A stretch of 64,000 nt of DNA, taken from positions 125,935-189,934 of the forward strand of contig CAYWDX010000001.1 of assembly GCA_964456235.1 (NCBI GenBank). The letters are read 5' to 3'. A model generated the notes under the pieces. That model saw nothing but the letters and a program-made list of their open reading frames with translations, was not told the origin of the DNA and searched no databases. This stretch comes from an uncultured Candidatus Saccharibacteria bacterium (GTDB lineage: Bacteria; Patescibacteriota; Minisyncoccia; UBA6257; 2-01-FULL-56-20). Of this stretch, positions 1 to 64,000 are shown piece after piece (positions within the stretch are counted from its first letter, which is position 1; each line of letters begins with the position of its first letter). The position numbers and the translations under genes were made by a program.

Positions 1-196
1 CGTTATTCACCTGCGCCACAGAAACGACGATAATTGATCCGGCGCCGGTTGAGCTGACGGCGCAGTTTACTGTCCCTGATCCTCCCCGAGCGCAGTTTGC
101 AGCTTGCACGACCGAAAGAGCCGCGTTCGCCGTTGGAGCCACGCAGAGGGAGATACTAACGATAAGGGTAAAGAGTACGTACGCGTATCGCTTCAT
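1..196 (-). CDS. Secreted protein, N-terminal fragment (gene continues past the left edge)
   Basis: ATG on the complement at 196-194. Translation MKRYAYVLFTLIVSISLCVAPTANA/ALSVVQ... is a classic signal peptide. The frame stays open to position 1. Absent from the ORF track because there is no in-window stop. Confidence 0.55.
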   Translation of the reverse strand, partial: MKRYAYVLFTLIVSISLCVAPTANAALSVVQAANCARGGSGTVNCAVSSTGAGSIIVVSVAQVNN

Positions 197-280
197 CGAT
201 GAATGTAGATGAGCGTAATAAAGACGCCCTGTATAAAAATTATATCACAGCGACCAGGCACTTTCTGATATAATAAGGAT

Positions 281-793
281 ATGAAGCGCCGTCATTCTGA
301 TGCTGGTCGCTCGTATATCTGGGTAGCGGTCGTCATTGTCGCGGTCGGTGTCGTTATTTATTATTTCGCACCCAAATTGAGTGGCCCTTCGTCGGGACAG
401 TCCGGGAGTTCATTCAAGCCAATCATGGTACAGGGAACGATTCCGGCTTCAAGTTATGGCGCCGGTGCGGTCGGAACAAAAACGGCGACGAGCGTGACGC
501 TCCAAACGCCGGTTTCTTCTGCGACGCTCGGCACGATCGTCGGCATGGCGAAGATCAGTTCCGGCGCCGGCGTCAACTTCACGACCACGGTCATCGGCCT
601 CACGGACCCAAAAACTAAAAAATTGCTCGGCAGCACGCCGTTCGGCGCCGATGGGTCATATCAATTTTTCGTGGAGCCGGGTGAATATATCCTCTCGATG
701 GTGAGCGGCCCCTTAAAAAGCGGTTCGCTCCCCCAGCGCGTCTACGTTGGCGTTGGCGAAGTTTTGAATATTAACTTTTTCGTTCACCGCTAG
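281..793 (+). CDS. Membrane-anchored hypothetical protein with a C-terminal beta-sandwich-like region (carboxypeptidase-regulatory-like, weak)
   Basis: N-terminal TM segment IWVAVVIVAVGVVIYYF. The C-terminal GADGSYQFFVEPGEYILSM pattern is typical of CarboxypepD_reg-like folds. TGaTATAAT lies 6 nt upstream of the ATG. Confidence 0.6.
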   Translation: MKRRHSDAGRSYIWVAVVIVAVGVVIYYFAPKLSGPSSGQSGSSFKPIMVQGTIPASSYGAGAVGTKTATSVTLQTPVSSATLGTIVGMAKISSGAGVNFTTTVIGLTDPKTKKLLGSTPFGADGSYQFFVEPGEYILSMVSGPLKSGSLPQRVYVGVGEVLNINFFVHR

Positions 794-818
794 TTGGTTC
801 GCTACGCTAGCTTGCTCG

Positions 819-1439
819 CTAAAGGTGGAGCAGTTGAATTTGTCCGGAGCTCGCCGTGTTCACGTTGGTGCCGGCTGCATAATTATTTCCCAATTGCCCG
901 CCCGCTGCATTATTTCCCGAACCGCCCGACCAATCGCTCTGGCCGGCCACATCACTCACGCTGCGCGTGAGGAATAGTTGATAGGTCGTCGAACTGCCGG
1001 TCCCCGATGCGTTCGCGACCACCGTTACCTTGATCGTCGAGGGGTCGAACGTGTTGCCGCTCGCAACCGTCGTCGCGTTGCCGCTTCCGTCGCGATAGAT
1101 GGTGTCGAGATAAAAGAAGCGGGTGTAGGTCGTGCTATTCACCGTCACCGATTGCCCCGTCGAGGTTCCGACCACCACAAACACCGAACTGCTCGGCGTT
1201 AAGTAATAGAGGTTCGCCGAGGTCGTCGCGAGCGTGAGTATGGTATTCCAATTCCCTGGCGCCCACGCCTGCACGTTGCCGAGCAGCTCACTCGCCAGTG
1301 AAGATTTCGCCTGGACCTGGCCCACCTGGTTATTTTGCAAAATGGCGGGCCGGATCAGCGATGCGGCAACCGCAAGAAGCACGGTGCCGATCCCGACGGC
1401 GATGAGAACCTCGATGATCGATTGTCCCTTATGGCGCAT
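819..1439 (-). CDS. Type IV pilin-like protein (minor pilin / pseudopilin)
   Basis: N-terminus MRHKG/QSIIEVLIAVGIGTVLL is a prepilin cleavage/methylation motif with Glu at +5 and a hydrophobic helix. Directly downstream of pilC. Confidence 0.8.
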   Translation of the reverse strand: MRHKGQSIIEVLIAVGIGTVLLAVAASLIRPAILQNNQVGQVQAKSSLASELLGNVQAWAPGNWNTILTLATTSANLYYLTPSSSVFVVVGTSTGQSVTVNSTTYTRFFYLDTIYRDGSGNATTVASGNTFDPSTIKVTVVANASGTGSSTTYQLFLTRSVSDVAGQSDWSGGSGNNAAGGQLGNNYAAGTNVNTASSGQIQLLHL

Positions 1440-1444
1440 GGCAA

Positions 1445-2650
1445 TTAGAATTGGCTCGTCAGTTGGTAGATCGGAACGATGATCGAGAGAGCGATCACGG
1501 CAACAATAATGCCCATAGCAATGAGGAGTGCCGGCTCGAGGAGCGAAACCAGCGCCCGAATATTCCCATCAATGTTCGTTTCGTAAAAATCTGAAAGCGT
1601 CACGAGCACTTCGTCGAGATGGCCGGCGCGTTCGGAAATTGCAATGAGGTTCGTGACCGATTTCGGGAACACTTCCTCGCGCCGAAATGATTCGCCAATC
1701 GTGAGCCCCTTTGCGAGTCCGTCGTGGGCAACGCGCTCGAGCGCCGCGGCAAAATCCCGATTCCCCACGGTCTGCGATGCAATCATAATGCTGTCAACGA
1801 TCGGCATACCGGCCTTCATGAGCGAACTCATCGTCGCCGCCATGCGTTGGACCGCGAGGTCGACATAAATCTTTCTGATGACCGGCAATGCGATCAGCAA
1901 TCGGTTCCATAACCGCTTGCCGGTTTCGGTTTTGTTGATGACGAACAGGAAGGCGATGATGACCGCGAAGAAGATGCCATAGAGCCAGAGGATGTTCGAT
2001 CCGATAAAGAGGCCGACACTGAACACGACGCGCGAGAAGAGCGGCGGGGTGATCGCGCTGCCGTTGAAAACGTTCGCGAGCTTGGGCAGCGCAAAGGTGA
2101 CCAGGAAGGTAAGGATCGCGAGCGCCATAACCAAAACAACGATGGGGTAGACGAGGGCCGATTTCACTTTGGCGCGGAGCTCTGCTTCTCGCTGGAGAGA
2201 AACCGAAAGTTCCTCGAATGTTTTCTGCAAATTGCCCGACGCCTCCGCCGCTTTCACGAGGTTTACGAATGTCGGCGAAAATGTTTCAGGATGTTTGGCG
2301 AACGCCGCGTAAAACGGCTGGCCACGCGTGAGGTTATTGTGCACCTCAAGCAAAAAATCGCGCATCGCCGGCTGGTCGAAATCCGCGATCAAAATATTGA
2401 TGGCCGAGAGGAGATCGGTGCCCACCCGCAACATAAGCGCGAGATATTTCGCGAGGAACACCTTATCGCTCACGCTGATGCCGCCCCAAAACTTCACCGA
2501 CTTCAGGCCCTTTTCCTTGATAGGTTTCACCGACAATGGCCTCATATCCTTCGCCGAGAGATAGCGGAGGACTTCATTCAAGGTGCTCGCTTCGAAATCT
2601 TCCTCAACGGAATTTCCGGCGCGATCGACGGCCAAATAGTGAAACAGCAT
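1445..2650 (-). CDS. pilC: Type IV pilus assembly platform protein PilC (GspF family)
   Basis: 401 aa, duplicated GspF-type domains with 3 TM segments. Sits between pilB and a pilin gene. Confidence 0.9.
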   Translation of the reverse strand: MLFHYLAVDRAGNSVEEDFEASTLNEVLRYLSAKDMRPLSVKPIKEKGLKSVKFWGGISVSDKVFLAKYLALMLRVGTDLLSAINILIADFDQPAMRDFLLEVHNNLTRGQPFYAAFAKHPETFSPTFVNLVKAAEASGNLQKTFEELSVSLQREAELRAKVKSALVYPIVVLVMALAILTFLVTFALPKLANVFNGSAITPPLFSRVVFSVGLFIGSNILWLYGIFFAVIIAFLFVINKTETGKRLWNRLLIALPVIRKIYVDLAVQRMAATMSSLMKAGMPIVDSIMIASQTVGNRDFAAALERVAHDGLAKGLTIGESFRREEVFPKSVTNLIAISERAGHLDEVLVTLSDFYETNIDGNIRALVSLLEPALLIAMGIIVAVIALSIIVPIYQLTSQF

Positions 2651-2675
2651 GTATCAATAGTATACCACGCGCCGA

Positions 2676-4397
2676 CTACTCCCGAATCACGCGCAGCACT
2701 TCTTCGAGCGTCGTTTGTGCGAGTCCCGCCTTCTCGAGACCGTCTTCGAACATCGTCTTCATGCCTTCTTTCCATGCCGTCGCGCGGAGTTCTTCCAAAC
2801 TGAAACGTTCAGCCATAATTTTTTCTTTGACGGCTTCGGTGATGCGGAAAATTTCGAAAATGCCGAGGCGGCCGCGATAGCCGGTCATGCCGCACGCGGA
2901 ACAACCCTTCCCGCGGAATTGCGTCTTCTGCACTTTGGCGCGCTCTGGCGGAATTTGCAGATCCTTCAACTGTTGCGCGACGGTTTTCATCGTGCTCTCA
3001 TCGACGTCGTACGAATAGATGCACGACTGGCAGATCTGGCGGACCAAGCGCTGTGCGACGACGAGGTTTAAAACCGAGACGACGAGGAACGGCGGCACTT
3101 TGAGATCGAAGAAGCGCGGGATCGAGGTCGGCGCGTCGTTCGTGTGGAGCGATGAAAGCAATAAGTGGCCCGTGAGCGCTGCCTGCACGCTGATTTCGGC
3201 GGTTTCGGCGTCTCGAATTTCGCCGACCATCACGATGTTCGGGTCCTGACGCAAAATCGCGCGCAGGCCCGAAGCGAAGGTGATCCCCGCCTGCGGGTTG
3301 ATTTGCATCTGGTTCACGTAGCGCATGTTGTATTCGATCGGGTCTTCAATCGTCGTCACGTTCACCTGCGGCTTGTTCAGAATATTCATGAGCGCGTAGA
3401 GCGTCGTCGTTTTACCGGAACCGGTTGGGCCGCAGGAAAGCACCATGCCGTAGGATTTTTTCAATTCTTCCGTAATGATCGCCGAATCGGTCTCGTTCAA
3501 ACCAAGTTCCTCGAGCGAAAGCGGTTTCTGCGTCGCTTCCAGCAAACGCATTTCAATTTTTTCACCGTAGAAGGTGGGGATCACCGATACGCGGATGTCG
3601 ATCGGCTGGTTCCCTACTTCGTAGCGGAAGCGCCCGTCCTGCGGCAAAAAGTGCTCGTCAATTTTCAAGCCGGCGAGCAATTTGAGGCGCGCGACGATCG
3701 CGGTGTGGACCGCTTTCGCGACGTCCATGATCTCGTACAAAATACCGTCGATGCGGTAGCGGATGAACATGGAATCTTCCAGGACTTCAATGTGGATGTC
3801 CGACGCGCGCGAAGCGAGGGCATACGAAAGGATGTTGTCCACGATGCCGACGATCGGCAACTCGCTCGCCGCCTCCTCCGGCGTCTTCGCGCGCGTCGCG
3901 AGGGACGCTTTGATGTTATCCTCGATCAGTTTTTTGAAATCCTGGCCCAATTCGTATCCGTAAATTGAGAAGCCGCGGTTCAAATCTTCCTGCGTCGCGA
4001 GCATGGGATGGATCTTCCCGTGCAAGCGCTCAGTGAGGAACGAAACCGTTTCCAAATCCGACGGGTCCACCATCGCCGCATCAAACGAGCCATCGGCCTC
4101 GCGCGCGAACACCACCACCTGGCGCTGGCGGGCGATGTCTTCCGGAAGGATCTTCACGACCGACGAATCAATTTTTTGCTTATCGAAATCTACCTGGGGC
4201 ACGCCAAGTTCGCGCGCGATCAGGCTTTGGATATAGTCCGCCGCCATGAAGCCGCCCGAAATAAGCACGTCGATAATGCTCTGATTTTTTCGCTCGGCGT
4301 CGACCGCAAGCTCGTCAAATTTTTCCGGAGAAAGAAGCCCTTCGGATGTCGCTAATTTTTTTATTTCAGAAACAGGCAGCGGGAGCCGCATACTCAT
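2676..4397 (-). CDS. pilB: Type IV pilus assembly ATPase PilB (GspE family)
   Basis: Walker A GPTGSGKTTT, Asp/His boxes, a C-terminal CSxC...CSACG tetracysteine motif and an N-terminal GSPII-type domain. Confidence 0.95.
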   Translation of the reverse strand: MSMRLPLPVSEIKKLATSEGLLSPEKFDELAVDAERKNQSIIDVLISGGFMAADYIQSLIARELGVPQVDFDKQKIDSSVVKILPEDIARQRQVVVFAREADGSFDAAMVDPSDLETVSFLTERLHGKIHPMLATQEDLNRGFSIYGYELGQDFKKLIEDNIKASLATRAKTPEEAASELPIVGIVDNILSYALASRASDIHIEVLEDSMFIRYRIDGILYEIMDVAKAVHTAIVARLKLLAGLKIDEHFLPQDGRFRYEVGNQPIDIRVSVIPTFYGEKIEMRLLEATQKPLSLEELGLNETDSAIITEELKKSYGMVLSCGPTGSGKTTTLYALMNILNKPQVNVTTIEDPIEYNMRYVNQMQINPQAGITFASGLRAILRQDPNIVMVGEIRDAETAEISVQAALTGHLLLSSLHTNDAPTSIPRFFDLKVPPFLVVSVLNLVVAQRLVRQICQSCIYSYDVDESTMKTVAQQLKDLQIPPERAKVQKTQFRGKGCSACGMTGYRGRLGIFEIFRITEAVKEKIMAERFSLEELRATAWKEGMKTMFEDGLEKAGLAQTTLEEVLRVIRE

Positions 4398-4400
4398 ATG

Positions 4401-4440
4401 ATAACAAAAAGTAACATCCCGGCCTACGCCGGGATGTTAC
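4401..4440 (-). terminator. Intrinsic terminator/attenuator between the major pilin gene and pilB
   Basis: Perfect 13-bp inverted repeat gtaacatcccggc/gccgggatgttac (4411-4440) with a 4-nt loop. On the minus strand it is followed by TTTTTGTTAT, which ends 3 nt before the pilB ATG. Confidence 0.75.
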
Positions 4441-4459
4441 CGAAACTATGAGGTGACGG

Positions 4460-5095
4460 TTAGAGCGTTAAACTCGTACCCTGCTCGTACATGAAATTGC
4501 TGCTGCCGCCGTCTGCGTTGTTCACGTCAGCCGTACCGGTGCTGTATTTCAAGCTCTCCATCTCCATACCAATCTTGTAGTTCGTGCCGCTCATGATGTA
4601 GGTGTAGAACATACCACAGCTTGAGAGGGCCGTCGTACCGCACGATGCGCTGCCCGGCGAGTTGATCGGATCAACCGGAAGTTGGCCGATCGGTGCGCCT
4701 GAGCTGATGGCGCCGAAGTTCACCGGAATCCATCCAGATCCCGTAATCACGCGCGAGCTCGAGTTGTTCAGCGACGTCGCCGTCGTGAGCCACTGCGCGC
4801 ACGAGGTGGTGGCTGCGTAGACGCCCGACTGGTTCGGGACATAGAAAGCTGTACCCGTCGCCATACTCGCATAGCAGATCGCCGCCGTTCCAAGGGAAGG
4901 CGAACTCACATCGGCGAGATAAAGCGCGAGGGCGCTCTTCAACGTTGCCGCATCCGAGACGCGGTTGGAATCCCGGGCCTGACGCAGAAGTTCGGCTGGG
5001 TTCAAGCTCAAAATGACCACGGTCGCGAGGACGGCAATGATAGCGATCACGATCAACAGTTCAATGAGCGTGAATGCCTTACGATTCTTTTTCAT
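4460..5095 (-). CDS. Type IV major pilin
   Basis: MKKNRKA/FTLIELLIVIAIIAVLA prepilin N-terminal methylation motif. 211 aa. Own promoter (TGaTATAAT, complement of 5142-5150) and a strong downstream hairpin. Confidence 0.9.
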   Translation of the reverse strand: MKKNRKAFTLIELLIVIAIIAVLATVVILSLNPAELLRQARDSNRVSDAATLKSALALYLADVSSPSLGTAAICYASMATGTAFYVPNQSGVYAATTSCAQWLTTATSLNNSSSRVITGSGWIPVNFGAISSGAPIGQLPVDPINSPGSASCGTTALSSCGMFYTYIMSGTNYKIGMEMESLKYSTGTADVNNADGGSSNFMYEQGTSLTL

Positions 5096-5161
5096 TATTG
5101 TCTTTGTTCTGGTGCAAAACCCGACCTTTATATATAGAACGATTATATCATGACGCGTTTT

Positions 5162-5881
5162 TTAGGCCTGAATATTCATTGTGGATAACTCTTTTGGCGG
5201 ATCTGCTTCGAATTTCAATCGCCGCCCGTCGCGCGCGGTAAATTCAAGCGAAAGCGCATGAAGCGCGAGGCGCGATGCCGCATGAGATTTTCCGTACAGT
5301 CGATCCCCGATGACCGGGTGGCCGATGCTTGCGAGATGAACGCGGATTTGGTGGGTCCGTCCCGTCTTTGGAACCACTTCAAGTAAAGAATTTTCGCCAA
5401 TCTTTTTCACCACGCGATATTCGGTGACGGCCTCCTTCATCATTTTGTTTGAATGGATGCTGCGTTTCAACGTTCCGCTCCGAATTCCGATCGGCGCATC
5501 AATCACGCCGTGATGTTGTTTGGGCATACCCACAACCAACGCGAGATATTTCTTTTTGATCTCATGTTTTTGGAAAAGCGATTTGAAATATTCGAATGAG
5601 TCCTGGGTGCGCGCGACGAGCATCACACCCGAAGTGTCCTTGTCGAGCCGGTGCACAATCCCCGGCCGCAGCTCCGGGTCATCGCCCACTTTTTTCAGTT
5701 CCGGGTAACGTTTGACGAGCCAATCGACGAGCGTATCGTGCTTGCTGCTCGTACTGGGCGCGCCGGGATGTCCCGTGGCGTGCCGGGCGGCGTGCACCTG
5801 CCAGCCGGAGGGCTTATTGATGACAAGAAAATCCTTTTCTTCGTGGATGACCTCGGGGCCCACTAGAACGCCGGGTGCCAT
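5162..5881 (-). CDS. RluA-family 23S rRNA/tRNA pseudouridine synthase
   Basis: Catalytic motif HRLDKDTSGVMLVA and C-terminal GRTHQIRVHL, both RluA/RluD family signatures. Confidence 0.9.
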   Translation of the reverse strand: MAPGVLVGPEVIHEEKDFLVINKPSGWQVHAARHATGHPGAPSTSSKHDTLVDWLVKRYPELKKVGDDPELRPGIVHRLDKDTSGVMLVARTQDSFEYFKSLFQKHEIKKKYLALVVGMPKQHHGVIDAPIGIRSGTLKRSIHSNKMMKEAVTEYRVVKKIGENSLLEVVPKTGRTHQIRVHLASIGHPVIGDRLYGKSHAASRLALHALSLEFTARDGRRLKFEADPPKELSTMNIQA

Positions 5882-5989
5882 TGCGTGATCGAAAGGTCGC
5901 GGATAAAGAGCGCGAGACAGAATATAACCACGGCAACCACAACGAGCGTGACGAAGTATCGTTTCATCGGTTTATTTATCCTAGCATAT

Positions 5990-8944
5990 TCATTTTTTAC
6001 AGAGCTGGTTTAATTTTTTTCGCGTGAGCGTGCCGAAGATACCGGTTCCCGCGGTCAATTGCTGCGGAGTGAGAATGTCGGCGGCGAAAATTTCCTGGAA
6101 TGCGCCCACGGCGCGCGCCCTGGCGGGGCCAAAATATTCGGTTTCGTGCCCAGGCGACCCTGGCCCATCCGCCGCTACCTGCGTAAGAGAACTTTTGTTG
6201 AGTGTTTGTTGCAATAATTGCACGCTATTCCCCGTCGCGCCTTCCTGTAAATTTTTTCTGAATGCGGCGGCGCAGTTACTGCCGAGCTGAAGCGCTATCA
6301 ATTTTTGTTTGAGTGCGATGAGTTGCGATTTGAGATCTGGTGTTGGCGTTGCCGATCCCCGCGCCGCGGTCGTCGTACTCACGCCGAGCACTTTTCCATT
6401 TTCCTGGAGCGGCGGTGATTGATTGTTCTGATTGTGCGCGGGAGGATCTTGGGCGACCGAACTGCCACCGCTCGATCCACCGCTCGATGGAGCATTCACG
6501 GGCGGCGTTGATGTCGGCGACGAGGGCGTTGATGTTGGCGACGGTGGTGCCGGCGACACATTGCCGACCGGTTGAATCACGTCATCCATCGCACCGTCGC
6601 CATCATTATCCATCTTCAAAGCCAAGTCGCTCTGCGGATTTACAAAATGGAGCTGCGCCGTGGTGCTGGCGCTCGCGAGCGAGATCAACGGATACGTGAC
6701 CGTACTGCTTACCATGGCGCCGTCATATTCTTTTATCTGCATGCGGAATATTCCTGCGTCTGATGCGCGGCCCACGATGGTATAAAATTCCCCAGCCGGC
6801 AATGCTGGCACCAAGGCGAAAAGATTACTGCCGAAAACATCGTATTCAGCTCCTGGAATCGTAGCCATAAGGATTCCCGATGTCGCCATGCTAAGCTCGC
6901 GACCTTGGGAGTCGTAAATATCAAGCGTGACCGGGCCGTTGACGCTGACCTCGAAGTTTCGAGGGCGCAGACCCATGCAATCGGGAGGGTTCATGGAAAT
7001 TCCCCGAGGCAGCGTGGTCGTCCCCGTGCCCGCAAGAATGTCTTTAATAAATTCTAGCGGGATGGCGTCAGTTGCGAGCCCCATATGATCGGTCCCCGTT
7101 TGGTCGCCAAGGATGAAATACGTATTCGAACTATTTGCCAAATTCAGAGCGCTCAACTCCGGGATGGTGCCGTCACCAATATCGCGCCTTACTTCAACGA
7201 CACCGCCGTCATACAAATCAAACCCCACGATGGTCGGGCGGTTGCAGCCGATGATGTTGTATATACTCGAAACATGTATCGGCATCGCGTCCACGGCATC
7301 ATGAAAATTGTCGGCGAGATGCGAGAGCGGCGCATTCGGCCCCATCGAATGACCGTGGTCTAATATTTCATCTTTCCCATTTCTCAAATCATGAATGTAG
7401 TCGCCGGCGATAGTCGCGTAGCGAGCGCTCGGCAGCATTTCATAAATTGCCGGCATATTTTCGACAATCATTTTCGCTTCGCGCGGATTCAAGCCGAGAC
7501 CAAGCCAATTCATGCCAAGATCGTCGCCGTAGTTTAGCATTTGGTATGCGCGGGGCGTGCCCAGTTGCGGAACGCCGAGCAGGATAGCTTTGTCGATGTC
7601 CGTATGCGACGCAAGATATTCTTCGAGAAGCAGCCCGCCCATGCTGTGCGCGATCACGTTAACTTTTCCCGTCGGGGAAATCCTCACGGCGCGCGCAATC
7701 ACCGACGCAAGCGAATCCGTCGAACTCTCGATCGAGATGCGCCAGTCATAGGGCGCGGCGAAAAGATCGCGGCCTTCTGTATAGCCGTTTTGGACAAGCA
7801 TATCAATCAAATTTTGATACAACTTTTTCTCGAACGTGACGCCGAGAAAGCTCGTCGTAACGTTGCGCAGGATGTCGGTTGGGGAAAGTTGCCGATCGGC
7901 AAATGGCGTGCCGTCGGCATCGAGGGCTAAGAAATCTAAATAGCCATCATTTGATGAAGTGATCATCTGCGATGCACTCGGCCACGCTTCCCCGCCATCG
8001 GCGCGAACAAGACGCGAACCCATGATGCCGGGAATGATGACGACCGGCTCCCGAATCGCTTCTGGCAGCGTTGCGGTTGGTATATTGAAATCGATATTGC
8101 CTGGGCTCCGAAATTCAATCCAGGGCGAAGTGAACCCGCCGGTACGATCAACCGCTCGCGCGGCCCAATGATATGCCCCTGGCGCGAGGCCGGCCACCGT
8201 TCCCGACGCGACTTCACCGATGCCGACTGAATGAGTCGTGATCGTAGTGCTCCCCGATAATGGAACTGCGATCGGTTCGACTTCGATCTGCAAGGCGGCG
8301 GTGTCGGACGCGAAAAACATCTGCATGGTTGCGCCGAATGATACGGCACTCCCCGATGCCACGCCGTTCTCCGGAATCGTGGTCGTCGTGCCGAAAAAAT
8401 ATTGCGCGAGGTTTGTGAAGCCCACCGGGGATCCGACGCCGTCAGAATCACCGAAAACTAAATACGGATAAAATGCACCATCACTCCCCCGCGTGCCATA
8501 GACTTGCGCATCAAATGAACCGGAAGAAGAAAACTGAACGCTCACGCCGGTATCGCCCGCCCCGCCGTAATTAATATTCACGTCGTCGAACGTGTAGACC
8601 GCTTTTTGCCCAAGCTTCCCGGCCGCTTCCGCCGATGTTACGCAGTGTATATAAACCTGGTTTCCTCCGCGAAAGATGTTTACGAGCACGCCGGTATTGG
8701 GCGCGACCGGACAAAACGCGCTCACCCCTCGCTGCGAGTCATTTAAAATATTCATCTCCACTTGCAGATGGCTTACATGGCCCAGCGCATCGGCATATGC
8801 TGCGCCGAGCGGGCTCATGACAACGCTTGACGTTGCATCATCAAAATACTGGGCGTACAAATTCGCTGCATCCGCGTGATGCGTCCACAATAAAAACCAG
8901 GCGCCGGCCGCCACGCTGGCGACCGCAAAAAATTTCTTTTGCAT
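5990..8944 (-). CDS. Secreted multidomain protein: LCAT/PGAP1-like alpha/beta-hydrolase (lipase/acyltransferase), S/T/P linker, C-terminal peptidoglycan-binding domain
   Basis: Signal peptide MQKKFFAVASVAAGAWFLLWTHHADA. Oxyanion-type IIPGIMGS and nucleophile elbow AHSMGG. Linker PAPPSPTSTPSSPTSTPP..SSGGSSGGSS. C-terminal LQQTLN...YFGPARARAVGAFQ resembles PG_binding_1. Confidence 0.8.
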   Translation of the reverse strand: MQKKFFAVASVAAGAWFLLWTHHADAANLYAQYFDDATSSVVMSPLGAAYADALGHVSHLQVEMNILNDSQRGVSAFCPVAPNTGVLVNIFRGGNQVYIHCVTSAEAAGKLGQKAVYTFDDVNINYGGAGDTGVSVQFSSSGSFDAQVYGTRGSDGAFYPYLVFGDSDGVGSPVGFTNLAQYFFGTTTTIPENGVASGSAVSFGATMQMFFASDTAALQIEVEPIAVPLSGSTTITTHSVGIGEVASGTVAGLAPGAYHWAARAVDRTGGFTSPWIEFRSPGNIDFNIPTATLPEAIREPVVIIPGIMGSRLVRADGGEAWPSASQMITSSNDGYLDFLALDADGTPFADRQLSPTDILRNVTTSFLGVTFEKKLYQNLIDMLVQNGYTEGRDLFAAPYDWRISIESSTDSLASVIARAVRISPTGKVNVIAHSMGGLLLEEYLASHTDIDKAILLGVPQLGTPRAYQMLNYGDDLGMNWLGLGLNPREAKMIVENMPAIYEMLPSARYATIAGDYIHDLRNGKDEILDHGHSMGPNAPLSHLADNFHDAVDAMPIHVSSIYNIIGCNRPTIVGFDLYDGGVVEVRRDIGDGTIPELSALNLANSSNTYFILGDQTGTDHMGLATDAIPLEFIKDILAGTGTTTLPRGISMNPPDCMGLRPRNFEVSVNGPVTLDIYDSQGRELSMATSGILMATIPGAEYDVFGSNLFALVPALPAGEFYTIVGRASDAGIFRMQIKEYDGAMVSSTVTYPLISLASASTTAQLHFVNPQSDLALKMDNDGDGAMDDVIQPVGNVSPAPPSPTSTPSSPTSTPPVNAPSSGGSSGGSSVAQDPPAHNQNNQSPPLQENGKVLGVSTTTAARGSATPTPDLKSQLIALKQKLIALQLGSNCAAAFRKNLQEGATGNSVQLLQQTLNKSSLTQVAADGPGSPGHETEYFGPARARAVGAFQEIFAADILTPQQLTAGTGIFGTLTRKKLNQLCKK

Positions 8945-9003
8945 GGCCGGGATTCTACCACAACCGCCATTAAAAACTGATTAAAATTTCGAGCCCCTTG
9001 GGG

Positions 9004-9075
9004 TGCGCGTGGTAGGGATCGAACCTACGCTCTCTCGATTATCAGTCGAGTGCTTTACCACTAAGCTACACGCGC
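9004..9075 (-). tRNA. tRNA-Ile (anticodon GAU)
   Basis: Complement folds as a cloverleaf: acceptor GCGCGTG/CACGCGC, anticodon arm CTCGA-CTGATAA-TCGAG, T arm GTAGG-TTCGATC-CCTAC. No encoded CCA. Confidence 0.9.
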
Positions 9076-9096
9076 GTCACGATCGTGCGATCGCGG

Positions 9097-9168
9097 TGCG
9101 TCCTGGAGGGATCGGACCTCCGGCCTCTACAGTGTCATTGTAGCGCTCTACCACTGAGCTAAGGACGC
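9097..9168 (-). tRNA. tRNA-Val (anticodon GAC)
   Basis: Acceptor GCGTCCT/AGGACGC, anticodon arm CTACA-ATGACAC-TGTAG, T arm GGAGG-TCCGATC-CCTCC (C at position 55, non-canonical). No encoded CCA. Confidence 0.85.
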
Positions 9169-9210
9169 GGAATATTCATGCGAACAACCGTATGATACGC
9201 CGTACAGCCT

Positions 9211-9429
9211 TTATTTGACAAGCCCGCGGAGGTCGAGCGACTGGGCGCCCTTCAGATTGAAGTTCGCATTTTGCCCATCGGCGTTGCTCGGATTCGCTAT
9301 CCGATCGATCGCTCCGAACATATTACCGATCCCCCAGCTCGATAGGGCGATCAAAAAACCGAGCAGCACGAGCGCGAGCGTCGTGAGGATAATTTCAGGA
9401 TATTTGCGGAAAAAATTTTTTAATGACAT
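9211..9429 (-). CDS. Small membrane-anchored hypothetical protein
   Basis: 72 aa with one TM helix (IILTTLALVLLGFLIALSSWGI). Tightly follows the upstream 173-aa gene with a 20-nt gap. Confidence 0.5.
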   Translation of the reverse strand: MSLKNFFRKYPEIILTTLALVLLGFLIALSSWGIGNMFGAIDRIANPSNADGQNANFNLKGAQSLDLRGLVK

Positions 9430-9449
9430 GGGGGTGATTCGGCTTTGGT

Positions 9450-9971
9450 CTATCCTCGCGAAAATACCCTGCCGTGGGCTGTCAACGTATACCCATTCGC
9501 ATTGCTCACCAGGTCAAAAGTGTCAACCGCTATGAGAAATCCGGACGATTCAGTTTCCGCATCTTTGAGGAATGCAACGAGGTTCGCTGCGGAGCCGCTT
9601 GCCGTGATGGTGAAGCCGTCGCTCGCTGGCACATTGGCAGTCGTCGGAGCATTCACGCCCGTGAATGCGGCGGTGGCGGCAACACTATGGGACAGTCCGA
9701 CCCCAGTGACCCAGTCCGGGAAGCCGATGAGGCTGTCGTGCGATGGCAATAATTTTTGCATCGCCGCAAGATAGGGCATCGTGGTCGAAGCATCATTTTT
9801 TAAAACGGCGAGCTGGCTCACGATTGAATTTTGCTGGTCAATAAACGATTTATCCGAAATAATTTTGTCGCTTTGCGCCGCCAGGTCGCTTGAAAAGGAA
9901 TAAGCGCCGAACGACACGCCGGCGATTGCAATGACAATGACACACAGACCCACGATCCACTCCCGCTTCAT
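9450..9971 (-). CDS. Membrane-anchored hypothetical protein (PilO-like topology, weak)
   Basis: N-terminal TM (WIVGLCVIVIAIAGVSFGA), then a helical segment and a small globular domain. TgtTACAAT lies 6 nt before the ATG. No diagnostic motif. Confidence 0.55.
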   Translation of the reverse strand: MKREWIVGLCVIVIAIAGVSFGAYSFSSDLAAQSDKIISDKSFIDQQNSIVSQLAVLKNDASTTMPYLAAMQKLLPSHDSLIGFPDWVTGVGLSHSVAATAAFTGVNAPTTANVPASDGFTITASGSAANLVAFLKDAETESSGFLIAVDTFDLVSNANGYTLTAHGRVFSRG

Positions 9972-10049
9972 ATGTTCATTGTAACATTTAGATTAAAATT
10001 TGATTAAGCACTGCTTGTGTTTTTGCGCGCGCTCGGCTAGGGATGAATT

Positions 10050-11087
10050 ATGCACGAATCTTTTTTCTACAACGCGCTCGCCAGTGCGGTAGACGGCGAT
10101 CGGAGAACATTAATCGGCATTAAGAAAAAATGTGGGTCATGGGAACGGGCCTATGCCCTGCACCGAACCATACGGCGCCCCGACGATGCATTCACCGTGC
10201 CGGACGCAGAAAAAGCATGGGCGGAGCTTGAGCGTTTCGATGTTCGCCTGGTGATGGCGGGCGAGCCAGATTACCCGACCCTGCTCAAAGAAATCATCGA
10301 TCCCCCATTCGGCCTCTATATATTAGGGAGGCTCCCAAAGGAGCCGTACTTTGCCGCAGTGGGCACCCGCCGGGCAACCCCGGAAGGAACGGCCACCATG
10401 CGCAGGTTTACTGCGACGCTCGCGCGCGCCGGATTTGCGATTGTGAGTGGCCTTGCCCTTGGCATGGATGCGGCGGCTCACGAGGGCTGCCTGGAGGGAG
10501 GCGGCACAACCATTGCCGTTTTGGCTGGCGGCTTGCACGATGTTTACCCCGGCGAAAACAAAAAGTTGGCAGAAAAAATTCTCGCGCAGGGCGGCGCATT
10601 GGTGTCGGAATATCCGATCGGATCACCGCCATATCCGAGCCGCTTCATCGAGCGCAATCGGATCATCGCCGGGCTTTCTCGCGGCGCGCTGATCATGGAA
10701 ACTCCTGAAAAGTCAGGTGCGCTCGCCACGGCGCGCCTCGCGATGGAAGAAAACCGCGACGTGTTTGTGGTACCTGGCGCGATTGCGAATAAAAACTATG
10801 AAGGGTCGCATGCGCTGATCCGTCAAGGGGCGGAGCTCGTGACGTCGCCCGAGCAAATTTTAGAATCGTATGGGATTATGCCGCGGGAAAATATAGATCG
10901 CGTAATCATCGATGCATCATCCGAAGAAAAGCAGGTTTTAAAAGCCCTGCGCGATACTCGCGCCCCACTCGACGTTGACAAAATTTTGGCGGCGACTAAA
11001 CTGGAACCCCAAACCGTGAACCGGACGCTCGCGTTCCTTCTTTCTAAAGATTTGATTAAAGAGCGCAACGGCAGGTATACAATATAA
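10050..11087 (+). CDS. dprA: DNA-processing protein DprA (Smf)
   Basis: Rossmann-like DprA core (GTRRATPEG...SGLALGMDAAAHEG...RNRIIAGLS). Conserved dprA-topA adjacency. Confidence 0.9.
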   Translation: MHESFFYNALASAVDGDRRTLIGIKKKCGSWERAYALHRTIRRPDDAFTVPDAEKAWAELERFDVRLVMAGEPDYPTLLKEIIDPPFGLYILGRLPKEPYFAAVGTRRATPEGTATMRRFTATLARAGFAIVSGLALGMDAAAHEGCLEGGGTTIAVLAGGLHDVYPGENKKLAEKILAQGGALVSEYPIGSPPYPSRFIERNRIIAGLSRGALIMETPEKSGALATARLAMEENRDVFVVPGAIANKNYEGSHALIRQGAELVTSPEQILESYGIMPRENIDRVIIDASSEEKQVLKALRDTRAPLDVDKILAATKLEPQTVNRTLAFLLSKDLIKERNGRYTI

Positions 11088-11093
11088 AACACT

Positions 11094-13331
11094 ATGGAAC
11101 TGGTAATCGTTGAGTCCCCCACCAAAGCGAAAACCATCGGGAAATTCATCGGAAAAGAGTTTACGGTGGAATCTTCCTACGGTCACGTGCGCGACCTGCC
11201 GAAAAGCAAGGTTGGCATTGATGTTGAACACGATTTTGAGCCGCAATACGTAATTCCGAACAAGGCGAAACCCGTGGTAGCAAACTTGAAAAAGCTGGCC
11301 GCCGATGCGGATGGCGTGATTCTCGCGACCGATGAAGACCGCGAAGGCGAAGCGATCGCGTGGCACCTAGTCACCGCGCTCGGGCTCGAGAAGCACCGCG
11401 AAAAAATCCAGCGCATCGCTTTCCACGAAATTACCGAGTCGGCGATCAAGAAGGCGTTGCAGAACCCGCGCGAGCTTGACCTAAACCTGGTTGACGCGCA
11501 GCAGGCGCGGCGCGTGCTCGATCGCCTGGTGGGCTATGGCTTGTCGCCATTTTTGTGGCGCAAGGTCCGCTACGGACTCTCGGCCGGGCGCGTACAGTCG
11601 GTCGCGGTGCGCCTCGTCGTCGAGCGCGAGCGGCAGATCCAAAAATTTAAGCAGGAAGAATATTGGATGATCGAAGCAAATTTTGCACAAGCCGGAAAAA
11701 CGGCCACGTTCCCCGCCACGCTCATTTCAATCGGAGGGAAATCGCTTGGCAAAATGGAGATTTCGAGCGGGCGCAAGGCAAAAGAAATAATAGAGGGGCT
11801 GAAGGGCGCAAATTACCACGTCGCGAATATTGCCGTCAAAGAAGTGCGGCGGAACCCGGCCGCTCCGTTCACCACCTCCACCTTGCAGCAGGAAGCCGCG
11901 AGGAAGCTGGGCTATTCTGCAAAACAAACCATGGTGGTCGCGCAGAAATTGTACGAGCGCGGGTTCATCACCTATATGAGAACCGACAGCGTCCATCTCG
12001 CGGAGACGGCGCTCGCAAGCGCGCGCGACGTGATCGGCGCAGAATTTGGAAAAGAGTATGCGCTCCCCGAACCGCGGCGCTATGCAACGAAGAGCAAGGG
12101 CGCGCAGGAAGCGCACGAGGCGATCCGTCCAACCGATTTGCGCGCGACGTCCGGCCACGCCCTCGGCATCAAAGAACGCAACGATCTTCGCCTCTATGAT
12201 TTGATTTGGAAGCGGACGATCGCGTCGCAAATGAAAGAAGCTCTTCTCGAACAGACGGCGGTGGACATCGAGGCGGAGACGGCGAAAAAAGAAATTTTCC
12301 GCGCGAACGGGCAGGTGGTGAAATTTGACGGATTCATCCGCGCATATACCGAAGGCCGCGACGAAGAAGACAAGGCGGGCGGCGAATTGGAAGGCGAATT
12401 GCCTAAATTGGCGGAGGGCGCGAAGCTTGCTGCAAAAGAGGTCAAGCCGATCCAGCACTTCACGGAGCCTCCCCCGCGCTACACCGATGCGACGCTCGTA
12501 AAGGCACTCGAAACCGAGGGTATCGGGCGGCCGTCAACGTATGCACCGACGCTTTCGACCATCCAGGATCGCGGCTACGTGGAAAAAGTTGATAAAAAAT
12601 ACCATCCAACCGACATTGGTTTTGTGGTCAACGATTTGCTCGTCGAAAATTTCCCCGAGATTGTCGACCTTAAATTTACTTCCGAAGTTGAGAAGGAACT
12701 CGACGATGTGGCCGAAGGAAAAATGAAATGGACTGACCTCTGCCGCTCGTTCTACACGCCGTTCAAGAAAGAACTTGATGAAAAGGAGGCGTCGGTCGAA
12801 AAGCAGGTTGAAATTTCGACGACGCCGTGCCCGCATTGCGAAAAACCGATGGTGATCAAATTCGGACGCATGGGCAAATTTCTCGCCTGCCCCGATCCGG
12901 CGGTCAAGGTGACGCTCCCGATGCCGGAAGAAGCCGCCAAAATCCGCGAGCTCGAAGAAAAAACGCGCGACGAGCGCTGCCCGATTTGCGGCAAGCCCAT
13001 GAAAGTGCGGCGCGGGCGCTTCGGTTTCTTTTTGGGATGCACCGATTATCCGAACTGCAAAGGCGTCGCAAAAATTTGGGACAAAACCGGATTCAAATGT
13101 CCGGCCTGCGGCGACAATCCGCTCCGCAACGCGAACCCTGGCGACATTGTCTTGAAAAAATCGCGTGGGCGCGGGAAACCGTTCTACGCCTGCACGCGCT
13201 ACCCCGATTGCACCTTTGTGATGAATAAAAAACCAGAAAGTGACGAAGAACTTGCCGAGGCATATAAAAAGTGGAAAGAAAATCCGCCGAAGCCCAAGAT
13301 TGCTAAAAAGAAAAAGATGGAGGAAGCATAG
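11094..13331 (+). CDS. topA: DNA topoisomerase I
   Basis: TOPRIM start LVIVESPTKAKTI, active-site region GFITYMRTDS, three C-terminal Cys4 zinc ribbons (CPHC..C, CPIC..C, CPAC..C). Confidence 0.97.
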   Translation: MELVIVESPTKAKTIGKFIGKEFTVESSYGHVRDLPKSKVGIDVEHDFEPQYVIPNKAKPVVANLKKLAADADGVILATDEDREGEAIAWHLVTALGLEKHREKIQRIAFHEITESAIKKALQNPRELDLNLVDAQQARRVLDRLVGYGLSPFLWRKVRYGLSAGRVQSVAVRLVVERERQIQKFKQEEYWMIEANFAQAGKTATFPATLISIGGKSLGKMEISSGRKAKEIIEGLKGANYHVANIAVKEVRRNPAAPFTTSTLQQEAARKLGYSAKQTMVVAQKLYERGFITYMRTDSVHLAETALASARDVIGAEFGKEYALPEPRRYATKSKGAQEAHEAIRPTDLRATSGHALGIKERNDLRLYDLIWKRTIASQMKEALLEQTAVDIEAETAKKEIFRANGQVVKFDGFIRAYTEGRDEEDKAGGELEGELPKLAEGAKLAAKEVKPIQHFTEPPPRYTDATLVKALETEGIGRPSTYAPTLSTIQDRGYVEKVDKKYHPTDIGFVVNDLLVENFPEIVDLKFTSEVEKELDDVAEGKMKWTDLCRSFYTPFKKELDEKEASVEKQVEISTTPCPHCEKPMVIKFGRMGKFLACPDPAVKVTLPMPEEAAKIRELEEKTRDERCPICGKPMKVRRGRFGFFLGCTDYPNCKGVAKIWDKTGFKCPACGDNPLRNANPGDIVLKKSRGRGKPFYACTRYPDCTFVMNKKPESDEELAEAYKKWKENPPKPKIAKKKKMEEA

Positions 13332-13364
13332 CTTGTTTCCTCGCGGGGACAGGGCTAGGATTGA

Positions 13365-14864
13365 ATGATGGCGGCCGCTCCTATTCTCGACAACCTCATC
13401 GAAAAAGAACCGAATGGCTTGGTTGCTCAAGCGTTTGCGTTTTCAGAAAAAGCGCACGTCGCACAGGCGCGGCGGTCGGGCGAACCCTACTTCCACCATC
13501 TCCTCGAAACCGCCGAGACGCTCGCCGAATGGAAAATGGATGACGTGACGATCGCGGCGGGACTCCTCCACGACAGCGTCGAAGATACCGGCGTCCCCCT
13601 CGCTGCAATCAAAAAAGAATTTGGCGAAGATGTTTCATCGCTCGTCGACGGCGTGACGAAGCTCGGCCACCTGAAATATCGCGGCGCGGCCGAGAAGGCG
13701 GAGAACATGCGCAAAATGATCCTCGCCCTTTCGGAAGATTTGCGCGTGGTGTTCATTAAACTTGCGGACCGGCTCCACAATATGAAAACGCTCGCGGCGC
13801 TGCCTCCCGAAAAACAAAAGCGGGTGGCGCTCGAGACGGATGAGATCTATGCATCCCTCGCCTATCGGCTCGGGATGCACGGTTTGAGCGGCGAGCTGCA
13901 GGACCTCGCGCTGCCGTATCTGCATCCAAAAGAATACGATTGGCTTTTAAAGACGACGAAGGAACACTACGACGAGCGTTTGCAATATTTGAAAAAAGTG
14001 AAGCCGGCGCTCATGCGCCTCCTCGTGAAACACGACTTGAAGCCGGTCGCGATCGAAATCCGCGCCAAGCGCTACGCCAGTTTGTACAAAAAATTACTGC
14101 GGCGCGACATGGACATCAATAAAATACACGATCTCGTCGCGATGCGCGTGATTTTTGATGGCATCCCCGCCTGTTATGCGGCGCTCGGCGTGATACACGA
14201 AGCGTGGCCGCCCGTCCCCCATCGCATCAAAGATTATATCGCGATCCCCAAGCCGAACGGCTATCGCAGCTTGCACACGACGGTTGCAGGGCCGGGCCAT
14301 AAAACCGTTGAGATCCAAATCAAAACCGCGGCGATGCTCCAGGAAAACGAGTACGGCGTGGCGGCACACTGGCTGTACGACCGGAAGCGGCGCGGCGAGC
14401 CGATCCATTATCGTGGCAAGCGGCTCGCGAAAGAACTGGAGTGGGTCCAACAGCTTGCCGACTGGCAAAAACATTTTGAGAAGCGCGCGGAGAATCCCGA
14501 AGAATTTTTGGAAGCGATGAAAGTGAATTTTTTCACTGATCGTATTTTTGCCGTGACGCCGCGGGGCGACGCTATTGATTTGCCGGTTGGCGCAACGCCG
14601 GTTGACTTTGCGTATCACGTGCACACGGCGATCGGTAACGGCGCGGTCGGCGCGAAAGTGAACGGTACGATCGTGCCGCTCCAGCACCGATTGAAATCCG
14701 GCGACGTCGTCGAGATCCTCGTACAAAAAGGGAAGAAGCCGTCCGAAGACTGGCTCCATTTTGTGAAAACGCACATCGCGCGCGACCACATCCGCCAGGC
14801 GTTGCGCGCGCGGCGGTTGTTCGCGCGCGGTGCAGAATTTTTTAGCCGGAGGATCAGAAAGTAA
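13365..14864 (+). CDS. Bifunctional (p)ppGpp synthetase/hydrolase, short RelA/SpoT homologue (HD + synthetase + TGS)
   Basis: HD hydrolase motif HH...HDSVEDT. Synthetase motifs HDLVAMRVIF, GYRSLHTTV and EIQIKT. TGS segment IFAVTPRGDAIDLPVGATPVDFAY. Ends after TGS with no ACT domain. Confidence 0.9.
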   Translation: MMAAAPILDNLIEKEPNGLVAQAFAFSEKAHVAQARRSGEPYFHHLLETAETLAEWKMDDVTIAAGLLHDSVEDTGVPLAAIKKEFGEDVSSLVDGVTKLGHLKYRGAAEKAENMRKMILALSEDLRVVFIKLADRLHNMKTLAALPPEKQKRVALETDEIYASLAYRLGMHGLSGELQDLALPYLHPKEYDWLLKTTKEHYDERLQYLKKVKPALMRLLVKHDLKPVAIEIRAKRYASLYKKLLRRDMDINKIHDLVAMRVIFDGIPACYAALGVIHEAWPPVPHRIKDYIAIPKPNGYRSLHTTVAGPGHKTVEIQIKTAAMLQENEYGVAAHWLYDRKRRGEPIHYRGKRLAKELEWVQQLADWQKHFEKRAENPEEFLEAMKVNFFTDRIFAVTPRGDAIDLPVGATPVDFAYHVHTAIGNGAVGAKVNGTIVPLQHRLKSGDVVEILVQKGKKPSEDWLHFVKTHIARDHIRQALRARRLFARGAEFFSRRIRK

Positions 14865-14868
14865 AGCG

Positions 14869-15927
14869 CTACAGTTCCCCCTTCCCCAGCCGCTGCATAA
14901 TGCCGCGCAATTCTTCTTCGGAATAAAATGTGATCGTGATCGATCCTTTCGCCTGGCCCTGGTAGATTTCCACCGGCGCACCGAGGTCCATGCTCAACGT
15001 GTCTTGCATCGCTCGCAATTCTGGCGGCAATTTTTCTTCACTCTTCGGCGGACGCCCCCGACGCGGCGTGCCATCCTCGGCGTGCGCCGGAGCCATCCCA
15101 CGATCCACGCGTTCTTTTGCTTCGCGAATCGTCAAATGGTTATGCACGATATCTTCAAAAAGATGTTTTTGCGCGGCCGGTTCCTGGATCGCCAGCAAGA
15201 GGCGCGCGTGGCTCTCCGAGAGCTGCTGATGCTCGACAGCCGCGCGAATATATTCTGGCAGATCAAGCAAGCGCATCGTGTTCGCGACGCTTTCACGCGA
15301 CTTCCCAAGTTTTGCGGCGATTTCGCGCTGCGTCATGCGAAATTCTTCCTGGAGGCGCTGGAACGCGCGCGCCGTCTCGATCGCGTTCAAGTTTTCACGC
15401 TGGATATTTTCAATAACGGCGAGCTCGAGTTTCTCCCGTTCAAGATTTACGTTGCGGATGATCGCCGGAACGCGGGCGAGGCCGAGCGATTTCGCCGCGA
15501 GCAAGCGCCGCTCCCCCGCGATGAGTTCGTATCCGACGTCAATGCCGGTCGGCGATTCCTTTTCAACTTTCGTAACCACGATTGGCTGCAAAATCCCGAA
15601 TTCGCGAATTGAATTTGCGAGATCGCGGAGCGCTGCCTCGTCGAACATGCGCCGTGGCTGCCCGGGATTTGGCGCGATCTTATCTACTTCAATTTGGAAA
15701 ATTGATTCTTGGGTTGGCGGGTCGGCTGGGCGACTGACGACTGCTGGCGCAGGCTTTGAAACCGGTTGGGCCGGCTGCGGCTGCGTCGGCTGCGATTGAA
15801 CTGCTTGGGGCTGCTGCGGCTGTGTTGTTTGCGGCGGGGCGGACTGCGCCGGCGGCGCACTATTCTGATCGCCACTATTGCTACTTCCCTTCTGCGGAAT
15901 CAGCGATTCGAGTCCTTTCCCGAGCAT
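14869..15927 (-). CDS. parB: Chromosome partitioning protein ParB/Spo0J with a P/Q-rich N-terminal insertion
   Basis: GKGLESLIP start, ParB box PNPGQPRR...IREFGILQPIVV, HTH region. About 65 aa of low-complexity PQ-rich sequence lies between the N-terminal peptide and the ParB box. Confidence 0.9.
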   Translation of the reverse strand: MLGKGLESLIPQKGSSNSGDQNSAPPAQSAPPQTTQPQQPQAVQSQPTQPQPAQPVSKPAPAVVSRPADPPTQESIFQIEVDKIAPNPGQPRRMFDEAALRDLANSIREFGILQPIVVTKVEKESPTGIDVGYELIAGERRLLAAKSLGLARVPAIIRNVNLEREKLELAVIENIQRENLNAIETARAFQRLQEEFRMTQREIAAKLGKSRESVANTMRLLDLPEYIRAAVEHQQLSESHARLLLAIQEPAAQKHLFEDIVHNHLTIREAKERVDRGMAPAHAEDGTPRRGRPPKSEEKLPPELRAMQDTLSMDLGAPVEIYQGQAKGSITITFYSEEELRGIMQRLGKGEL

Positions 15928-15943
15928 GGCGGCGAAAAATTAA

Positions 15944-16762
15944 CTAAATATTAAAATTCCCGAAATTCTCGCTCGCGACGACCTCGCGGGGCGCTGTCAA
16001 TTGTTCCTCCTGCGCCAACACTTCACGCGCGAGCGCCGCATAGGCGCGAGCGCCCGGCGAGTCCGGCCGGTAGAGCATGATCGGCTTCGAAAAGCTCGGG
16101 GCTTCGGCCAGCGCGACGGCGCGGGGAATCTCCACGGAAAAAACGTGGTGCGGAAAATGCTCGCGGATGTTTTTCGCCACCTCCCTGCCCAGCCGCTCGC
16201 GGGCGTCAAGCATCGTGATGAGCGCCCCCGTCACGCGGATCGGGTGGTTCAAGTTTGCGCGGATCAGTCCAATCGTTTCCAAAAGCTGGCCCAGCCCTTC
16301 CAAGCTGTAATATTCTGTCTGAACCGGAATCAAAACCTCGTCGGCGGCCATGAGGCCGTTCACCGTAAGCAAACTTAAGCTGGGCGGAAGGTCAATCAGA
16401 ATGTAATCGTACTCGTGGCGTAGGCGGTTGATGAATTTCCTCAAAAAATATTCCCGATCAGGAGCATCGACAAGTTCGACGAGCGCGCCCGCAAGGTGCG
16501 GGGCAGCCGGTGCGAGTTGAAAGTTGTATATAATAGTGGGCCTCACAATTTCGCTATGCGAAGCCGCGCCCAAAATGCCATGATAGACGCTCACCGGGCT
16601 CTTGATGTCGTGCCCGAGCGCGGAACTTGCGTTTGCTTGCGGATCAAAATCCACGAGGAGTACCCGGCGCCCGGCGGCGGCGAGGTAGCTGCCCAAATTT
16701 ACTGAAGTCGTCGTCTTCCCGACGCCTCCTTTTTGGTTGCAAATCGCGATCACCCGCGCCAT
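15944..16762 (-). CDS. parA: Chromosome partitioning ATPase ParA/Soj
   Basis: Deviant Walker A NQKGGVGKTTT, followed by DFDPQANAS. Confidence 0.95.
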   Translation of the reverse strand: MARVIAICNQKGGVGKTTTSVNLGSYLAAAGRRVLLVDFDPQANASSALGHDIKSPVSVYHGILGAASHSEIVRPTIIYNFQLAPAAPHLAGALVELVDAPDREYFLRKFINRLRHEYDYILIDLPPSLSLLTVNGLMAADEVLIPVQTEYYSLEGLGQLLETIGLIRANLNHPIRVTGALITMLDARERLGREVAKNIREHFPHHVFSVEIPRAVALAEAPSFSKPIMLYRPDSPGARAYAALAREVLAQEEQLTAPREVVASENFGNFNI

Positions 16763-16835
16763 ATGCCTTGATTTTACCTTGATAAATCACTATTATCAAT
16801 TCGCAATGGCGCGTTCGTTGGTTCGCGCCGCGTGC

Positions 16836-16918
16836 GCCCGGGTGGCGGAATGGCAGACGCGTTGGACTCAAAATCCAATGATCGCAAGGTCGTGAGGGTT
16901 CGACTCCCTCCCCGGGCA
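16836..16918 (+). tRNA. tRNA-Leu (anticodon CAA)
   Basis: Acceptor GCCCGGG/CCCGGGC, anticodon arm TTGGA-CTCAAAA-TCCAA, long variable arm, T arm GAGGG-TTCGACT-CCCTC. No encoded CCA. Candidate promoter TTGATT(16768)-17 nt-TATTAT(16791). Confidence 0.9.
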
Positions 16919-16921
16919 CGA

Positions 16922-16952
16922 TAATAAAAAAGGGACCGAAATCATCGATCCC
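16922..16952 (-). terminator. Intrinsic terminator after the PHA-system-like gene
   Basis: Hairpin GGGACCGA/TCGATCCC (7 of 8 bp) followed on the minus strand by a TTTTTTAT run. Confidence 0.55.
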
Positions 16953-16988
16953 CTGGCCACGTTGCGGTAATGCTGCCGCAAAGAATGG

Positions 16989-17291
16989 CTAGACAAGCAA
17001 GGCGGTTGCTCGTTCGCGCAGCGTTGATTCTATTTTGCCTTTGAAGGGCAACGCGGCAAAAGGCAGCCTGCTCTCAAGAGCAATCTCCGAATCTCTCACG
17101 GTGAGCGTTCCGGAAACCGAGAAACCCATCGCAGAAAAACTGAATGTGCCAGTATTACCGTTCCAGCTTTCCCGGAGGTCGCTGATCTTGTCGGCGAACT
17201 GCGTTTTGACCTGGCTGAGAAGACTCTTGATGCGAGTGAGCGCCTCGTCCTGAGGAAGACGATGGGAAACGGATATGTTCAAACTTGGCAT
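16989..17291 (-). CDS. Polyhydroxyalkanoic-acid-system family protein (PHA_gran_rgn-like small protein)
   Basis: MPSLNISVSHRLPQDEALTRIK...GNTGTFSFSAMGFSVSGTLTV...LPFKGKIES matches the architecture of this small family. Start moved to the internal ATG, which is preceded by AGGAG at 10 nt. Confidence 0.65.
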   Translation of the reverse strand: MPSLNISVSHRLPQDEALTRIKSLLSQVKTQFADKISDLRESWNGNTGTFSFSAMGFSVSGTLTVRDSEIALESRLPFAALPFKGKIESTLRERATALLV

Positions 17292-17439
17292 TTCCTCTGA
17301 TCTCCTTATGCTGTGACAAGATACATAAGCACCGGCATATGCTAGCATTTATATGCATTATATTCAACAGGGGTTTGACTCTACAAAGGTCAAGGGTGCA
17401 TAGCAAAAAAAGCGGCACCCATGCTGCTGGTAAGTCCGT

Positions 17440-18096
17440 TCAGATTTTTCCTTCTCGATATGCCGGCATCCCGAATAATTCGCTAATTTTTACAAATTCC
17501 AAGCCCTTCGCGCGAGCAGCCTTAATGATAGAAGGCAGGATCGCAATCGTATCCTTTGGCCGTTCAGAATCAATTTTGAGGTCATGTCCGTCATGAAGCA
17601 GGATGATTGCTCCATTCCTTAATTTTTCGGCGATCTCTTTTATCTGTGCCTCTTGCGAGCGGTTGACGCGTGAATAAGCTGATGCCAGTATTGGAATCAA
17701 ATCGAGCTGTTTTAAAATTTTGTCGGTGCCCATGTTAAACGCCAGCTCTGGCGATGGGCGAAAAAAATGGGGATACACTCCGAGCATGTCATAAATTGTA
17801 TTTAATGAATTTTTAACTTTTTCATCAGATGCTTTCTGCCAGAATGATTTCCATTTGGAAAAAATTTCGTCTTGATGAGCGTGCCCTCCGATTTCATGAC
17901 CTTCATCAATGATGCGCTTCACGACCGCCGGCAACTTGCGCATATTGTCAGGAATCAAGAAAAAAGTTGCTTTTATCGAATGTTTCTGAAGAATATCAAG
18001 GATTTCGTCTGTCCATAACGAAGGCCCGTCGTCAAGAGTAAGAGAAATTCGAGGGAGATCTTTGGGCCCGCGACGATATTTGATCAGATACCGCAT
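17440..18096 (-). CDS. Polysaccharide deacetylase (NodB homology domain)
   Basis: Motifs ISLTLDDGP, GHEIGGHA and ILLHDG. The gene is visibly AT-richer than its flanks. Confidence 0.85.
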   Translation of the reverse strand: MRYLIKYRRGPKDLPRISLTLDDGPSLWTDEILDILQKHSIKATFFLIPDNMRKLPAVVKRIIDEGHEIGGHAHQDEIFSKWKSFWQKASDEKVKNSLNTIYDMLGVYPHFFRPSPELAFNMGTDKILKQLDLIPILASAYSRVNRSQEAQIKEIAEKLRNGAIILLHDGHDLKIDSERPKDTIAILPSIIKAARAKGLEFVKISELFGMPAYREGKI

Positions 18097-18127
18097 ATCA
18101 TGATGGTAGCATCTCCTTTGGCGATCA

Positions 18128-18158
18128 CGAAAAATAAAACCTGCCGCGAGGGCAGGTT
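18128..18158 (-). terminator. Intrinsic terminator downstream of the micro-ORF
   Basis: Hairpin AACCTGCC-gcgag-GGCAGGTT (18138-18158) followed on the minus strand by TTTTATTTTT. Confidence 0.7.
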
Positions 18159-18181
18159 CTATTCCAAGATCAAATTATGAT

Positions 18182-18256
18182 CTAGCGGCGAGAGCGCTTG
18201 CGAGAGTGCTTCTTAGATTTCTTCGCCTTCTTCTTGGATGCTTTCCGTTTTTTCAT
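18182..18256 (-). CDS. Candidate 24-aa ultra-basic micro-protein
   Basis: ATG..TAG ORF MKKRKASKKKAKKSKKHSRKRSRR, 17 of 24 residues K/R/H. Lies between tRNA-Leu(UAA) and a strong terminator. Extended -10 (TGcTACAAT) about 60 nt upstream. Too short for the ORF track. Confidence 0.35.
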   Translation of the reverse strand: MKKRKASKKKAKKSKKHSRKRSRR

Positions 18257-18368
18257 TATATTCGTATCGATGAGATTGTTTTCGACCTTTCTTGAACGAC
18301 AAAGTAAGTTCGTTCGTTATAAATTTATTGTAGCATATTGATTTTTCGGCAACGGTGGATAACGGCGG

Positions 18369-18452
18369 TGCCCGGGGTGGGAGTCGAACCCACAAACCCT
18401 TTCGGGTTAAGGATTTTAAGTCCTCTGCGTATACCAATTCCGCCACCCGGGC
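18369..18452 (-). tRNA. tRNA-Leu (anticodon UAA)
   Basis: Acceptor GCCCGGG/CCCGGGC, anticodon loop CTTAAAA, long variable arm, T arm GTGGG-TTCGACT-CCCAC. No encoded CCA. Confidence 0.9.
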
Positions 18453-18480
18453 AGTTTTCAATTCGCATCCTAACGTTAAA

Positions 18481-18514
18481 CGAAAACCAGCTCGGCCGCA
18501 ACGGCCGAGCTGGT
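18481..18514 (-). terminator. Intrinsic terminator after the 68-aa orphan gene
   Basis: 12-13 bp perfect stem CCAGCTCGGCCG/CGGCCGAGCTGG followed on the minus strand by TTTTCGTTT. Confidence 0.75.
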
Positions 18515-18531
18515 GGTTATCTGATGGTTGG

Positions 18532-18738
18532 TTAGCCGCTCCAGTTATTCTCCTCGATTGCAAGAGTGCGTGACTTCCGCTGGGCGACAAATCCACGAGA
18601 GCCGTCCACGAGAAAAACATCGAACCGGCGCGGATCGACGTCCAGCTCGGAGAGCCTAGGATTGTCGCCGCAAACTTCGAAGTGGCCGTTCACGCGCCTA
18701 ACCGGAACCTGCATGTCGAACGGAGGATTGAATTTCAT
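18532..18738 (-). CDS. Hypothetical small protein (orphan) between two tRNA genes
   Basis: The ORF has a GGAGG Shine-Dalgarno 6 nt before the second ATG (MKFNPPFDMQ...) and its own strong terminator. No recognisable motif. Confidence 0.55.
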   Translation of the reverse strand: MKFNPPFDMQVPVRRVNGHFEVCGDNPRLSELDVDPRRFDVFLVDGSRGFVAQRKSRTLAIEENNWSG

Positions 18739-18780
18739 GGCCATCCTCCTACTATTATTAAGTTTATCAAATCGATGCGG

Positions 18781-18852
18781 AGGCCTGGGCGGGAATCGAA
18801 CCCGCGTATAAGAGTTTTGCAGACCCTTGCTTTACCACTTAGCAACCAGGCC
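18781..18852 (-). tRNA. tRNA-Cys (anticodon GCA)
   Basis: Acceptor GGCCTGG/CCAGGCC, anticodon arm AGGGT-CTGCAAA-ACTCT, T arm GCGGG-TTCGATT-CCCGC. No encoded CCA. Confidence 0.9.
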
Positions 18853-18898
18853 GTTTGCTCCTATCTTACGCAAGACGCGCAGCTTTATCAAACCGCTA

Positions 18899-19228
18899 TT
18901 AAACGCCGCGGTTCAGCGTTTTTTCAACTGCCGCGGCATTTTCCAAACCGTGATCGACGACGAAAGAAATTTGCGGCATCGGTTTGATGTTGATTTTTTT
19001 CCATAAGAGATGCTGCAGCCGGCCGGTCGCGCTATTCAGGATCGCGAGTGCGCGCGCGGCCGCCTCCGATGGAATGACGCTCACCCGGACGGATGCATGA
19101 TCGAGTTTTGCATCAACATCAACGCTCGTTATCGTGACGAGCGCGCCGCCAAACTCAAGCTCGCGCACTATAATGTTGCTCAATTCCTCGCGTATCAATT
19201 TCCCGACCCTCTCCGAACGAAATTTCAT
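18899..19228 (-). CDS. rbfA: Ribosome-binding factor A
   Basis: MKFRSERVGKLIREELSNII... is a typical RbfA start. Conserved position downstream of infB. Confidence 0.9.
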   Translation of the reverse strand: MKFRSERVGKLIREELSNIIVRELEFGGALVTITSVDVDAKLDHASVRVSVIPSEAAARALAILNSATGRLQHLLWKKINIKPMPQISFVVDHGLENAAAVEKTLNRGV

Positions 19229-19253
19229 GCCGTTGGTGCGTTATCGTTGCGCG

Positions 19254-20870
19254 TTACTTGTGGATCACGAGCACGTCCCCCACCTGCACCGCGTGTTGCG
19301 AACTCAAGAGGACGCCGATTTCTTTTCCTTCTTCTGCTTGCGTGATTTCTGATTTCTTTTCGCGAAGGTTAAGGACGCGCGCCGTGCCGAGCGCCGTCTG
19401 GGCGACGTCTTCGTTCTTGCGGATGATGTTCGCCGTCGCCTTCTCGCGGAACATGCCCGCCGTAATTTTCCCGCCGACGAGTTGCTTGTCGAGTTTATCC
19501 TGGTTGAAGACGGCGAGAACCTCGAGCTTGCCCGTGACGGCCGGGCCGGCGCTTCCTTCCAAAAATTCTTGCACCGCTTTTTCGAGATCGTAGACAATCT
19601 TTGAGGTTATGATGGATACGCTCTGCGCTTCGGCGAGCGTCTGCGCGCCTTTCTCGACGCGGTTTTTGAAACCGACGATCGTGGCGCTGGTCGCGAGCGC
19701 GTGCTTCACGTCGCCGTCGGTGATGTCGCCGACGGATGAATCCACCATTTTCAATTCTTTACCGTCGGGATGTTTGATATTTCCGAGGACCCGCTCCAGC
19801 GCTTCAAGCGAACCGGCGTCGGATGCTTTAAGGACGAGGTTGAGCGTCTGGGGTTTTTTACCGCTACCGACATTGCCTGCGCCGTTTACATTGCCGGTCA
19901 CACTCGCGCCACCCGCGCCTGCTGCCGCCCCTTTATTATTAGCACCGGCCCCAGCCGTCTTTGTGTTTTGGGCAAGTCTTGATTCGGCATCTTTGCCGGT
20001 CGTGAACGTTTCACCAGCGCGCGGGAGTTCTTCGAGGCCGATGACTGTCGCGGGCGACGAGGCCGGTAGTTCAGCGATTGCCTCTCCTAAAAAGTTTTCG
20101 AGAATTTTTACTTTTCCGCGCACGATACTCCCTTCTGCGTTCCGGGAAACAATTTCATCGCCGCGCTTCACGACGCCATCTTTTATAATGACCGTCGCCT
20201 CAAGACCGCGCCGCGGATCCCGCCTCGCCTCCAAAACAAAACCCGATCCCGCGGCGCCTGGATCATACGTCAAGTGCTCCAAATCCGCCGCGAGCAACAC
20301 GAGGTCGAGTAATTCTTCCACGCCCGCGCCGGTTTTTGCAGAAATTCCCTGCGCACTCACCTGTCCGCCGTATCCCTCGAGCATGACGCCCGCATTCATC
20401 AAATCAACTTTTGCTTTTTCGAGCCCGGCGCCACCCGCCCCGACCGCGCCGCCTACTCCGCCATCGGCGAGCCGGTCAATTTTATTGAGCGCGACGATGA
20501 ACGGAGTTTTTGTTTCATCCAAAATCTGGATCGCTTCTTTGGTTTGCGGCTTCACGCCTTCGTCCGCGGCAACGACGAGGATCGCGAGATCGGCGATCGT
20601 CGCACCGCGCGAGCGCATGGCGGTGAACGCCTCGTGCCCGGGCGTGTCAATGAACGTAATTTTTCGCGCGGCGCCTTGGTGGCCCGCGGGCGCATGCTCG
20701 ATTTCATACGAACCGACCGCCTGCGTGATGCCGCCCGCTTCGCGCGCGGCGACATTCGCTTTGCGGATGTAGTCGAGGAGCGTCGTCTTGCCGTGATCGA
20801 CGTGGCCCATGACCACCACGATCGGCGCGCGTGTTTTTGTACCGCTTTTTGGTGCAGATTTGGCCTCCAT
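19254..20870 (-). CDS. infB: Translation initiation factor IF-2 (minimal form, G domain starts at about residue 16)
   Basis: GHVDHGKTTLLD, DTPGHEAF and NKID GTPase motifs plus IF-2 domains II to C2. Two G/A-rich low-complexity insertions. Promoter TTGATA-17-TATATT lies 9 nt before the ATG. Confidence 0.93.
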   Translation of the reverse strand: MEAKSAPKSGTKTRAPIVVVMGHVDHGKTTLLDYIRKANVAAREAGGITQAVGSYEIEHAPAGHQGAARKITFIDTPGHEAFTAMRSRGATIADLAILVVAADEGVKPQTKEAIQILDETKTPFIVALNKIDRLADGGVGGAVGAGGAGLEKAKVDLMNAGVMLEGYGGQVSAQGISAKTGAGVEELLDLVLLAADLEHLTYDPGAAGSGFVLEARRDPRRGLEATVIIKDGVVKRGDEIVSRNAEGSIVRGKVKILENFLGEAIAELPASSPATVIGLEELPRAGETFTTGKDAESRLAQNTKTAGAGANNKGAAAGAGGASVTGNVNGAGNVGSGKKPQTLNLVLKASDAGSLEALERVLGNIKHPDGKELKMVDSSVGDITDGDVKHALATSATIVGFKNRVEKGAQTLAEAQSVSIITSKIVYDLEKAVQEFLEGSAGPAVTGKLEVLAVFNQDKLDKQLVGGKITAGMFREKATANIIRKNEDVAQTALGTARVLNLREKKSEITQAEEGKEIGVLLSSQHAVQVGDVLVIHK

Positions 20871-20952
20871 AACCCGTGAAATATATCAAGAAATCTTGTA
20901 CTTATCAACCTATTTTGCTATTGTTCTTTTGTTTGATGGTGAGGTGTTTTAT

Positions 20953-21042
20953 GGAGGCGTGGCTGAGCGGCCGAAAGCAACTTCCTGCTAAGAAGTTAAG
21001 GGAGCAATCCCTTCGAAGGTTCGAATCCTTCCGCCTCCGCCA
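20953..21042 (+). tRNA. tRNA-Ser (anticodon GCU), the only tRNA here with an encoded CCA
   Basis: Acceptor GGAGGCG/CGCCTCC, anticodon arm ACTTC-CTGCTAA-GAAGT, long variable arm, T arm GAAGG-TTCGAAT-CCTTC, discriminator G then CCA (21040-21042). Confidence 0.92.
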
Positions 21043-21060
21043 GATTACCAACTTTGAACC
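21043..21060. repeat. Left arm of the islet-flanking inverted repeat
   Basis: GATTACCAACTTTGAACC. The reverse complement of 25363-25382 reads GATTGCCACAACTTTGAACC. 12 nt are identical (CAACTTTGAACC); 17 nt are identical across the full arms, with 1 mismatch and a 2-nt indel. Confidence 0.5.
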
Positions 21061-21104
21061 TAAGTAAAATAAGGGTATCTTGGATCAAAGATGTCATCAA
21101 AATT

Positions 21105-22163
21105 ATGAAAACTAAGTCCTTAAACAAAAATTTACATTCAGCAAGAACTGCTAAAACAGATGAGTTTTACACTCAACTTATTGATATTGAAAAAGAGGTA
21201 AAACACTATAAAGATCAATTTCGCGGTAAGGTTGTGTATTGCAACTGTGATGATCCGTTTGAAAGCAATTTTTTCCGATATTTTGTGCTCAATTTCAACA
21301 AGCTTGGATTAAAACGACTTATCACAACTAGTTACAAACCATCGCCTATCGCTAACACGCAATTAGGTTTATTCGGGAATGATAAGACTCTCGCAAAGAT
21401 AAAAGGTCGCCCTAAGGTAACTGCTAACAAATTTATCATTAATGAAGCGAAAGATATTGACGGTGATGGCGAATTCAACTTGAAAGACGTTGCTAATCAG
21501 TTAAAGGCAAACAAAAATAACGAGTGGACACCCCTTGAAGGAGATGGTGATTTTCGTAGTGAGGAATCCATAAATTTACTTAAACAATCCGATATTATTG
21601 TAACTAATCCACCATTTTCTTTATTCCGTGAATATCTAGCACAATTAATTGAATACAATAAAAAGTTTTTGATTCTCGGCGATCAAAATGCGGTTACTTA
21701 CAAAGAACCTTTTGGATACATTCAAAATAACAAGTTGTGGCTTGGTTATGATAACGGCGGTACAAAATGGTTTCAAGTTCCAATGGATTACGACATACCA
21801 ACCGAATCAAGAAAGAAAATTGAAAAAGGTATCAAATATTTTAGCATGGGAAGAATTTTGTGGTTTACAAATCTTGATACTACAAAACGACACGATAACT
21901 TAGTACTGTATAAAAAATATGCACCAAAGGAATTTCCTAAATATGACAACTTTGATGTTATAAATGTTGATAAAGTTTCTGACATTCCGATGAACTACGA
22001 CGGTGTTATGGGTGTTCCGATCACATTTGTTGATAAATATAATCCTAAACAATTTGAAATTTTAGGCATAGCAAATTCCGCAAGATGGATTGGTTATAAG
22101 TGCCTCACCCTCATTAAGGGTAGAAAAATATATAATCGCATTTTAATTAAAAGAAAAAAATAA
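21105..22163 (+). CDS. N6-adenine DNA methyltransferase, EcoRI-methylase-like family
   Basis: N-terminal KTDEFYTQ motif and catalytic motif IV IIVTNPPFSLF (NPPF). Start moved to the ATG at 21105 because the track TTG at 21054 lies inside the repeat arm. Stop lies 1 nt before the next gene. Confidence 0.8.
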   Translation: MKTKSLNKNLHSARTAKTDEFYTQLIDIEKEVKHYKDQFRGKVVYCNCDDPFESNFFRYFVLNFNKLGLKRLITTSYKPSPIANTQLGLFGNDKTLAKIKGRPKVTANKFIINEAKDIDGDGEFNLKDVANQLKANKNNEWTPLEGDGDFRSEESINLLKQSDIIVTNPPFSLFREYLAQLIEYNKKFLILGDQNAVTYKEPFGYIQNNKLWLGYDNGGTKWFQVPMDYDIPTESRKKIEKGIKYFSMGRILWFTNLDTTKRHDNLVLYKKYAPKEFPKYDNFDVINVDKVSDIPMNYDGVMGVPITFVDKYNPKQFEILGIANSARWIGYKCLTLIKGRKIYNRILIKRKK

Positions 22164-22164
22164 T

Positions 22165-23256
22165 ATGAAAATTAATCTACATAAAATTCAAATCCGTAAA
22201 GTTTTTGGTGGGTATAAGGATAGTGCCGAAGAGGGAGTCGTTGCTTATGGCGGTAAGCTGGATATTCGACCAAAATACCAGCGAGAATTCGTTTACAAAC
22301 CTGAACAACGCAATGCTGTTATAAATACTGTTCAAAATGAATTTCCACTTAACGTCATGTATTGGATAGAAAATAGTGCTGGTAAATATGAGTTGCTCGA
22401 TGGTCAACAGCGCACTTTAAGTATTTGTCAGTATGTTAATGGTGACTATTCAATTAATGACCGCTATTTCCATAATCTGACCAATGAAGAAAAAGATCAG
22501 ATTCTTGACTACGAACTCATGATCTATTTTTGTGATGGAACAGATAAGGAGCGTATTAAATGGTTCGAGGTGATTAATACGGCTGGTGAAAAACTTACAC
22601 CGCAAGAGTTGCTTAATGCCGTGTATACCGGATCATGGCTCTCAGATGCAAAATTAAAATTTAGTAAATCAGGCTGTGCCGCATATCTTTTGGCGAATGA
22701 CGATGGACAGTTAGTAAGTGGTTCTCCAATTCGGCAGGAATATCTTGAAACTGCATTATCTTGGATCAATAATGGCGATGTTGCTGGCTATATGGCAAAG
22801 CATCAGCACGACAAAAATGCTGAAAAGTTATGGGAATATTTCCAAAATGTAATTGCGTGGGTACGAAAAAATTTCACAAATTATCGTAAAGAAATGGCAA
22901 GTGTGAATTGGGGCGAGCTATACAACGAATTCAAAGATAAAAAGCTAACTGCTACCAAAATTGAAGCAGAGATTAGCAAATTAATGCAGGATGAGGACGT
23001 TACCAAAAAGTCGGGTATCTATCCGTATGTTTTGATGAGGCAAGAAAGGTATCTTTCGATTCGTGCCTTCACAGACAAAATGAAACGTGAAGCATTTGAG
23101 AGGCAAAATGGTAAGTGTTCATTTTGTAAGAAAAAATTTGATATTTCCGAAATGGAAGCCGATCATATTTCACCTTGGCACGAAGGTGGAAAAACCATAG
23201 CTCAAAATTGCCAAATGTTGTGCAAGCAGGACAATCGCACTAAATCTGGAAAATAA
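22165..23256 (+). CDS. DUF262 (ParB-like/GmrSD N-terminal) domain protein fused to a C-terminal HNH nuclease
   Basis: DUF262 signatures IRPKYQREFVY and LLDGQQRTLSI. C-terminal HNH: CSFCKK...ADHISPWHEGGKT..NCQMLCKQDNRTK. Confidence 0.8.
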   Translation: MKINLHKIQIRKVFGGYKDSAEEGVVAYGGKLDIRPKYQREFVYKPEQRNAVINTVQNEFPLNVMYWIENSAGKYELLDGQQRTLSICQYVNGDYSINDRYFHNLTNEEKDQILDYELMIYFCDGTDKERIKWFEVINTAGEKLTPQELLNAVYTGSWLSDAKLKFSKSGCAAYLLANDDGQLVSGSPIRQEYLETALSWINNGDVAGYMAKHQHDKNAEKLWEYFQNVIAWVRKNFTNYRKEMASVNWGELYNEFKDKKLTATKIEAEISKLMQDEDVTKKSGIYPYVLMRQERYLSIRAFTDKMKREAFERQNGKCSFCKKKFDISEMEADHISPWHEGGKTIAQNCQMLCKQDNRTKSGK

Positions 23257-23263
23257 AAACTTT

Positions 23264-24388
23264 TTAGGCTGGTTGAACAAATTTAACTCGAGGTCTTAAG
23301 TGGGAAAATTTTCTCCAAGCATCTTTTACACCCATTTCATGTAGTTCGTGTGCAACCCTTCCAGCAACTATAGCCGGAGATACATTAATCTCCTTTGCGA
23401 ACTTGATAATACGATCATCAGCAGAAACTCTGTCACCAGCTTTAAACTCATTAAACTTTGCATCAGAAATCAAAGTTTTACGTGCAAATTCATCGGCTTC
23501 TTTTTCTTTATCCGCTAATTCACTGTTTTCTCTTTTCTCAAACTCTATAAACTGGTCCTTTTTACCATGTTTAAGTAAATGGCCAATTTCATGAAAGAAA
23601 GTGAACCAAAAACGATCTATGTGAGCACCCCTCAAACTTACTTGTATAAGTGCTTTATCAGCTGAAAGCCATCTTGTAGCACCATCAACAAAAGTATTTG
23701 AAAAATAAGGCACAAAAGCAACAGCAACGCCAGATTCTGAACAAATCTCTTGTATGCCTTTTTCAATACCAGTAACATCTTTTTTGGTTAATGCCCGCAA
23801 ACTTTCAATTGAGTTTGTCAGCTTATCTTTATCAAAAGATTTAGTCTGTATTTTGTTTCCCTCGATCTCACCACATCTAAGCCATGCGGCAAGACATTCA
23901 TGCGACAAATTACTCTGTTTAGATTGTCTAAATGCAACCTGATGAGTTTTTTGGACAAATCCTAAAGAGCTTACACCAAAGAAGTTTAAGAGATTAAACA
24001 CCTTTTCTTTTGAATCTTTTGATTTTGGTACATAATTCCATTTTGCCAACTCTTTATAGCAATCAAATTTATCTAAGGAAGGCAACTCCTTTTCTAGCTT
24101 TTTATCTCTTTCAATTCTTGCCAATGTTTCCTGATAGCTTCTTTCAAGGCTATTCCAAAACACAGGAGACATGCCGAATACAGCAGAAAGCTTTAACGCT
24201 GTTTCCGGGGTAATAGGGTTCTTTCCCTGAATAATCTCATTGATTGTCTTTGGAGTAAGATCTGTTCTTGCGGCAAGATCAGTCTGGGTCATGTTTACGT
24301 TATCCAATAACTCCTTAAGAGTATTACCTGGATGAATTGCGATATTTGGATTGAAATCGTTTGTAGCCATATGTTTAGTGGTAATCAA
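23264..24388 (-). CDS. HigA-type XRE antitoxin fused to an ImmA/IrrE (M78) zinc metallopeptidase domain
   Basis: N-terminal HigA-like HTH (IHPGNTLKELLDNVNMTQTDLAARTDLTPKTINEIIQGKNPITPETALKL). C-terminal HEIGH zinc motif in an ImmA/IrrE context. Overlaps higB by 14 nt. Confidence 0.8.
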   Translation of the reverse strand: MITTKHMATNDFNPNIAIHPGNTLKELLDNVNMTQTDLAARTDLTPKTINEIIQGKNPITPETALKLSAVFGMSPVFWNSLERSYQETLARIERDKKLEKELPSLDKFDCYKELAKWNYVPKSKDSKEKVFNLLNFFGVSSLGFVQKTHQVAFRQSKQSNLSHECLAAWLRCGEIEGNKIQTKSFDKDKLTNSIESLRALTKKDVTGIEKGIQEICSESGVAVAFVPYFSNTFVDGATRWLSADKALIQVSLRGAHIDRFWFTFFHEIGHLLKHGKKDQFIEFEKRENSELADKEKEADEFARKTLISDAKFNEFKAGDRVSADDRIIKFAKEINVSPAIVAGRVAHELHEMGVKDAWRKFSHLRPRVKFVQPA

Positions 24389-24689
24389 TTATTTCAATAA
24401 TCATGACCTTGCTTATCGACTTTAGATCTTGAGGATCTCCATTTAAATAGGTGATGATTATTCGATACGGATGTTTGATATCTAAAGCATAACATTTTTT
24501 CAGCTTACCCTTTAACGGGTGCAGTCTGATTTGAGGAAGCTTCGATATATCAGACAGACTCTCCGCAGACAATAACTCATTAATCCTCTGGACTATCAAT
24601 TCTGCCTGAAGATGGCCGTATCTCCTCTTTAATAAGGCACCATCTTCGCAGGTTTTCTTGAGTTTTTTGTCTTTAAAGGAGAGTTCCAT
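24375..24689 (-). CDS. higB: HigB-family (RelE-fold) toxin, plasmid maintenance system killer type
   Basis: 104 aa. N-terminal FKDKKLKK, central LHPLKGKLKKCYALDI..PYRIIITY, C-terminal ...IIDYH, all characteristic of this family. Toxin-first gene order as in higBA. Confidence 0.75.
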   Translation of the reverse strand: MELSFKDKKLKKTCEDGALLKRRYGHLQAELIVQRINELLSAESLSDISKLPQIRLHPLKGKLKKCYALDIKHPYRIIITYLNGDPQDLKSISKVMIIEIIDYH

Positions 24690-24792
24690 TCTAATGCTAT
24701 AGGACGGTTATTAGAGTAAATCATTACTACCCGAGTGTAGCAAAACTCACTAAATATGTCAAATGTGGATAACCCAATAGGTTAATGATATT

Positions 24793-24820
24793 TTGACATT
24801 GTGCAGGAAGAGCATATAAT
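24793..24820 (+). promoter_or_regulatory. Near-consensus sigma70-type promoter (TTGACA-16 nt-TATAAT)
   Basis: TTGACA at 24793-24798 and TATAAT at 24815-24820, facing the DUF2188 ORF. Confidence 0.6.
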
Positions 24821-24876
24821 TGAAAACGTTTGAGGCTCGACAAACATTTTATCAAAAATAATTTTGCAAACGCCAA

Positions 24877-25110
24877 ATAGCCACAAAACAATACAAGCAA
24901 GTTTGGGTCAGTCCAATCGGTGATGATTGGAAAGTGAAAAGCGCCGGGGCTGATCGAGCTGCCGCAATCGTAGACACGAAAGCGGAAGCGGTGGAGCTAG
25001 CACGTGAGATCGCGATCAATAAGAAAGCAGAACTTATTGTTCAAAACGCAGATGGTGAGATTGGGTGGAGGAATTCGTATGGTCACGATTCTTTCCCTCC
25101 TCGGGGATAG
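24877..25110 (+). CDS. DUF2188-family small protein lacking a canonical start codon (ATA at 24877; possible pseudogene)
   Basis: The frame is open from 24862 and reads (I)ATKQYKQVWVSPIGDDWKVKSAGADRAAAIVDTKAEAVELAREIAINKKAELIVQNADGEIGWRNSYGHDSFPPRG*, matching the DUF2188 pattern (W.V....a.r....tK.eA...a...a....el.i...dG.i......g.Dp.PP.G). There is no in-frame ATG/GTG/TTG before 24934. Followed by two hairpins at about 25119-25143 and 25156-25182. Confidence 0.6.
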   Translation: MATKQYKQVWVSPIGDDWKVKSAGADRAAAIVDTKAEAVELAREIAINKKAELIVQNADGEIGWRNSYGHDSFPPRG

Positions 25111-25362
25111 TACAAAGAAAACTGACCAACGGCCAGTTTTCTCCGATTCTTATTCAAAGTCGTCCCGCAGTGGGCGACTTTGTTATTCTAACATGAACGT
25201 AAATTTATATTATCCACTTTTTAGTTGATCGAATAATCAACAACATTGTTTCCTTTATCCGATTTTGGCTTGGGAACTTCAAACCATTCAGGATGGACTT
25301 TGTAGATAGACCTTAATTTCTGTATACTTTTATCAAGATCCTCGAATTTGAGCCGTGTTTCT

Positions 25363-25382
25363 GGTTCAAAGTTGTGGCAATC
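25363..25382. repeat. Right arm of the islet-flanking inverted repeat
   Basis: GGTTCAAAGTTGTGGCAATC, the reverse complement of the left-arm sequence apart from 1 mismatch and a 2-nt indel. Confidence 0.5.
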
Positions 25383-25411
25383 GTCCCCGCAGCTGTTACA
25401 CTTACAACCAA

Positions 25412-26185
25412 CTACCGCAGAAGCAGGAACGCGAAAATGATTGCGAATATTATCCGGTAAACGCCGAATGAGGTGAACTTGTGGTTTTTGATGTAGTCCA
25501 GGAGAAATTTCACCGCGAAATAAGCGGTAACAAAGGCAACCAGAAACCCTGCGGCGAGCATGCCATAGCCGCCGCTCGCAATTCCGGCGTGGCTTTTATA
25601 AAGATCGTAGCCCGATGCCGCGATCATCGTAGGCACCGCGAGCAGGAATGAAAACTCGACGATCGCGCGGCGGCGCACGCCGAGAAGCATGCCGCCGACA
25701 ATCGTTGCCGCCGCGCGGGAGACGCCGGGTATGACGGCGAGGGACTGCGCGCACCCAATCAAGAACGCTTGTCGGTATGAAAGAGAGCGCGCTTCGCTCA
25801 CGTGAAATTCCTGCTCGCGATGGAACGCCTCGAACAAGATGAGGACCGCGCCGCCGAGGAGGAGCATCCATAAAATCAATATCGTATCTTCAAAGAAAAA
25901 ACCTTTAATGATTTTGTAGAGAACGAAGCCGATCACGGCGGTCGGGACGAAAGCGACAATGATGCGCTTGTTGGTCTCCCAGTCCGCGAGGAATCGTTTA
26001 GCGTAGAGTGCGACGACCGCAAGGATCGCGCCCAGTTGAATAAAAATTTCGAAGGTGGTCAGGAAAACCGTTTGCGGCAGTTTGAAAAGGTCTGCGATTA
26101 AGACTTGGTGTGCTGTCGACGATACCGGAAGAAACTCGGTCAAGCCCTCGATCGCGCCCAAGATAATGGAATGAAAAAGGGTCAT
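25412..26185 (-). CDS. uppP: Undecaprenyl-diphosphate phosphatase UppP (BacA)
   Basis: IEGLTEFLPVSSTAH motif and multi-TM BacA architecture. Confidence 0.92.
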   Translation of the reverse strand: MTLFHSIILGAIEGLTEFLPVSSTAHQVLIADLFKLPQTVFLTTFEIFIQLGAILAVVALYAKRFLADWETNKRIIVAFVPTAVIGFVLYKIIKGFFFEDTILILWMLLLGGAVLILFEAFHREQEFHVSEARSLSYRQAFLIGCAQSLAVIPGVSRAAATIVGGMLLGVRRRAIVEFSFLLAVPTMIAASGYDLYKSHAGIASGGYGMLAAGFLVAFVTAYFAVKFLLDYIKNHKFTSFGVYRIIFAIIFAFLLLR

Positions 26186-33712: not shown

Positions 33713-34956
33713 TTATGCTGCGGCGTGATCAAATGCAATATCCCAAACTTTCCCGGCCACGTTCCGTGCGGGTCCATGATAGGGATAATGATGGAGATCA
33801 ATGAACGGCAGACTGTTGCATTCGATCACGCCGCAAACCTGTTCTTGCCACGGCTTCGCCATGTCTTCGATCATGAAGTCAACGCCGACGAGTGGGTCAT
33901 CGAGCACCTCGCCGATTTTTATGAACATCTTTTCGTTTTCGGGATGGATCATTGGAATTTCTGTTGTCGTCGCGCCGACGGCCCGGCTCACTTTTGGATG
34001 CAGTACCACCATCACTCCTTTTTTAGGGACGCTATTCAGCGAAAGATTTTGCTCCTTGAGCGTCGCGCGAACTTCATCGTCAACGACGATCATATGAAAA
34101 ATTGGCCCAGCGCGCAACGGATTTTTATTTTCATGCTCGATGAGCGTCTTGATGGCGTTGTTACCATCCCCCATCACATGCGGCGCCTCCCGCCGCATCA
34201 CGCCCACGATTTTCCCGCCGACCAGCGTGACGCGGAAGACAAAACCCGGGAGTTCCTGCTCCACGACGACGCGCGGGGAAATTTCTTTGGCTTTTTGAAA
34301 CGCCTTGGTGAGTTCGATCGCATTCGTAATGTGAAGATAGGTGTGGCGACTGCGCGACCCGAGCGTTGGCTTCACGATCGCGGCGGCTGGGGCGGCGGAT
34401 GGCGCAGCGGCCGGCCCCGGCGCGTTTTTAATTTTTATTTCATTAAAAATTTCTAAAGCCCCGGCGAGCGAGCGCTTCCGCCCTGCGGCACTGGGATCCC
34501 CGCCTTCTTAAATTTCGAAAGTATGATGCCCTTGTCATCCATCCAATTGAGCGCCGCTTCAGGGGCGTTCCGGGGACGCGGGAGACCGTCAAAGAAGCGC
34601 GTGTCGTCGCCGAGCGTCGCATAAAAAAGTTCGCGCGGGAGGCCGAAGGGGCGAAATTCCCGCATCAGAATCCCTCGGTGATTCGCTTCTTCCCGGAGCA
34701 CTCGCGCGCGCCAGGTATTTTCTTCATCGGGGTGCTCCATGATGCGGCCTAAGCCAAGGGCAGCCAGAATATTCAGGATTGACGGGGCCAGGCGGCCTGG
34801 TTCGAGCACGGCGATGAACGGGCGCACGGCTTGCCACAGGGCGTCGAGCGGCCGGCTGAAGTAATCAATAAAATAATCCAGCTCGATCGAAAGCCGCTCG
34901 GCGCGGTGCGAGACCGCGACCGGACCGCAATCAGCACATTCGATGCGCGCGTTCAT
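33713..34956 (-). pseudogene. Cyanophycin-synthetase-like / RimK-type ATP-grasp ligase split by a frameshift near 34470-34500
   Basis: The upstream fragment (34453-34956) ends ..DKGIILSKFKKAGIPVPQGGSARSPGL*. The adjacent frame continues ..SLAGALEIFNEIK..AAAIVKPTLGSRSRHTYLHI... into the downstream fragment (33713-34375). That fragment carries the rest of the fold (VVVEQELPGFVFRVTLVGGKIVGV..R, GVIECNSLPF). The shift lies in a CGCTCGCTCGCC repeat. Confidence 0.7.
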
Positions 34957-34978
34957 GTTAGTTTGCGCGCCGCATGAG

Positions 34979-35392
34979 CTACATCGGATTTTTCGGCTGG
35001 AGCATACTCGCGTGATTCCCTTCCGTGTCAATGAACCCCGCGTAGAGTCCCACGCCCGGGATATCGTCAGGCTTGCCGGCGACCTGCATGCCGCCGAGCA
35101 CCTTGCCGCCCGCCGCAGTCACCCGCTTCATCGCCTCCTCAATGTTATCCACCGCAATCGTCACGCGCGTCATCTGATCCGGCTTCGTCTTGTCATAAAA
35201 TCCGCCGTTGATCTGCCCAGGATTTTTCACCATGCGGTTTTCATCGGTCTCGGCCGTCGTCACGACAACATAGTTCCCCATTTCGGGACCCAGCTGCTGC
35301 GACTTCCATCCAAATGCGTCCTCGTAAAATTTCATCATGCGCGCCTTGTCCTCCGCCGGCATTTCAAAATGCACCACAGGATTTGTTTTCAT
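34979..35392 (-). CDS. VOC-family (glyoxalase/bleomycin-resistance fold) protein
   Basis: 137 aa. VVHFEMPAEDKARMMKFYEDAFGW... and C-terminal GLYAGFIDTEGNHASM are typical of the VOC beta-alpha-beta-beta-beta fold. Confidence 0.8.
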   Translation of the reverse strand: MKTNPVVHFEMPAEDKARMMKFYEDAFGWKSQQLGPEMGNYVVVTTAETDENRMVKNPGQINGGFYDKTKPDQMTRVTIAVDNIEEAMKRVTAAGGKVLGGMQVAGKPDDIPGVGLYAGFIDTEGNHASMLQPKNPM

Positions 35393-35512
35393 CGTAACGT
35401 TAATGATTTTTTAATAAGGTTTATTTGCGACGTTTTCTATTCTATCATAGGTGGGATAGGTTTTCACCCCGGATATAGATTTTCACCCTAAGCAACGCCC
35501 TATATTTCAAAC

Positions 35513-36799
35513 ATGAAGCATAAATTCTTATCGCTCACGCTCTTCATGATTACCATCCTCACGATGGCGACCAATACCTATGGGCCTCTTGCCGCGCAAA
35601 CGGCCTGGGCCCAGGCGACGCCTCCGCCGCCGGCCGGAATCAGCACGGCGGGCTCTCTTCAGGATCAGATTGATGCCAGCAATCAGCAGATTACGACGCT
35701 GAATCAGCAGATTGCGCAGTACCAGTCTGAACTCCAACAGATCGGGTCAGACAAGCGCACGCTCCAGGCGGCGATTAAATCGCTCGACCTCCAGCGCAGC
35801 ACGGTTGAGGCGCAGATCACGATCACCCAGCGCCAGATGGCGATCACACAATTGCAAGTGCAGCAACTTGGTGGCGAAATTACCGACACGCAACAGGCGA
35901 TCATGAACGACCAAAATTCTTTGGGCGCCTACATACGCGATCTTCAAAAAAATGAAAACATTCCCCTCTTGATCCAAGTGCTTTCCTCGAGCGACATCAC
36001 GCAGGCGTGGACGGATCTGAATGCAAACTTGCAGATGCAGGAATATGCGCAGAACGAAATGCAGGCGCTCCAGGTACAGGAGAAAAGTTTGGCGAACGCG
36101 AAGGCAAATTCGCAGGCGAAGCAACAGGTCCTTACGTCGCAACAAAAATCTCTCGCAACGCAACAGAAAACGCTCGCGCAAACCGTGCAGTCGAAGAATC
36201 AACTTCTCGCCGACACGAATGCGAAGGAATCAACGTACCAACAACTTCTTGCCGCGGCTGAGGCGGAGCTGAACAGTTTCTCTGCGTTCGTGCAGAATGC
36301 TGGTGGATCAAAATTACTTGCCAATCAAACGAATTGCGACGCCTGGGGCTGCTATTACAGTCAGCGCGATTCAGCATGGGGCGCGCAGGCGCTGAATGGC
36401 ACGCGCTACACGCTCGCGAGCGACGGCTGCTTGATCACCTCGATGGCGATGGTGCTCACGCACTACGGCCTGCGCGACGTGACGCCCGCGACCATCAACG
36501 GGAATCCGGCGAATTTCGCATCGTATTACCCGGCCTATCTTCTCTACACGATTGTGGTGGATGGCGTGACAGCGACGCGCAAGACGGCTTCACTCGATGC
36601 CACGCTCGCAACCGGAAATCCCGTCATCGTCGGCCTCCGGGCTTATGGCGGCACGCACTTTGTCGTACTCGTGAGCGGCGCCCGAGGCCACTATATTATG
36701 CGCGACCCCTACGTCGCCGGCGGCAAAGACATCAGCTTCACCGATCGCTACGCCGTCCGCAGCATCTTCAGTATTGCGAAAGTGGTGGTGGGGAGCTAG
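35513..36799 (+). CDS. Secreted coiled-coil protein with a C-terminal C39-like (papain-fold) peptidase domain; putative cell-wall hydrolase
   Basis: Signal/TM segment, then about 230 aa of Q-rich heptad sequence (EnvC-like). C-terminal CYYSQRDSAW...ASDGCLITSMAMVLTHYG...GTHFVVL matches the Peptidase_C39_2 pattern. Confidence 0.75.
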   Translation: MKHKFLSLTLFMITILTMATNTYGPLAAQTAWAQATPPPPAGISTAGSLQDQIDASNQQITTLNQQIAQYQSELQQIGSDKRTLQAAIKSLDLQRSTVEAQITITQRQMAITQLQVQQLGGEITDTQQAIMNDQNSLGAYIRDLQKNENIPLLIQVLSSSDITQAWTDLNANLQMQEYAQNEMQALQVQEKSLANAKANSQAKQQVLTSQQKSLATQQKTLAQTVQSKNQLLADTNAKESTYQQLLAAAEAELNSFSAFVQNAGGSKLLANQTNCDAWGCYYSQRDSAWGAQALNGTRYTLASDGCLITSMAMVLTHYGLRDVTPATINGNPANFASYYPAYLLYTIVVDGVTATRKTASLDATLATGNPVIVGLRAYGGTHFVVLVSGARGHYIMRDPYVAGGKDISFTDRYAVRSIFSIAKVVVGS

Positions 36800-36818
36800 G
36801 GCTGATAAAAATCTTTTG

Positions 36819-36905
36819 CGGAAGGGGCGAGATTCGAACTCGCGGTACCATTTCTGGCACACGATCTTTCCAGGATCGCCAGTTAAACCACTCCTGCACC
36901 CTTCC
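36819..36905 (-). tRNA. tRNA-Ser (anticodon GGA)
   Basis: Acceptor GGAAGGG/CCCTTCC, anticodon arm CGATC-CTGGAAA-GATCG, long variable arm, T arm GCGAG-TTCGAAT-CTCGC. No encoded CCA. Confidence 0.9.
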
Positions 36906-36949
36906 TTACTATTATTTTTTTCCTGCGAGTACTTTAGCACAAACGGTGC

Positions 36950-37864
36950 CTACTTTGAAAGCGCCTGGAGTGCGGCGATGCGTTCTTCGATCGGCGGGTG
37001 CGTCATAAAAAGCTTGTGCCACCAGGAGACGCCCTGGCCCTTGAACGGATTGTCGAGCCACATATGCGCGGTCGAATCTTTTGCAGAGCGCATGGGCGTT
37101 TGGTCGACGGCGATCTTTTGGAGGGCGGCGATGAGGCCTTCCGGATAGCGCGTGAGGAGGACGCCCGAGGCGTCCGCGAGCGCTTCGCGCCGGCGCGAAA
37201 TCGCGAGTTGGATCAGCATCGTGCCGATCGGCGCGAGGATCGACAGCACGATCGCCGCGATGAAGAAAATTTCTTGCGCTTCCCCGTTCTGCCCGCCACC
37301 GCGACGCCCGCCGCCTCCGAAGCCACCCCAGAATATGGAGCGGAGGAAGACGTCGGCAATCAACGAAATGATGCCTGCGAGGATGGCGGCGACGGTCGAA
37401 ACGAGGATGTCGCGATTTCCCACATGTGAAAGTTCGTGCGCAATCACGCCTTCAAGTTCGGTTTTATCGAGGCGCGCGAGCGCGCCCTGCGTTACGGCGA
37501 CGGCCGCGTGCTGCGGGCCACGCCCGGTGGCGAACGCGTTGATCTGCGCTTCGGGTGTCACGTAGATCGCAGGCATCGGAAGCCCCGCCGCGATCGTCAG
37601 GTTTTCAACAATATTATAGAGCGCGGGATTGTCGTGTTTTTCGATCGGCACCGCGCGAGCGAGCGAGAGCGCGATCGACGCCGAGGCGTAATAGCTGATC
37701 AGCGAATAAATAATGCTGAAAATGATCGCGAAGATGAGGAAGCTTGGATCGCCGTAGTAACCCGAAATCACCCAACCGATCGCGGCGAGTACGATAAAAA
37801 ACACGACAAACATGAGCCACGTCCGGCGCACATTCGACGCCTGGTACTGGTAAAGATTAGCCAT
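36950..37864 (-). CDS. htpX: M48-family zinc protease HtpX
   Basis: HELSHV zinc motif and 4 TM segments. The conserved lemA-htpX pair is present. Confidence 0.92.
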   Translation of the reverse strand: MANLYQYQASNVRRTWLMFVVFFIVLAAIGWVISGYYGDPSFLIFAIIFSIIYSLISYYASASIALSLARAVPIEKHDNPALYNIVENLTIAAGLPMPAIYVTPEAQINAFATGRGPQHAAVAVTQGALARLDKTELEGVIAHELSHVGNRDILVSTVAAILAGIISLIADVFLRSIFWGGFGGGGRRGGGQNGEAQEIFFIAAIVLSILAPIGTMLIQLAISRRREALADASGVLLTRYPEGLIAALQKIAVDQTPMRSAKDSTAHMWLDNPFKGQGVSWWHKLFMTHPPIEERIAALQALSK

Positions 37865-37867
37865 CTG

Positions 37868-38413
37868 CTAGAATTTCACCGAAACCGCCTGTTTCTCCGC
37901 GTCCGAAAGATTGCCGAAAAATTCCATCGCCGTGAATCCCATCATGCGCGCAAATAAATTCGTTGGGAAAATTTGGATCTTCGTGTTCAGATCGCGCACC
38001 ATGCCATTGTAGAAGCGGCGGGCGGCTTGGATTTTGTCTTCGGTGTCGGTCAATTCGTTCTGTAAATTCAAAAAGTTTTCGTTCGCCTTGAGCTGCGGAT
38101 AATTTTCCGCAACCGCAAAGAGTGATTTCAACGCGCCGCTCAAAGCATCTTCCGCGCCGGCCTTCGCCGCGCCCGTCGCCTGCATCGCCCGCGATCGCGC
38201 CTGCGTCACTTTTTCAAAAACGCCCGACTCGTGCGCCATGTACCCCTTCACCGATTCAACGAGGTTCGGAATGAGGTCGTAGCGGCGCTTCAACTGCACG
38301 TCGATGTCGGACCACGCCTCCTGCGCCCGGTTGCGCGTGCGAACGAGGCCGTTATATGCGGCGATGAGCCATACGACGATGATGACGACTGCTGCGACTA
38401 TCCACGTGATCAT
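37868..38413 (-). CDS. lemA: LemA family protein
   Basis: N-terminal TM and LemA core (YNGLV..RN....W.DIDVQLKRR.DLIPNLV...YPQLKA...F). Confidence 0.92.
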   Translation of the reverse strand: MITWIVAAVVIIVVWLIAAYNGLVRTRNRAQEAWSDIDVQLKRRYDLIPNLVESVKGYMAHESGVFEKVTQARSRAMQATGAAKAGAEDALSGALKSLFAVAENYPQLKANENFLNLQNELTDTEDKIQAARRFYNGMVRDLNTKIQIFPTNLFARMMGFTAMEFFGNLSDAEKQAVSVKF

Positions 38414-38435
38414 GTTTTTATTATACGCCTATGAG

Positions 38436-40061
38436 TTAGTAATCCTCCCCGCCCATCATGCCGCCGGGCATTCCTGCGGGGCCTGCGGTCTTTTTCTCGG
38501 GGATGTTCGTGACGGCGGCGCCAACCGTGAGATAGTTCGCGGCCACCGAAACGGCGTTCGTGAATGCGGCGCGCGTCACTTTCAAGGGGTCGATGATACC
38601 GGCCTCTTTGAGATCCCCAATTTCATTTTTGATTGCATTGAAGCCCGTCCAAGCCTTGCCGCCGCCGCGCTTTTGGATCTGCGAGATCACGCGATCAGGC
38701 GACTCGCCGCTGTTCGTGACGATCGCGCGGAGCGGTGCTTCAAGCGCGCGCATCAAAATGGTTGACGCGCCGCTCTTTGCCGTGACCGCCGGGAGCGCAT
38801 TCCACAATGCAATGCCGCCGCCGGGCACGATCCCTTCTTCCATGGCCGCGCGCGTTGCTGCAACCGCATCCTCAACCCGCTGCTTCAATTCTTTTTGCGC
38901 CGCTTCCGTGGGCGAGCCTACTTTAATCACCGCGACGCCGCCGGAAAGTTTGCCGAGGCGCTCCTGCAATTTCTCTTTATCAAAATCAGAATCAGTTTTT
39001 TTGATCTGCGCTTTGATTTGCGCCACGCGATCCTCGATCGCTTTCTTCTCGCCGCGCCCGCCGACGACCGTCGTCGCGTCTTTTGTCGAAACAACGCGAT
39101 GCGCGCGGCCCAGGTCGTCAACCGTCGCGGCCTCAAGTTTCTTGCCAGTCTCTTCTGAAATCAGTGTTGCGCCGGCCACGATTGCGATGTCCTGCAGCAT
39201 TTCTTTTTTGCGGTCGCCGAAGCCCGGCGCTTTTACCGCGAGCACATTAAATACGCCCCGCAGTTTGTTCACGATGAGCGTCGTAAGCGCCTCGCCTTCG
39301 ACATCGTCGGCAACAATCAAGAGTTCCTTTTTGCCGCTCTGCACCACTTTTTCGAGGAGCTGCAAAATGTCCTGGATCGAAGAAATTTTCTTGTCGGTCA
39401 CGAGAATGTACGGGTCCTCAAGCGCCGCCTCCATCCGCTCCTGGTTCGTCACCATGTATTGCGAAACGTAGCCGCGGTCAAACTGCATGCCTTCGACAAT
39501 TTCGAAGGAATTGCCGATCGTGTTCGAATCTTCAACCGTCACGACGCCCTCCTTGCCGATTTTTTCCATCACGGTCGCGATGAGGCCGCCGATTTCCGCA
39601 TCCTTCGCGGAAAGCGTCGCCACTTCTTTTATTTTTTTATTGTCATTGATAAGTTCGCGTTGGTCTTCGAGCGCTTTCGCAACCGCGTGGCTCGCCTGCT
39701 TGAGCTCTTCGGCGAGCTGGATCACATTAAAACCTTTCTCGCGGATTACCTTCTCTCCCTCATCGATCATCGCGTGCGCGAGGACGGTCGCCGTCGTCGT
39801 GCCATCGCCTACGCCGTCGTTTGTTTTATCAGCCGCCTGCTTGATAAATTCGGCGCCAACATTTTCCCACTTGTCTTCGAGCTCGATTTCCTTCGCCACC
39901 GTCACGCCGTCAAACGTAACCATGGGCGCGCCATAGCCCTTTTCGATCACCACCGCGCGGCCGCGGGGGCCGAGCGTCATAATGACGGCTGACGCCAATT
40001 TGTCGATGCCTTTCTTCATCGCTGCTCGCGCATCCTCGTTGAATTTAATTTGTTTTGCCAT
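38436..40061 (-). CDS. groL: Chaperonin GroEL
   Basis: MAKQIKFNEDAR..., DGTTTATVL, EEGIVPGGG, C-terminal GGM-type tail. Confidence 0.98.
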   Translation of the reverse strand: MAKQIKFNEDARAAMKKGIDKLASAVIMTLGPRGRAVVIEKGYGAPMVTFDGVTVAKEIELEDKWENVGAEFIKQAADKTNDGVGDGTTTATVLAHAMIDEGEKVIREKGFNVIQLAEELKQASHAVAKALEDQRELINDNKKIKEVATLSAKDAEIGGLIATVMEKIGKEGVVTVEDSNTIGNSFEIVEGMQFDRGYVSQYMVTNQERMEAALEDPYILVTDKKISSIQDILQLLEKVVQSGKKELLIVADDVEGEALTTLIVNKLRGVFNVLAVKAPGFGDRKKEMLQDIAIVAGATLISEETGKKLEAATVDDLGRAHRVVSTKDATTVVGGRGEKKAIEDRVAQIKAQIKKTDSDFDKEKLQERLGKLSGGVAVIKVGSPTEAAQKELKQRVEDAVAATRAAMEEGIVPGGGIALWNALPAVTAKSGASTILMRALEAPLRAIVTNSGESPDRVISQIQKRGGGKAWTGFNAIKNEIGDLKEAGIIDPLKVTRAAFTNAVSVAANYLTVGAAVTNIPEKKTAGPAGMPGGMMGGEDY

Positions 40062-40103
40062 ATGGTTTAATAATTTTTTAATTAAAAATTTATTAAAGGC
40101 CCT

Positions 40104-40394
40104 CTATTCGATAACGGCGAGGATGTCGTCCTCGTCGCCGACCAAATATTTTTTCCCTTCGATTTCAATTTCGTCCGGGCCATACTTTTTAAAAAGCACG
40201 ACATCGCCCACCTTTACGCCCATCGGCTGCATCTCGCCCTTGTCATTCCGCTTGCCCGGGCCCACGGCAAGCACTTTCCCCTTGATCGGCTTTTCACGCT
40301 CGGCGGTTTCGGGCAGCACGATGCCACCCTTTGTGACCTTTTCTTCCCCCAACGGCTCCAAAAAAATGTGATTGGTTAATGGTTTAAGGTTCAT
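40104..40394 (-). CDS. groS: Co-chaperonin GroES
   Basis: MNLKPLTNHIFLEP..., mobile loop region TKGGIVLPETA. Start moved from the track TTG (40400) to the ATG at 40394. Confidence 0.95.
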   Translation of the reverse strand: MNLKPLTNHIFLEPLGEEKVTKGGIVLPETAEREKPIKGKVLAVGPGKRNDKGEMQPMGVKVGDVVLFKKYGPDEIEIEGKKYLVGDEDDILAVIE

Positions 40395-40421
40395 CACCAA
40401 AAATTAAAGATTTATTAAGAT

Positions 40422-40448
40422 TTAGCACTCACGACCAATGAGTGCCAA
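40422..40448. promoter_or_regulatory. CIRCE operator (HrcA binding site) upstream of groES-groEL
   Basis: TTAGCACTC-N9-GAGTGCCAA versus the consensus TTAGCACTC-N9-GAGTGCTAA (1 mismatch). Lies 28 nt upstream of the groES ATG. Confidence 0.85.
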
Positions 40449-40512
40449 CCAGAATTGTAGCGGAGAGCGCCGCCGTGTCAAGCCGCGACTGCCATAGGAA
40501 ACCCGCTTGCGG

Positions 40513-41448
40513 CTACGCCATCTTCACCTCGTCGTAAATATTCAAAACTGCCTTCACCGCGTCGCCGGCCGAAATGTTATTTTGCCGATAGATGCCATCC
40601 GTCACATCCCCTATCGCCCAAATGCCCGGCGCGGACGTCCGCTGCGTGCGCGCATCAACTTTAATGTCGCCGCGGTCATCAAGATCGACAACGCCTTTCA
40701 CGAAATCAGAATTTGGGATAAGGCCGACCTCGACGAACACTCCTTCGACGGCGAGCTCCTTCGATTCATTCGTTTTCACATCGTGATAGCGCACGCCCGT
40801 CACCTGCGCGGAACCGAGCACTTCGTCCACGACGCCATTCCAAATGATTTCCACTTTCGGATTGTTGCGTACCTTGTCTTGTGAGACCGGATCGCCCTTC
40901 AAAACTTCCGAACGGATCATCAAATAAATCTTTTTTGCGTAGGGGTGCAAATCAAGCACGCTCTCAAGCGCCGAATTGCCGCCGCCAACCACGACAACGG
41001 TTTTGTTGTCGAAAAGCGGCGCGTCGCACGTGGAACAATAGACCACGCCCCGGCCCTCGTGTTCTTTTTCCCCCGGGACATTCAAACGCTTGCGGCTGCT
41101 GCCCGACGCGATCAAAACATATTTTGTTTCGTGCGTTTTCCCGTTGCGCGTCAAAACGCGGTAGCCGCCGGCCGCGCCAGCGGCGCCTGCCATTGTTTCG
41201 ACGCCCGTCACGAGGTCATCGTCAATAATTTCGATCCCACTTTGCGCGCGAATATGTTCCTCGAGCGCTTTTGCCAGATCATAGCCCGTGAGCGATTTGG
41301 TTCCGATCCAATTTTCGATGCCGCCCGAAATTGCCGACTGGCCGCCGAAGCTGTCGGTGATCAATAACGTTTTAATTTTTTTGCGGGCTGCGTAGACGCC
41401 GGCAGAAACCCCGCCTGGTCCCGCGCCCACAATGATCAGGTCATACAT
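40513..41448 (-). CDS. trxB: Thioredoxin-disulfide reductase
   Basis: GAGPGG FAD motif, redox-active CSTCDA, NADPH motif VVGGGNSA. Confidence 0.93.
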   Translation of the reverse strand: MYDLIIVGAGPGGVSAGVYAARKKIKTLLITDSFGGQSAISGGIENWIGTKSLTGYDLAKALEEHIRAQSGIEIIDDDLVTGVETMAGAAGAAGGYRVLTRNGKTHETKYVLIASGSSRKRLNVPGEKEHEGRGVVYCSTCDAPLFDNKTVVVVGGGNSALESVLDLHPYAKKIYLMIRSEVLKGDPVSQDKVRNNPKVEIIWNGVVDEVLGSAQVTGVRYHDVKTNESKELAVEGVFVEVGLIPNSDFVKGVVDLDDRGDIKVDARTQRTSAPGIWAIGDVTDGIYRQNNISAGDAVKAVLNIYDEVKMA

Positions 41449-41466
41449 GGCGCGCTAAAAACTTTT

Positions 41467-41706
41467 TTATTTTTGCGGAACGAGCAAATCCTCGAGCGTT
41501 TTTTTGTCAAAACCGACGAGTATTTGGCCATCAACATCAATCACCGGCACGCCCATCTGGTGAGATTTCGCGAACATCTCCTCGCGCGCCTTTAAATCCG
41601 ACGCGACGTTGTGTTCCGTGTACGCAATCCCATTTTTCGTGAAAAAATCTTTCGCCATCTTGCAGTAGACGCAGGTTGGGGTGCTGTAAATGGTTACGGT
41701 CGCCAT
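41467..41706 (-). CDS. Glutaredoxin-like (NrdH/YruB-type) small redox protein
   Basis: 79 aa. TIYSTPTCVYCKMAKDFF has a CxxC in a thioredoxin fold context. Adjacent to trxB. Confidence 0.85.
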   Translation of the reverse strand: MATVTIYSTPTCVYCKMAKDFFTKNGIAYTEHNVASDLKAREEMFAKSHQMGVPVIDVDGQILVGFDKKTLEDLLVPQK

Positions 41707-41765
41707 GGTTTTAATAAAGTTTTAATGAAAAATTTGTTAAAAAATATCGCACAAAGACTTTTCCA

Positions 41766-41939
41766 TTATAATCGGGGCTCTGATTTTTCCGCAAAGAGCT
41801 GCCAGGCACTTACGAGAATGAGAACGATGCCGCAGAGGGCCGAACTCCACTTCGCGAGGGAGATGTCGCTGAATTGAAGGAGCCACGGCGAGAGCAAGAG
41901 CCAGATCCCGATCGCGCCCTGTGTCCACGTTGCTGCCAC
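41766..41939 (-). CDS. SPW-repeat small membrane protein (57 aa, below the ORF-track cutoff)
   Basis: GTG-start ORF (V)AATWTQGAIGIWLLLSPWLLQFSDISLAKWSSALCGIVLILVSAWQLFAEKSEPRL*. Two TM helices with the SPW motif after the first. Confidence 0.55.
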   Translation of the reverse strand: MAATWTQGAIGIWLLLSPWLLQFSDISLAKWSSALCGIVLILVSAWQLFAEKSEPRL

Positions 41940-41996
41940 GCAACTATTTTACGCCGCCCCGCGCAGGCGAGTCAAATCAAAAACCTTGCCAGAAGC

Positions 41997-43469
41997 CTAT
42001 CGTACGAAGAGATAATCAGGATTGGTCACCTTTCCCGAAGCGAACTTGCCCAAATAAGTGCCGCTTGCGTCAAATATCTGGACGTTGTTGCTGGTATTAT
42101 CCGAAACATAGATCGTTCCATTTGCATCAACCGTCACGCCAGAGGTTCCCCTAAACTGTCCGGTACTCGTGCCATACGACCCGAATTTCATAAGGAAATT
42201 TCCACTCGAATCAAATTTCTGAACGCGATCCTGGTTACCGCTACCGCCGTCTGCGACATAAATATTGTTACCTGAATCGACGGCGAGGCCACGGATGTTA
42301 AGGAACTGTCCATCGCTCGAACCATATGAGCCGAACTGCGCGAGGTAGTTACCGCCAGAGTCAAACTTTTCAACCCGCAAATGTGAAATGTTCCCGCTGT
42401 CAACCGCATATACATTGCCACTTGAATCAACGCCGATGCCGGAAACACCGTTGAATTGGCCGTCGCCCGATCCTGAAGTGCCGAACTGAAGCACATAGTT
42501 TCCATTCGAATCGAATTTCTCTACCCGATGGTTCCCTCCATCGCCCGCATAGACATATCCATCGAGGCTAGTACCAATACCCAACTGGGACCCCCCTGCC
42601 GCGCTAAATTGGCCGTTCCCACTTCCTGACGACCCAGACTGGAGCAGATAGTTCCCATTTGAATCAAATTTCTGGATGCGGTGATTCCCTCCGTCTTGCA
42701 CCCAGATATTGCCGGTAGAATCCACCGTCACGCCCCACGCAAAGCTCAATTGGCCGTTCCCACTTCCTGAAGAACCGACGGTGGCGAGATAATTCCCGTT
42801 GTAATCAAATTTTTGGACGCGGCTAGCGCTGAAATCTGCGACCCACACGCACGGACCGCCGTTTGCGCATCCATAATCTTCCTTAATGAGCGTGAGTGAA
42901 GTGCCTTTCGCGTAGAGGAAAGGGATGGGACCGCCGCCGCCCGTTTCTTGTCCAGAGTATTTCACCGACTGTACATTTGCCGTAATTTCATAATTCGTCC
43001 CATCGGTCGCATAGGCGTAGTAAGAACCGGTCGAGGTCTGGTTTTTCGGGTCAACCGGGAGAAGTCCGATCGGTGAGCCGCCGGTCACTTTGGTGAGGTC
43101 AACTGGAATCCATCCCGTACCATCAACGTTGCGATAATTTTGCGAAGAAACACACCAGTAGGTTTGCCCAGCGGGAAGGGTAACCAAGCCGAGCGATGAA
43201 CAGGTGCTGGTCTGTGCACCGGAGAGCGTAGGATCGGGCACTGAAACGTAAATAGTGTTCGCGGCTCCCAGCGACGTGATGTTTTTGGCGAGCGGGAGGA
43301 CTGAATCCAGTTGGCTGATGTCAGCAATGCGCGTGCTGTCGTTCGCCTGGAGCGAAAGCTCGGACGGGTTGAGGAAATAAATGACGGTGAGCGCGCCAGC
43401 CGCGATGACCGCGATCACGATCAAAATTTCTGGCAACGTGAAACCGCGCCGGCGAATAATATTCTTCAT
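41997..43469 (-). CDS. Type IV pilin-like protein fused to a six-bladed NHL-repeat beta-propeller
   Basis: Prepilin motif MKNIIRRRG/FTLPEILIVIAVIA and a pilin-like head. Then six repeats ending (V/I)(Q/E)KFDxxGN(Y/F)L with GSxGSGxGQF spacers (NHL repeats). Confidence 0.85.
   Translation of the reverse strand: MKNIIRRRGFTLPEILIVIAVIAAGALTVIYFLNPSELSLQANDSTRIADISQLDSVLPLAKNITSLGAANTIYVSVPDPTLSGAQTSTCSSLGLVTLPAGQTYWCVSSQNYRNVDGTGWIPVDLTKVTGGSPIGLLPVDPKNQTSTGSYYAYATDGTNYEITANVQSVKYSGQETGGGGPIPFLYAKGTSLTLIKEDYGCANGGPCVWVADFSASRVQKFDYNGNYLATVGSSGSGNGQLSFAWGVTVDSTGNIWVQDGGNHRIQKFDSNGNYLLQSGSSGSGNGQFSAAGGSQLGIGTSLDGYVYAGDGGNHRVEKFDSNGNYVLQFGTSGSGDGQFNGVSGIGVDSSGNVYAVDSGNISHLRVEKFDSGGNYLAQFGSYGSSDGQFLNIRGLAVDSGNNIYVADGGSGNQDRVQKFDSSGNFLMKFGSYGTSTGQFRGTSGVTVDANGTIYVSDNTSNNVQIFDASGTYLGKFASGKVTNPDYLFVR
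42000..42857 (-). repeat. Six tandem, diverged ~135-150 nt coding repeats (NHL blades)
   Basis: The peptide periodicity VQKFDYNGNYL / IQKFDSNGNYL / VEKFDSNGNYV / VEKFDSGGNYL / VQKFDSSGNFL / VQIFDASGTYL is mirrored at DNA level (for example the recurring ccattcgaatcgaatttct / cccatttgaatcaaatttct strings). Confidence 0.75.
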
Positions 43470-43527
43470 GAATAAATTATACCATACGATGCCGCGCAGG
43501 CGCGGCTACGACTTGAATGTAACGTTG

Positions 43528-44298
43528 CTATTTCAACGCCGCATCAATCACCTGCGCGAAATCGGCGTAGGGTTGCGCGCCGAGAACCGATGTTCCATTC
43601 ACGAAAAACGATGGCGTAGAATTGATTCCTGCTGCGGTGGCAGCCGCTCTCTCCTGTGCGACGAGCGACGCATTTTTATTCGTGTCGACACAGCTCGTGA
43701 AGGTCGTCATATTCAATCCCAAACCCTGGGCGAGCTTTACGAAGAGCGCCCGGTTATAGAAACCGTCGTTTTCCCCGCCCCCCTTCTGTTCATCACCCAC
43801 CTTGGCGGCGTAGAGCGCGTCGTGATATGGCCACAACTTGCCCTGATCGTTTGCGCATTCTGCTGCCTGCGCCGCCGCCGTTGATTCCGGCCCCAGGAAC
43901 GGGAAATTGCGGAACACTATTTTCACTTTTCCGCTGTTCACGTAATTCGCGATGATCTGCGGCTCCGTTTGCGAAAAGAATTGCGCGCAGAACGGGCACT
44001 GGTAATCGCCGTATTCGATGATCGTGACCGGCGCATTTTGTGCTCCGAGAATGGCGTCGCGCGCGCCGAGTTTCATGATCGCCTCGTTCGTTGCAAGAGC
44101 GCCCGCGCCTGCGCCGTTGCCGCCGCTGGGCGTCACGTTCGGGCGATACATCGTAGAAAAAACGAGCGCTCCGCCGATCACGGCGGCGGCAACTAAAACA
44201 CTGATAGCGAGAAAACGGTCGCGGGGCGCCTCGATCGGATGCGCCGGGTGCGAAGGCATCACCGGACCCATATTTTCGTGATTCCGCATTTCGTCCAT
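43528..44298 (-). CDS. DsbA-family thiol:disulfide oxidoreductase, membrane-anchored
   Basis: TM anchor FLAISVLVAAAVIGGALVF and active site YGDYQCPFCAQF. Start moved to the internal ATG (MDEMRNHE...) to avoid overlap with the divergent dedA. Confidence 0.85.
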   Translation of the reverse strand: MDEMRNHENMGPVMPSHPAHPIEAPRDRFLAISVLVAAAVIGGALVFSTMYRPNVTPSGGNGAGAGALATNEAIMKLGARDAILGAQNAPVTIIEYGDYQCPFCAQFFSQTEPQIIANYVNSGKVKIVFRNFPFLGPESTAAAQAAECANDQGKLWPYHDALYAAKVGDEQKGGGENDGFYNRALFVKLAQGLGLNMTTFTSCVDTNKNASLVAQERAAATAAGINSTPSFFVNGTSVLGAQPYADFAQVIDAALK

Positions 44299-44341
44299 GA
44301 AACCAGCATAGCACACCGGCGCTGTTCTATAATGAAAGGCA

Positions 44342-44932
44342 ATGCCGATCGCAACTTCCCTTGCCCATTGGCTCATAACGTATCGTTACCCGATCGCCTA
44401 CCCTCTCGCGATCGCGGAGGGGCCGGTCCTTATGATGATCGCGGGCTTCCTCGTGCGCACCGGCTTTCTCGATTTTTGGCCGATCTATTTTATTTTGATG
44501 GCGGGCGATCTCACCGGCGACATCGTGTGGTACAAAATCGGGCAGCATGGGGCGCGTCGATTCATCGACCGGTTTGGAAAATTTTTCAGCGTTTCCGAAG
44601 CCCACGTACTCCGCGCGGAAAAATTTTTCCAAGAGCATCAAACAAAAATTCTTTTTGTCTCAAAAATTACGATGGGCCTGGGATTTGCGCTCGCGACATT
44701 GATGGCCGCCGGCGCCGCGCGCGTTCCCTTCAAAAAATATATGATCGTGAACGCGCTCGGCCAGTTCATTTGGACGGGCATTCTCATGGCGATCGGCTTT
44801 TTCCTCGGCAATCTCTACACGCTCGTCGATAAAAGCCTGCGTTGGGGCTTCGTCACGGCCATCATCATCATGTTTGCGCTCATGATGATGGGATTTGCGA
44901 AGTACGTGCGGAAACGGGTGTCGGAGATGTAA
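44342..44932 (+). CDS. DedA-family (VTT/SNARE-associated domain) membrane protein
   Basis: 196 aa, multi-TM, with the DedA pattern AEGPVLMMIAGFL...GDLTGDIVWY.IG..G. Confidence 0.8.
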   Translation: MPIATSLAHWLITYRYPIAYPLAIAEGPVLMMIAGFLVRTGFLDFWPIYFILMAGDLTGDIVWYKIGQHGARRFIDRFGKFFSVSEAHVLRAEKFFQEHQTKILFVSKITMGLGFALATLMAAGAARVPFKKYMIVNALGQFIWTGILMAIGFFLGNLYTLVDKSLRWGFVTAIIIMFALMMMGFAKYVRKRVSEM

Positions 44933-44941
44933 AATAGAGGC

Positions 44942-46537
44942 ATGACGTTGTCTATCGTGATCCCTACGCTGAACGAAGCGTCGGGCATCGAGCGCCTCCT
45001 CGCGCAAATAAAAAATAAGCTTACCGAGATCGATTATGAGTTGATCGTCACCGACGACGGCTCGACCGACGGCACGGTCGGCATCGCGAAGCGCTACGCG
45101 AAAGTGATTTCTGAACCGAACCCGAATCGCACGATCGGCACGAACCGCAATAAGGGGGCTCGCCACGCGAAGGGCGAGTTTTTGGTTTTTATTGACGCCG
45201 ACATGTTCGTCCCCGAGCCGAATCATTTTTTCAAAGTGCTCCTTGATGAATTTCGCCGCGATCCGCAGCTCCTCGCTCAAACCGTAAATATTAAAGTGTA
45301 TCCCGACGAGGCGACGCGCGCGGACGACCTCTTCCTCGGCATCAGCAACCTCACGATGCGGTTCATGAACAATGCTCTCCGCATCGGCGCCTCGTCGGGC
45401 GAATTTCAAATCGTGCGGCGTTCGGCATTTGAACAAGTCGGCGGCTTCCGCGAACATCTCGTGGTCGCTGAAGATCAAGACCTCTTCCGGCGCCTCGCGA
45501 AAATCGGGCATACGCGCTTTGAGCATGGGCTCGAGGCGTGGAATGACGGGCGGCGCCCGCACACGGTTGGCTGGCTGCGGCTTTTCGCCCAATGGATTCG
45601 CAACTCAATCTCGTTGAGTTTCTGGGGCCGTTCCTACGACAAGACTTGGCATGAAGTGCGCTATTGGAAAATGAGTTTTGTGATCCCCGCCTACAATGAA
45701 GAGCATTACCTCGCCGATTGCCTGAAGGCGATCATGCGGCAAAAAGAAAAAACTTCCTACGAGATCGAGGTGATCGTGGTGAATAATGCTTCGACCGATC
45801 GCACCAGAGAAGTAGCGAAAGGATTTGCCGGCGTGAAAGTCGTTGACGAACCAAAAAAAGGGATCGTGTATGCGCGGCGCGCCGGTTTTCTCGCAGCGAC
45901 GGGCGATCTTATCGCGAATATCGATTCCGATTCGCGCCTCACGCCTGGTTGGATCAATAAAGTGGTGCAGGCGTTCGCGCGGGATGAAAAATTAGTTGCG
46001 ATTTCGGGCCCGTTCATCTATTACGACGCGCCGCGTTCGGTACGCATGGTTACACGCATGTTTTATGGCATCGGCTACCTCTTCTATTTCATCAACCGTT
46101 TCATACTACACACCGGATCCATGCTCCAGGGCGGAAATTTTGTCGTCAAAAAAACGGCGATCGACGCCATCGGCGGCTATGACACGTCAATCAGTTTTTA
46201 TGGAGAGGACACCGACCTCGCGCGACGCTTGAATAAAATCGGCCGCGTGCGATTTACCTTTAACCTGCCAATGTACTCTTCGAGCCGACGTCTCGCGAAG
46301 GAGGGCGCCTTCACGATCGGCCTCCGCTACGCCATGAATTATTTTTGGACGACTTTTTTCGGAAGGCCGTTCACGCACGCCTACATTGATATCCGCCCGG
46401 GCGAATCAAAACGCGGCGCCTCACTTTCCTTTACGCCGAACGAGGGGTGGAAGGAATGGGTGATCGGCGTAACCGCCCTCGTCCTTTTCGTCGCGATCAT
46501 TATTGGTCTTGCATACGCAATCTATTATTTCGCCTAG
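44942..46537 (+). CDS. Tandem double GT2-family glycosyltransferase with a C-terminal TM anchor
   Basis: Two GT-A modules: LSIVIPTLNE...TDDGSTDGT...DAD and MSFVIPAYNE...VNNASTDRT...DSD. TM helix at the C-terminus. Confidence 0.85.
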   Translation: MTLSIVIPTLNEASGIERLLAQIKNKLTEIDYELIVTDDGSTDGTVGIAKRYAKVISEPNPNRTIGTNRNKGARHAKGEFLVFIDADMFVPEPNHFFKVLLDEFRRDPQLLAQTVNIKVYPDEATRADDLFLGISNLTMRFMNNALRIGASSGEFQIVRRSAFEQVGGFREHLVVAEDQDLFRRLAKIGHTRFEHGLEAWNDGRRPHTVGWLRLFAQWIRNSISLSFWGRSYDKTWHEVRYWKMSFVIPAYNEEHYLADCLKAIMRQKEKTSYEIEVIVVNNASTDRTREVAKGFAGVKVVDEPKKGIVYARRAGFLAATGDLIANIDSDSRLTPGWINKVVQAFARDEKLVAISGPFIYYDAPRSVRMVTRMFYGIGYLFYFINRFILHTGSMLQGGNFVVKKTAIDAIGGYDTSISFYGEDTDLARRLNKIGRVRFTFNLPMYSSSRRLAKEGAFTIGLRYAMNYFWTTFFGRPFTHAYIDIRPGESKRGASLSFTPNEGWKEWVIGVTALVLFVAIIIGLAYAIYYFA

Positions 46538-46557
46538 TATTGTGATACAAGAAGATC

Positions 46558-47946
46558 ATGTCTGCCCGCAGTAAGGCGATCGTTTTCCTTCTTTTTCTCG
46601 GGGATGTCGTCGCGCTGTATGCGTGCCTTTTCCTTACGCTCTATGTGCGTTACGGCGGCGCATTTTACGATGCGTTCCTTGATGCGCACGTGCTGCCATT
46701 CTCGATCGTTTTTATACCGTGGCTGCTCATATTTTATATCGCAGGCCTCTATGACCTCCGCCGCCTCCGCAATAATCTCGATTTTTTTAAAACGTTAGCG
46801 CTCTCGCTCGGCACAAACGCGATCGTTGCCGTGCTCGTATTCTATCTCGTACCCGCGTTCGGCATCGCGCCCAAAACCAATCTTTTTATTTTCATTTTGA
46901 TTTTTGCCGTTATCGAATTGTTCTGGCGGCGCTTATGGAACCGGATGACGGAGTCGGCGGAGGCGCCGAATCGGGTGTTGCTCGTGGGGAATGGGAAAAC
47001 GACGGAAGAAATTCTTGAAACGCTCGCCGGCAATCCACAGTTCGGCTACACGATCGCCGCGCGCATTTCGGAAGATAAAGCCGATGAAAATCCCTCGGCT
47101 CTCGCGCGCATCGTGCGTGAGGCGAGCGCGAACCTCGTTGTTGTGCCGCGCGAGTTAAAACGGAAGGATACGCTCGCCCCGGCGCTCTATCAACTTTTTG
47201 GCGCCGGCACGATCATTCTCGACCTCGATACATTTTACGAAATTGTGATGCGCAAAGTGCCGCTGGGCGACGTGCGCGAAGCTTGGTTTTTGGAAAACAT
47301 CGAAGGCTCGGCGCGCTTTTACGATCCTTTCAAGCGCGCGGTGGAATTTTTATTGGCGCTCGTGACTGGCATCGTGCTCTTGCCGATCGAGATTTTGATC
47401 GCGCTCCTCGTGGCGGCCACCTCGCGCGGGCCGATCTTCATTCGGCAGGCGCGCGTCGGCGCGCTCGGCCGCAATTTCACGCTCATCAAATTCCGCAGCA
47501 TGGTGGCGCTCGCGCCGGACGGCCAGGCCGAAGCGAATGGCGCCCAGTGGGCCGCGAAAAACGACCGCCGCATAACGCCCGTGGGGCGGCTTCTCCGCGC
47601 GAGCCACCTTGACGAGCTCCCGCAGCTCTGGAACATCGTCCGCGGGCATACTTCATTTGTAGGCCCGCGCCCGGAACGCCCAGAATTCGTTGAGAAGTTA
47701 AAGCGCGAGATCCCCTTCTACGAGGTCCGGCTCTTGGTGAAGCCGGGCGTGACCGGGTGGGCGCAGATCAATTATCCAGCCGACGAGACGCTCGACGACG
47801 TGCGCCAAAAACTCCAGTATGATATTTACTACTTAAAAAACCGCTCGCCGATTCTTGACCTCGCGATCATTTTGAAAACGCTCAAATCGTTTTTCATTAA
47901 TCCGCAGCGGGAGAAAAAACTGGTGCAGCCGGCGAACCAATCCTAG
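46558..47946 (+). CDS. Polyprenyl-phosphate hexose-1-phosphate transferase (WbaP/EpsB-type priming sugar transferase)
   Basis: Four to five N-terminal TM helices and the C-terminal bacterial sugar transferase domain (PIFIRQ.RVG..G..F...KFRSM, DELPQLWNI..G..S.VGPRP, KPGVTGWAQI). Confidence 0.9.
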   Translation: MSARSKAIVFLLFLGDVVALYACLFLTLYVRYGGAFYDAFLDAHVLPFSIVFIPWLLIFYIAGLYDLRRLRNNLDFFKTLALSLGTNAIVAVLVFYLVPAFGIAPKTNLFIFILIFAVIELFWRRLWNRMTESAEAPNRVLLVGNGKTTEEILETLAGNPQFGYTIAARISEDKADENPSALARIVREASANLVVVPRELKRKDTLAPALYQLFGAGTIILDLDTFYEIVMRKVPLGDVREAWFLENIEGSARFYDPFKRAVEFLLALVTGIVLLPIEILIALLVAATSRGPIFIRQARVGALGRNFTLIKFRSMVALAPDGQAEANGAQWAAKNDRRITPVGRLLRASHLDELPQLWNIVRGHTSFVGPRPERPEFVEKLKREIPFYEVRLLVKPGVTGWAQINYPADETLDDVRQKLQYDIYYLKNRSPILDLAIILKTLKSFFINPQREKKLVQPANQS

Positions 47947-47965
47947 GGTCGCTATAATAAAAGGA

Positions 47966-48907
47966 ATGAAAATTATCGTGACGGGCGGAGCGGGATTCAT
48001 CGGTTCGCATGTGGTTGACGCGTATGTGAAAGCCGGGCACCGCGTGGCGGTGATCGATAACTTACTGACCGGCTTCCGCAAGAATTTGAATCCGCGCGCA
48101 ACGTTTTACAAAGCGGACATCACCGACCGCCATGCGATGAGCCGCATTTTCAAAAAAGAGCGGCCGGAAATCGTGAACCACCACGCGGCGATCGCCGAGG
48201 TCGTGAAGTCCCTGCGCGACCCGATCCCCACGCTCACGACGAATGTGCTCGGCACTACGAACGTGCTCTTGGCGTTCGGCGAATACGGGCGCGGGCACGG
48301 CAACCATGGGAACCCAGGGCGCAGTAAATTTATTTTTTCTTCGACCGGCGGCGCCATGTATGGCGACCCGAAGCGCTTGCCTGCAGATGAACGCGAAAAA
48401 ACGATCACACTTTCCCCGTATGGCCTTTCAAAACAGCTCGGCGAAGAAACGATAAAATTTTATGCCCGCCATTACGGGTTCAATTATTTCATTTTCCGTT
48501 ATGCGAACGTGTTCGGCCCGCGCCAGAATCCGAAAGGCGAGGCCGGCGTAATCGCCATATTTGGCGGGCTCATCAAGGCGGGTAAGCGGCCGATCATTTT
48601 TGGCGACGGCACGAAGGCGCGCGATTATGTCTATGTTGATGACGTGGCGCATGCGAACCTCCTCGCGCTCCGGCGCGGGAATGGCGAAACGGTGAATATC
48701 GGGCGCGGGAAATTGACGAGTGATCGAGAAATTTTTGACGCGGTTGCCGCGGAACTGGAATTCCGTGAGAAGCCGATCCATGCGCCGTATCGCACCGGCG
48801 AGCTCTATAAGATCAGCTTGAATGCGCAGAAGGCGCGGCGCGTGCTCGGATGGAAACCGAAGATGCCATTCAAGCTCGGCGTGCGGAAGGCGCTGAAAAA
48901 TTTGTAA
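47966..48907 (+). CDS. NAD-dependent nucleotide-sugar epimerase/dehydratase (GalE-like SDR)
   Basis: VTGGAGFIGSH Rossmann motif and YGLSK catalytic YxxxK. Confidence 0.88.
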   Translation: MKIIVTGGAGFIGSHVVDAYVKAGHRVAVIDNLLTGFRKNLNPRATFYKADITDRHAMSRIFKKERPEIVNHHAAIAEVVKSLRDPIPTLTTNVLGTTNVLLAFGEYGRGHGNHGNPGRSKFIFSSTGGAMYGDPKRLPADEREKTITLSPYGLSKQLGEETIKFYARHYGFNYFIFRYANVFGPRQNPKGEAGVIAIFGGLIKAGKRPIIFGDGTKARDYVYVDDVAHANLLALRRGNGETVNIGRGKLTSDREIFDAVAAELEFREKPIHAPYRTGELYKISLNAQKARRVLGWKPKMPFKLGVRKALKNL

Positions 48908-48910
48908 CGC

Positions 48911-50383
48911 ATGTTCAAACGAATACGATCGTTTTTGTTTGAAAATAAAACGGCGAAACAGACCGTCGCAAAAAATACGTTCTGGCTTTCGGTAACGAAC
49001 TTTGGCGGCCGCGCGGTGAAATCGATCATCGTCCTCTACGCCGCCCGCGTTTTGAACACGGCGGGCTACGGCGTATTTTCCTACGCGGTCACGCTCGCCG
49101 GTTTTTTCACGCTCTTCCTCGACCCCGGCGTGAACGCGATGGTGATGCGCGAAGTGCCGAAAGGCGACGAAGCAGAAAAGCGGTCGTTCCTCTCGACGAC
49201 GTTTGTCATCAAACTGATCCTCCTCGGCGTCGGCATCCCCTTCGTGCTACTGGTGGCGCCGCTCTTCAGCACGCTCCCGGGCGCGCCCGAACTGTTGCCG
49301 CTGGTCGCGCTCCTCGTGAGTTTTGACACCATCCGCGAGCTCTTCTCGGCCTTCATGCGCGCCCGGGAGCGGATGGAATGGGAGACCGCGAGCTTTATTA
49401 CGACGAACGTCGTCATTGTCCTTGCTGGCCTTTACTACCTTTCCATCTCCGCCACGCCTGCGGCGTTTGCCTGGGCCTATATCACCGGCACCGTCTGCGG
49501 GACGCTCGTTTCCATCGTCTTCCTCCGGGACTATCTCGGTGATCTTTTCTCCCGTTTTTCTAAAAAACTGGTTGGCCCTATCGTGCGCTCCGCGTGGCCG
49601 TTTGCAATCACGAGCGCCCTCGGCGCCCTGCTCACGAGCGCGGACGTCATCATCATCAGCTGGCTGCGGAGCGCATCCGACGTCGGCATTTATTCTGCGG
49701 CGGTGCGCATCGTGCAGGTGCTCTATTTGGTCCCCACCATTTTCCAATTCAGCACGCTGCCGCTCATCGCCCAGCTCGCGAATAAAGACAATGAGCGGTT
49801 GCGGAGCGTATTCGAACGGACGCTCGGCATGATTTTCCTCACGTCAGTCCCGCTCGCGATCGGCGGCATCATTCTTGCAAAACCGATCATGTCGCTCGTT
49901 TTCGGACCGCCCTACGTGCCCGGCGCGCCATCCTTCCAGGTCCTCATGCTCACGCTGTTCTTCGATTTCCCGCTCACGGTGATCAGCACCGCGATCTTCG
50001 CCTATAACCGGCAAAAAAATCTTATCGTTTCCGCTTCGATCGCCGGCGGGCTGAACGTAATTCTTGATTTACTCCTCATCCCGCCGTTCGGCATCACGGG
50101 TTCGGCGTTCGCAACGCTCATTGCGCAGGCAGCCACCAATTGGTACCTGTGGTCCGTCATGAAAAAAATAAATTATTTTGAAGTGTTGTCGAAACTCGGG
50201 AAAATTACGGCGGCAGGAATCGGGATGGGCGCCGTCACCCTCGCGCTTTATTTCGCCCACATCCATGCCGCTTTCAACATCGGCATTTCCGCGCTGGCTT
50301 ACTTCGCGTTTTTGAAATTATTCAACGAACCCTTGATGCAGGAGGTGCTGGTCACGCTCCACCTTACGAAAGCGACCGTTTAA
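48911..50383 (+). CDS. Wzx-type polysaccharide/oligosaccharide flippase (MOP superfamily)
   Basis: 490 aa with about 12-14 TM helices. N-terminal KNTFWLSVTNFGGRAVKSIIVLYAARVL is typical of polysaccharide biosynthesis (Wzx) proteins. Confidence 0.85.
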   Translation: MFKRIRSFLFENKTAKQTVAKNTFWLSVTNFGGRAVKSIIVLYAARVLNTAGYGVFSYAVTLAGFFTLFLDPGVNAMVMREVPKGDEAEKRSFLSTTFVIKLILLGVGIPFVLLVAPLFSTLPGAPELLPLVALLVSFDTIRELFSAFMRARERMEWETASFITTNVVIVLAGLYYLSISATPAAFAWAYITGTVCGTLVSIVFLRDYLGDLFSRFSKKLVGPIVRSAWPFAITSALGALLTSADVIIISWLRSASDVGIYSAAVRIVQVLYLVPTIFQFSTLPLIAQLANKDNERLRSVFERTLGMIFLTSVPLAIGGIILAKPIMSLVFGPPYVPGAPSFQVLMLTLFFDFPLTVISTAIFAYNRQKNLIVSASIAGGLNVILDLLLIPPFGITGSAFATLIAQAATNWYLWSVMKKINYFEVLSKLGKITAAGIGMGAVTLALYFAHIHAAFNIGISALAYFAFLKLFNEPLMQEVLVTLHLTKATV

Positions 50384-51197
50384 GGCTCGAAAGAAATCGG
50401 TGCAATCTCCGCTGCGCGCCAAGCGGCAGGAACGAATACAGTTGCTGCGCCCGCGCGACCAGATAGGCCTTTCCGTAACCCGGGTACTCATGGCGATGCA
50501 GCTGCACGGTTCGCAAAATTTCTTCTGACTGCGAGCGTTTAAAAATGAACGTTTTGCTTTCTTCGGTCAGCCGGTAACGGATAAAATATTCCGGAAAATT
50601 ATAGAACGTGCCTCGGTTCCCCATCTTGAGCCACAAATCCCAGTCCTCGGCATTTTTGAACGGCCCGTACCCGCCAACGTCAAGCGCGAGCTTGCGCCGG
50701 AAGAGCACTGTCGAATGCGTGAAAGGGTTTGCGAGAAGCGCCCGCGCCCGAATGGTCGCGTCGTTCTCCGATTTCAAATAGCGGAATTTTTCTTGGTCGT
50801 GTTCGTCAACAACGATCACGCCGCCTCCGACGACAACGCAATCCGGGTGTGCATCCAAATAGGCGACCTGTTTTTTTAGTTTATCGCGATCACTCCACGT
50901 ATCATCATCGTCGAGGCGCGCGGCATATTCGCCGCGGGCCGCGCGCAATCCTTCATTCAACGTCCCCGAAATATCGGGATAATTATTTTTTTCATGATGG
51001 ACCGGGCGCACGCGGTGGTCGCTTTTCGCCAATGCATCGAGATACGCCCGCGTCCCGTCAGTCGAGGCGTCGTTAATTGCGATCAATTCCCAGTCATGGA
51101 ACGACTGCGCCGCAATGCTCTCCACCGCGCGTTTCAGCGTCGCCACGCGATTGAATGTCGGGAGAATGATGCTCACCCGCGGATCCCCGTTTTGCAT
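50364..51197 (-). CDS. GT2-family glycosyltransferase
   Basis: VSIILPTFNR...INDASTDGT...LDDDD, a GT-A DxD architecture. Confidence 0.85.
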   Translation of the reverse strand: MQNGDPRVSIILPTFNRVATLKRAVESIAAQSFHDWELIAINDASTDGTRAYLDALAKSDHRVRPVHHEKNNYPDISGTLNEGLRAARGEYAARLDDDDTWSDRDKLKKQVAYLDAHPDCVVVGGGVIVVDEHDQEKFRYLKSENDATIRARALLANPFTHSTVLFRRKLALDVGGYGPFKNAEDWDLWLKMGNRGTFYNFPEYFIRYRLTEESKTFIFKRSQSEEILRTVQLHRHEYPGYGKAYLVARAQQLYSFLPLGAQRRLHRFLSSLKRSLS

Positions 51198-51307
51198 CCC
51201 ACTATTATATACTCGGAACGCCGGGATTATATACTCCGGCCGAAAGATCGAAACGCCGAAAAGGCTATGAAGATCGGTTTTTTTGTGCTAGAGTAGCCTC
51301 GTAAAAC

Positions 51308-52081
51308 ATGAAAACTATTATTTTGTGCGGTGGCCGTGGCTCGCGCATGAAAGAGGAAACCGAATTTCGTCCGAAGCCGCTCGTCACCGTGGGCGACAAG
51401 CCGATCCTGTGGCACATCATGAAAATCTATGCCCATCATGGGTTTAATGATTTTATTCTCGCGCTCGGCTACAAGGGCCACATGATTAAAGAATATTTCC
51501 TAAACCGCCGCATCATTGCGGGCGACTTCTCGCTCAACACGAAAACCGACGAAAAGACATTTCACGATGAACCGCCGGAAGATTTCAAAATCACTTTTGC
51601 CGAAACGGGTCTCGATAGCAATACGTCTGATCGCGTGCTCTTGAGCAAGAAATATCTCGGGGACGATGATTTCATGGTCACGTTCGGAGACGGCGTCTCG
51701 GACATTGATCTCAAGGCGCTCGTGGATTTCCATAAAAAACAGGGCACGGTCGGGACCGTCACCGGCGTCCACCTGAAATCGAAGTATGGCGTCATGAAAT
51801 TTGATCCGGAAAAGAAAAAGGTCACTCGATTCGACCAGAAGCCATTGATGTCGGACCATGTCGCCGGCGGTTTCATGATTTTCAAGAAGAAAGCGCTCGA
51901 TTATTTCCGCCCGGGCGAAATTCTCGAAATCGGACTCGGCAGGATGGTTGAGGAAGGGCAACTTTCGCTCTATCAACACGAAGGATTCTGGCGCGCGATG
52001 GACACCTACCAAGAAGTAGAAGAGTTGAATGACCTGTGGCGCAAGAACCAACCTTGGGCAATATGGAAAAAATCCTCGTAA
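51308..52081 (+). CDS. rfbF: Glucose-1-phosphate cytidylyltransferase
   Basis: MKTIILCGGRGSRMKEETEFRPKPLVTVGDKPILWHIMKIY and C-terminal GFWRAMDT.QEVEELN..W, both RfbF hallmarks. Confidence 0.9.
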   Translation: MKTIILCGGRGSRMKEETEFRPKPLVTVGDKPILWHIMKIYAHHGFNDFILALGYKGHMIKEYFLNRRIIAGDFSLNTKTDEKTFHDEPPEDFKITFAETGLDSNTSDRVLLSKKYLGDDDFMVTFGDGVSDIDLKALVDFHKKQGTVGTVTGVHLKSKYGVMKFDPEKKKVTRFDQKPLMSDHVAGGFMIFKKKALDYFRPGEILEIGLGRMVEEGQLSLYQHEGFWRAMDTYQEVEELNDLWRKNQPWAIWKKSS

Positions 52082-53082
52082 CCGGCAACGAAGGATACAT
52101 CGGCTCCGTTCTCGTCGAAGAGCTCCTGGCGAAAGGTTATACGGTGACCGGCCTTGACTCCGGCGCCTTTAGCGACGTTGCATTCGTCCCCCGCCACAAT
52201 CCTCATCAGCAAATTTATAAAGATATTCGCGACGTGGAGCGCAAGGATTTGGAGGGGTGCGATGCCGTCATCCACCTCGCGGGGCTTTCGAACGATCCCC
52301 TGGGAGATCTTGACCCGTCGCTTACCTACGACATCAACCTCAACGCGACCGTCCGCCTCGCAGACTTTGCGAAACAGGCCGGCGTGAAGCGTTTTCTTTT
52401 TTCTTCTTCGTGCAGCTTGTACGGAGTTGCGGGCGACGCTCCGGTTGCCGAAGAAGCATCGTTCAATCCGCAAACGCCGTATGCCGAGTCGAAAGTGAAG
52501 GCGGAGGCGGCGATCGCACCGTTTGCCGGACCGGATTTTTGCCCCGTATATTTGCGGAACTCGACCGTCTTCGGCATTTCGCCGCGCATGCGCCTTGACC
52601 TTGTCGTGCAAAACCTTGCCGCGTCGGGTTACCTGACTGGGAAAATCACCATCATGAGCGACGGCACTCCTTGGCGGCCGCTCGTCCACGTTCGGGACGT
52701 CGCGGGCGCTTTCATATTTTTCTTGGAACAGCCGGCCGGCCGCGTTGGCAACCGGGCGTTCAACATCGGGAAGACGGAAAATAATTTGCGCGTGCGCGAT
52801 ATCGCGGAAATCGTCAAAACCGTTTTGCCGAACACGACCGTGGTGATCGAAAATAAAACGCCGAGCGACACGAGGTCCTACCGCGTTGATTTTTCAAAAC
52901 TGTATGCGCTCGGTTTTGTCCCTCAACACGACGTGCTCGCCGGCGTGCGGGAGATTTGTGAGGCCTTCAAAACTCACGGCCTTACCGCGCAGGATTTTCA
53001 GTCAGACAGCTTCATCACGCTCAAGCGGTACCTCGCCCTGAAGCAAAGCGGGCGCATGGGCAACGACCTGCGCATCAAATAG
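52063..53082 (+). CDS. NAD-dependent nucleotide-sugar epimerase/dehydratase (SDR)
   Basis: ILVTGNEGYIGS Rossmann motif and YAESK catalytic motif. Start placed at MEKILVTG, overlapping the rfbF end by 19 nt. Confidence 0.85.
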   Translation: MEKILVTGNEGYIGSVLVEELLAKGYTVTGLDSGAFSDVAFVPRHNPHQQIYKDIRDVERKDLEGCDAVIHLAGLSNDPLGDLDPSLTYDINLNATVRLADFAKQAGVKRFLFSSSCSLYGVAGDAPVAEEASFNPQTPYAESKVKAEAAIAPFAGPDFCPVYLRNSTVFGISPRMRLDLVVQNLAASGYLTGKITIMSDGTPWRPLVHVRDVAGAFIFFLEQPAGRVGNRAFNIGKTENNLRVRDIAEIVKTVLPNTTVVIENKTPSDTRSYRVDFSKLYALGFVPQHDVLAGVREICEAFKTHGLTAQDFQSDSFITLKRYLALKQSGRMGNDLRIK

Positions 53083-53140
53083 CGCGCCGGGGTTTTCTCG
53101 ATCGTCGAATTCGCCCAGTTCGCGCAGCTTGCCGAGTCCG

Positions 53141-54007
53141 TTAGACTTTCTTTCGGGTGAAGAGGCGCGTGACGACAACGAGATTCCAAAACAGGAGTTT
53201 TATTTTTTGCCAAACAGAAAGTCCGGGCACCGTCATCAAAAATGCCATATTCGCAAATTCATTTTTCGTGCGCGCGAGGCGAACGTTCAAGCCGCGATAA
53301 AGCTTCTTTGGCCCGAACGGCATGTCTTTGGTTGAGGTCGAGCCGGGAAGCGTTCCTTTGTGGTACAGCGCTTCGGGCGTGGCGAGCAAGAAATATCCGC
53401 GCGACAAACCGTGCAGCGAGAGACTGATGTCGGCTTCGTACGCGTCGGTGTTTTCGAGATGGCCCGCGACGCTCTTCCGCCAAACTCCGTAAATAAAAAT
53501 GCCGCGGTTGTCGTGCGAATAAAAAAGCGTGAGCTGTTTCAATCGCCTATAGAGATCTTTTTCATCGGGGAAATAAAGGCGCGGATCACGTTTAATAACG
53601 CGGCCGTCTTCCCAAAAGAATGATTCGTGGCCCGTGTAGGCCAGCGCGGCTTTCGGATCCGCAAGGAGCGCATCCATGCAGAGTTTGAGAAAGGGCGGAT
53701 CCCACAGGTCATCGTCGGCTGCCATCATAAAATATTCTCCCGTCGCGATGATCGCCTGCAAGGCGTCATTAAAATTTATCGTCTGCCCCGCATTTTTTTC
53801 ACGCCGCGCATACCGCACGCGGTGGTCGCTCCGCATATATTCCTCACACACCGCCCGCGTCCCATCCGTCGAACCGTTATCGTAAACCAGAATCACGAAA
53901 TTCCGATAGGTCTGCGCGAGTAGCGAATCCATCGCCTTCTTGAGATGAGAGGCGCGATTGTAGGTTGGCATGCCGATCGCAACGAGCGGTTCGGAGGAAG
54001 AAAGCAT
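53141..54007 (-). CDS. GT2-family glycosyltransferase
   Basis: VAIGMPTYNR...YDNGSTDGT...ADDD motifs. Confidence 0.85.
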   Translation of the reverse strand: MLSSSEPLVAIGMPTYNRASHLKKAMDSLLAQTYRNFVILVYDNGSTDGTRAVCEEYMRSDHRVRYARREKNAGQTINFNDALQAIIATGEYFMMAADDDLWDPPFLKLCMDALLADPKAALAYTGHESFFWEDGRVIKRDPRLYFPDEKDLYRRLKQLTLFYSHDNRGIFIYGVWRKSVAGHLENTDAYEADISLSLHGLSRGYFLLATPEALYHKGTLPGSTSTKDMPFGPKKLYRGLNVRLARTKNEFANMAFLMTVPGLSVWQKIKLLFWNLVVVTRLFTRKKV

Positions 54008-54043
54008 TTTAGTATGCCTTATTATAGAGTATGTCCCACGTAC

Positions 54044-54072
54044 TTGACAAAAAATTGAAAATAGATTACAAT
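54044..54072 (+). promoter_or_regulatory. Strong promoter (TTGACA-17 nt-TACAAT) followed by a consensus SD for the NUDIX gene
   Basis: TTGACA at 54044-54049, TACAAT at 54067-54072, AAGGAGG at 54094-54100, ATG at 54110. Confidence 0.65.
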
Positions 54073-54109
54073 TTTCCTAGCATTATATCCAATAAGGAGG
54101 ATTCGAGAA

Positions 54110-54859
54110 ATGTTCGCCGAGCAAGATGCGCAAGCGCTCCTCGGCACCATCCCGTGGGCCGAGGGACGCGAGATACCCATCATCAAAGGTCCTTACCGCC
54201 ACACGCTGGTGATCCTGTGCTCAGAGCATGGACGGCAGGAGGCGACTTTCGCCGACGGCGAAAAACATCGCTACTTCGGCTTCATGCGATTGAGTAGCGG
54301 CATGAGCGTGGTGCCCGTGCTACCTGATGGGCGCCTTCTCATGATCGTCGAGCAACGTCCGGCCCAAGGAAGAGTGGCTGAACGGCCCCACATCGTCCAG
54401 CGGAAGCGGAGCTCGGGGGGTCCCCTGGACCTCAGGGCGGTTGGTCCCTACAGCTCCCTGGAATTCCCTGGCGGTGCAACCGACCCAGCGGATGCCACGA
54501 TCACGATTGGTGCCTTGCGGGAGCTGAAGGAGGAAACGGAAGCGATCGACCAGAAAGTGATCGTGTATCGGTCGCGCTACTCGTATTACTCCTTGGGCTC
54601 TGACGTCACCACACACAACACGACAGCGGTTGTCTTCCTCTCGACGGGACAGTACGCGAGTAAGGTGAAGACTGATGGCGGCCTCACCGTGCTCGCTCTA
54701 ACCCCCGAAGAGGTCCGCTGGAACATCAATGGCGGCGTCATCGTGAGTGCGCAAGCAGGCGTTCTGCCATGGCATATTTACCTGGAAGCCATGGCTGCCA
54801 GAGAAAGCACGATGGCGTGCTCCGAGTTCTTCGTCGTGGACGAGCTCGATCTCAAGTAG
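54110..54859 (+). CDS. NUDIX-family hydrolase (probable nucleotide-sugar pyrophosphatase), divergent Nudix box
   Basis: Nudix-box-like GGATDPADATITIGALRELKEETEA (REx2EE core present; the first Glu and the terminal Gly deviate). Embedded in a sugar-nucleotide locus. Confidence 0.65.
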   Translation: MFAEQDAQALLGTIPWAEGREIPIIKGPYRHTLVILCSEHGRQEATFADGEKHRYFGFMRLSSGMSVVPVLPDGRLLMIVEQRPAQGRVAERPHIVQRKRSSGGPLDLRAVGPYSSLEFPGGATDPADATITIGALRELKEETEAIDQKVIVYRSRYSYYSLGSDVTTHNTTAVVFLSTGQYASKVKTDGGLTVLALTPEEVRWNINGGVIVSAQAGVLPWHIYLEAMAARESTMACSEFFVVDELDLK

Positions 54860-54956
54860 TCGGGTGCGCGAACGCAACCGCGCGCGGAGAGAATTTCTCT
54901 CCGCGCTTTTTATTTTTGACACCTCGGTTGTCTTTCGCTACACTTGAGAGACTGTT

Positions 54957-56231
54957 ATGAATTATCCCTCCCATCATTCTTTGAAAACCGGGCACGTTGC
55001 CAATTGCCAGATCTGTAATTCAGAAAAATTACACACGGTCCTCGACCTTGGCCACCAGCCGCTCTGCGCCGCCATGCTCACGAAGGAAGAGCTGAATCAG
55101 CCGGAGACGAGCTATCCCCTGCGCATGATCTGGTGCGAGAATTGCAACGGCGTGCAGATCGATTATTGCGTTGATCGGGCAAAAGTGTTCAATCCGGACT
55201 ATCCCTACAAGAGCGGCGTCACGAAGGAACTCGTTGAATATCAGGCAAAAATTGCGGAGGGGCTGATCAAAAAACTAAATCTTAAGCCCGGCGATCTCGT
55301 TGTGGATGTGGGCTCAAACGATGGCACACTCCTCGCCGGCTTCAACGGAACGGGCGTGAAGACACTCGGCGTAGAGCCCACAAACATTGCACGGTTCGCG
55401 CGTGAAGCGGGCATCGACACCATCCAAGCTTTCTTTGATACAAAGGTTGCGGATGAGATCAAAAAGAAATATGGCTCGGCGGCGGTCGTCACGACCACGA
55501 ACACCTTTGCGCACGTGCAAGAACTCGGCGAGTTCATCATGGGCGCCTACAACTTACTAAAAGATGGTGGCCACCTCGTTTCCGAAACCCACTATCTTCT
55601 CGACGTCATCCAGGGTGGGCAGTTTGATACGATTTACCACGAGCATTTGCGCACATATTCCCTCACCTCCCTCGTTGCATTGTTCAATCAATACGATTTC
55701 ACCGTAGTTGATGTCGAACGCGGCAGCCGCTACGGCGGGAACATCCGTGTTTACGTCGCGAAGGGCAAGGGAAAGACGCCGGGCCCCGAAGTTGAGAAAT
55801 TACTAAAACTGGAGCGCGACTTTGGTTTGGATAAATTAAAAACCTATGAAGTTTTTGCCGATCGCGTGAAAAAAGCCCGGACCCATTTCATGGATTTCCT
55901 GATCAAAATGAAAAAAGATGGGAAGCGGGTCGTTGGTAATTCGTGCCCGGGCCGCTGCTCCACGCTTTTAAATTATTATGGCGCCGATACCGAGCTCATC
56001 CCCTACCTCGCCGAACAACCGGCATCTTTGAAGCTCAATATGTTTTTACCGGGCAAGCATCTGCCCGTGTATGACAATAAAATTCTTATCGAAGAGCAGC
56101 CGGATTATGTGATCTTGATGGCATGGCACTACGCGAAACCGATCATGGAACAGCTCAAAGCGCGCGGGCTCAAGTCCGACTTCATCGTGCCGCTCCCCGA
56201 CTTCACCATCGTTAAGAACTCTGAGGTTTAA
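54957..56231 (+). CDS. NDP-hexose C-methyltransferase (TylCIII-like: zinc ribbon + class I SAM MTase + C-methyltransferase C-terminal domain)
   Basis: N-terminal CQICNS...C..C zinc-binding segment, SAM motif VVDVGSNDG, and a C-terminal domain of the length and pattern typical of sugar C3-methyltransferases. Confidence 0.8.
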   Translation: MNYPSHHSLKTGHVANCQICNSEKLHTVLDLGHQPLCAAMLTKEELNQPETSYPLRMIWCENCNGVQIDYCVDRAKVFNPDYPYKSGVTKELVEYQAKIAEGLIKKLNLKPGDLVVDVGSNDGTLLAGFNGTGVKTLGVEPTNIARFAREAGIDTIQAFFDTKVADEIKKKYGSAAVVTTTNTFAHVQELGEFIMGAYNLLKDGGHLVSETHYLLDVIQGGQFDTIYHEHLRTYSLTSLVALFNQYDFTVVDVERGSRYGGNIRVYVAKGKGKTPGPEVEKLLKLERDFGLDKLKTYEVFADRVKKARTHFMDFLIKMKKDGKRVVGNSCPGRCSTLLNYYGADTELIPYLAEQPASLKLNMFLPGKHLPVYDNKILIEEQPDYVILMAWHYAKPIMEQLKARGLKSDFIVPLPDFTIVKNSEV

Positions 56232-56243
56232 TTGCTCAATAAG

Positions 56244-57269
56244 ATGCTTAAGGTTGGCATCGTTGGATCGGGGTTCGGCCTCTATGGCCTCCTCCCGGCT
56301 TTTCGCGGCGTGAATGGGTGTCGCGTCGTGAGCATCGCCGGCAAAAATACTCCGCGCCTCCTCGACTACTGCGCAAGTATTGGCCTTCAAAATATTTATA
56401 CGGACTGGCGTTTGATGCTTGCGCATGAAAACTTGGACGCCGTTGCGATTGCCGTTGTCCCGGCGACCCAATACACGGTCGCGAAAACCGCGATTAAAAA
56501 GGGCTTGCACGTGTTTGCAGAAAAACCGCTCGCGGTCAATTCAAGGCAGGCGAAAGAACTTCTTACGCTCGCCAAAAAACATCGCGTCGCGCACGGGATG
56601 GATTTTATTTTCCCCGAAATCCCCGCCTGGCAAGAAGTTAAAAAAAAATTAAAAGAGAATCGCTACGGCAAGCTAAAATATATTTCTTCAAACTGGGATT
56701 TTCTCAGTTACGACATTAAAAATAAATTAAAAGGATGGAAAACGGACGCATCTGCCGGCGGCGGCGCACTTTCATTTTATTTTTCCCACGTGCTTTATTA
56801 TTTGGAATATTTTACTGGTCCGATCGTCGGGCTCGCGAGTCAGCTCACTTACTCACGGGCAAGCCGGAATGGCGGCGACACCGGCGTGGATGTTATTGTA
56901 CGCTTCAAAAAAGGTGCCCATGGCTACGCTCACCTTTCTTGCAACGCCCCCGACATGAATCAGCATGAGATACTTCTGGTTTTCGAAAAGGCGGCGATCG
57001 TCCTTTCGAGCGAGAATGGGAGCGTGGTGAATTTCTCCCTGACCATCCACCAGAATGGCAAAATAAAAAAATGGCGGCCGGCAAAAATCGCCAGAACGGC
57101 TCGCGCCAAGCAAGGAATCAAGAATGGTGAAGATGAGCGGGTGGCCGTGGTCCGACGGTTGGCTGAACGGTTTATAAAAGCTTGCCGCGGCGGACGGGCG
57201 ATGGTCCCCTCATTTGCCGATGGTGTGCGGGTCCAGGAATTGATCGAGATGATCAGGCGGCAGCAATAA
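56244..57269 (+). CDS. Gfo/Idh/MocA-family NAD(P)-dependent oxidoreductase
   Basis: LKVGIVGSGFG Rossmann start and the EKPLA motif (VFAEKPLAVN). Start moved to the ATG at 56244. Confidence 0.85.
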   Translation: MLKVGIVGSGFGLYGLLPAFRGVNGCRVVSIAGKNTPRLLDYCASIGLQNIYTDWRLMLAHENLDAVAIAVVPATQYTVAKTAIKKGLHVFAEKPLAVNSRQAKELLTLAKKHRVAHGMDFIFPEIPAWQEVKKKLKENRYGKLKYISSNWDFLSYDIKNKLKGWKTDASAGGGALSFYFSHVLYYLEYFTGPIVGLASQLTYSRASRNGGDTGVDVIVRFKKGAHGYAHLSCNAPDMNQHEILLVFEKAAIVLSSENGSVVNFSLTIHQNGKIKKWRPAKIARTARAKQGIKNGEDERVAVVRRLAERFIKACRGGRAMVPSFADGVRVQELIEMIRRQQ

Positions 57270-58092
57270 GCTTTTCCATCCACTCTTTTTTTGCTTCAAG
57301 CGCAACCGCCGGCGCTCCCGCGCCCGATGACCCTTCAAAGTGGACAAAGTCGCCGCACTTACGCACCGGCACGCCCGGTGCAATTTCAATAAGCGGTGAG
57401 TCGTAGAAATCAATGAGATCCGGGATGGCCGTCGTGATTTTTTCATCGAGTGGGATGCGGCCGCCGGTGTCAACGCCAAAGTCCGGCAAAAAGTTGATCA
57501 TCTTTCCTTTGAAACGCTCGGTGCGGAAAAATAGCAAGCCAACCCACAAATACACCGGGTAGTGCCACGGCGTGAGGCGCGGTTTCAACTTGATAGAAAT
57601 TCCCCATGCCTCGCTCTTCGCCAAATAATCCGAAGCCTTGACCGGCTTCGTCGGGAACAAGTCGTAGTCCCAAAAACCGAACGCCCAAGGCTTAAATCGC
57701 AGCACGATGTTGCGATAGGCCCAGTTCAGCGACATGCCGTGCGCCGTTCCAGCGTCGCGTTGTTTATTGCCAATATTCTCGCTCAAGCGGGCGTAATTGA
57801 AATTATTTTCGAGACAATATTTTTTGATTTCCTGTGATTTTTCCTCGTTGTTGGAATTATCGACGACAAAATAGTTGTAGGGATCTTTAAAAAATTTATT
57901 GAGTGCTTTCACTTGGAGCCTCACCAGACTCAAATCGTTAAACGCAACGGTAATTACTGCCATCTTTTTCGGATCAATATTATGGAACGACTCGAAAAGC
58001 GACACCCGGCGGACAAAGCCATAATTAATGAAGGGCAAAATAAAAAAACGCCAGGCCTTCCTGCGCCACCGTGCGAAAAAAGTTTTCGGCAT
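57253..58092 (-). CDS. Hypothetical protein, probable GT-A-fold glycosyltransferase
   Basis: VITVAFNDLSLVRLQVKALNKFF...YFVVDNSNN resembles the GT2 N-terminal nucleotide-binding region. Locus context supports the call. AT-richer than its flanks. Confidence 0.55.
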   Translation of the reverse strand: MPKTFFARWRRKAWRFFILPFINYGFVRRVSLFESFHNIDPKKMAVITVAFNDLSLVRLQVKALNKFFKDPYNYFVVDNSNNEEKSQEIKKYCLENNFNYARLSENIGNKQRDAGTAHGMSLNWAYRNIVLRFKPWAFGFWDYDLFPTKPVKASDYLAKSEAWGISIKLKPRLTPWHYPVYLWVGLLFFRTERFKGKMINFLPDFGVDTGGRIPLDEKITTAIPDLIDFYDSPLIEIAPGVPVRKCGDFVHFEGSSGAGAPAVALEAKKEWMEKLIAAA

Positions 58093-58111
58093 AATTCACT
58101 TATTATATTGA

Positions 58112-58154
58112 TTTTTTTTGAAAAGAAAAGGCCCGCGGAAATTTTCCGCGGGCC
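58112..58154 (-). terminator. Intrinsic terminator after the DUF218 gene
   Basis: GGCCCGCGG-aaatttt-CCGCGGGCC (58130-58154), followed on the minus strand by TTTTCTTTTCAAAAAAAA. Confidence 0.75.
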
Positions 58155-58173
58155 GAAATCTGAAACTGTCGCA

Positions 58174-58887
58174 TCAGGCCGGAGTGCCGATCCGGATGTC
58201 GGTCAGGCCCTGGTACTTGCCGGCCGCGACATCCGCAAGCCCCTTGGCTTCGTTCTCGAGCCGCTTCTTGCCATCGGCAGAGTCGTACGCCGCGTCGATC
58301 GCGGAGTCGTACTTCCCGGGTTCGTGGTGGCGCAGGACCTCTTCCGCCGAGATGAAGTCGATCGCGCACCTCACCTGGGGATTCACCCGCAGCACGGCCT
58401 CGTAGAGCGCTTTCACCCGAGGCGCGTGATACTCATTCGTGAGAATGGCGATGTACTTCCACCCTTCACCATGAACGATCGTGAGCACCTCGGTGATGTT
58501 GGTGAGCGAGCTCGTGGAGCGATCCTCATGGATCACCTCAACCTCGGCGTCGTCGCCGACGAGCTCGGAGAACATCTTCCCGTAGACGAACGCCTCCGTT
58601 GGAATGTCCTCGCCGAACATCTTCACCTGATGAGGCGCCTTGCCCGTCGTGAAGACGAACTCGTCCGCCTCCCCGGCCTTGAACAAGGCCGCGGCGGCGA
58701 AGACGCGCATATCCCCGCCCATCATGCCGAATTGGTCACCGTGCGCATAATCGGTAGGCTTGAACTCGTCGCCGACCTTCATGAGGCCGCCGCCGAGAAC
58801 CACCACCGCATCATATTTCAATGGGAAACTCCTCTCTCTCCTCCTGCGAAGTTTAAGCCGTAAAACTACTGGCGGCATTATATTCAA
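58174..58887 (-). CDS. DUF218 (YdcF/SanA/ElyC-like) domain protein
   Basis: YDAVVVLGGGL... and ...IAILTNEYHAPRV are DUF218 signatures. Confidence 0.75.
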   Translation of the reverse strand: MNIMPPVVLRLKLRRRRERSFPLKYDAVVVLGGGLMKVGDEFKPTDYAHGDQFGMMGGDMRVFAAAALFKAGEADEFVFTTGKAPHQVKMFGEDIPTEAFVYGKMFSELVGDDAEVEVIHEDRSTSSLTNITEVLTIVHGEGWKYIAILTNEYHAPRVKALYEAVLRVNPQVRCAIDFISAEEVLRHHEPGKYDSAIDAAYDSADGKKRLENEAKGLADVAAGKYQGLTDIRIGTPA

Positions 58888-58936
58888 GAACTATAAAAAT
58901 GTCAATGGCCTGTCATTGCGACAGGCCATTTTATTT

Positions 58937-59998
58937 TTACGAAAGATACGACTTCTCTTCCGCCGGCGTGAGATCTGGGTCGAGCACGTCGAACTTCCCT
59001 TTGGCAAAGTGGATGTACTCGCGGACGATGTCGTCGAGCGCATATTTTGGCGACCACCCTATTTCTGCCGAAATGCGTTCGATATCGGGAATTTTATTCC
59101 ACGCCTCCTCGTAAAGCGGGCCGTACAATTTTTTAGGATCGGTTTCGCGGATTTCACTCTTTGATTCGCAAAGGGCCACGATTTTGTGCGCGAGATCTTT
59201 AATAGAAAGAATGTTCGCCGGATTGCCCACGTTGTAGATGCGCCCGTCGACGCCGGAATTCATGATCATAACGAATGCATCGACAATGTCTTGTACGTGA
59301 GTGAACGTGCGCTTCTGTGATCCATCGCCGAACACCGTGAGCGGTTCGTTCTTTAACGCTGCGTCCACAAAACGCGGCACCACAAAGCCCGATTCACCAT
59401 TCTGGTTGGGGCCAATGATATTAAACGGACGGACGAAGTTCACATGGAGCGGCTGCACTTTGGCGAGATTTAAGAGTGCGATCTCGGTCATCAATTTCCC
59501 CACGCCATATTCGAGACGCACCGTAACATTCGCCGGAACCACTTTCGGAATATCTTCGTGCTGGCCAAGACCGCCTTCTGGATGCTTGCCGTACACCTCG
59601 GATGTCGAAACCATGAGCAGTTTTGCGTTGTCGCGGAGCGCGAGGTCGGCCATTTTCACCGCATCATTCAGGATGATAAGCCCCATCCGCCCGGCATATT
59701 TTAAAACGCCGGCTGGCCCCACGGGGCTCGCAAGGTGGTAGATTTGGTCATATTTCGTGCCCGACTGCGGCTTATAATCATCAACGGTTGCCTTGATGAA
59801 GCGGATATTGTTCTTCTTGAAAAAATTGAGGCGGCGTTCAGGCACCGAAGAACTCGAAAGGTCGTCCACGATGTCCATCGTCCCAAATTTTTTTTGTCGG
59901 ACGAGCTCGTTCACTAAATGGGTGCCGATAAACCCGGTGCCACCCGTGACGAGGACGCGCGGCTTCGATTTATGTTCGGTCGGAGACATTCCCGTCAA
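58937..59998 (-). CDS. NAD-dependent nucleotide-sugar epimerase/dehydratase (UDP-glucuronate decarboxylase-like SDR)
   Basis: VLVTGGTGFIGTHLV Rossmann motif and a YGVGK catalytic YxxxK. Confidence 0.85.
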   Translation of the reverse strand: MTGMSPTEHKSKPRVLVTGGTGFIGTHLVNELVRQKKFGTMDIVDDLSSSSVPERRLNFFKKNNIRFIKATVDDYKPQSGTKYDQIYHLASPVGPAGVLKYAGRMGLIILNDAVKMADLALRDNAKLLMVSTSEVYGKHPEGGLGQHEDIPKVVPANVTVRLEYGVGKLMTEIALLNLAKVQPLHVNFVRPFNIIGPNQNGESGFVVPRFVDAALKNEPLTVFGDGSQKRTFTHVQDIVDAFVMIMNSGVDGRIYNVGNPANILSIKDLAHKIVALCESKSEIRETDPKKLYGPLYEEAWNKIPDIERISAEIGWSPKYALDDIVREYIHFAKGKFDVLDPDLTPAEEKSYLS

Positions 59999-60770
59999 TA
60001 TAATTCTTATTGAGTTTTTTTACAAGAGCGAGCAGCTCGAGCGGTGACTTATTTTTCGCAGCATCATCAATGAGCGCGCTGGTATCTTTTGGGAGACACG
60101 CTCCTCCAAATCCGCGGTACCCATCATGAAAGATATTAAGGTGAATTTCGCCGCCCATCCGTGGTGCAAACTTTACAATATTTTTTACGGTCTCGTAATC
60201 AATCCCTTTCGCATGGCAGTAATCATACATTTGATTGGCGAACGTATTCTTGGTGGCCATGAAACTGTTCAATACATACTTCACCATTTCCGATTCGTTT
60301 GCATCGCAAATCACCGCGCGCGCCGCCGGCGGTAACATCTTCATCACTTCGTCGGCGCGGCTTTTTGATACTAGGGTTATTCCCAGTACCTGGATGTCAG
60401 GTGATGCGAAATCTTTTGCTGCCGTTTTGGAATCCAAAAATTCAGGATTATGGAAAAGGACCACGTCCGGACGCTCTTTTTGGAATTTTTCTGTAGTGCC
60501 GGGAATGACCGTAGATTTTATGATCGTAATTTTCCCTTTCGGAAGCGCCTTGATGATCTCGCCAAGCGCCGAGGCATCCTGGGCACCATCATCTTTCGTT
60601 GGGGTCGGCAGACAAAGGAACAAATAATCCGCCCTCACCACCTCATCAAAACTGCCAATATCCTTGTATTTATCGAATAAAAAAAGTTGCTGGCCTTCTT
60701 GTGCTTTGTAGTAGGCCGCAACCGCATTCCCTACGACGCCAACGCCGATAATACCGATCGATGGTTTCAT
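59970..60770 (-). CDS. Short UDP-glucose/GDP-mannose dehydrogenase family protein (NAD-binding + central domain only)
   Basis: IGIIGVGVVGNAVA Rossmann motif and catalytic-Cys motif GGACLPKD. At 266 aa it lacks the usual C-terminal UDP-binding domain. Confidence 0.7.
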   Translation of the reverse strand: MKPSIGIIGVGVVGNAVAAYYKAQEGQQLFLFDKYKDIGSFDEVVRADYLFLCLPTPTKDDGAQDASALGEIIKALPKGKITIIKSTVIPGTTEKFQKERPDVVLFHNPEFLDSKTAAKDFASPDIQVLGITLVSKSRADEVMKMLPPAARAVICDANESEMVKYVLNSFMATKNTFANQMYDYCHAKGIDYETVKNIVKFAPRMGGEIHLNIFHDGYRGFGGACLPKDTSALIDDAAKNKSPLELLALVKKLNKNYIDGNVSDRT

Positions 60771-60788
60771 TGACCAAGAAATAATAGC

Positions 60789-64000: not shown

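Follow-up and report, generated by a model that had tools for sequence, protein, structure and literature searches.

Two adjoining genes on the forward strand of an uncultured 'Candidatus Saccharibacteria' contig very probably make up a complete, apparently intact restriction-modification (R-M) module of the BanLI family, this copy being presumably active. The genes lie within the 64,000-nucleotide stretch of DNA analyzed here, to which we refer as the window. The assignment follows from three features of the locus: the nuclease is a full-length homologue of R.BanLI, the methylase carries the PF13651 domain and an NPPF motif, and the two genes are tightly packed in the same order on the same strand (Table 1). 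Judged from sequence, the pair does not represent a novel type of system; it is already catalogued and very widespread, and the copy itself is ordinary. The family's conservation pattern, however, raises the question of which of the two proteins recognizes the target site.

Table 1. Features of the R-M locus and its immediate context, in window coordinates.
Feature	Position	Strand	Evidence
tRNA-Ser(GCT), context only	20953..21042	+	ARAGORN
EcoRI-family m6A DNA methyltransferase, M.BanLI homologue, 352 aa (start ATG 21105, stop TAA 22161-22163)	21105..22163	+	PF13651, PDLC03297, M.BanLI identity, conservation profile
Methylase-nuclease junction: TAA, one spacer nucleotide (22164), ATG	22161..22167	+	Sequence; family junctions
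Putative restriction endonuclease subunit, R.BanLI homologue, 363 aa (start ATG 22165, stop 23254-23256)	22165..23256	+	DUF262, helical middle region and HNH
DUF262/GmrSD_N domain, aa 34-154	22264..22626	+	PF03235, E 3e-20
HNH nuclease domain, aa 318-361	23116..23247	+	PF01844, E 2e-11

The gene pair and its junction

The preliminary description of this DNA had read an EcoRI-family methylase whose stop codon lies one nucleotide before the ATG of a protein combining an N-terminal DUF262 domain, with its DGQQR motif, and a C-terminal HNH nuclease. Each element of that reading was borne out: the open reading frames and the junction agree with it, the methylase matches PF13651 (EcoRI_methylase; E 1e-129), and both domains and the motif are found in the nuclease. 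The E-values for PF13651, PF03235 and PF01844 are far outside what chance would give.

The mechanical ORF list opens the methylase earlier, at a TTG at position 21054. We prefer the ATG on the basis of the homologues and because genes called independently on a Logan contig likewise give a methylase of 352 residues. The layout of the junction implies translational coupling, in which the methylase would be made first. Among 71 methylase-nuclease pairs from the family, 56 have junctions no more than 25 nucleotides apart, and the most common form is a four-nucleotide ATGA overlap. As far as these pairs indicate, the close junction is a trait of the whole family and not an accident.

In addition to PF13651, the methylase matches the PADLOC MTase_II profile (PDLC03297, E 5e-117) over its full length. 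Its predicted catalytic NPPF motif occupies residues 168-171 (nucleotides 21606-21617). A conservation profile against the family places variable blocks at residues ~85-135, ~215-250, and from 320 onward. A PDB sequence search with the methylase as query returned no match. The methylase of the EcoRI R-M system shares the PF13651 family with the window methylase; however, R.EcoRI, a PD-(D/E)XK homodimer, bears no relation to the DUF262-HNH nuclease, and the EcoRI site is palindromic.

Domains and conserved residues of the nuclease

The DUF262 domain contains a QR pair at residues 39-40 and DGQQR at residues 79-83 (nucleotides 22399-22413), which are predicted to bind NTP. Residues Q39, R40, D79, G80, and R83 are invariant across 108 diverse relatives, and the DGQQR motif occurs in 379 of 390 relatives. 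This motif is required for GTP hydrolysis by SspE (PMC9646914). A helical region of approximately 150 residues separates DUF262 from the HNH domain, whose characteristic residues are C318-x2-C321, D333-H334 (nucleotides 23161-23166), N348, and C353-x2-D356-N357. The fourth zinc ligand is an aspartate, which is conserved in the clade of the window nuclease, and a motif census across the relatives finds cysteine, histidine or aspartate at this position. We counted this apparent substitution of aspartate for cysteine against the reading of an intact module, even though it is conserved in the clade.

The closest solved structures to the nuclease are BrxU and SspE, and the structural matches to its HNH domain are the HNH domains of Gme HNH, McrA, and Cas9. 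The full-length match is to the PADLOC profile REase_II (PDLC03418, E 7e-128), which aligns end to end. Several other identities were considered and rejected. Matches to Menshen NsnA (PDLC03877), in which DUF262 is joined to ParBDB, and to PD-T4-2_A are restricted to the DUF262 domain (residues 30-158), and neither of the partners NsnB and NsnC is present near the nuclease, whose neighbors are the methylase and HigBA-like genes. NCBIfam matches to Cas9d and IscB are limited to the HNH domain and score far under the cut-offs. A domain search of the nuclease gave no match to PF07510 (DUF1524). In the DUF262, EcoRI, REBASE and PF13651 literature we found no biochemical study of a restriction nuclease of the DUF262-HNH type.

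BanLI is the closest known system

We recovered the BanLI locus of Bifidobacterium animalis by scanning with the published primers, all four of which map in the expected layout; the recovered proteins are identical, character for character, to the B. animalis accessions. Bifidobacterium was absent from the best 120 matches of a protein search seeded with a homologue from a Ruania plasmid. The window nuclease aligns collinearly with R.BanLI, residues 1-363 with 1-372, at 52% identity (BLASTP, E 2e-142), and the window methylase aligns with M.BanLI at 51% identity (E 1e-119), likewise collinear and full-length.

On PDLC03418 itself R.BanLI scores 905 bits over residues 1-372 of 372. The profile is therefore essentially R.BanLI, and standard defence annotation already labels the pair as Type II R-M. 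HMM classification, which the preliminary description had put forward as a check, places the window pair in the same PADLOC category (PDLC03418 with PDLC03297). In REBASE, R.BanLI is entered under Type II as the restriction endonuclease for RTCAGG and annotated as a 'DUF262 domain-containing protein' (PMC13091528). The coupling of a DUF262 protein to a methylase is thus not an uncharted arrangement, since both REBASE and PADLOC hold it as Type II.

BanLI was described in Bifidobacterium animalis subsp. lactis, where SMRT sequencing identified the modified sequence RTC(m6A)GG (PMC3990576). The site is asymmetric, and methylation occurs on one strand only. Plasmid transformation was 1.8-fold higher with M.BanLI methylation, and the cloned locus reduced P1vir plating to ~0.1, which is weak restriction in E. 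coli. The authors interpreted BanLI as Type IIS and deemed the system incomplete (PMC3990576). By the primer mapping, the published 'RM' construct starts from the ATG of the integrase.

In both modules the methylase precedes a nuclease that it overlaps or abuts, the domains are PF13651 followed by DUF262 and HNH, the catalytic motifs are the same, and the genes lie on a horizontally acquired low-GC segment. The two differ in that BanLI is preceded by an integrase, whereas the window module abuts tRNA-Ser and has no integrase. Given identities of approximately 50% and differing variable blocks in the methylases, the motif of the window system need not be RTCAGG.

Distribution and co-conservation

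A survey of gene neighborhoods, also suggested in the preliminary description, found this exact pair to be co-conserved. Of 80 species-level loci, which span many bacterial phyla and also archaea, 75 have the methylase upstream of the nuclease and on its strand. In three of the five exceptions the contig ends, and ~97% of the evaluable loci are paired. At one locus (L014) the nuclease has no methylase within 10.6 kb, which indicates that a solitary nuclease is tolerated at least sometimes. A second methylase within 4 kb on either side was found in none of 70 loci.

The pair also occurs on plasmids from at least seven phyla, one of them a four-gene plasmid of 7.5 kb, and in one Flavobacterium phage. 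In one protein (P0144) the methylase and nuclease are naturally fused. The arrangement seen in the window is found in identical form on an independent Logan contig, which derives from SRR12313479. The members of the family fall into over 8000 clusters at the 90% identity level and 463 at the 50% level with E <= 1e-30. Mean pairwise identity of the nuclease across phyla is 63%, with almost no indels, and methylase distances track nuclease distances (Mantel r 0.51, p 0.001).

Genomic context

The GC content drops from ~0.56-0.62 to ~0.29-0.40 between approximately positions 21040 and 25400. The low-GC island containing the R-M pair begins directly 3' of tRNA-Ser, and the module was acquired horizontally within this 4.3-kb segment. 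When direct repeats of the 3' end of tRNA-Ser were sought at the opposite edge of the island as possible att sites, only short chance repeats were found. A scan for sigma-70-like promoters gave counts equal to those in shuffled controls, with no site between the tRNA and the methylase. A HigBA-like toxin-antitoxin pair adjoins the R-M genes. However, these genes were rejected as part of the module, as they are missing from all 84 other loci.

The host DNA shows no avoidance of the BanLI motif RTCAGG, which occurs 29 times where an order-4 Markov model predicts 29.5. GAATTC is mildly depleted among palindromes (18 versus 37.6, z -3.2), a deviation that is nonsignificant after ~80 tests in 60 kb. 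No recognition motif emerges from avoidance.

Proposed mechanism

We propose that the EcoRI-family methylase would methylate adenine at N6 within a short motif of the host DNA, and that the DUF262-HNH protein would act as the restriction subunit, attacking DNA that lacks the mark by means of its HNH active site. The ParB-like DUF262 domain is most likely an NTP-binding switch. With the methylase encoded first and the nuclease coupled to it, a newly acquired copy would guard the genome before cutting begins. For the window copy we infer expression and activity, a recognition motif and a role for NTP. The near-obligate upstream methylase, the natural fusion and the direction of the BanLI effects fit protective methylation. 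The preliminary description had offered this as one of two readings, a methylase that shields self DNA from a DUF262-HNH enzyme cutting unmodified DNA, and the homology to BanLI, the effects reported for that system and the co-conservation of the pair support it.

Its other reading, modification sensing by Ssp- or Dnd-like logic or a type IV enzyme, found no support. In such a scheme the nuclease would be a modification-dependent effector resembling GmrSD and BrxU, or a modification-sensing one resembling SspE, and the methylase would not be its protective partner; in an Ssp-like mode, self marks may stimulate the NTPase. The window nuclease does share the N-terminal ParB-like DUF262 domain and DGQQR motif with GmrSD, BrxU, and SspE, two of which provide its closest structures, and the DUF262 enzymes characterized to date are modification-dependent or modification-sensing. 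However, a nuclease that cut m6A-containing DNA would be suicidal in a cell that methylates itself, yet this nuclease is almost always co-inherited with a methylase that comes first and is even fused to it. In addition, M.BanLI methylation helped rather than hindered plasmid establishment in the BanLI host. GmrSD and BrxU are stand-alone proteins of ~560-600 residues that cut DNA with modified cytosine (DUF262 with DUF1524/HNH), whereas the window nuclease has 363 residues, and nearly all members of its family are coupled to a methylase of their own. SspE, of the SspABCD-SspE system, is also much larger and senses host phosphorothioate marks, while the mark here is predicted to be m6A made by a single methylase, for which the BanLI data favor a protective role. 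The window protein carries a canonical PF01844 HNH domain in place of the DUF1524 domain of the ~560-770-residue GmrSD/SspE proteins. We rejected membership in this class, whose proteins carry a C-terminal DUF1524-type nuclease domain, span at least ~560 residues and act without a protective methylase, either alone or with a phosphorothioate module, and we regard a modification-dependent or modification-sensing role as very improbable. It is also improbable, though less markedly so, that the pair is a decaying or silent passenger on a recent island, or a selfish addiction element with no role in defence. The foreign low-GC island, the lack of a recognizable upstream promoter, the unavoided BanLI motif and the adjacent toxin-antitoxin pair could each be taken in that sense. 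Against it, both ORFs are full length with every catalytic residue conserved, the same arrangement occurs on an independent contig, and the cross-phylum identity of the nuclease reflects strong purifying selection on the family.

Where specificity may reside

If methylation is protective, the nuclease could read the motif alone, as in a classical Type II system (IIS- or IIP-like), with no interaction with the methylase and with DUF262 serving as a DNA-binding or dimerization module. REBASE and PADLOC place the family under Type II, with R and M encoded separately, which accords with this, as does the Type IIS interpretation by the BanLI authors, and the helical region between the two domains could bind DNA. 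However, nucleases that are 84-99% identical adjoin methylases whose variable blocks are only 18-62% identical; in one pair of loci (L064 and L075) the nucleases are 94% identical and the blocks 27% identical. Under independent recognition such combinations would expose the genome to cutting, unless the blocks play no part in specificity, and the nuclease lacks any variable stretch or indel able to follow a change in specificity. A Type IIS enzyme at an asymmetric site normally also needs methylation of both strands, and the loci surveyed lack a second methylase. We consider an independent Type II nuclease possible but doubtful. Taken at face value, the constant nuclease, the apparently swappable methylase blocks and the lone methylase contradict the published view of BanLI as a crippled Type IIS system.

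The same three features suggest a division of labor resembling that of Type III. The reading we tentatively prefer, at somewhat short of even chances, is that the nuclease is not itself sequence-specific but borrows its specificity from the methylase, in the manner of Type I and Type III systems. The variable blocks may be target-recognition domains, and the methylase and nuclease may form a complex. Under this Type III-like arrangement, a single EcoRI-family 'Mod' would carry the whole of the sequence specificity in exchangeable blocks and mark one strand of an asymmetric site, and a constant 'Res' would be recruited by, or complexed with, the methylase. In 'Res' a ParB-type DUF262 NTP switch would replace the helicase ATPase and could serve inter-site communication or license cutting by HNH. 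The likeness to Type III (Mod/Res, such as EcoP15I) is by analogy and includes the single methylase, one-strand methylation of an asymmetric site, which has been shown for BanLI, and a conserved NTPase-nuclease subunit paired with a methylase bearing variable regions. The proteins themselves differ: Res combines an SF2 ATPase of helicase type with a nuclease of the PD-(D/E)XK fold, and Mod is a beta-class methylase. Type III membership was rejected, as only DUF262 and HNH were detected in the window nuclease and none of the Type III folds. We suggest only tentatively that the BanLI family is misfiled as Type II and instead constitutes a distinct, widespread class of R-M system with Type III-like logic.

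The window copy adds little by itself; it is the family that matters, distributed as it is among bacteria, archaea, plasmids, and phages. If the Type III-like reading is true, it would give the first instance in which a ParB/CTPase-like fold powers the restriction of unmodified DNA. The comparative pattern makes it directly testable how a ParB-like NTPase nuclease would discriminate unmethylated DNA.

A methylase–nuclease pair related to BanLI

The preliminary description of two coupled ORFs, a methylase followed by a DUF262-HNH nuclease, is accurate, as ORFs, Pfam matches and motifs agree. In the window sequence a single nucleotide separates the methylase stop from the nuclease ATG. The methylase matches PF13651 (EcoRI_methylase, E 1e-129), and the Pfam domains of the nuclease are PF03235 (GmrSD_N/DUF262, aa 34–154) and PF01844 (HNH, aa 318–361). 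Motifs read from the sequence are an NPPF amino-methyltransferase motif at methylase aa 168–171, and DGQQR (aa 79–83) and the HNH residues D333-H334, N348 and N357 in the nuclease.

The nuclease residues that are invariant among 108 diverse relatives (Q39, R40, D79, G80, R83, N138, Q147 and E148) concentrate in the DUF262 motifs. Because these motifs are essential for GTP hydrolysis in SspE (PMC9646914), the domain is likely to bind NTP in this nuclease. In the clade of the window nuclease the fourth HNH zinc ligand is an Asp (CKQDN, window 23221–23235, nuclease aa 353–357), and of 120 close relatives 69 have exactly this motif. Further away in the family the position is mostly Cys (CxxCN) and sometimes His, so that Cys, His and Asp all occur. 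Each of the three is able to bind metal, and we therefore do not read the Asp as inactivation.

Both proteins match PADLOC models, the methylase over its full length to MTase_II (PDLC03297, E 5e-117) and the nuclease to REase_II (PDLC03418, E 7e-128, residues 1–363 against 1–372 of 372). The RTCAGG Type II restriction enzyme in REBASE from Bifidobacterium animalis subsp. lactis is a gene annotated 'DUF262 domain-containing protein' (PMC13091528, 2026). For the BanLI system of this organism, an integrase gene is described that is followed first by an EcoRI-like methylase of 41.7 kDa and then by a restriction gene of 43.5 kDa (PMC3990576, 2014). We sought the locus by scanning metagenome contigs with the published primer at the banLI.M end (Table S1, PMC3990576), which returned five human-gut contigs. 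All four published BanLI primers map in the expected layout to locus L088, and for both of its proteins GenBank has byte-identical entries from B. animalis, under the names 'HNH endonuclease family protein [Bifidobacterium]' and 'adenine-specific methyltransferase EcoRI family protein [Bifidobacterium]'. The L088 locus at 2200–5817 is the B. animalis BanLI locus.

R.BanLI (372 aa) scores 905 bits across the whole of PDLC03418, and this model is therefore essentially R.BanLI. Against R.BanLI the window nuclease shows 52% identity along its full length (E 2e-142), and against M.BanLI the window methylase shows 51% (E 1e-119). On these identities the window pair is assigned to the BanLI family, an already catalogued restriction-modification (R-M) family, as an additional member. 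The earlier suggestion that the methylase protects against the DUF262-HNH enzyme in a type II-like R-M system was right.

Distribution of the family

The nuclease family is very large, with 463 clusters at 50% identity (E ≤ 1e-30) and, at 90% identity, more than 8000. The top 120 of the more than 8000 are all at least 78% identical and come mostly from Patescibacteria MAGs. Scanning a single genome for each species with a profile gave at least 324 relatives, of which the best 80 cover many bacterial phyla and also archaea, Methanobacterium and Pacearchaeota among them. In 75 of these 80 loci the nuclease has an EcoRI-family methylase upstream of it, on its own strand. Of the five exceptions, three end at a contig edge and a fourth, L012, has 1.2 kb of upstream sequence. 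The fifth, L014, truly lacks a family methylase: its full-length nuclease lies at 4525–5616 of a 10.6-kb Patescibacteria MAG contig (JAHJSK010000083.1) and is possibly solitary, not what one would expect of a restriction enzyme that is toxic.

The junction is 25 nt or less in 56 of 71 methylase–nuclease pairs, most commonly a 4-nt ATGA overlap. By annotation, the pair is also plasmid-borne in Bacillota, Actinomycetota, Pseudomonadota and Bacteroidota, and one such plasmid, from Ligilactobacillus, is 7.5 kb long and has four genes in total. Flavobacterium phage vB_FspS_laban6-1 also carries the pair (1778–4140, locus L091) with a 4-nt overlap; there it adjoins the tail tape-measure gene in opposite orientation, in a moron-like position. 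The metagenomic representative P0144 (688 aa) is a natural single-chain fusion of an N-terminal methylase and a C-terminal DUF262-HNH nuclease. Co-conservation, named as a check in the preliminary description, is borne out by these loci together with the plasmids, phage and fusion.

Genomic context

Directly 3' of tRNA-Ser(GCT) the GC content drops from ~0.56–0.62 to ~0.29–0.40 and stays low until ~25400. This 4.3-kb segment (window 21043–25400) carries the R-M pair and three further genes, and looks like a small defence/addiction island. It is flanked by housekeeping genes (infB and rbfA upstream; uppP, a PAP2 gene, rpsR, nusG and secE downstream). A search at the island found no att-like repeat of the tRNA, and no integrase was found within it. 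A perfect consensus sigma-70 promoter (TTGACA-16-TATAAT, 24793–24820) precedes the DUF2188 gene, and in two loci unrelated to each other (L024 and L025) DUF2188 homologues lie ~2 kb or less from the R-M genes. HigBA-like toxin-antitoxin genes adjoin the pair in no other locus examined, and the window R-M pair is thus a self-contained unit.

The junction of the two genes looks like a place where accessory genes insert preferentially: a gene of the RhuM family (PF13310, best E 1.5e-112) repeatedly lies between methylase and nuclease or directly upstream of the nuclease. The L014 nuclease likewise adjoins a RhuM gene.

Features of the window island and accessory genes at the junction in related loci (L-numbers)
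Feature	Position	Strand	Remarks
tRNA-Ser(GCT)	ends 21042		upstream edge of island
Methylase ORF, 352 aa	ATG 21105 to TAA 22161–22163	+	sequence
Nuclease ORF, 363 aa	ATG 22165 to 23256	+	sequence
HigA-like HTH_3 + Peptidase_M78 protein, 374 aa	23264–24388	-	PADLOC PD-Lambda-2_B E 3e-38; HigA TIGR02607
HigB-like toxin gene	24375–24689	-	overlaps HTH_3 + Peptidase_M78 gene
DUF2188 gene, small protein	24934–25110	+	PADLOC candidate PDC-S16, E 2.5e-21
RhuM-family gene	L009 4949–5992; L014 3561–4523; L046 4848–5525		also L030, L012
Other junction inserts			DUF2130 + T5orf172 (L006); DUF6261 (L044); Bro-N (L059)

Constant nucleases and variable methylases

Across the 71 pairs the nuclease is evenly conserved end to end (sliding-window conservation 0.53–0.88) and indels are nearly absent, while the methylase has three poorly conserved, indel-rich blocks (window aa ~85–135, ~215–250 and ≥320). 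The nucleases of L064 (150–2360) and L075 (4786–7083) are 94% identical, compared with 62% for the methylase core and 27% for the variable blocks. Nuclease and variable-block identities are 84% and 18% for L038 and L050, and 99% and 62% for L053 and L066. The L064 and L075 methylases have a divergent interior and a common C-terminal tail (..IPYTxEESQMSMAAEP), a pattern indicating that recombination replaced an internal segment within a conserved operon.

SMRT sequencing of BanLI found m6A at RTC(m6A)GG on a single strand only, and from the single methylase for this asymmetric site the authors suggested that BanLI is a Type IIS system left incomplete by the loss of another methylase (PMC3990576). 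However, a second amino- or C5-methyltransferase motif was absent within ±4 kb in 70 of 70 loci, so one methylase with one nuclease is how the family is normally built, and BanLI is no degenerate exception in this.

Possible mode of action

REBASE files the family as classical Type II, and the nuclease could possibly act independently of the methylase. However, this sits poorly with constant nucleases beside variable methylases: if the variable blocks set target specificity, the unchanging nuclease cannot recognise sequence independently. Provided that these blocks are recognition domains, the nuclease would take its specificity from the methylase. Nuclease specificity is derived from the methylase in Type I, Type III and Type IIG systems, and the P0144 fusion fits a nuclease guided by its methylase.

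The preliminary description had also raised Ssp/Dnd-like sensing of modification. A modification-dependent or Ssp-like nuclease is disfavoured, as hardly any locus lacks the methylase, translation begins with it, the two proteins also occur fused, and methylation in BanLI helped rather than hindered DNA establishment: plasmid DNA methylated by M.BanLI in E. coli raised transformation of the Bifidobacterium host 1.8-fold (PMC3990576). The cloned BanLI locus lowered P1vir plating in E. coli to ~0.1 (PMC3990576). The published forward primer for 'RM.BanLI', which brings in an engineered ribosome-binding site, maps to the start codon of the integrase (L088 2200) and not to banLI.M (3498), so the restriction construct contained integrase, M and R. 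This placement may have affected expression, and may bear on the weak plating efficiency reported.

The window copy itself may be a silent passenger, since a promoter scan found no recognisable promoter for the pair and host DNA shows no motif avoidance, but neither gene is disrupted and the family is strongly constrained. GAATTC, singled out only because the window methylase is of the EcoRI family, is the second most under-represented palindrome in the host part of the window (18 against 37.6 expected, z -3.2; both strands, 1–21042 and 25401–64000), a depletion that is not significant after multiple testing.

With methylase-guided cleavage, the logic of the family would resemble Type III, with the variable blocks as putative recognition domains and a hypothetical methylase–nuclease complex. 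The likeness lies in the one-strand methylation of an asymmetric site by BanLI and in nuclease specificity that would be given by the methylase. Unlike Type III, a ParB-like NTP switch would stand in place of the helicase motor. It is the BanLI family's unexplored mechanism that gives the finding its remaining value.

Follow-up and report, generated by a model that had tools for sequence, protein, structure and literature searches.

A HigB-like toxin gene coupled to a HigA-M78 peptidase fusion in a low-GC island of a Candidatus Saccharibacteria genome

The window analysed here (the whole 64-kb stretch of DNA) carries on its minus strand a pair of genes, hereafter A-B, in which a HigB-like gene (A, 24375..24689) directly precedes a gene (B, 23264..24370) encoding a HigA-type helix-turn-helix (HTH) fused to a Peptidase_M78 domain, and both open reading frames lie where the original prediction had placed them. 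Gene A encodes a protein of 104 aa from the RelE/ParE superfamily, predicted to be a ribosome-dependent mRNase from its match to PF05015, its AlphaFold2 (AF2) model and the alignment of its homologues. The product of gene B is a fusion in which a HigA-type HTH at the N-terminus is followed by a helical middle part and an M78 (ImmA/IrrE) zinc peptidase. Its length was initially given as 374 aa, with a 14-nt overlap between both genes, but these values depend on an alternative TTG start codon at position 24388 and have to be revised. Since the start codon of all close homologues of B corresponds to the ATG at 24370 (MATNDF...; 368 aa) and since the two genes are separated by 4 nt in a locus that is 92% identical (L084), B most likely starts at this ATG, 4 nt after the TAA stop codon of A (24377-24375), and is 368 aa long.

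The assignment of A to the HigB toxins is supported at the level of profile, fold and active site. Its score against the Pfam HigB-like_toxin profile (PF05015) is 36.4 bits for a cutoff of 27, the same domain was found in all close A homologues listed, and the protein aligns to Proteus vulgaris HigB in a phmmer search. The AF2 model (pLDDT 93.6) displays the microbial RNase (RelE) fold, and P. vulgaris HigB structures occupy all its top ranks in Foldseek (TM 0.77). The catalytic residues of P. vulgaris HigB, which are His54, Arg73, Asp90, Tyr91 and His92 (PMC5027501), correspond to H57, R76, D102, Y103 and H104 in A. Among 69 homologues, H57 and R76 are invariant (69/69) and the C-terminal motif reads DYH, DTH or KHY in 61. 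These features, an active site both complete and conserved among them, support the prediction of A as a ribosome-dependent mRNase of the HigB type. Because all HigB catalytic residues are retained, A is likely the toxin and B the antitoxin at this locus.

The two domains originally predicted for B were both recovered, with scores of 62.8 bits against the NCBIfam HigA profile TIGR02607 (cutoff 47.7) and 39.2 bits against Pfam Peptidase_M78 (PF06114, cutoff 22). Its AF2 model (pLDDT 90.2, pTM 0.83) has structural matches to HigA, CapP and IrrE. Indeed, the first 100 residues (24071..24370, minus strand) adopt the HigA fold of the XRE type and presumably form the part that binds HigB and the operator, while residues 101-368 (23267..24070, minus strand) comprise the M78 core, with the fold of the IrrE/CapP peptidases, preceded by a conserved helical region. 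The HEIGH motif already noticed in the sequence falls at residues 260-264 in the ATG numbering (23579-23593 of the window). The zinc ligands and the catalytic glutamate (H260, E261, H264 and E289, the latter being the third zinc ligand) have been retained by no fewer than 340 of the 342 B-family members, and the protein ends ~80 aa past E289 in short helices. The segment between HTH and peptidase, initially taken for a linker of ~150 aa, does not behave as such: residues 69-211 are all-helical (pLDDT 84-98 in AF2), conserved among homologues, and belong with the peptidase to the region matched by the PADLOC profile PD-Lambda-2_B. The assignment of this segment to a conserved module in common with PD-λ-2B is one by-product of the study. 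In summary, B is supported as one compact protein in three parts, with the HigA-type HTH and the M78 zinc peptidase on either side of a conserved helical region.

Genomic and metagenomic surveys indicate that the coupling of HigB with an M78-fused HigA is widespread. Of 80 genome loci, 74-75 have a homologue of A immediately 5' of B, as do 63-65 of the 75 metagenome loci with room upstream of B; this amounts to ~85-94% of the 155 loci and is far beyond chance. On the downstream side, no conserved gene family was found across the 80 genome loci.

In the window, B lies directly downstream of its HigB gene with a palindromic candidate operator at the promoter. The A-B promoter (24734..24762, minus strand) is sigma-70-like, with TTGACA, a 17-nt spacer, TACACT and an extended TG, a consensus match only (10/12), and its region is conserved in close relatives. 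A second promoter (24793..24820, plus strand; TTGACA, 16 nt, TATAAT; 12/12 consensus matches) is divergently oriented and is kept in the related locus L090. The candidate operator (24769..24786) is the palindrome ATAACC-CAATA-GGTTAAT, positioned between the two divergent -35 boxes; it is its own sole match within the 64-kb window and does not vary among six close relatives, whose flanking sequences diverge. At the level of the family, these sites converge on the candidate consensus TTAAC-N7-GTTAA at the promoter, another by-product of the analysis. Among the genome loci, this consensus occurs exactly in 27 of 74 upstream regions and with at most one mismatch in 36 of 74, compared with none of 222 controls, and the spacing between half-sites is always 7. 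The result was replicated in the metagenome loci (28/60 versus 0/60 controls). The half-sites are the same as those of the Pseudomonas aeruginosa HigA operator (TTAAC GTTAA), although they abut in canonical HigBA and are spaced by N7 in the B family.

The A-B genes differ from their surroundings by base composition, with a GC content of 36.7% against 54% in the flanks, and the pair is also GC-poorer than its flanks in three other loci (L084, L088 and L085). A type II restriction-modification pair adjoins A-B within a small island, where 7 nt separate the stop codon of B from the REase gene, which is convergent. A search between 20900 and 25450 for integration-site repeats marking an insertion at tRNA-Ser returned only short chance matches. 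The best explanation is that A-B is a mobile two-gene module, a cassette of foreign base composition. Such a setting, together with the toxin-first order, the HigA domain and the canonical-like operator, would also suit an ordinary higBA addiction module that stabilizes the restriction-modification island and in which the peptidase is a dispensable passenger. However, the fusion is kept full-length in a family of ~1,200 clusters at 50% identity, and the zinc ligands and catalytic glutamate are essentially invariant where a passenger domain would decay, so that we consider this explanation very improbable.

On the other side of the operator, the divergent promoter faces a small gene (24877..25110, plus strand) that matches DUF2188 (PF09954, E 5.6e-14) and PADLOC PDC-S16 (E 2.5e-21) and has a terminator-like hairpin at its 3' side (25155..25182, plus strand). 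Its start codon is ATA in the window versus ATG in L090, a 94%-related locus. Since ATA replaces ATG, the window copy may be a pseudogene or be poorly translated. The same divergent arrangement exists in L085, L086, L090/L091, L092 and L094, which makes six of ten close relatives, in differing genomic contexts, and DUF2188 is absent from the other four (L084, L088, L089 and L093). As a general third component of the system, DUF2188 was rejected: it is confined to close relatives and absent in all of the ~155 more distant loci. The gene is thus a possible co-regulated neighbour, a candidate only, and its clade-specific link to A-B is another by-product of our survey.

This neighbourhood raises the question of whether B acts primarily on transcription. 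B could be a fused CapH-CapP-type switch that represses its neighbours and that its own peptidase inactivates in response to damage, the targets being DUF2188 in the window and defence operons 3' of B in other genomes; HigB would then serve only as an addiction or back-up element. In line with this, Lau et al. described CapH-CapP fusions, a vapC-like gene and a fusion heading DISARM operons, and operons with DUF2188 divergent from capH/capP, an arrangement of some capH/capP loci that is found in the window as well. The location of the candidate operator between divergent promoters and the recurrence of DUF2188 in varied contexts point in the same direction, as do the genes tightly coupled 3' of B in other genomes, which are often of restriction-modification, SIR2, patatin, NurA or SNF2 type. 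Yet conservation of the operator and of A-B does not depend on the presence of DUF2188 or any downstream gene, the DUF2188 gene of the window has lost its ATG, and B is devoid of GAF domain or ssDNA-sensing apparatus. We therefore regard a primarily transcriptional switch as distinctly unlikely.

Our preferred reading, to which we give about an even chance, is that A-B is a HigB/HigA-M78 module in which B represses the operon and a cue-triggered cut by its peptidase frees HigB. In this scheme, A and B would form an inert complex, and the HTH dimer of B would bind the palindrome and repress the operon; in the clade of the window, it would probably repress the divergent DUF2188 promoter as well. 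A cue derived from phage or damage would then activate the B peptidase or expose its substrate. The peptidase would cut B between the HTH and the rest of the protein, most likely in trans within the B dimer, or would cut another target. The freed HigB should halt translation, leading to abortive infection or growth arrest, and the promoters would be derepressed.

Autocleavage as a trigger is plausible by analogy, because M78 peptidases of the ImmA/ImmR, IrrE/DdrO and CapP/CapH couples cleave an XRE repressor on a damage signal. The idea is not new, since it was proposed by Makarova, Wolf & Koonin (2009, PMC2701414) for the same architecture and by the NetFlax study (Ernits et al. 2023, PMC10440598) for ImmA-domain antitoxins. 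CapP and IrrE use a GAF domain and a cysteine-switch loop for ssDNA sensing. In B, neither the C-terminal GAF domain with its ssDNA groove nor the cysteine-switch loop of this subtype was found, and no cysteine is present between HExxH and E289. For this reason, the CapP/IrrE signal cannot simply be transferred to B. A CapP-like switch through C104 was considered and rejected, as this residue is kept in close relatives and not family-wide. Besides, the AlphaFold model depicts B as a rigid and compact protein without exposed flexible linker, which does not favour a simple autocleavage in cis. In the literature searched, there is no report of a fused HTH-M78 protein being cleaved, and queries combining HigB with M78, ImmA with HigB, or following up PD-λ-2 yielded no mechanistic study.

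The PD-λ-2 system of E. coli ECOR42 provides an anti-phage, abortive-infection precedent (Vassallo et al. 2022, PMC9519451). As in the window, a HigB-like gene comes first, and the second gene joins a HigA-like Xre HTH to an ImmA/IrrE peptidase. We based this comparison on the PADLOC profile, the Escherichia/Salmonella plasmid matches listed being canonical short HigA only. Full-length B matches PD-Lambda-2_B with an E-value of 2.6e-38 over profile positions 65-379 of 402, which identifies it as a B component; residues 101-368 alone reach 124 bits (positions 139-379 of 402), and the N-terminal HTH part alone gives no match. PD-λ-2B is toxic alone and rescued by the HigB-like PD-λ-2A (PMC9519451). 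This protein is the only tested relative of the middle and peptidase parts of B, its C-terminal 270 aa, and its behaviour argues against accepting the autocleavage mechanism as it stands. The two systems also differ in several respects. PD-λ-2A belongs to PF09907 (E. coli-type HigB) whereas the window protein belongs to PF05015, and the PADLOC profile PD-Lambda-2_A matches neither the latter nor any of its 68 homologues. PD-λ-2 defence requires a third gene (PF14350) (PMC9519451), and no co-oriented PD-λ-2C-like gene occurs in the window, where the other island ORFs are all assigned. Finally, the toxicity roles have been established in PD-λ-2 only.

The behaviour of PD-λ-2B suggests that the polarity of A-B might be reversed, B being a growth-inhibiting effector (promiscuous protease or DNA binder) and A its inhibitor or sensor, or reciprocal, both proteins neutralizing each other until a trigger frees two effectors. 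The nearly full-length match of residues 101-368 to PD-Lambda-2_B and the very strict conservation of the peptidase active site fit such a role. Nevertheless, A keeps every HigB catalytic residue family-wide, which would be difficult to account for if A were simply an inhibitor, and its Pfam family is not that of PD-λ-2A. Moreover, HTH-M78 proteins serve as antitoxins in RosmerTA and NetFlax, and overexpressing a repressor can produce artefactual toxicity. Altogether, we view a reversed or reciprocal polarity as unlikely. In the same vein, we can only speculate that A and B are reciprocal latent effectors, each restrained by the other, which, with the divergent DUF2188 gene, constitute a three-part cassette under one shared operator in this candidate-phyla clade. 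This idea is highly doubtful; if true, three products would be set free by a single trigger, namely the RNase, the protease and a further small protein.

With HigB as the likely toxin and the HigA-M78 fusion as the likely antitoxin, A-B can be placed among characterized systems. Canonical HigBA modules (P. vulgaris Rts1, P. aeruginosa) share with it the HigB and HigA folds, the catalytic residues, the toxin-first order and the TTAAC/GTTAA half-sites, but their HigA has ~100 aa and no peptidase, versus 368 aa in B. CapH/CapP, ImmR/ImmA and DdrO/IrrE similarly pair an M78 peptidase with an XRE HTH. However, they do so as separate chains, whereas both parts are fused in B and an RNase-toxin gene is attached; B matches the fold of CapP and IrrE and lacks their GAF domain and cysteine-switch loop. 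Also related in architecture are RosmerTA (Millman et al. 2022), in which an HTH and zinc-peptidase antitoxin is paired with a toxin and has a phage-defence role, and the HTH-peptidase antitoxins of the NetFlax ImmA-protease hub D25 (Ernits et al. 2023, PMC10440598). As in A-B, their antitoxins combine an N-terminal HTH with a zinc peptidase, and the toxin gene often comes first. Nonetheless, RmrA profiles match B with at most 40 bits and in the peptidase core only, short of the whole-protein match that defines RosmerTA, and the RmrT toxins (membrane-depolarising or unknown) are unrelated to HigB.

To conclude, the module belongs to a known and common class, in which an Xre-COG2856 fusion accompanies a RelE-family toxin and of which PD-λ-2 and RosmerTA are experimentally tested relatives. 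Such fusions were reported by Makarova, Wolf & Koonin (2009, PMC2701414) next to RelE or PIN toxins in operons, together with the proposal of a LexA-like self-cleavage. Their work was purely computational, on a much broader set, and its mechanism is a proposal. It describes exactly the architecture and gene association of A-B, and in its example plasmid, Microscilla pSD15, the B homologue is likewise preceded by a RelE/ParE toxin. The architecture is therefore not new and the window locus alone adds no new kind of system. HTH-M78 "protease antitoxins" form one hub of toxin-antitoxin and phage-defence networks, and A-B offers a clean, minimal two-gene example of their HigB-linked branch. Its candidate operator and the intact active sites of A and B make it a convenient test case.

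Genes A and B, two co-oriented open reading frames (ORFs) on the minus strand between 23264 and 24689, form a real and well-formed module. A (24375-24689, 104 aa) scores above the Pfam cutoff for HigB-like_toxin (PF05015; 36.4 bits, cutoff 27) and can be aligned with Proteus vulgaris HigB. Its AlphaFold2 model, obtained with 24 homologues as input, is confident (pLDDT 93.6), and all of its closest structural matches are structures of P. vulgaris HigB in the free or the ribosome-bound form (TM 0.77), in line with the HigB identity given to this gene by the original prediction. Catalysis by HigB requires His54, Arg73, Asp90, Tyr91 and His92, as established by experiment (PMC5027501), for which the counterparts in A are H57, R76, D102, Y103 and H104. 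H57 and R76 are invariant across 69 homologues from related loci, where the C-terminal motif reads DYH (35), DTH (14) or KHY (12). On these grounds, A looks like an active RNase rather than a decayed relic.

The reading of B (23264-24370, minus strand, 368 aa) as a HigA helix-turn-helix (HTH) fused to an M78 peptidase is confirmed by scores above both cutoffs (NCBIfam HigA TIGR02607, 62.8 bits for a cutoff of 47.7; Pfam Peptidase_M78, 39.2 bits for a cutoff of 22) and by the HEIGH motif at residues 260-264 (23579-23593). Its proposed size and layout have to be revised. The length of 374 aa and the 14-nt overlap with A depend on a TTG at 24388, whereas all close homologues start at the equivalent of ATG 24370; as the gap is 4 nt in L084 (a 92%-identical A-B locus), the likely arrangement is the A stop, 4 nt and the B ATG. 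The supposed linker of ~150 aa is no linker either: residues 69-211 are confidently helical and belong to a single compact body in the AlphaFold2 model (pLDDT 90.2, pTM 0.83; 117-sequence alignment), of which loop 277-281 is the sole poorly modelled internal stretch. The zinc ligands and the catalytic glutamate are near-invariant among 342 diverse members (H260 in 342, E261 in 340, H264 in 342 and E289 in 340). Such an active site is hard to reconcile with a plain addiction module carrying its peptidase as a passenger, which we consider very unlikely.

The B family is large and made of full-length proteins, with at least 4,508 members at E ≤ 1e-5 among 8,000 candidates scored, 1,193 clusters at 50% identity (E ≤ 1e-30, among 1.84 billion representatives) and at least 589 loci in species-representative genomes of wide taxonomic range. 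Full-length copies occur on plasmids (42) and, in small number, in phages; RefSeq names the homologues 'HigA family addiction module antitoxin' or 'ImmA/IrrE family metallo-endopeptidase'. A and B are strongly conserved as a pair. An A homologue lies immediately 5' of B on the same strand in 74-75 of 80 genome loci, mostly with an overlap or a gap of a few bases, and directly 5' in 63-65 of 75 independent metagenome loci with upstream room; the toxin-first, higBA-like order is upheld. Exceptions are a few solo B genes, one degenerate A and one different toxin; loci L049, L064, L075 and L098 are listed among them, L075 with an A-like ORF devoid of the catalytic His and Arg (4640-4999) and L098 with a 130-aa RelE-like toxin distinct from A located 5' of B (942-1334).

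Upstream of A, the palindrome ATTAACC-N5-GGTTAAT is a candidate operator that is invariant in an alignment of six close relatives with diverging flanks. Its copy at 24769-24786 has no other match within the 64-kb window and is framed by two divergent sigma-70-like promoters, one facing A-B (-35 box at 24757-24762) and one facing a DUF2188 gene (24793-24820, plus strand; 12/12 consensus matches). Of 74 distant genome loci, 27 have an exact TTAAC-N7-GTTAA within 160 nt 5' of A and 36 have it there with no more than one mismatch, compared with 0 of 222 control segments at matching stringency, and 7 is the only half-site spacing that occurs; metagenome loci replicate the motif (28/60 versus 0/60 in controls). 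Its half-site is identical to that of the Pseudomonas aeruginosa HigA operator, TTAAC GTTAA (PMC6987408). This conserved palindrome is good indirect evidence that B would act as a DNA-binding autoregulator.

The DUF2188 gene (24877-25110, plus strand; PADLOC candidate PDC-S16), divergent from A-B across the operator and followed by a terminator-like hairpin (25155-25182, plus strand), recurs in 5 of 9 other close relatives in differing genomic contexts (L085, L086, L090/L091, L092 and L094; missing in L084, L088, L089 and L093); none was seen in more distant loci. The window copy begins with ATA where the near-identical L090 has ATG, and thus lacks a canonical start. In L084, its place is occupied by an ORF of 92 aa that matches HNH weakly (1048-1326, minus strand; PF01844, 23.8 bits), and L090, an NCBI MAG contig with a 94%-identical A, also has hicAB and the gene of an RHS-repeat protein at a distance of a few kb (10223-10663, 11624-12315). 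DUF2188 operons divergent from capH/capP-like pairs were described by Lau et al. On the other side, the gene 3' of B is unconserved across loci (largest cluster of 4 members), and tightly coupled ones often belong to defence: type I restriction-modification subunits, SIR2, patatin, NurA, PIN and SNF2 helicases. In L089 (5106-8363 onward), only 1 nt separates B from the gene of a 1,085-aa SNF2/ResIII helicase, behind which come DUF4391 and a DNA methylase, and A-B may be the leading genes of a larger defence operon there, as in the DISARM example of Lau et al. It seems quite unlikely that B is mainly a CapH-CapP-type fusion that switches neighbouring genes.

A-B resides in a low-GC stretch (21043-25400; 36.5% versus 54% elsewhere in the window) bounded by tRNA-Ser(GCT) and uppP, around which a search for flanking direct repeats found none. 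A GC content below that of the flanks, also seen in L084, L088 and L085, is as expected for a mobile cassette. Inside this stretch, B directly adjoins a type II restriction-modification pair (21054-23256, plus strand) whose methyltransferase is an EcoRI-like adenine enzyme (PF13651, E 1e-129) and whose endonuclease, a GmrSD_N plus HNH protein, matches a PADLOC type II REase profile from end to end. In the 68%-related L088 (3682-6670, against window 19254-24689), A-B likewise stands directly 5' of infB, with no restriction-modification pair between them, which suggests that these genes were inserted later next to a resident cassette; no tRNA-Ser is recorded in L088, where the listing covers protein-coding genes only. 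A 387-aa ORF antisense within the high-GC infB (19609-20772, plus strand) is almost certainly a composition artefact.

Taken together, sequence and structure predictions support an intact RNase, an intact zinc peptidase in one chain with a DNA-binding domain of HigA type, tight coupling of the two genes and an operator. The mechanism inferred from there has, as a whole, about even chances in our view. A and B would form an inert complex repressing its own promoter until a signal from phage or stress switches on the peptidase or makes its substrate accessible. The HTH domain of B would then be severed from the remainder, probably in trans because its predicted fold is compact, or another target would be cut, and HigB would be freed and the promoters derepressed.

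The most specific PADLOC match of B is PD-Lambda-2_B (E 2.6e-38, near whole length). Residues 101-368 alone score 124 bits and residues 1-100 alone do not match this profile; therefore, by profile comparison, the part common to B and PD-λ-2B is the helical region plus the peptidase. Of the three PD-λ-2 genes, the first is HigB-like, the second joins a HigA-like Xre domain to an ImmA/IrrE peptidase and the third is necessary for λvir defence; the fusion protein is toxic alone and rescued by the HigB-like protein (Vassallo et al. 2022). By analogy, the toxin and antitoxin roles of A and B may not be the obvious ones. Taken literally, B would be the toxic partner and A the antidote, possibly reciprocally, which is the main rival to the model above but an unlikely reading. 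The window locus differs from PD-λ-2 in three respects: PD-λ-2A and PD-λ-2C belong to PF09907 and PF14350 whereas A belongs to PF05015, the PD-Lambda-2_A profile matches none of 69 A homologues, and a third gene is absent.

Neither the A-B architecture nor the proposed trigger is new to the literature. Operons that join a COG2856-Xre fusion to a RelE or PIN toxin were reported together with the LexA analogy by Makarova et al. (2009), who cited Microscilla pSD15; on this plasmid, a RelE/ParE toxin gene, a homologue of B and hsdS are found. In RosmerTA and the NetFlax network (PMC10440598), the HTH/ImmA protein is treated as an antitoxin hub and cleavage of the HTH was suggested. Our literature search found no report that a protein with HTH and M78 in one chain is cleaved, and no mechanistic work following up PD-λ-2. 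It is established that ssDNA activates CapP and IrrE by way of a peptidase-GAF groove, whereas B contains neither a GAF domain nor a cysteine-switch loop, judging from its AlphaFold2 model, the conservation across 342 members and the comparison with CapP. Finally, repressor cleavage is established for ImmA/ImmR, IrrE/DdrO and CapP/CapH, relatives in which repressor and peptidase are split, while in B they are fused.

Follow-up and report, generated by a model that had tools for sequence, protein, structure and literature searches.

A rare modular type IV pilin carrying a six-bladed NHL propeller in a Patescibacterium, most likely a pilus-displayed binding protein

How CPR/Patescibacteria find and hold their hosts is poorly known beyond a few cultivated Saccharibacteria, and the strongest candidates for recognising the host are, at present, pilins onto which a binding module has been grafted. 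Within the 64-kb stretch of DNA analysed here (the window), the gene at 41997..43469 (minus strand) joins a pilin to NHL repeats, and the question is whether its product belongs to a pilus and what the added domain does there. Our results indicate that the product is a rare member of the modular-pilin class described before, and that this ultrasmall bacterium of the CPR/Patescibacteria most likely displays it on pili as a binding protein.

The open reading frame runs from an ATG to a TAG stop codon (41997-41999) and encodes, as originally described, a 490-aa pilin-NHL protein; the observation of the fusion was correct, both in the frame and in its motifs. Since the identical 490-aa protein was recovered from two independent assemblies, a 323-kb NCBI contig and a Logan contig from SRR12313479, the fusion is not an assembly artefact. 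The product consists of a prepilin signal, a pilin module (aa 10-194) and an NHL propeller (aa 208-490), and with the linker at aa 195-207 this arrangement corresponds to a modular pilin as defined by Raynaud et al. (2021). An extended -10 box (TGGTATAAT; 43476..43484, minus strand) lies 6 nt ahead of the ATG, as stated by the original prediction (TGgTATAAT), and predicts a leaderless or near-leaderless monocistronic mRNA. The motif TGNTATAAT occurs in 6 copies in the window against 0.84 expected, three of the six being located 6-8 nt ahead of a start codon, and a promoter scan called no full -35/-10 promoter.

At the N-terminus, MKNIIRRRG is directly followed by FTLPEILIVIAVIAAGALTVIYF, and the first nine residues (43443..43469, minus strand) form a class III (prepilin) leader with a predicted PilD cleavage after Gly9. 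The leader is short and basic, ends in Gly, and precedes a Phe at +1, a Glu at +5 and a hydrophobic stretch; the proposed RRRG/FTLPE processing site and hydrophobic alpha1 were borne out by both Pfam N_methyl (PF07963; 22.9 bits, cut-off 21.2) and TIGR02532 (26.2 bits, cut-off 16.3). Residues G-1, F+1 and E+5 are invariant across the family, and the Pro at mature position +4 (FTLPE), atypical for a type IV pilin, is unique to this protein among the aligned orthologues and relatives.

The pilin module (42888..43442, minus strand) was delimited by BLASTP, a head profile and AlphaFold2 (AF2); the pilin head is present as claimed, and its mature length is about 185 aa instead of about 170. In the AF2 model and the alignment, helix alpha1 covers aa 12-61 with a conserved break at Asn34-Pro35, and the model packs this long helix on an antiparallel, five-stranded beta-sheet head (strands 72-75, 103-107, 152-155, 160-165 and 185-189; pLDDT mostly >90) in which Cys90 and Cys106 are probably disulfide-bonded. 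The head profile matched solved structures of major pilins and pseudopilins (Geobacter PilA-N, Thermus PilA4, S. sanguinis PilE1, Neisseria PilE and GspG), the alignment spanning alpha1 and beyond, to about position 99. The module ends in the family motif YAKGTSLTL, which is the C-terminus of stand-alone pilins.

The NHL propeller is grafted exactly at this end point through a short Cys-Cys linker of 13 aa (IKEDYGCANGGPC; 42849..42887, minus strand), whose Cys201 and Cys207 probably form a disulfide loop. The linker is conserved in 5 of 7 orthologues, its two Cys being either both present or both absent.

The C-terminal part (42000..42848, minus strand) is a closed six-bladed NHL beta-propeller according to Pfam, sequence matches in the PDB, AF2 and Foldseek. 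Its NHL repeats reached 91.5 bits against PF01436 (cut-off 20), and its sequence matches in the PDB to the NHL domains of TRIM71 and Thin went down to E 5e-57. A first AF2 run with 7 sequences gave a head pLDDT <50, and a run with 47 sequences was used instead (mean pLDDT 91, pTM 0.78). This monomer prediction, which had been suggested as a check, folded the helix, the beta-sheet head and a propeller of 24 strands arranged in six four-stranded blades (aa 213-259, 264-310, 315-357, 365-407, 415-457 and 462-489), with 3+1 Velcro closure of blade 6 by the N-terminal strand 208-212. Superposition by Foldseek on the Thin NHL structure 6xg7 gave an rmsd of 1.1 A over 260 columns (target TM 0.85) at 39% identity, and the claim of a complete six-blade propeller was thereby upheld. 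The six repeat motifs that had been quoted (VQKFDYNGNYL at aa 218, IQKFDSNGNYL at 265, VEKFDSNGNYV at 316, VEKFDSGGNYL at 366, VQKFDSSGNFL at 416 and VQIFDASGTYL at 463) are all present verbatim; they mark, however, where each blade starts, not where it ends, and comprise its A strand, the A-B loop and its B strand.

The least conserved segments of the propeller are the six D-to-A loops (aa 213-216, 260-263, 311-314, 358-364, 408-414 and 458-461; conservation 0.27-0.54), which vary in length and occupy the same position in each blade. The orthologue alignment of the propeller holds no invariant non-framework residue, all invariant positions being repeat-framework Gly, Asp, Phe or Asn, and the domain is acidic (8 K and 8 R vs 21 D and 2 E, net -7, pI 4.8). 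Variation in repeat number, another idea put forward for this gene, found no support: TRF detected no tandem repeat in the pilin-NHL DNA, and the blades are only 53-69% identical to one another at the nucleotide level, for which reasons slippage or recombination between blades is unlikely, and phase variation by blade slippage was rejected.

The window also encodes cognate assembly machinery, namely PilB, PilC and two further pilins, all on the minus strand: a PilB-type ATPase (T2SSE + MshEN; 2676..4397; Pfam T2SSE, E 5e-117), the presumed assembly motor; a PilC-type platform protein (1445..2650; Pfam T2SSF, E 1.3e-47); a 211-aa type IV pilin (4460..5095; N_methyl, 36.3 bits), the presumptive major pilin, with an extended -10 box at 5142-5150; and a second pilin-like protein of a different class (GQSIIEVLIAVGIG..., 206 aa; 819..1439; N_methyl, 21.7 bits). 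A PilD (Peptidase_A24) gene was not found among the scanned ORFs of the window, and the pilin-NHL gene lies 37 kb from the pilus operon. In BLASTP, the pilin module aligned end to end with the 211-aa pilin (39% identity, E 9e-39), which ends in GTSLTL exactly where the linker of the fusion begins; judged by sequence, the module is a full-length paralogue of the pilin encoded beside PilB and PilC. The second pilin class has an NHL counterpart as well, the relative P0038 being an 819-1439-class pilin fused to NHL repeats (N-terminal 200 aa 36% identical, E 2e-27).

Next to the pilin-NHL gene, the original prediction had described redox genes. DsbA, DedA and glutaredoxin genes are indeed found there, including upstream a membrane-anchored DsbA-like oxidoreductase (43528..44376, minus strand; Pfam Thioredoxin_4 and DSBA), and the supposed Trx/Grx pair consists of a glutaredoxin (41467-41706) and a thioredoxin-reductase-type flavoprotein (40513-41448). 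Since this DsbA/DedA/Grx/TrxB neighbourhood is absent around the orthologues examined (contexts L001, L004 and L005), it provides no evidence of a functional unit with the fusion, and such a unit was rejected; the DsbA-like neighbour is a possible oxidase for the pilin disulfides, with an adjacency that is not conserved. Even so, the fusion has two probable disulfides. Elsewhere in the window, an apparently ORF-poor region at 26.2-28.2 kb contains ordinary genes (PAP2 and NusG), and an Rfam scan of the window returned tRNAs only.

Full-length orthologues are 41-52% identical, with conservation of 0.61, 0.59 and 0.62 in head, linker and propeller, respectively; the head is not a degenerate anchor, as it is conserved as strongly as the propeller. 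Across Patescibacteria, the same head and end motif are also found with C-terminal modules other than NHL, joined at the same point: LamG, FGE-sulfatase-like, Fib_succ_major, Gly_rich_2, fn3, Big_7 (Ig), Flg_new_2 and Fibrinogen_C. Of 54 loci in species representatives, about 24 carry LamG, the commonest module; the survey for pilin-NHL fusions that had been proposed did find them, and they were rare (2 of the 54). The gene is thus one of a Patescibacteria family built on a single pilin scaffold with interchangeable binding modules, a pattern consistent with the choice of module determining host range or the specificity of attachment. Further searches were of varied use for NHL fusions. An exhaustive profile search with the full-length alignment (A1) against 1.84 billion representatives returned 240,027 matches, and the count of pilin-NHL proteins from it was dropped, the best 150 of the 240,027 all being giant multi-NHL proteins; word-indexed searches with the head and with a junction profile (A3) yielded junction-spanning fragments (P0336, P0341, P0349, P0355, P0366 and P0374); and the degenerate DNA pattern for the linker (D[YF]GCxx.GPCVW) identified in JGI metagenome contigs one locus, another copy of P0057.

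The closest precedents are modular pilins and propeller adhesins of type IV pili. In S. sanguinis, PilB (pilin and vWA domain) and PilC (pilin and ConA-like lectin) are modular pilin adhesins (PMC8179133; PMC9934059), with which the fusion shares the pilin module, the class III signal, a short linker, a C-terminal binding domain that is not pilus-specific, and the proposed role as an adhesin presented by the filament. It differs from them in its six-bladed NHL propeller, in its origin from a Patescibacterium and in its pilin module, a full-size paralogue of the presumptive major pilin as opposed to the small or distorted minor-pilin module of the S. sanguinis proteins. The InterPro survey of Raynaud et al. 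(2021; PMC8179133) includes, in Datasets S1/S2, one architecture of a pilin with three NHL repeats, and lists PF13385 among the 15 most frequent extra domains of modular pilins, with several representative proteins from CPR phyla. Within Patescibacteria, the LamG-type modular pilins (N_methyl + PF13385) have a homologous head (40-47% identity) and the same end motif, and in part share the DYG linker; where the fusion has NHL, they carry a ConA-like lectin. A further case is PilX2 of the saccharibacterium Nanosynbacter lyticus TM7x, a minor pilin whose C-terminus is a seven-bladed RCC1 propeller; efficient binding to the host depends on it, whereas extrusion of the filament does not (Grossman et al., 2024; PMC11623550). 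Both are Patescibacteria pilins with a C-terminal beta-propeller, and the function of PilX2 is the one proposed for the fusion; however, RCC1 and NHL are unrelated repeat families, no PilD signal peptide is predicted for PilX2 whereas that of the fusion is canonical, and the PilX2 gene lies in a pilus locus whereas the pilin-NHL gene is solitary.

The PilY1/PilC tip adhesins of diderm type IVa pili are likewise beta-propeller adhesins presented by type IV pili, as proposed for the fusion, and in some PilY1 proteins the N-terminal effector modules are NHL repeats (Raynaud et al., 2021, Dataset S2; PMC8179133). Nevertheless, PilY1 is a non-pilin that docks on the minor-pilin complex by its own C-terminal propeller (IPR008707), and the fusion starts with a prepilin N-terminus and gave no match to a PilY1 domain of the IPR008707 type in a Pfam scan; this identity was accordingly ruled out. 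Regarding the propeller itself, TRIM-NHL proteins (Thin, TRIM71/LIN-41, TRIM2/3 and Brat) and the PknD sensor propeller share its six-bladed fold; these serve as RNA- or protein-binding domains within the cell, or as a kinase sensor, in contrast to the predicted extracellular, acidic and pilin-borne propeller described here.

On these data, the product is probably a modular type IV pilin that displays a ligand-binding propeller on the pilus. A PilD-type peptidase would cleave the membrane-inserted prepilin behind Gly9 and N-methylate it, its disulfides may be formed by a Dsb-type oxidase, and alpha1 would drive its polymerisation into type IV pili by the PilB/PilC machine. The propeller would then be exposed on the filament, at the tip if the fusion enters first or sparsely along the shaft, and would serve as an adhesin module whose variable D-to-A loop face may recognise a glycan or protein on a host cell or substrate. 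Because NHL propellers bind RNA, bind proteins or are enzymes, the reading as an adhesin is based on analogy and on loop variability. Counting against the pilus reading are the lack of a PilD gene among the window ORFs scanned, the unusual Pro at +4, the 37 kb between the gene and the pilus operon, and the non-conserved neighbourhood. The organism being of the Patescibacteria type, to judge from the distribution of homologues, attachment is the natural reading, and the host-attachment role originally suggested gains plausibility by analogy with the propeller pilin of TM7x (PMC11623550).

The position within the filament can be read in more than one way. That such a protein is too bulky for the fibre body, and should hence reside at the tip, is an argument that found no support: since the head is paralogous over its full length to the pilin linked to PilB and has Glu5 in place, the fusion may still be built in along the fibre, the same caveat that Raynaud et al. 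(2021; PMC8179133) raised for modular pilins. Given a major-pilin paralogue that retains Glu5 and a complete packing module, the fusion could even be co-polymerised all along the shaft or make up a filament of its own, a propeller-studded pilus acting as a multivalent lectin fibre, the single pilin scaffold with its fixed junction (..YExG[ST]xLx[LI] and the DYG linker) constituting a Paceibacterota cassette system. We judge this unlikely; if true, swaps of modules (LamG, FGE-sulfatase-like, Fib_succ_major, NHL and other propellers) would set or switch host specificity, sometimes on mobile elements, in a manner analogous to the exchange of phage receptor-binding proteins.

Archaeal sugar-binding proteins with prepilin signals form a 'bindosome' in Sulfolobus. 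A similar organisation, in which the signal and alpha1 would act as an export and membrane anchor, or build a short pseudopilus or bindosome-like assembly, and the propeller would stand at the cell surface outside pili, agrees with the many Patescibacteria proteins having pilin-type N-termini, with the lack of linkage between the gene and the pilus operon, and with the possibility that a bulky cargo impedes polymerisation. We nonetheless hold it to be rather unlikely: conservation equal to that of the propeller extends over the entire pilin head, beyond the signal peptide, this head is a full-length relative of the pilin linked to PilB, and the modular pilins that have been studied by experiment belong to the pilus or depend on it (PMC8179133; PMC9934059; PMC11623550).

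Two other readings concern what the propeller does. Were it catalytic, with an activity of the SMP-30/gluconolactonase/lactonase, lyase or PAL type displayed on the pilus or the cell surface, its target would be the host envelope or a diffusible substrate; peptidase-type modular pilins have been predicted (PMC8179133), the orthologue HVM76585.1 is named by NCBI as SMP-30/gluconolactonase/LRE family, and one partial stretch matched Pfam SGL weakly (PF08450; 30.3 bits, cut-off 26.3). This is distinctly improbable, as that match spans only profile positions 136-216 of 246, the invariant residues all belong to the repeat framework, orthologues do not retain the three propeller His, which are part of the repeat motif, and the closest folds are the non-enzymatic TRIM-NHL domains; an SMP-30/gluconolactonase/LRE identity was ruled out on these grounds. 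An identity as ScyF, the scytonemin NHL PEP-CTERM protein, was also discarded, the score to its model (NF035926) being 209.6 bits against a cut-off of 350 and the C-terminus being the last propeller strand, with no PEP-CTERM. Alternatively, the fusion might be a nucleic-acid receptor on a competence pilus, its NHL domain capturing DNA or RNA in the way TRIM71 and Brat bind RNA and feeding uptake in a nucleotide scavenger. The acidity of the propeller and the lack of conservation of its putative binding loops among orthologues, unexpected for a generic DNA receptor, render this very improbable, even though RNA is bound by the top face of the closest solved relatives, the window encodes DprA (10050-11087) and DNA-binding minor pilins are known in other bacteria (PMC8179133).

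The pilin-NHL protein, read as a modular pilin, establishes no new principle, its kind being known from S. sanguinis PilB and PilC, from PilX2 and from Dataset S1 of Raynaud et al. (2021). The locus represents, rather, a clean canonical example with head and propeller confidently modelled, from the poorly studied Paceibacterota side, and aa 195-490 define a soluble construct of linker and propeller. What is new is that the carrier is a duplicate of the presumptive main subunit of the pilus, that the scaffold takes many other C-terminal modules at the junction used by NHL, which is rare among them, and that conservation in the propeller is lowest in the D-to-A loops. At least eight or nine binding modules occur on this carrier at the one fixed junction, and the module repertoire is therefore a usable genomic read-out for attachment specificity.

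The fusion gene is an intact ORF with an ATG start (41997..43469, minus strand) whose 490-aa product comprises a pilin head (aa 10-194), a linker (195-207) and an NHL propeller (208-490). It is not an assembly artefact, since the identical protein is encoded on a 323,180-bp NCBI contig and in an independent Logan assembly of SRR12313479. Its N-terminus reads MKNIIRRRG/FTLPEILIVIAVIAAGALTVIYF, and the prepilin leader proposed in the original prediction was borne out, with both Pfam N_methyl (22.9 bits; cut-off 21.2) and TIGR02532 (26.2; cut-off 16.3) above their curated thresholds. Among all aligned orthologues and head relatives, the fusion alone carries a proline at mature position +4 (Pro13, codon at 43455-43457), giving FTLPE where the family otherwise has FTL[IV]E. 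The predicted -10-type box is present as an extended element (TGGTATAAT, 43484-43476, minus strand) 6 nt before the ATG (43469), and given this promoter-like box and a downstream spacer of ~290 nt, the gene looks monocistronic. Six extended -10 boxes (TGNTATAAT) were observed in the window vs 0.84 expected, and three of them are located only 6-8 nt 5' of a start codon without a Shine-Dalgarno sequence, which suggests that the source organism may use leaderless mRNAs; besides the box of the fusion gene, these three are the boxes at 266-274 (plus strand; ATG at 281) and 33677-33685 (minus strand; ATG at 33668).

The N-terminal part of the fusion is a complete pilin module, more than a prepilin-type signal, because residues 7-194 match the 211-aa presumptive major pilin of the window over its whole length (4460-5095, minus strand; 39% identity, E 9e-39), and because the head-family profile matches the solved Geobacter PilA-N, Thermus PilA4, S. 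sanguinis PilE1, Neisseria PilE and GspG, the matches to solved major pilins and pseudopilins spanning alpha1 and reaching into the head. The 211-aa pilin terminates in ...YEQGTSLTL; at the same point the fusion reads ...YAKGTSLTL, followed by the linker. The gene of this pilin lies in a compact type IV pilus (T4P) operon (819-5095, minus strand; extended -10 box at 5142-5150), together with those for the PilB ATPase (2676-4397), the PilC platform protein (1445-2650) and, adjacent to the latter, a second pilin-like protein of a different class (819-1439), all on the minus strand. No PilD gene was found in the 64-kb window, and neither PilM/N/O nor PilT was seen there. About 0.9 kb upstream of the operon, with a pseudouridine synthase gene on one side and tRNA genes on the other, a 984-aa secreted-looking protein (5990-8944, minus strand) with LCAT/alpha-beta-hydrolase (lipase-type) and peptidoglycan-binding domains is encoded, possibly an enzyme that attacks the host envelope; a partial homologue is found at 6158-7393 of locus L004, near a pilin-NHL orthologue. 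DprA (DNA-processing protein A; 10050-11087, plus strand), whose gene separates the pilus region from topA, is consistent with natural-competence capacity, and a defence- or mobile-looking cluster at 21054-24689 encodes an EcoRI-type adenine methylase, a GmrSD-N/HNH endonuclease, an HTH + IrrE/M78 peptidase regulator and a HigB-like toxin.

From seven orthologues, AlphaFold2 modelled the propeller alone well; once head homologues were added (47-sequence alignment, A2), it yielded a model of the fusion with mean pLDDT 91 and pTM 0.78. In this model, alpha1 spans residues 12-61 with a break at Asn34-Pro35, invariant across the family, the head has five strands, and the stretch 170-207 is of lower confidence. 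The propeller displays 24 strands in six blades of four strands each; judged by sequence pattern, strand 208-212 (VWVAD) supplies the D strand of blade 6, and ring closure is therefore 3+1. The six blade motifs quoted originally were recovered verbatim at residues 218, 265, 316, 366, 416 and 463, and the claim of a complete six-bladed NHL propeller was confirmed by the model, by Pfam NHL (91.5 bits; cut-off 20), by phmmer matches among PDB sequences to the NHL domains of TRIM71, Thin, TRIM2/3 and Brat (best E 5e-57), and by Foldseek superposition on the Drosophila Thin NHL domain (PDB 6xg7; rmsd 1.1 A, 260 columns, target TM 0.85). Variation in repeat number, for which the original prediction advised a search, is unlikely, as there is no DNA-level repeat and the five full-length blades are 53-69% identical in nucleotides. 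The four cysteines make up a head pair (90/106) and a linker pair (201/207; linker IKEDYGCANGGPC), the latter being either kept or missing as a whole among orthologues.

Full-length orthologues (41-52% identity) were found in metagenomes and MAGs (P0008, P0010, P0030, P0057, P0091 and P0094), P0057 being HVM76585.1 from Candidatus Paceibacterota, with the database name 'SMP-30/gluconolactonase/LRE family protein'. Head, linker and propeller are equally conserved among them (mean column identity 0.61, 0.59 and 0.62). A head-family scan with the motif [YFN]R[NK][VT][DN]GTGW, using one genome per GTDB species, retrieved 54 loci, nearly all in Patescibacteria-labelled MAGs (Paceibacterota, Parcubacteria, Wolfe-, Harrison- and Colwellbacteria, and some labelled Saccharibacteria). 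A few loci fall on contigs whose bins are assigned to Acidobacteriota, Bryobacterales, Omnitrophota and Thermococci (L005, CAWHNV010000045.1; L013; L034/L040; L037), which could reflect mis-binned CPR contigs or horizontal transfer. The pilin-NHL family is clearly rare; fusions were present at two of the 54 loci (L004 and L005), and about ten full-length proteins plus several junction-spanning fragments were seen. Approximately 42 loci encode proteins of at least 360 aa with other C-terminal modules, among them a LamG/ConA-like lectin module at ~24 loci, as counted by the ..DDVRIYNRALS.. motif (PF13385 confirmed in the relatives P0125 and P0129), the remaining modules being FGE-sulfatase-like, Gly_rich_2, Fib_succ_major, Fibrinogen_C, fn3, Flg_new_2 and Big_7. 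In every case, the extension begins directly after [YF]ExG[ST]xLx[LI], the literal C-terminus of stand-alone family pilins, and the DYG linker of the NHL group recurs in several LamG members. On one metagenome contig (L001, 10001-14377), three modular pilins lie side by side: two divergent pilin-NHL genes, convergently oriented, and a third that joins a pilin head to another kind of propeller-like repeat (NPHTNT.WV..). This trio is adjoined by an integrase, a DUF87 ATPase and a relaxase-like gene, a hint that mobile elements carry such genes along; a recombinase-like gene adjoins the pilin-NHL of L005. Furthermore, P0038, a 608-aa NHL protein from an ENA metagenome with an extra C-terminal domain beyond its propeller, is an independent graft, NHL propellers thus having been placed onto two different pilin classes, because its N-terminal 200 aa are homologous to the 819-1439 pilin-like protein (36% identity, E 2e-27).

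The least conserved propeller segments among orthologues are the six D-to-A loops (213-216, 260-263, 311-314, 358-364, 408-414 and 458-461; mean identity 0.27-0.54 vs 0.45-0.77 in other loops), each of which comes after an 'xVxD' strand and leads into the next blade; two of them hold insertions found in the fusion alone. In propellers, D-A loops are by convention assigned to the 'top' face, through which TRIM-NHL domains bind their ligands. A conserved catalytic site is argued against by invariant residues that are all repeat-framework Gly, Asp, Asn or Phe, by three histidines of which none is conserved among orthologues, by a partial SGL match and by a ScyF score below threshold, while the acidic charge of the propeller (net -7, pI 4.8) argues against nucleic-acid binding. 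The best-supported reading is a variable binding face, which would correspond to an adhesin or lectin-like role.

By its domain architecture, the fusion belongs to the already established class of modular type IV pilins, being new as an individual protein. This class was defined by Raynaud et al. (2021; PMC8179133), with >1,200 proteins in 264 architectures, many from CPR phyla, and with S. sanguinis PilB (vWA) shown to be an adhesin; pilin + NHL (IPR012902 + 3x IPR001258) constitutes exactly one entry in their Dataset S1, and PilY1 adhesins with N-terminal NHL-repeat modules appear in Dataset S2. S. sanguinis PilC, a modular pilin that bears a lectin, is part of a tip complex (PMC9934059), and PilX2, a minor pilin of Saccharibacterium TM7x that ends in a seven-bladed RCC1 propeller, is dispensable for filament extrusion yet required for efficient binding to the host (PMC11623550). 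The fusion is set apart by its NHL module, its canonical PilD-type signal and a carrier paralogous to the presumptive major pilin. Tip placement had been argued from bulk, an argument that is not decisive alone: Glu5 and a full major-pilin-like module are retained in the head, and a rough area estimate suggests that one propeller per subunit may be geometrically possible at a radius of ~55 A; a shaft location of modular pilins was likewise left possible by Raynaud et al. (2021; PMC8179133). Genes for DsbA, DedA, glutaredoxin and thioredoxin reductase do neighbour the fusion gene, but are absent beside the orthologues examined. Taken together, the fusion is most likely, with reasonable though not high confidence, a pilus-presented binding subunit, of interest as a candidate determinant of host recognition and as a way into a Paceibacterota pilin family that swaps its modules.
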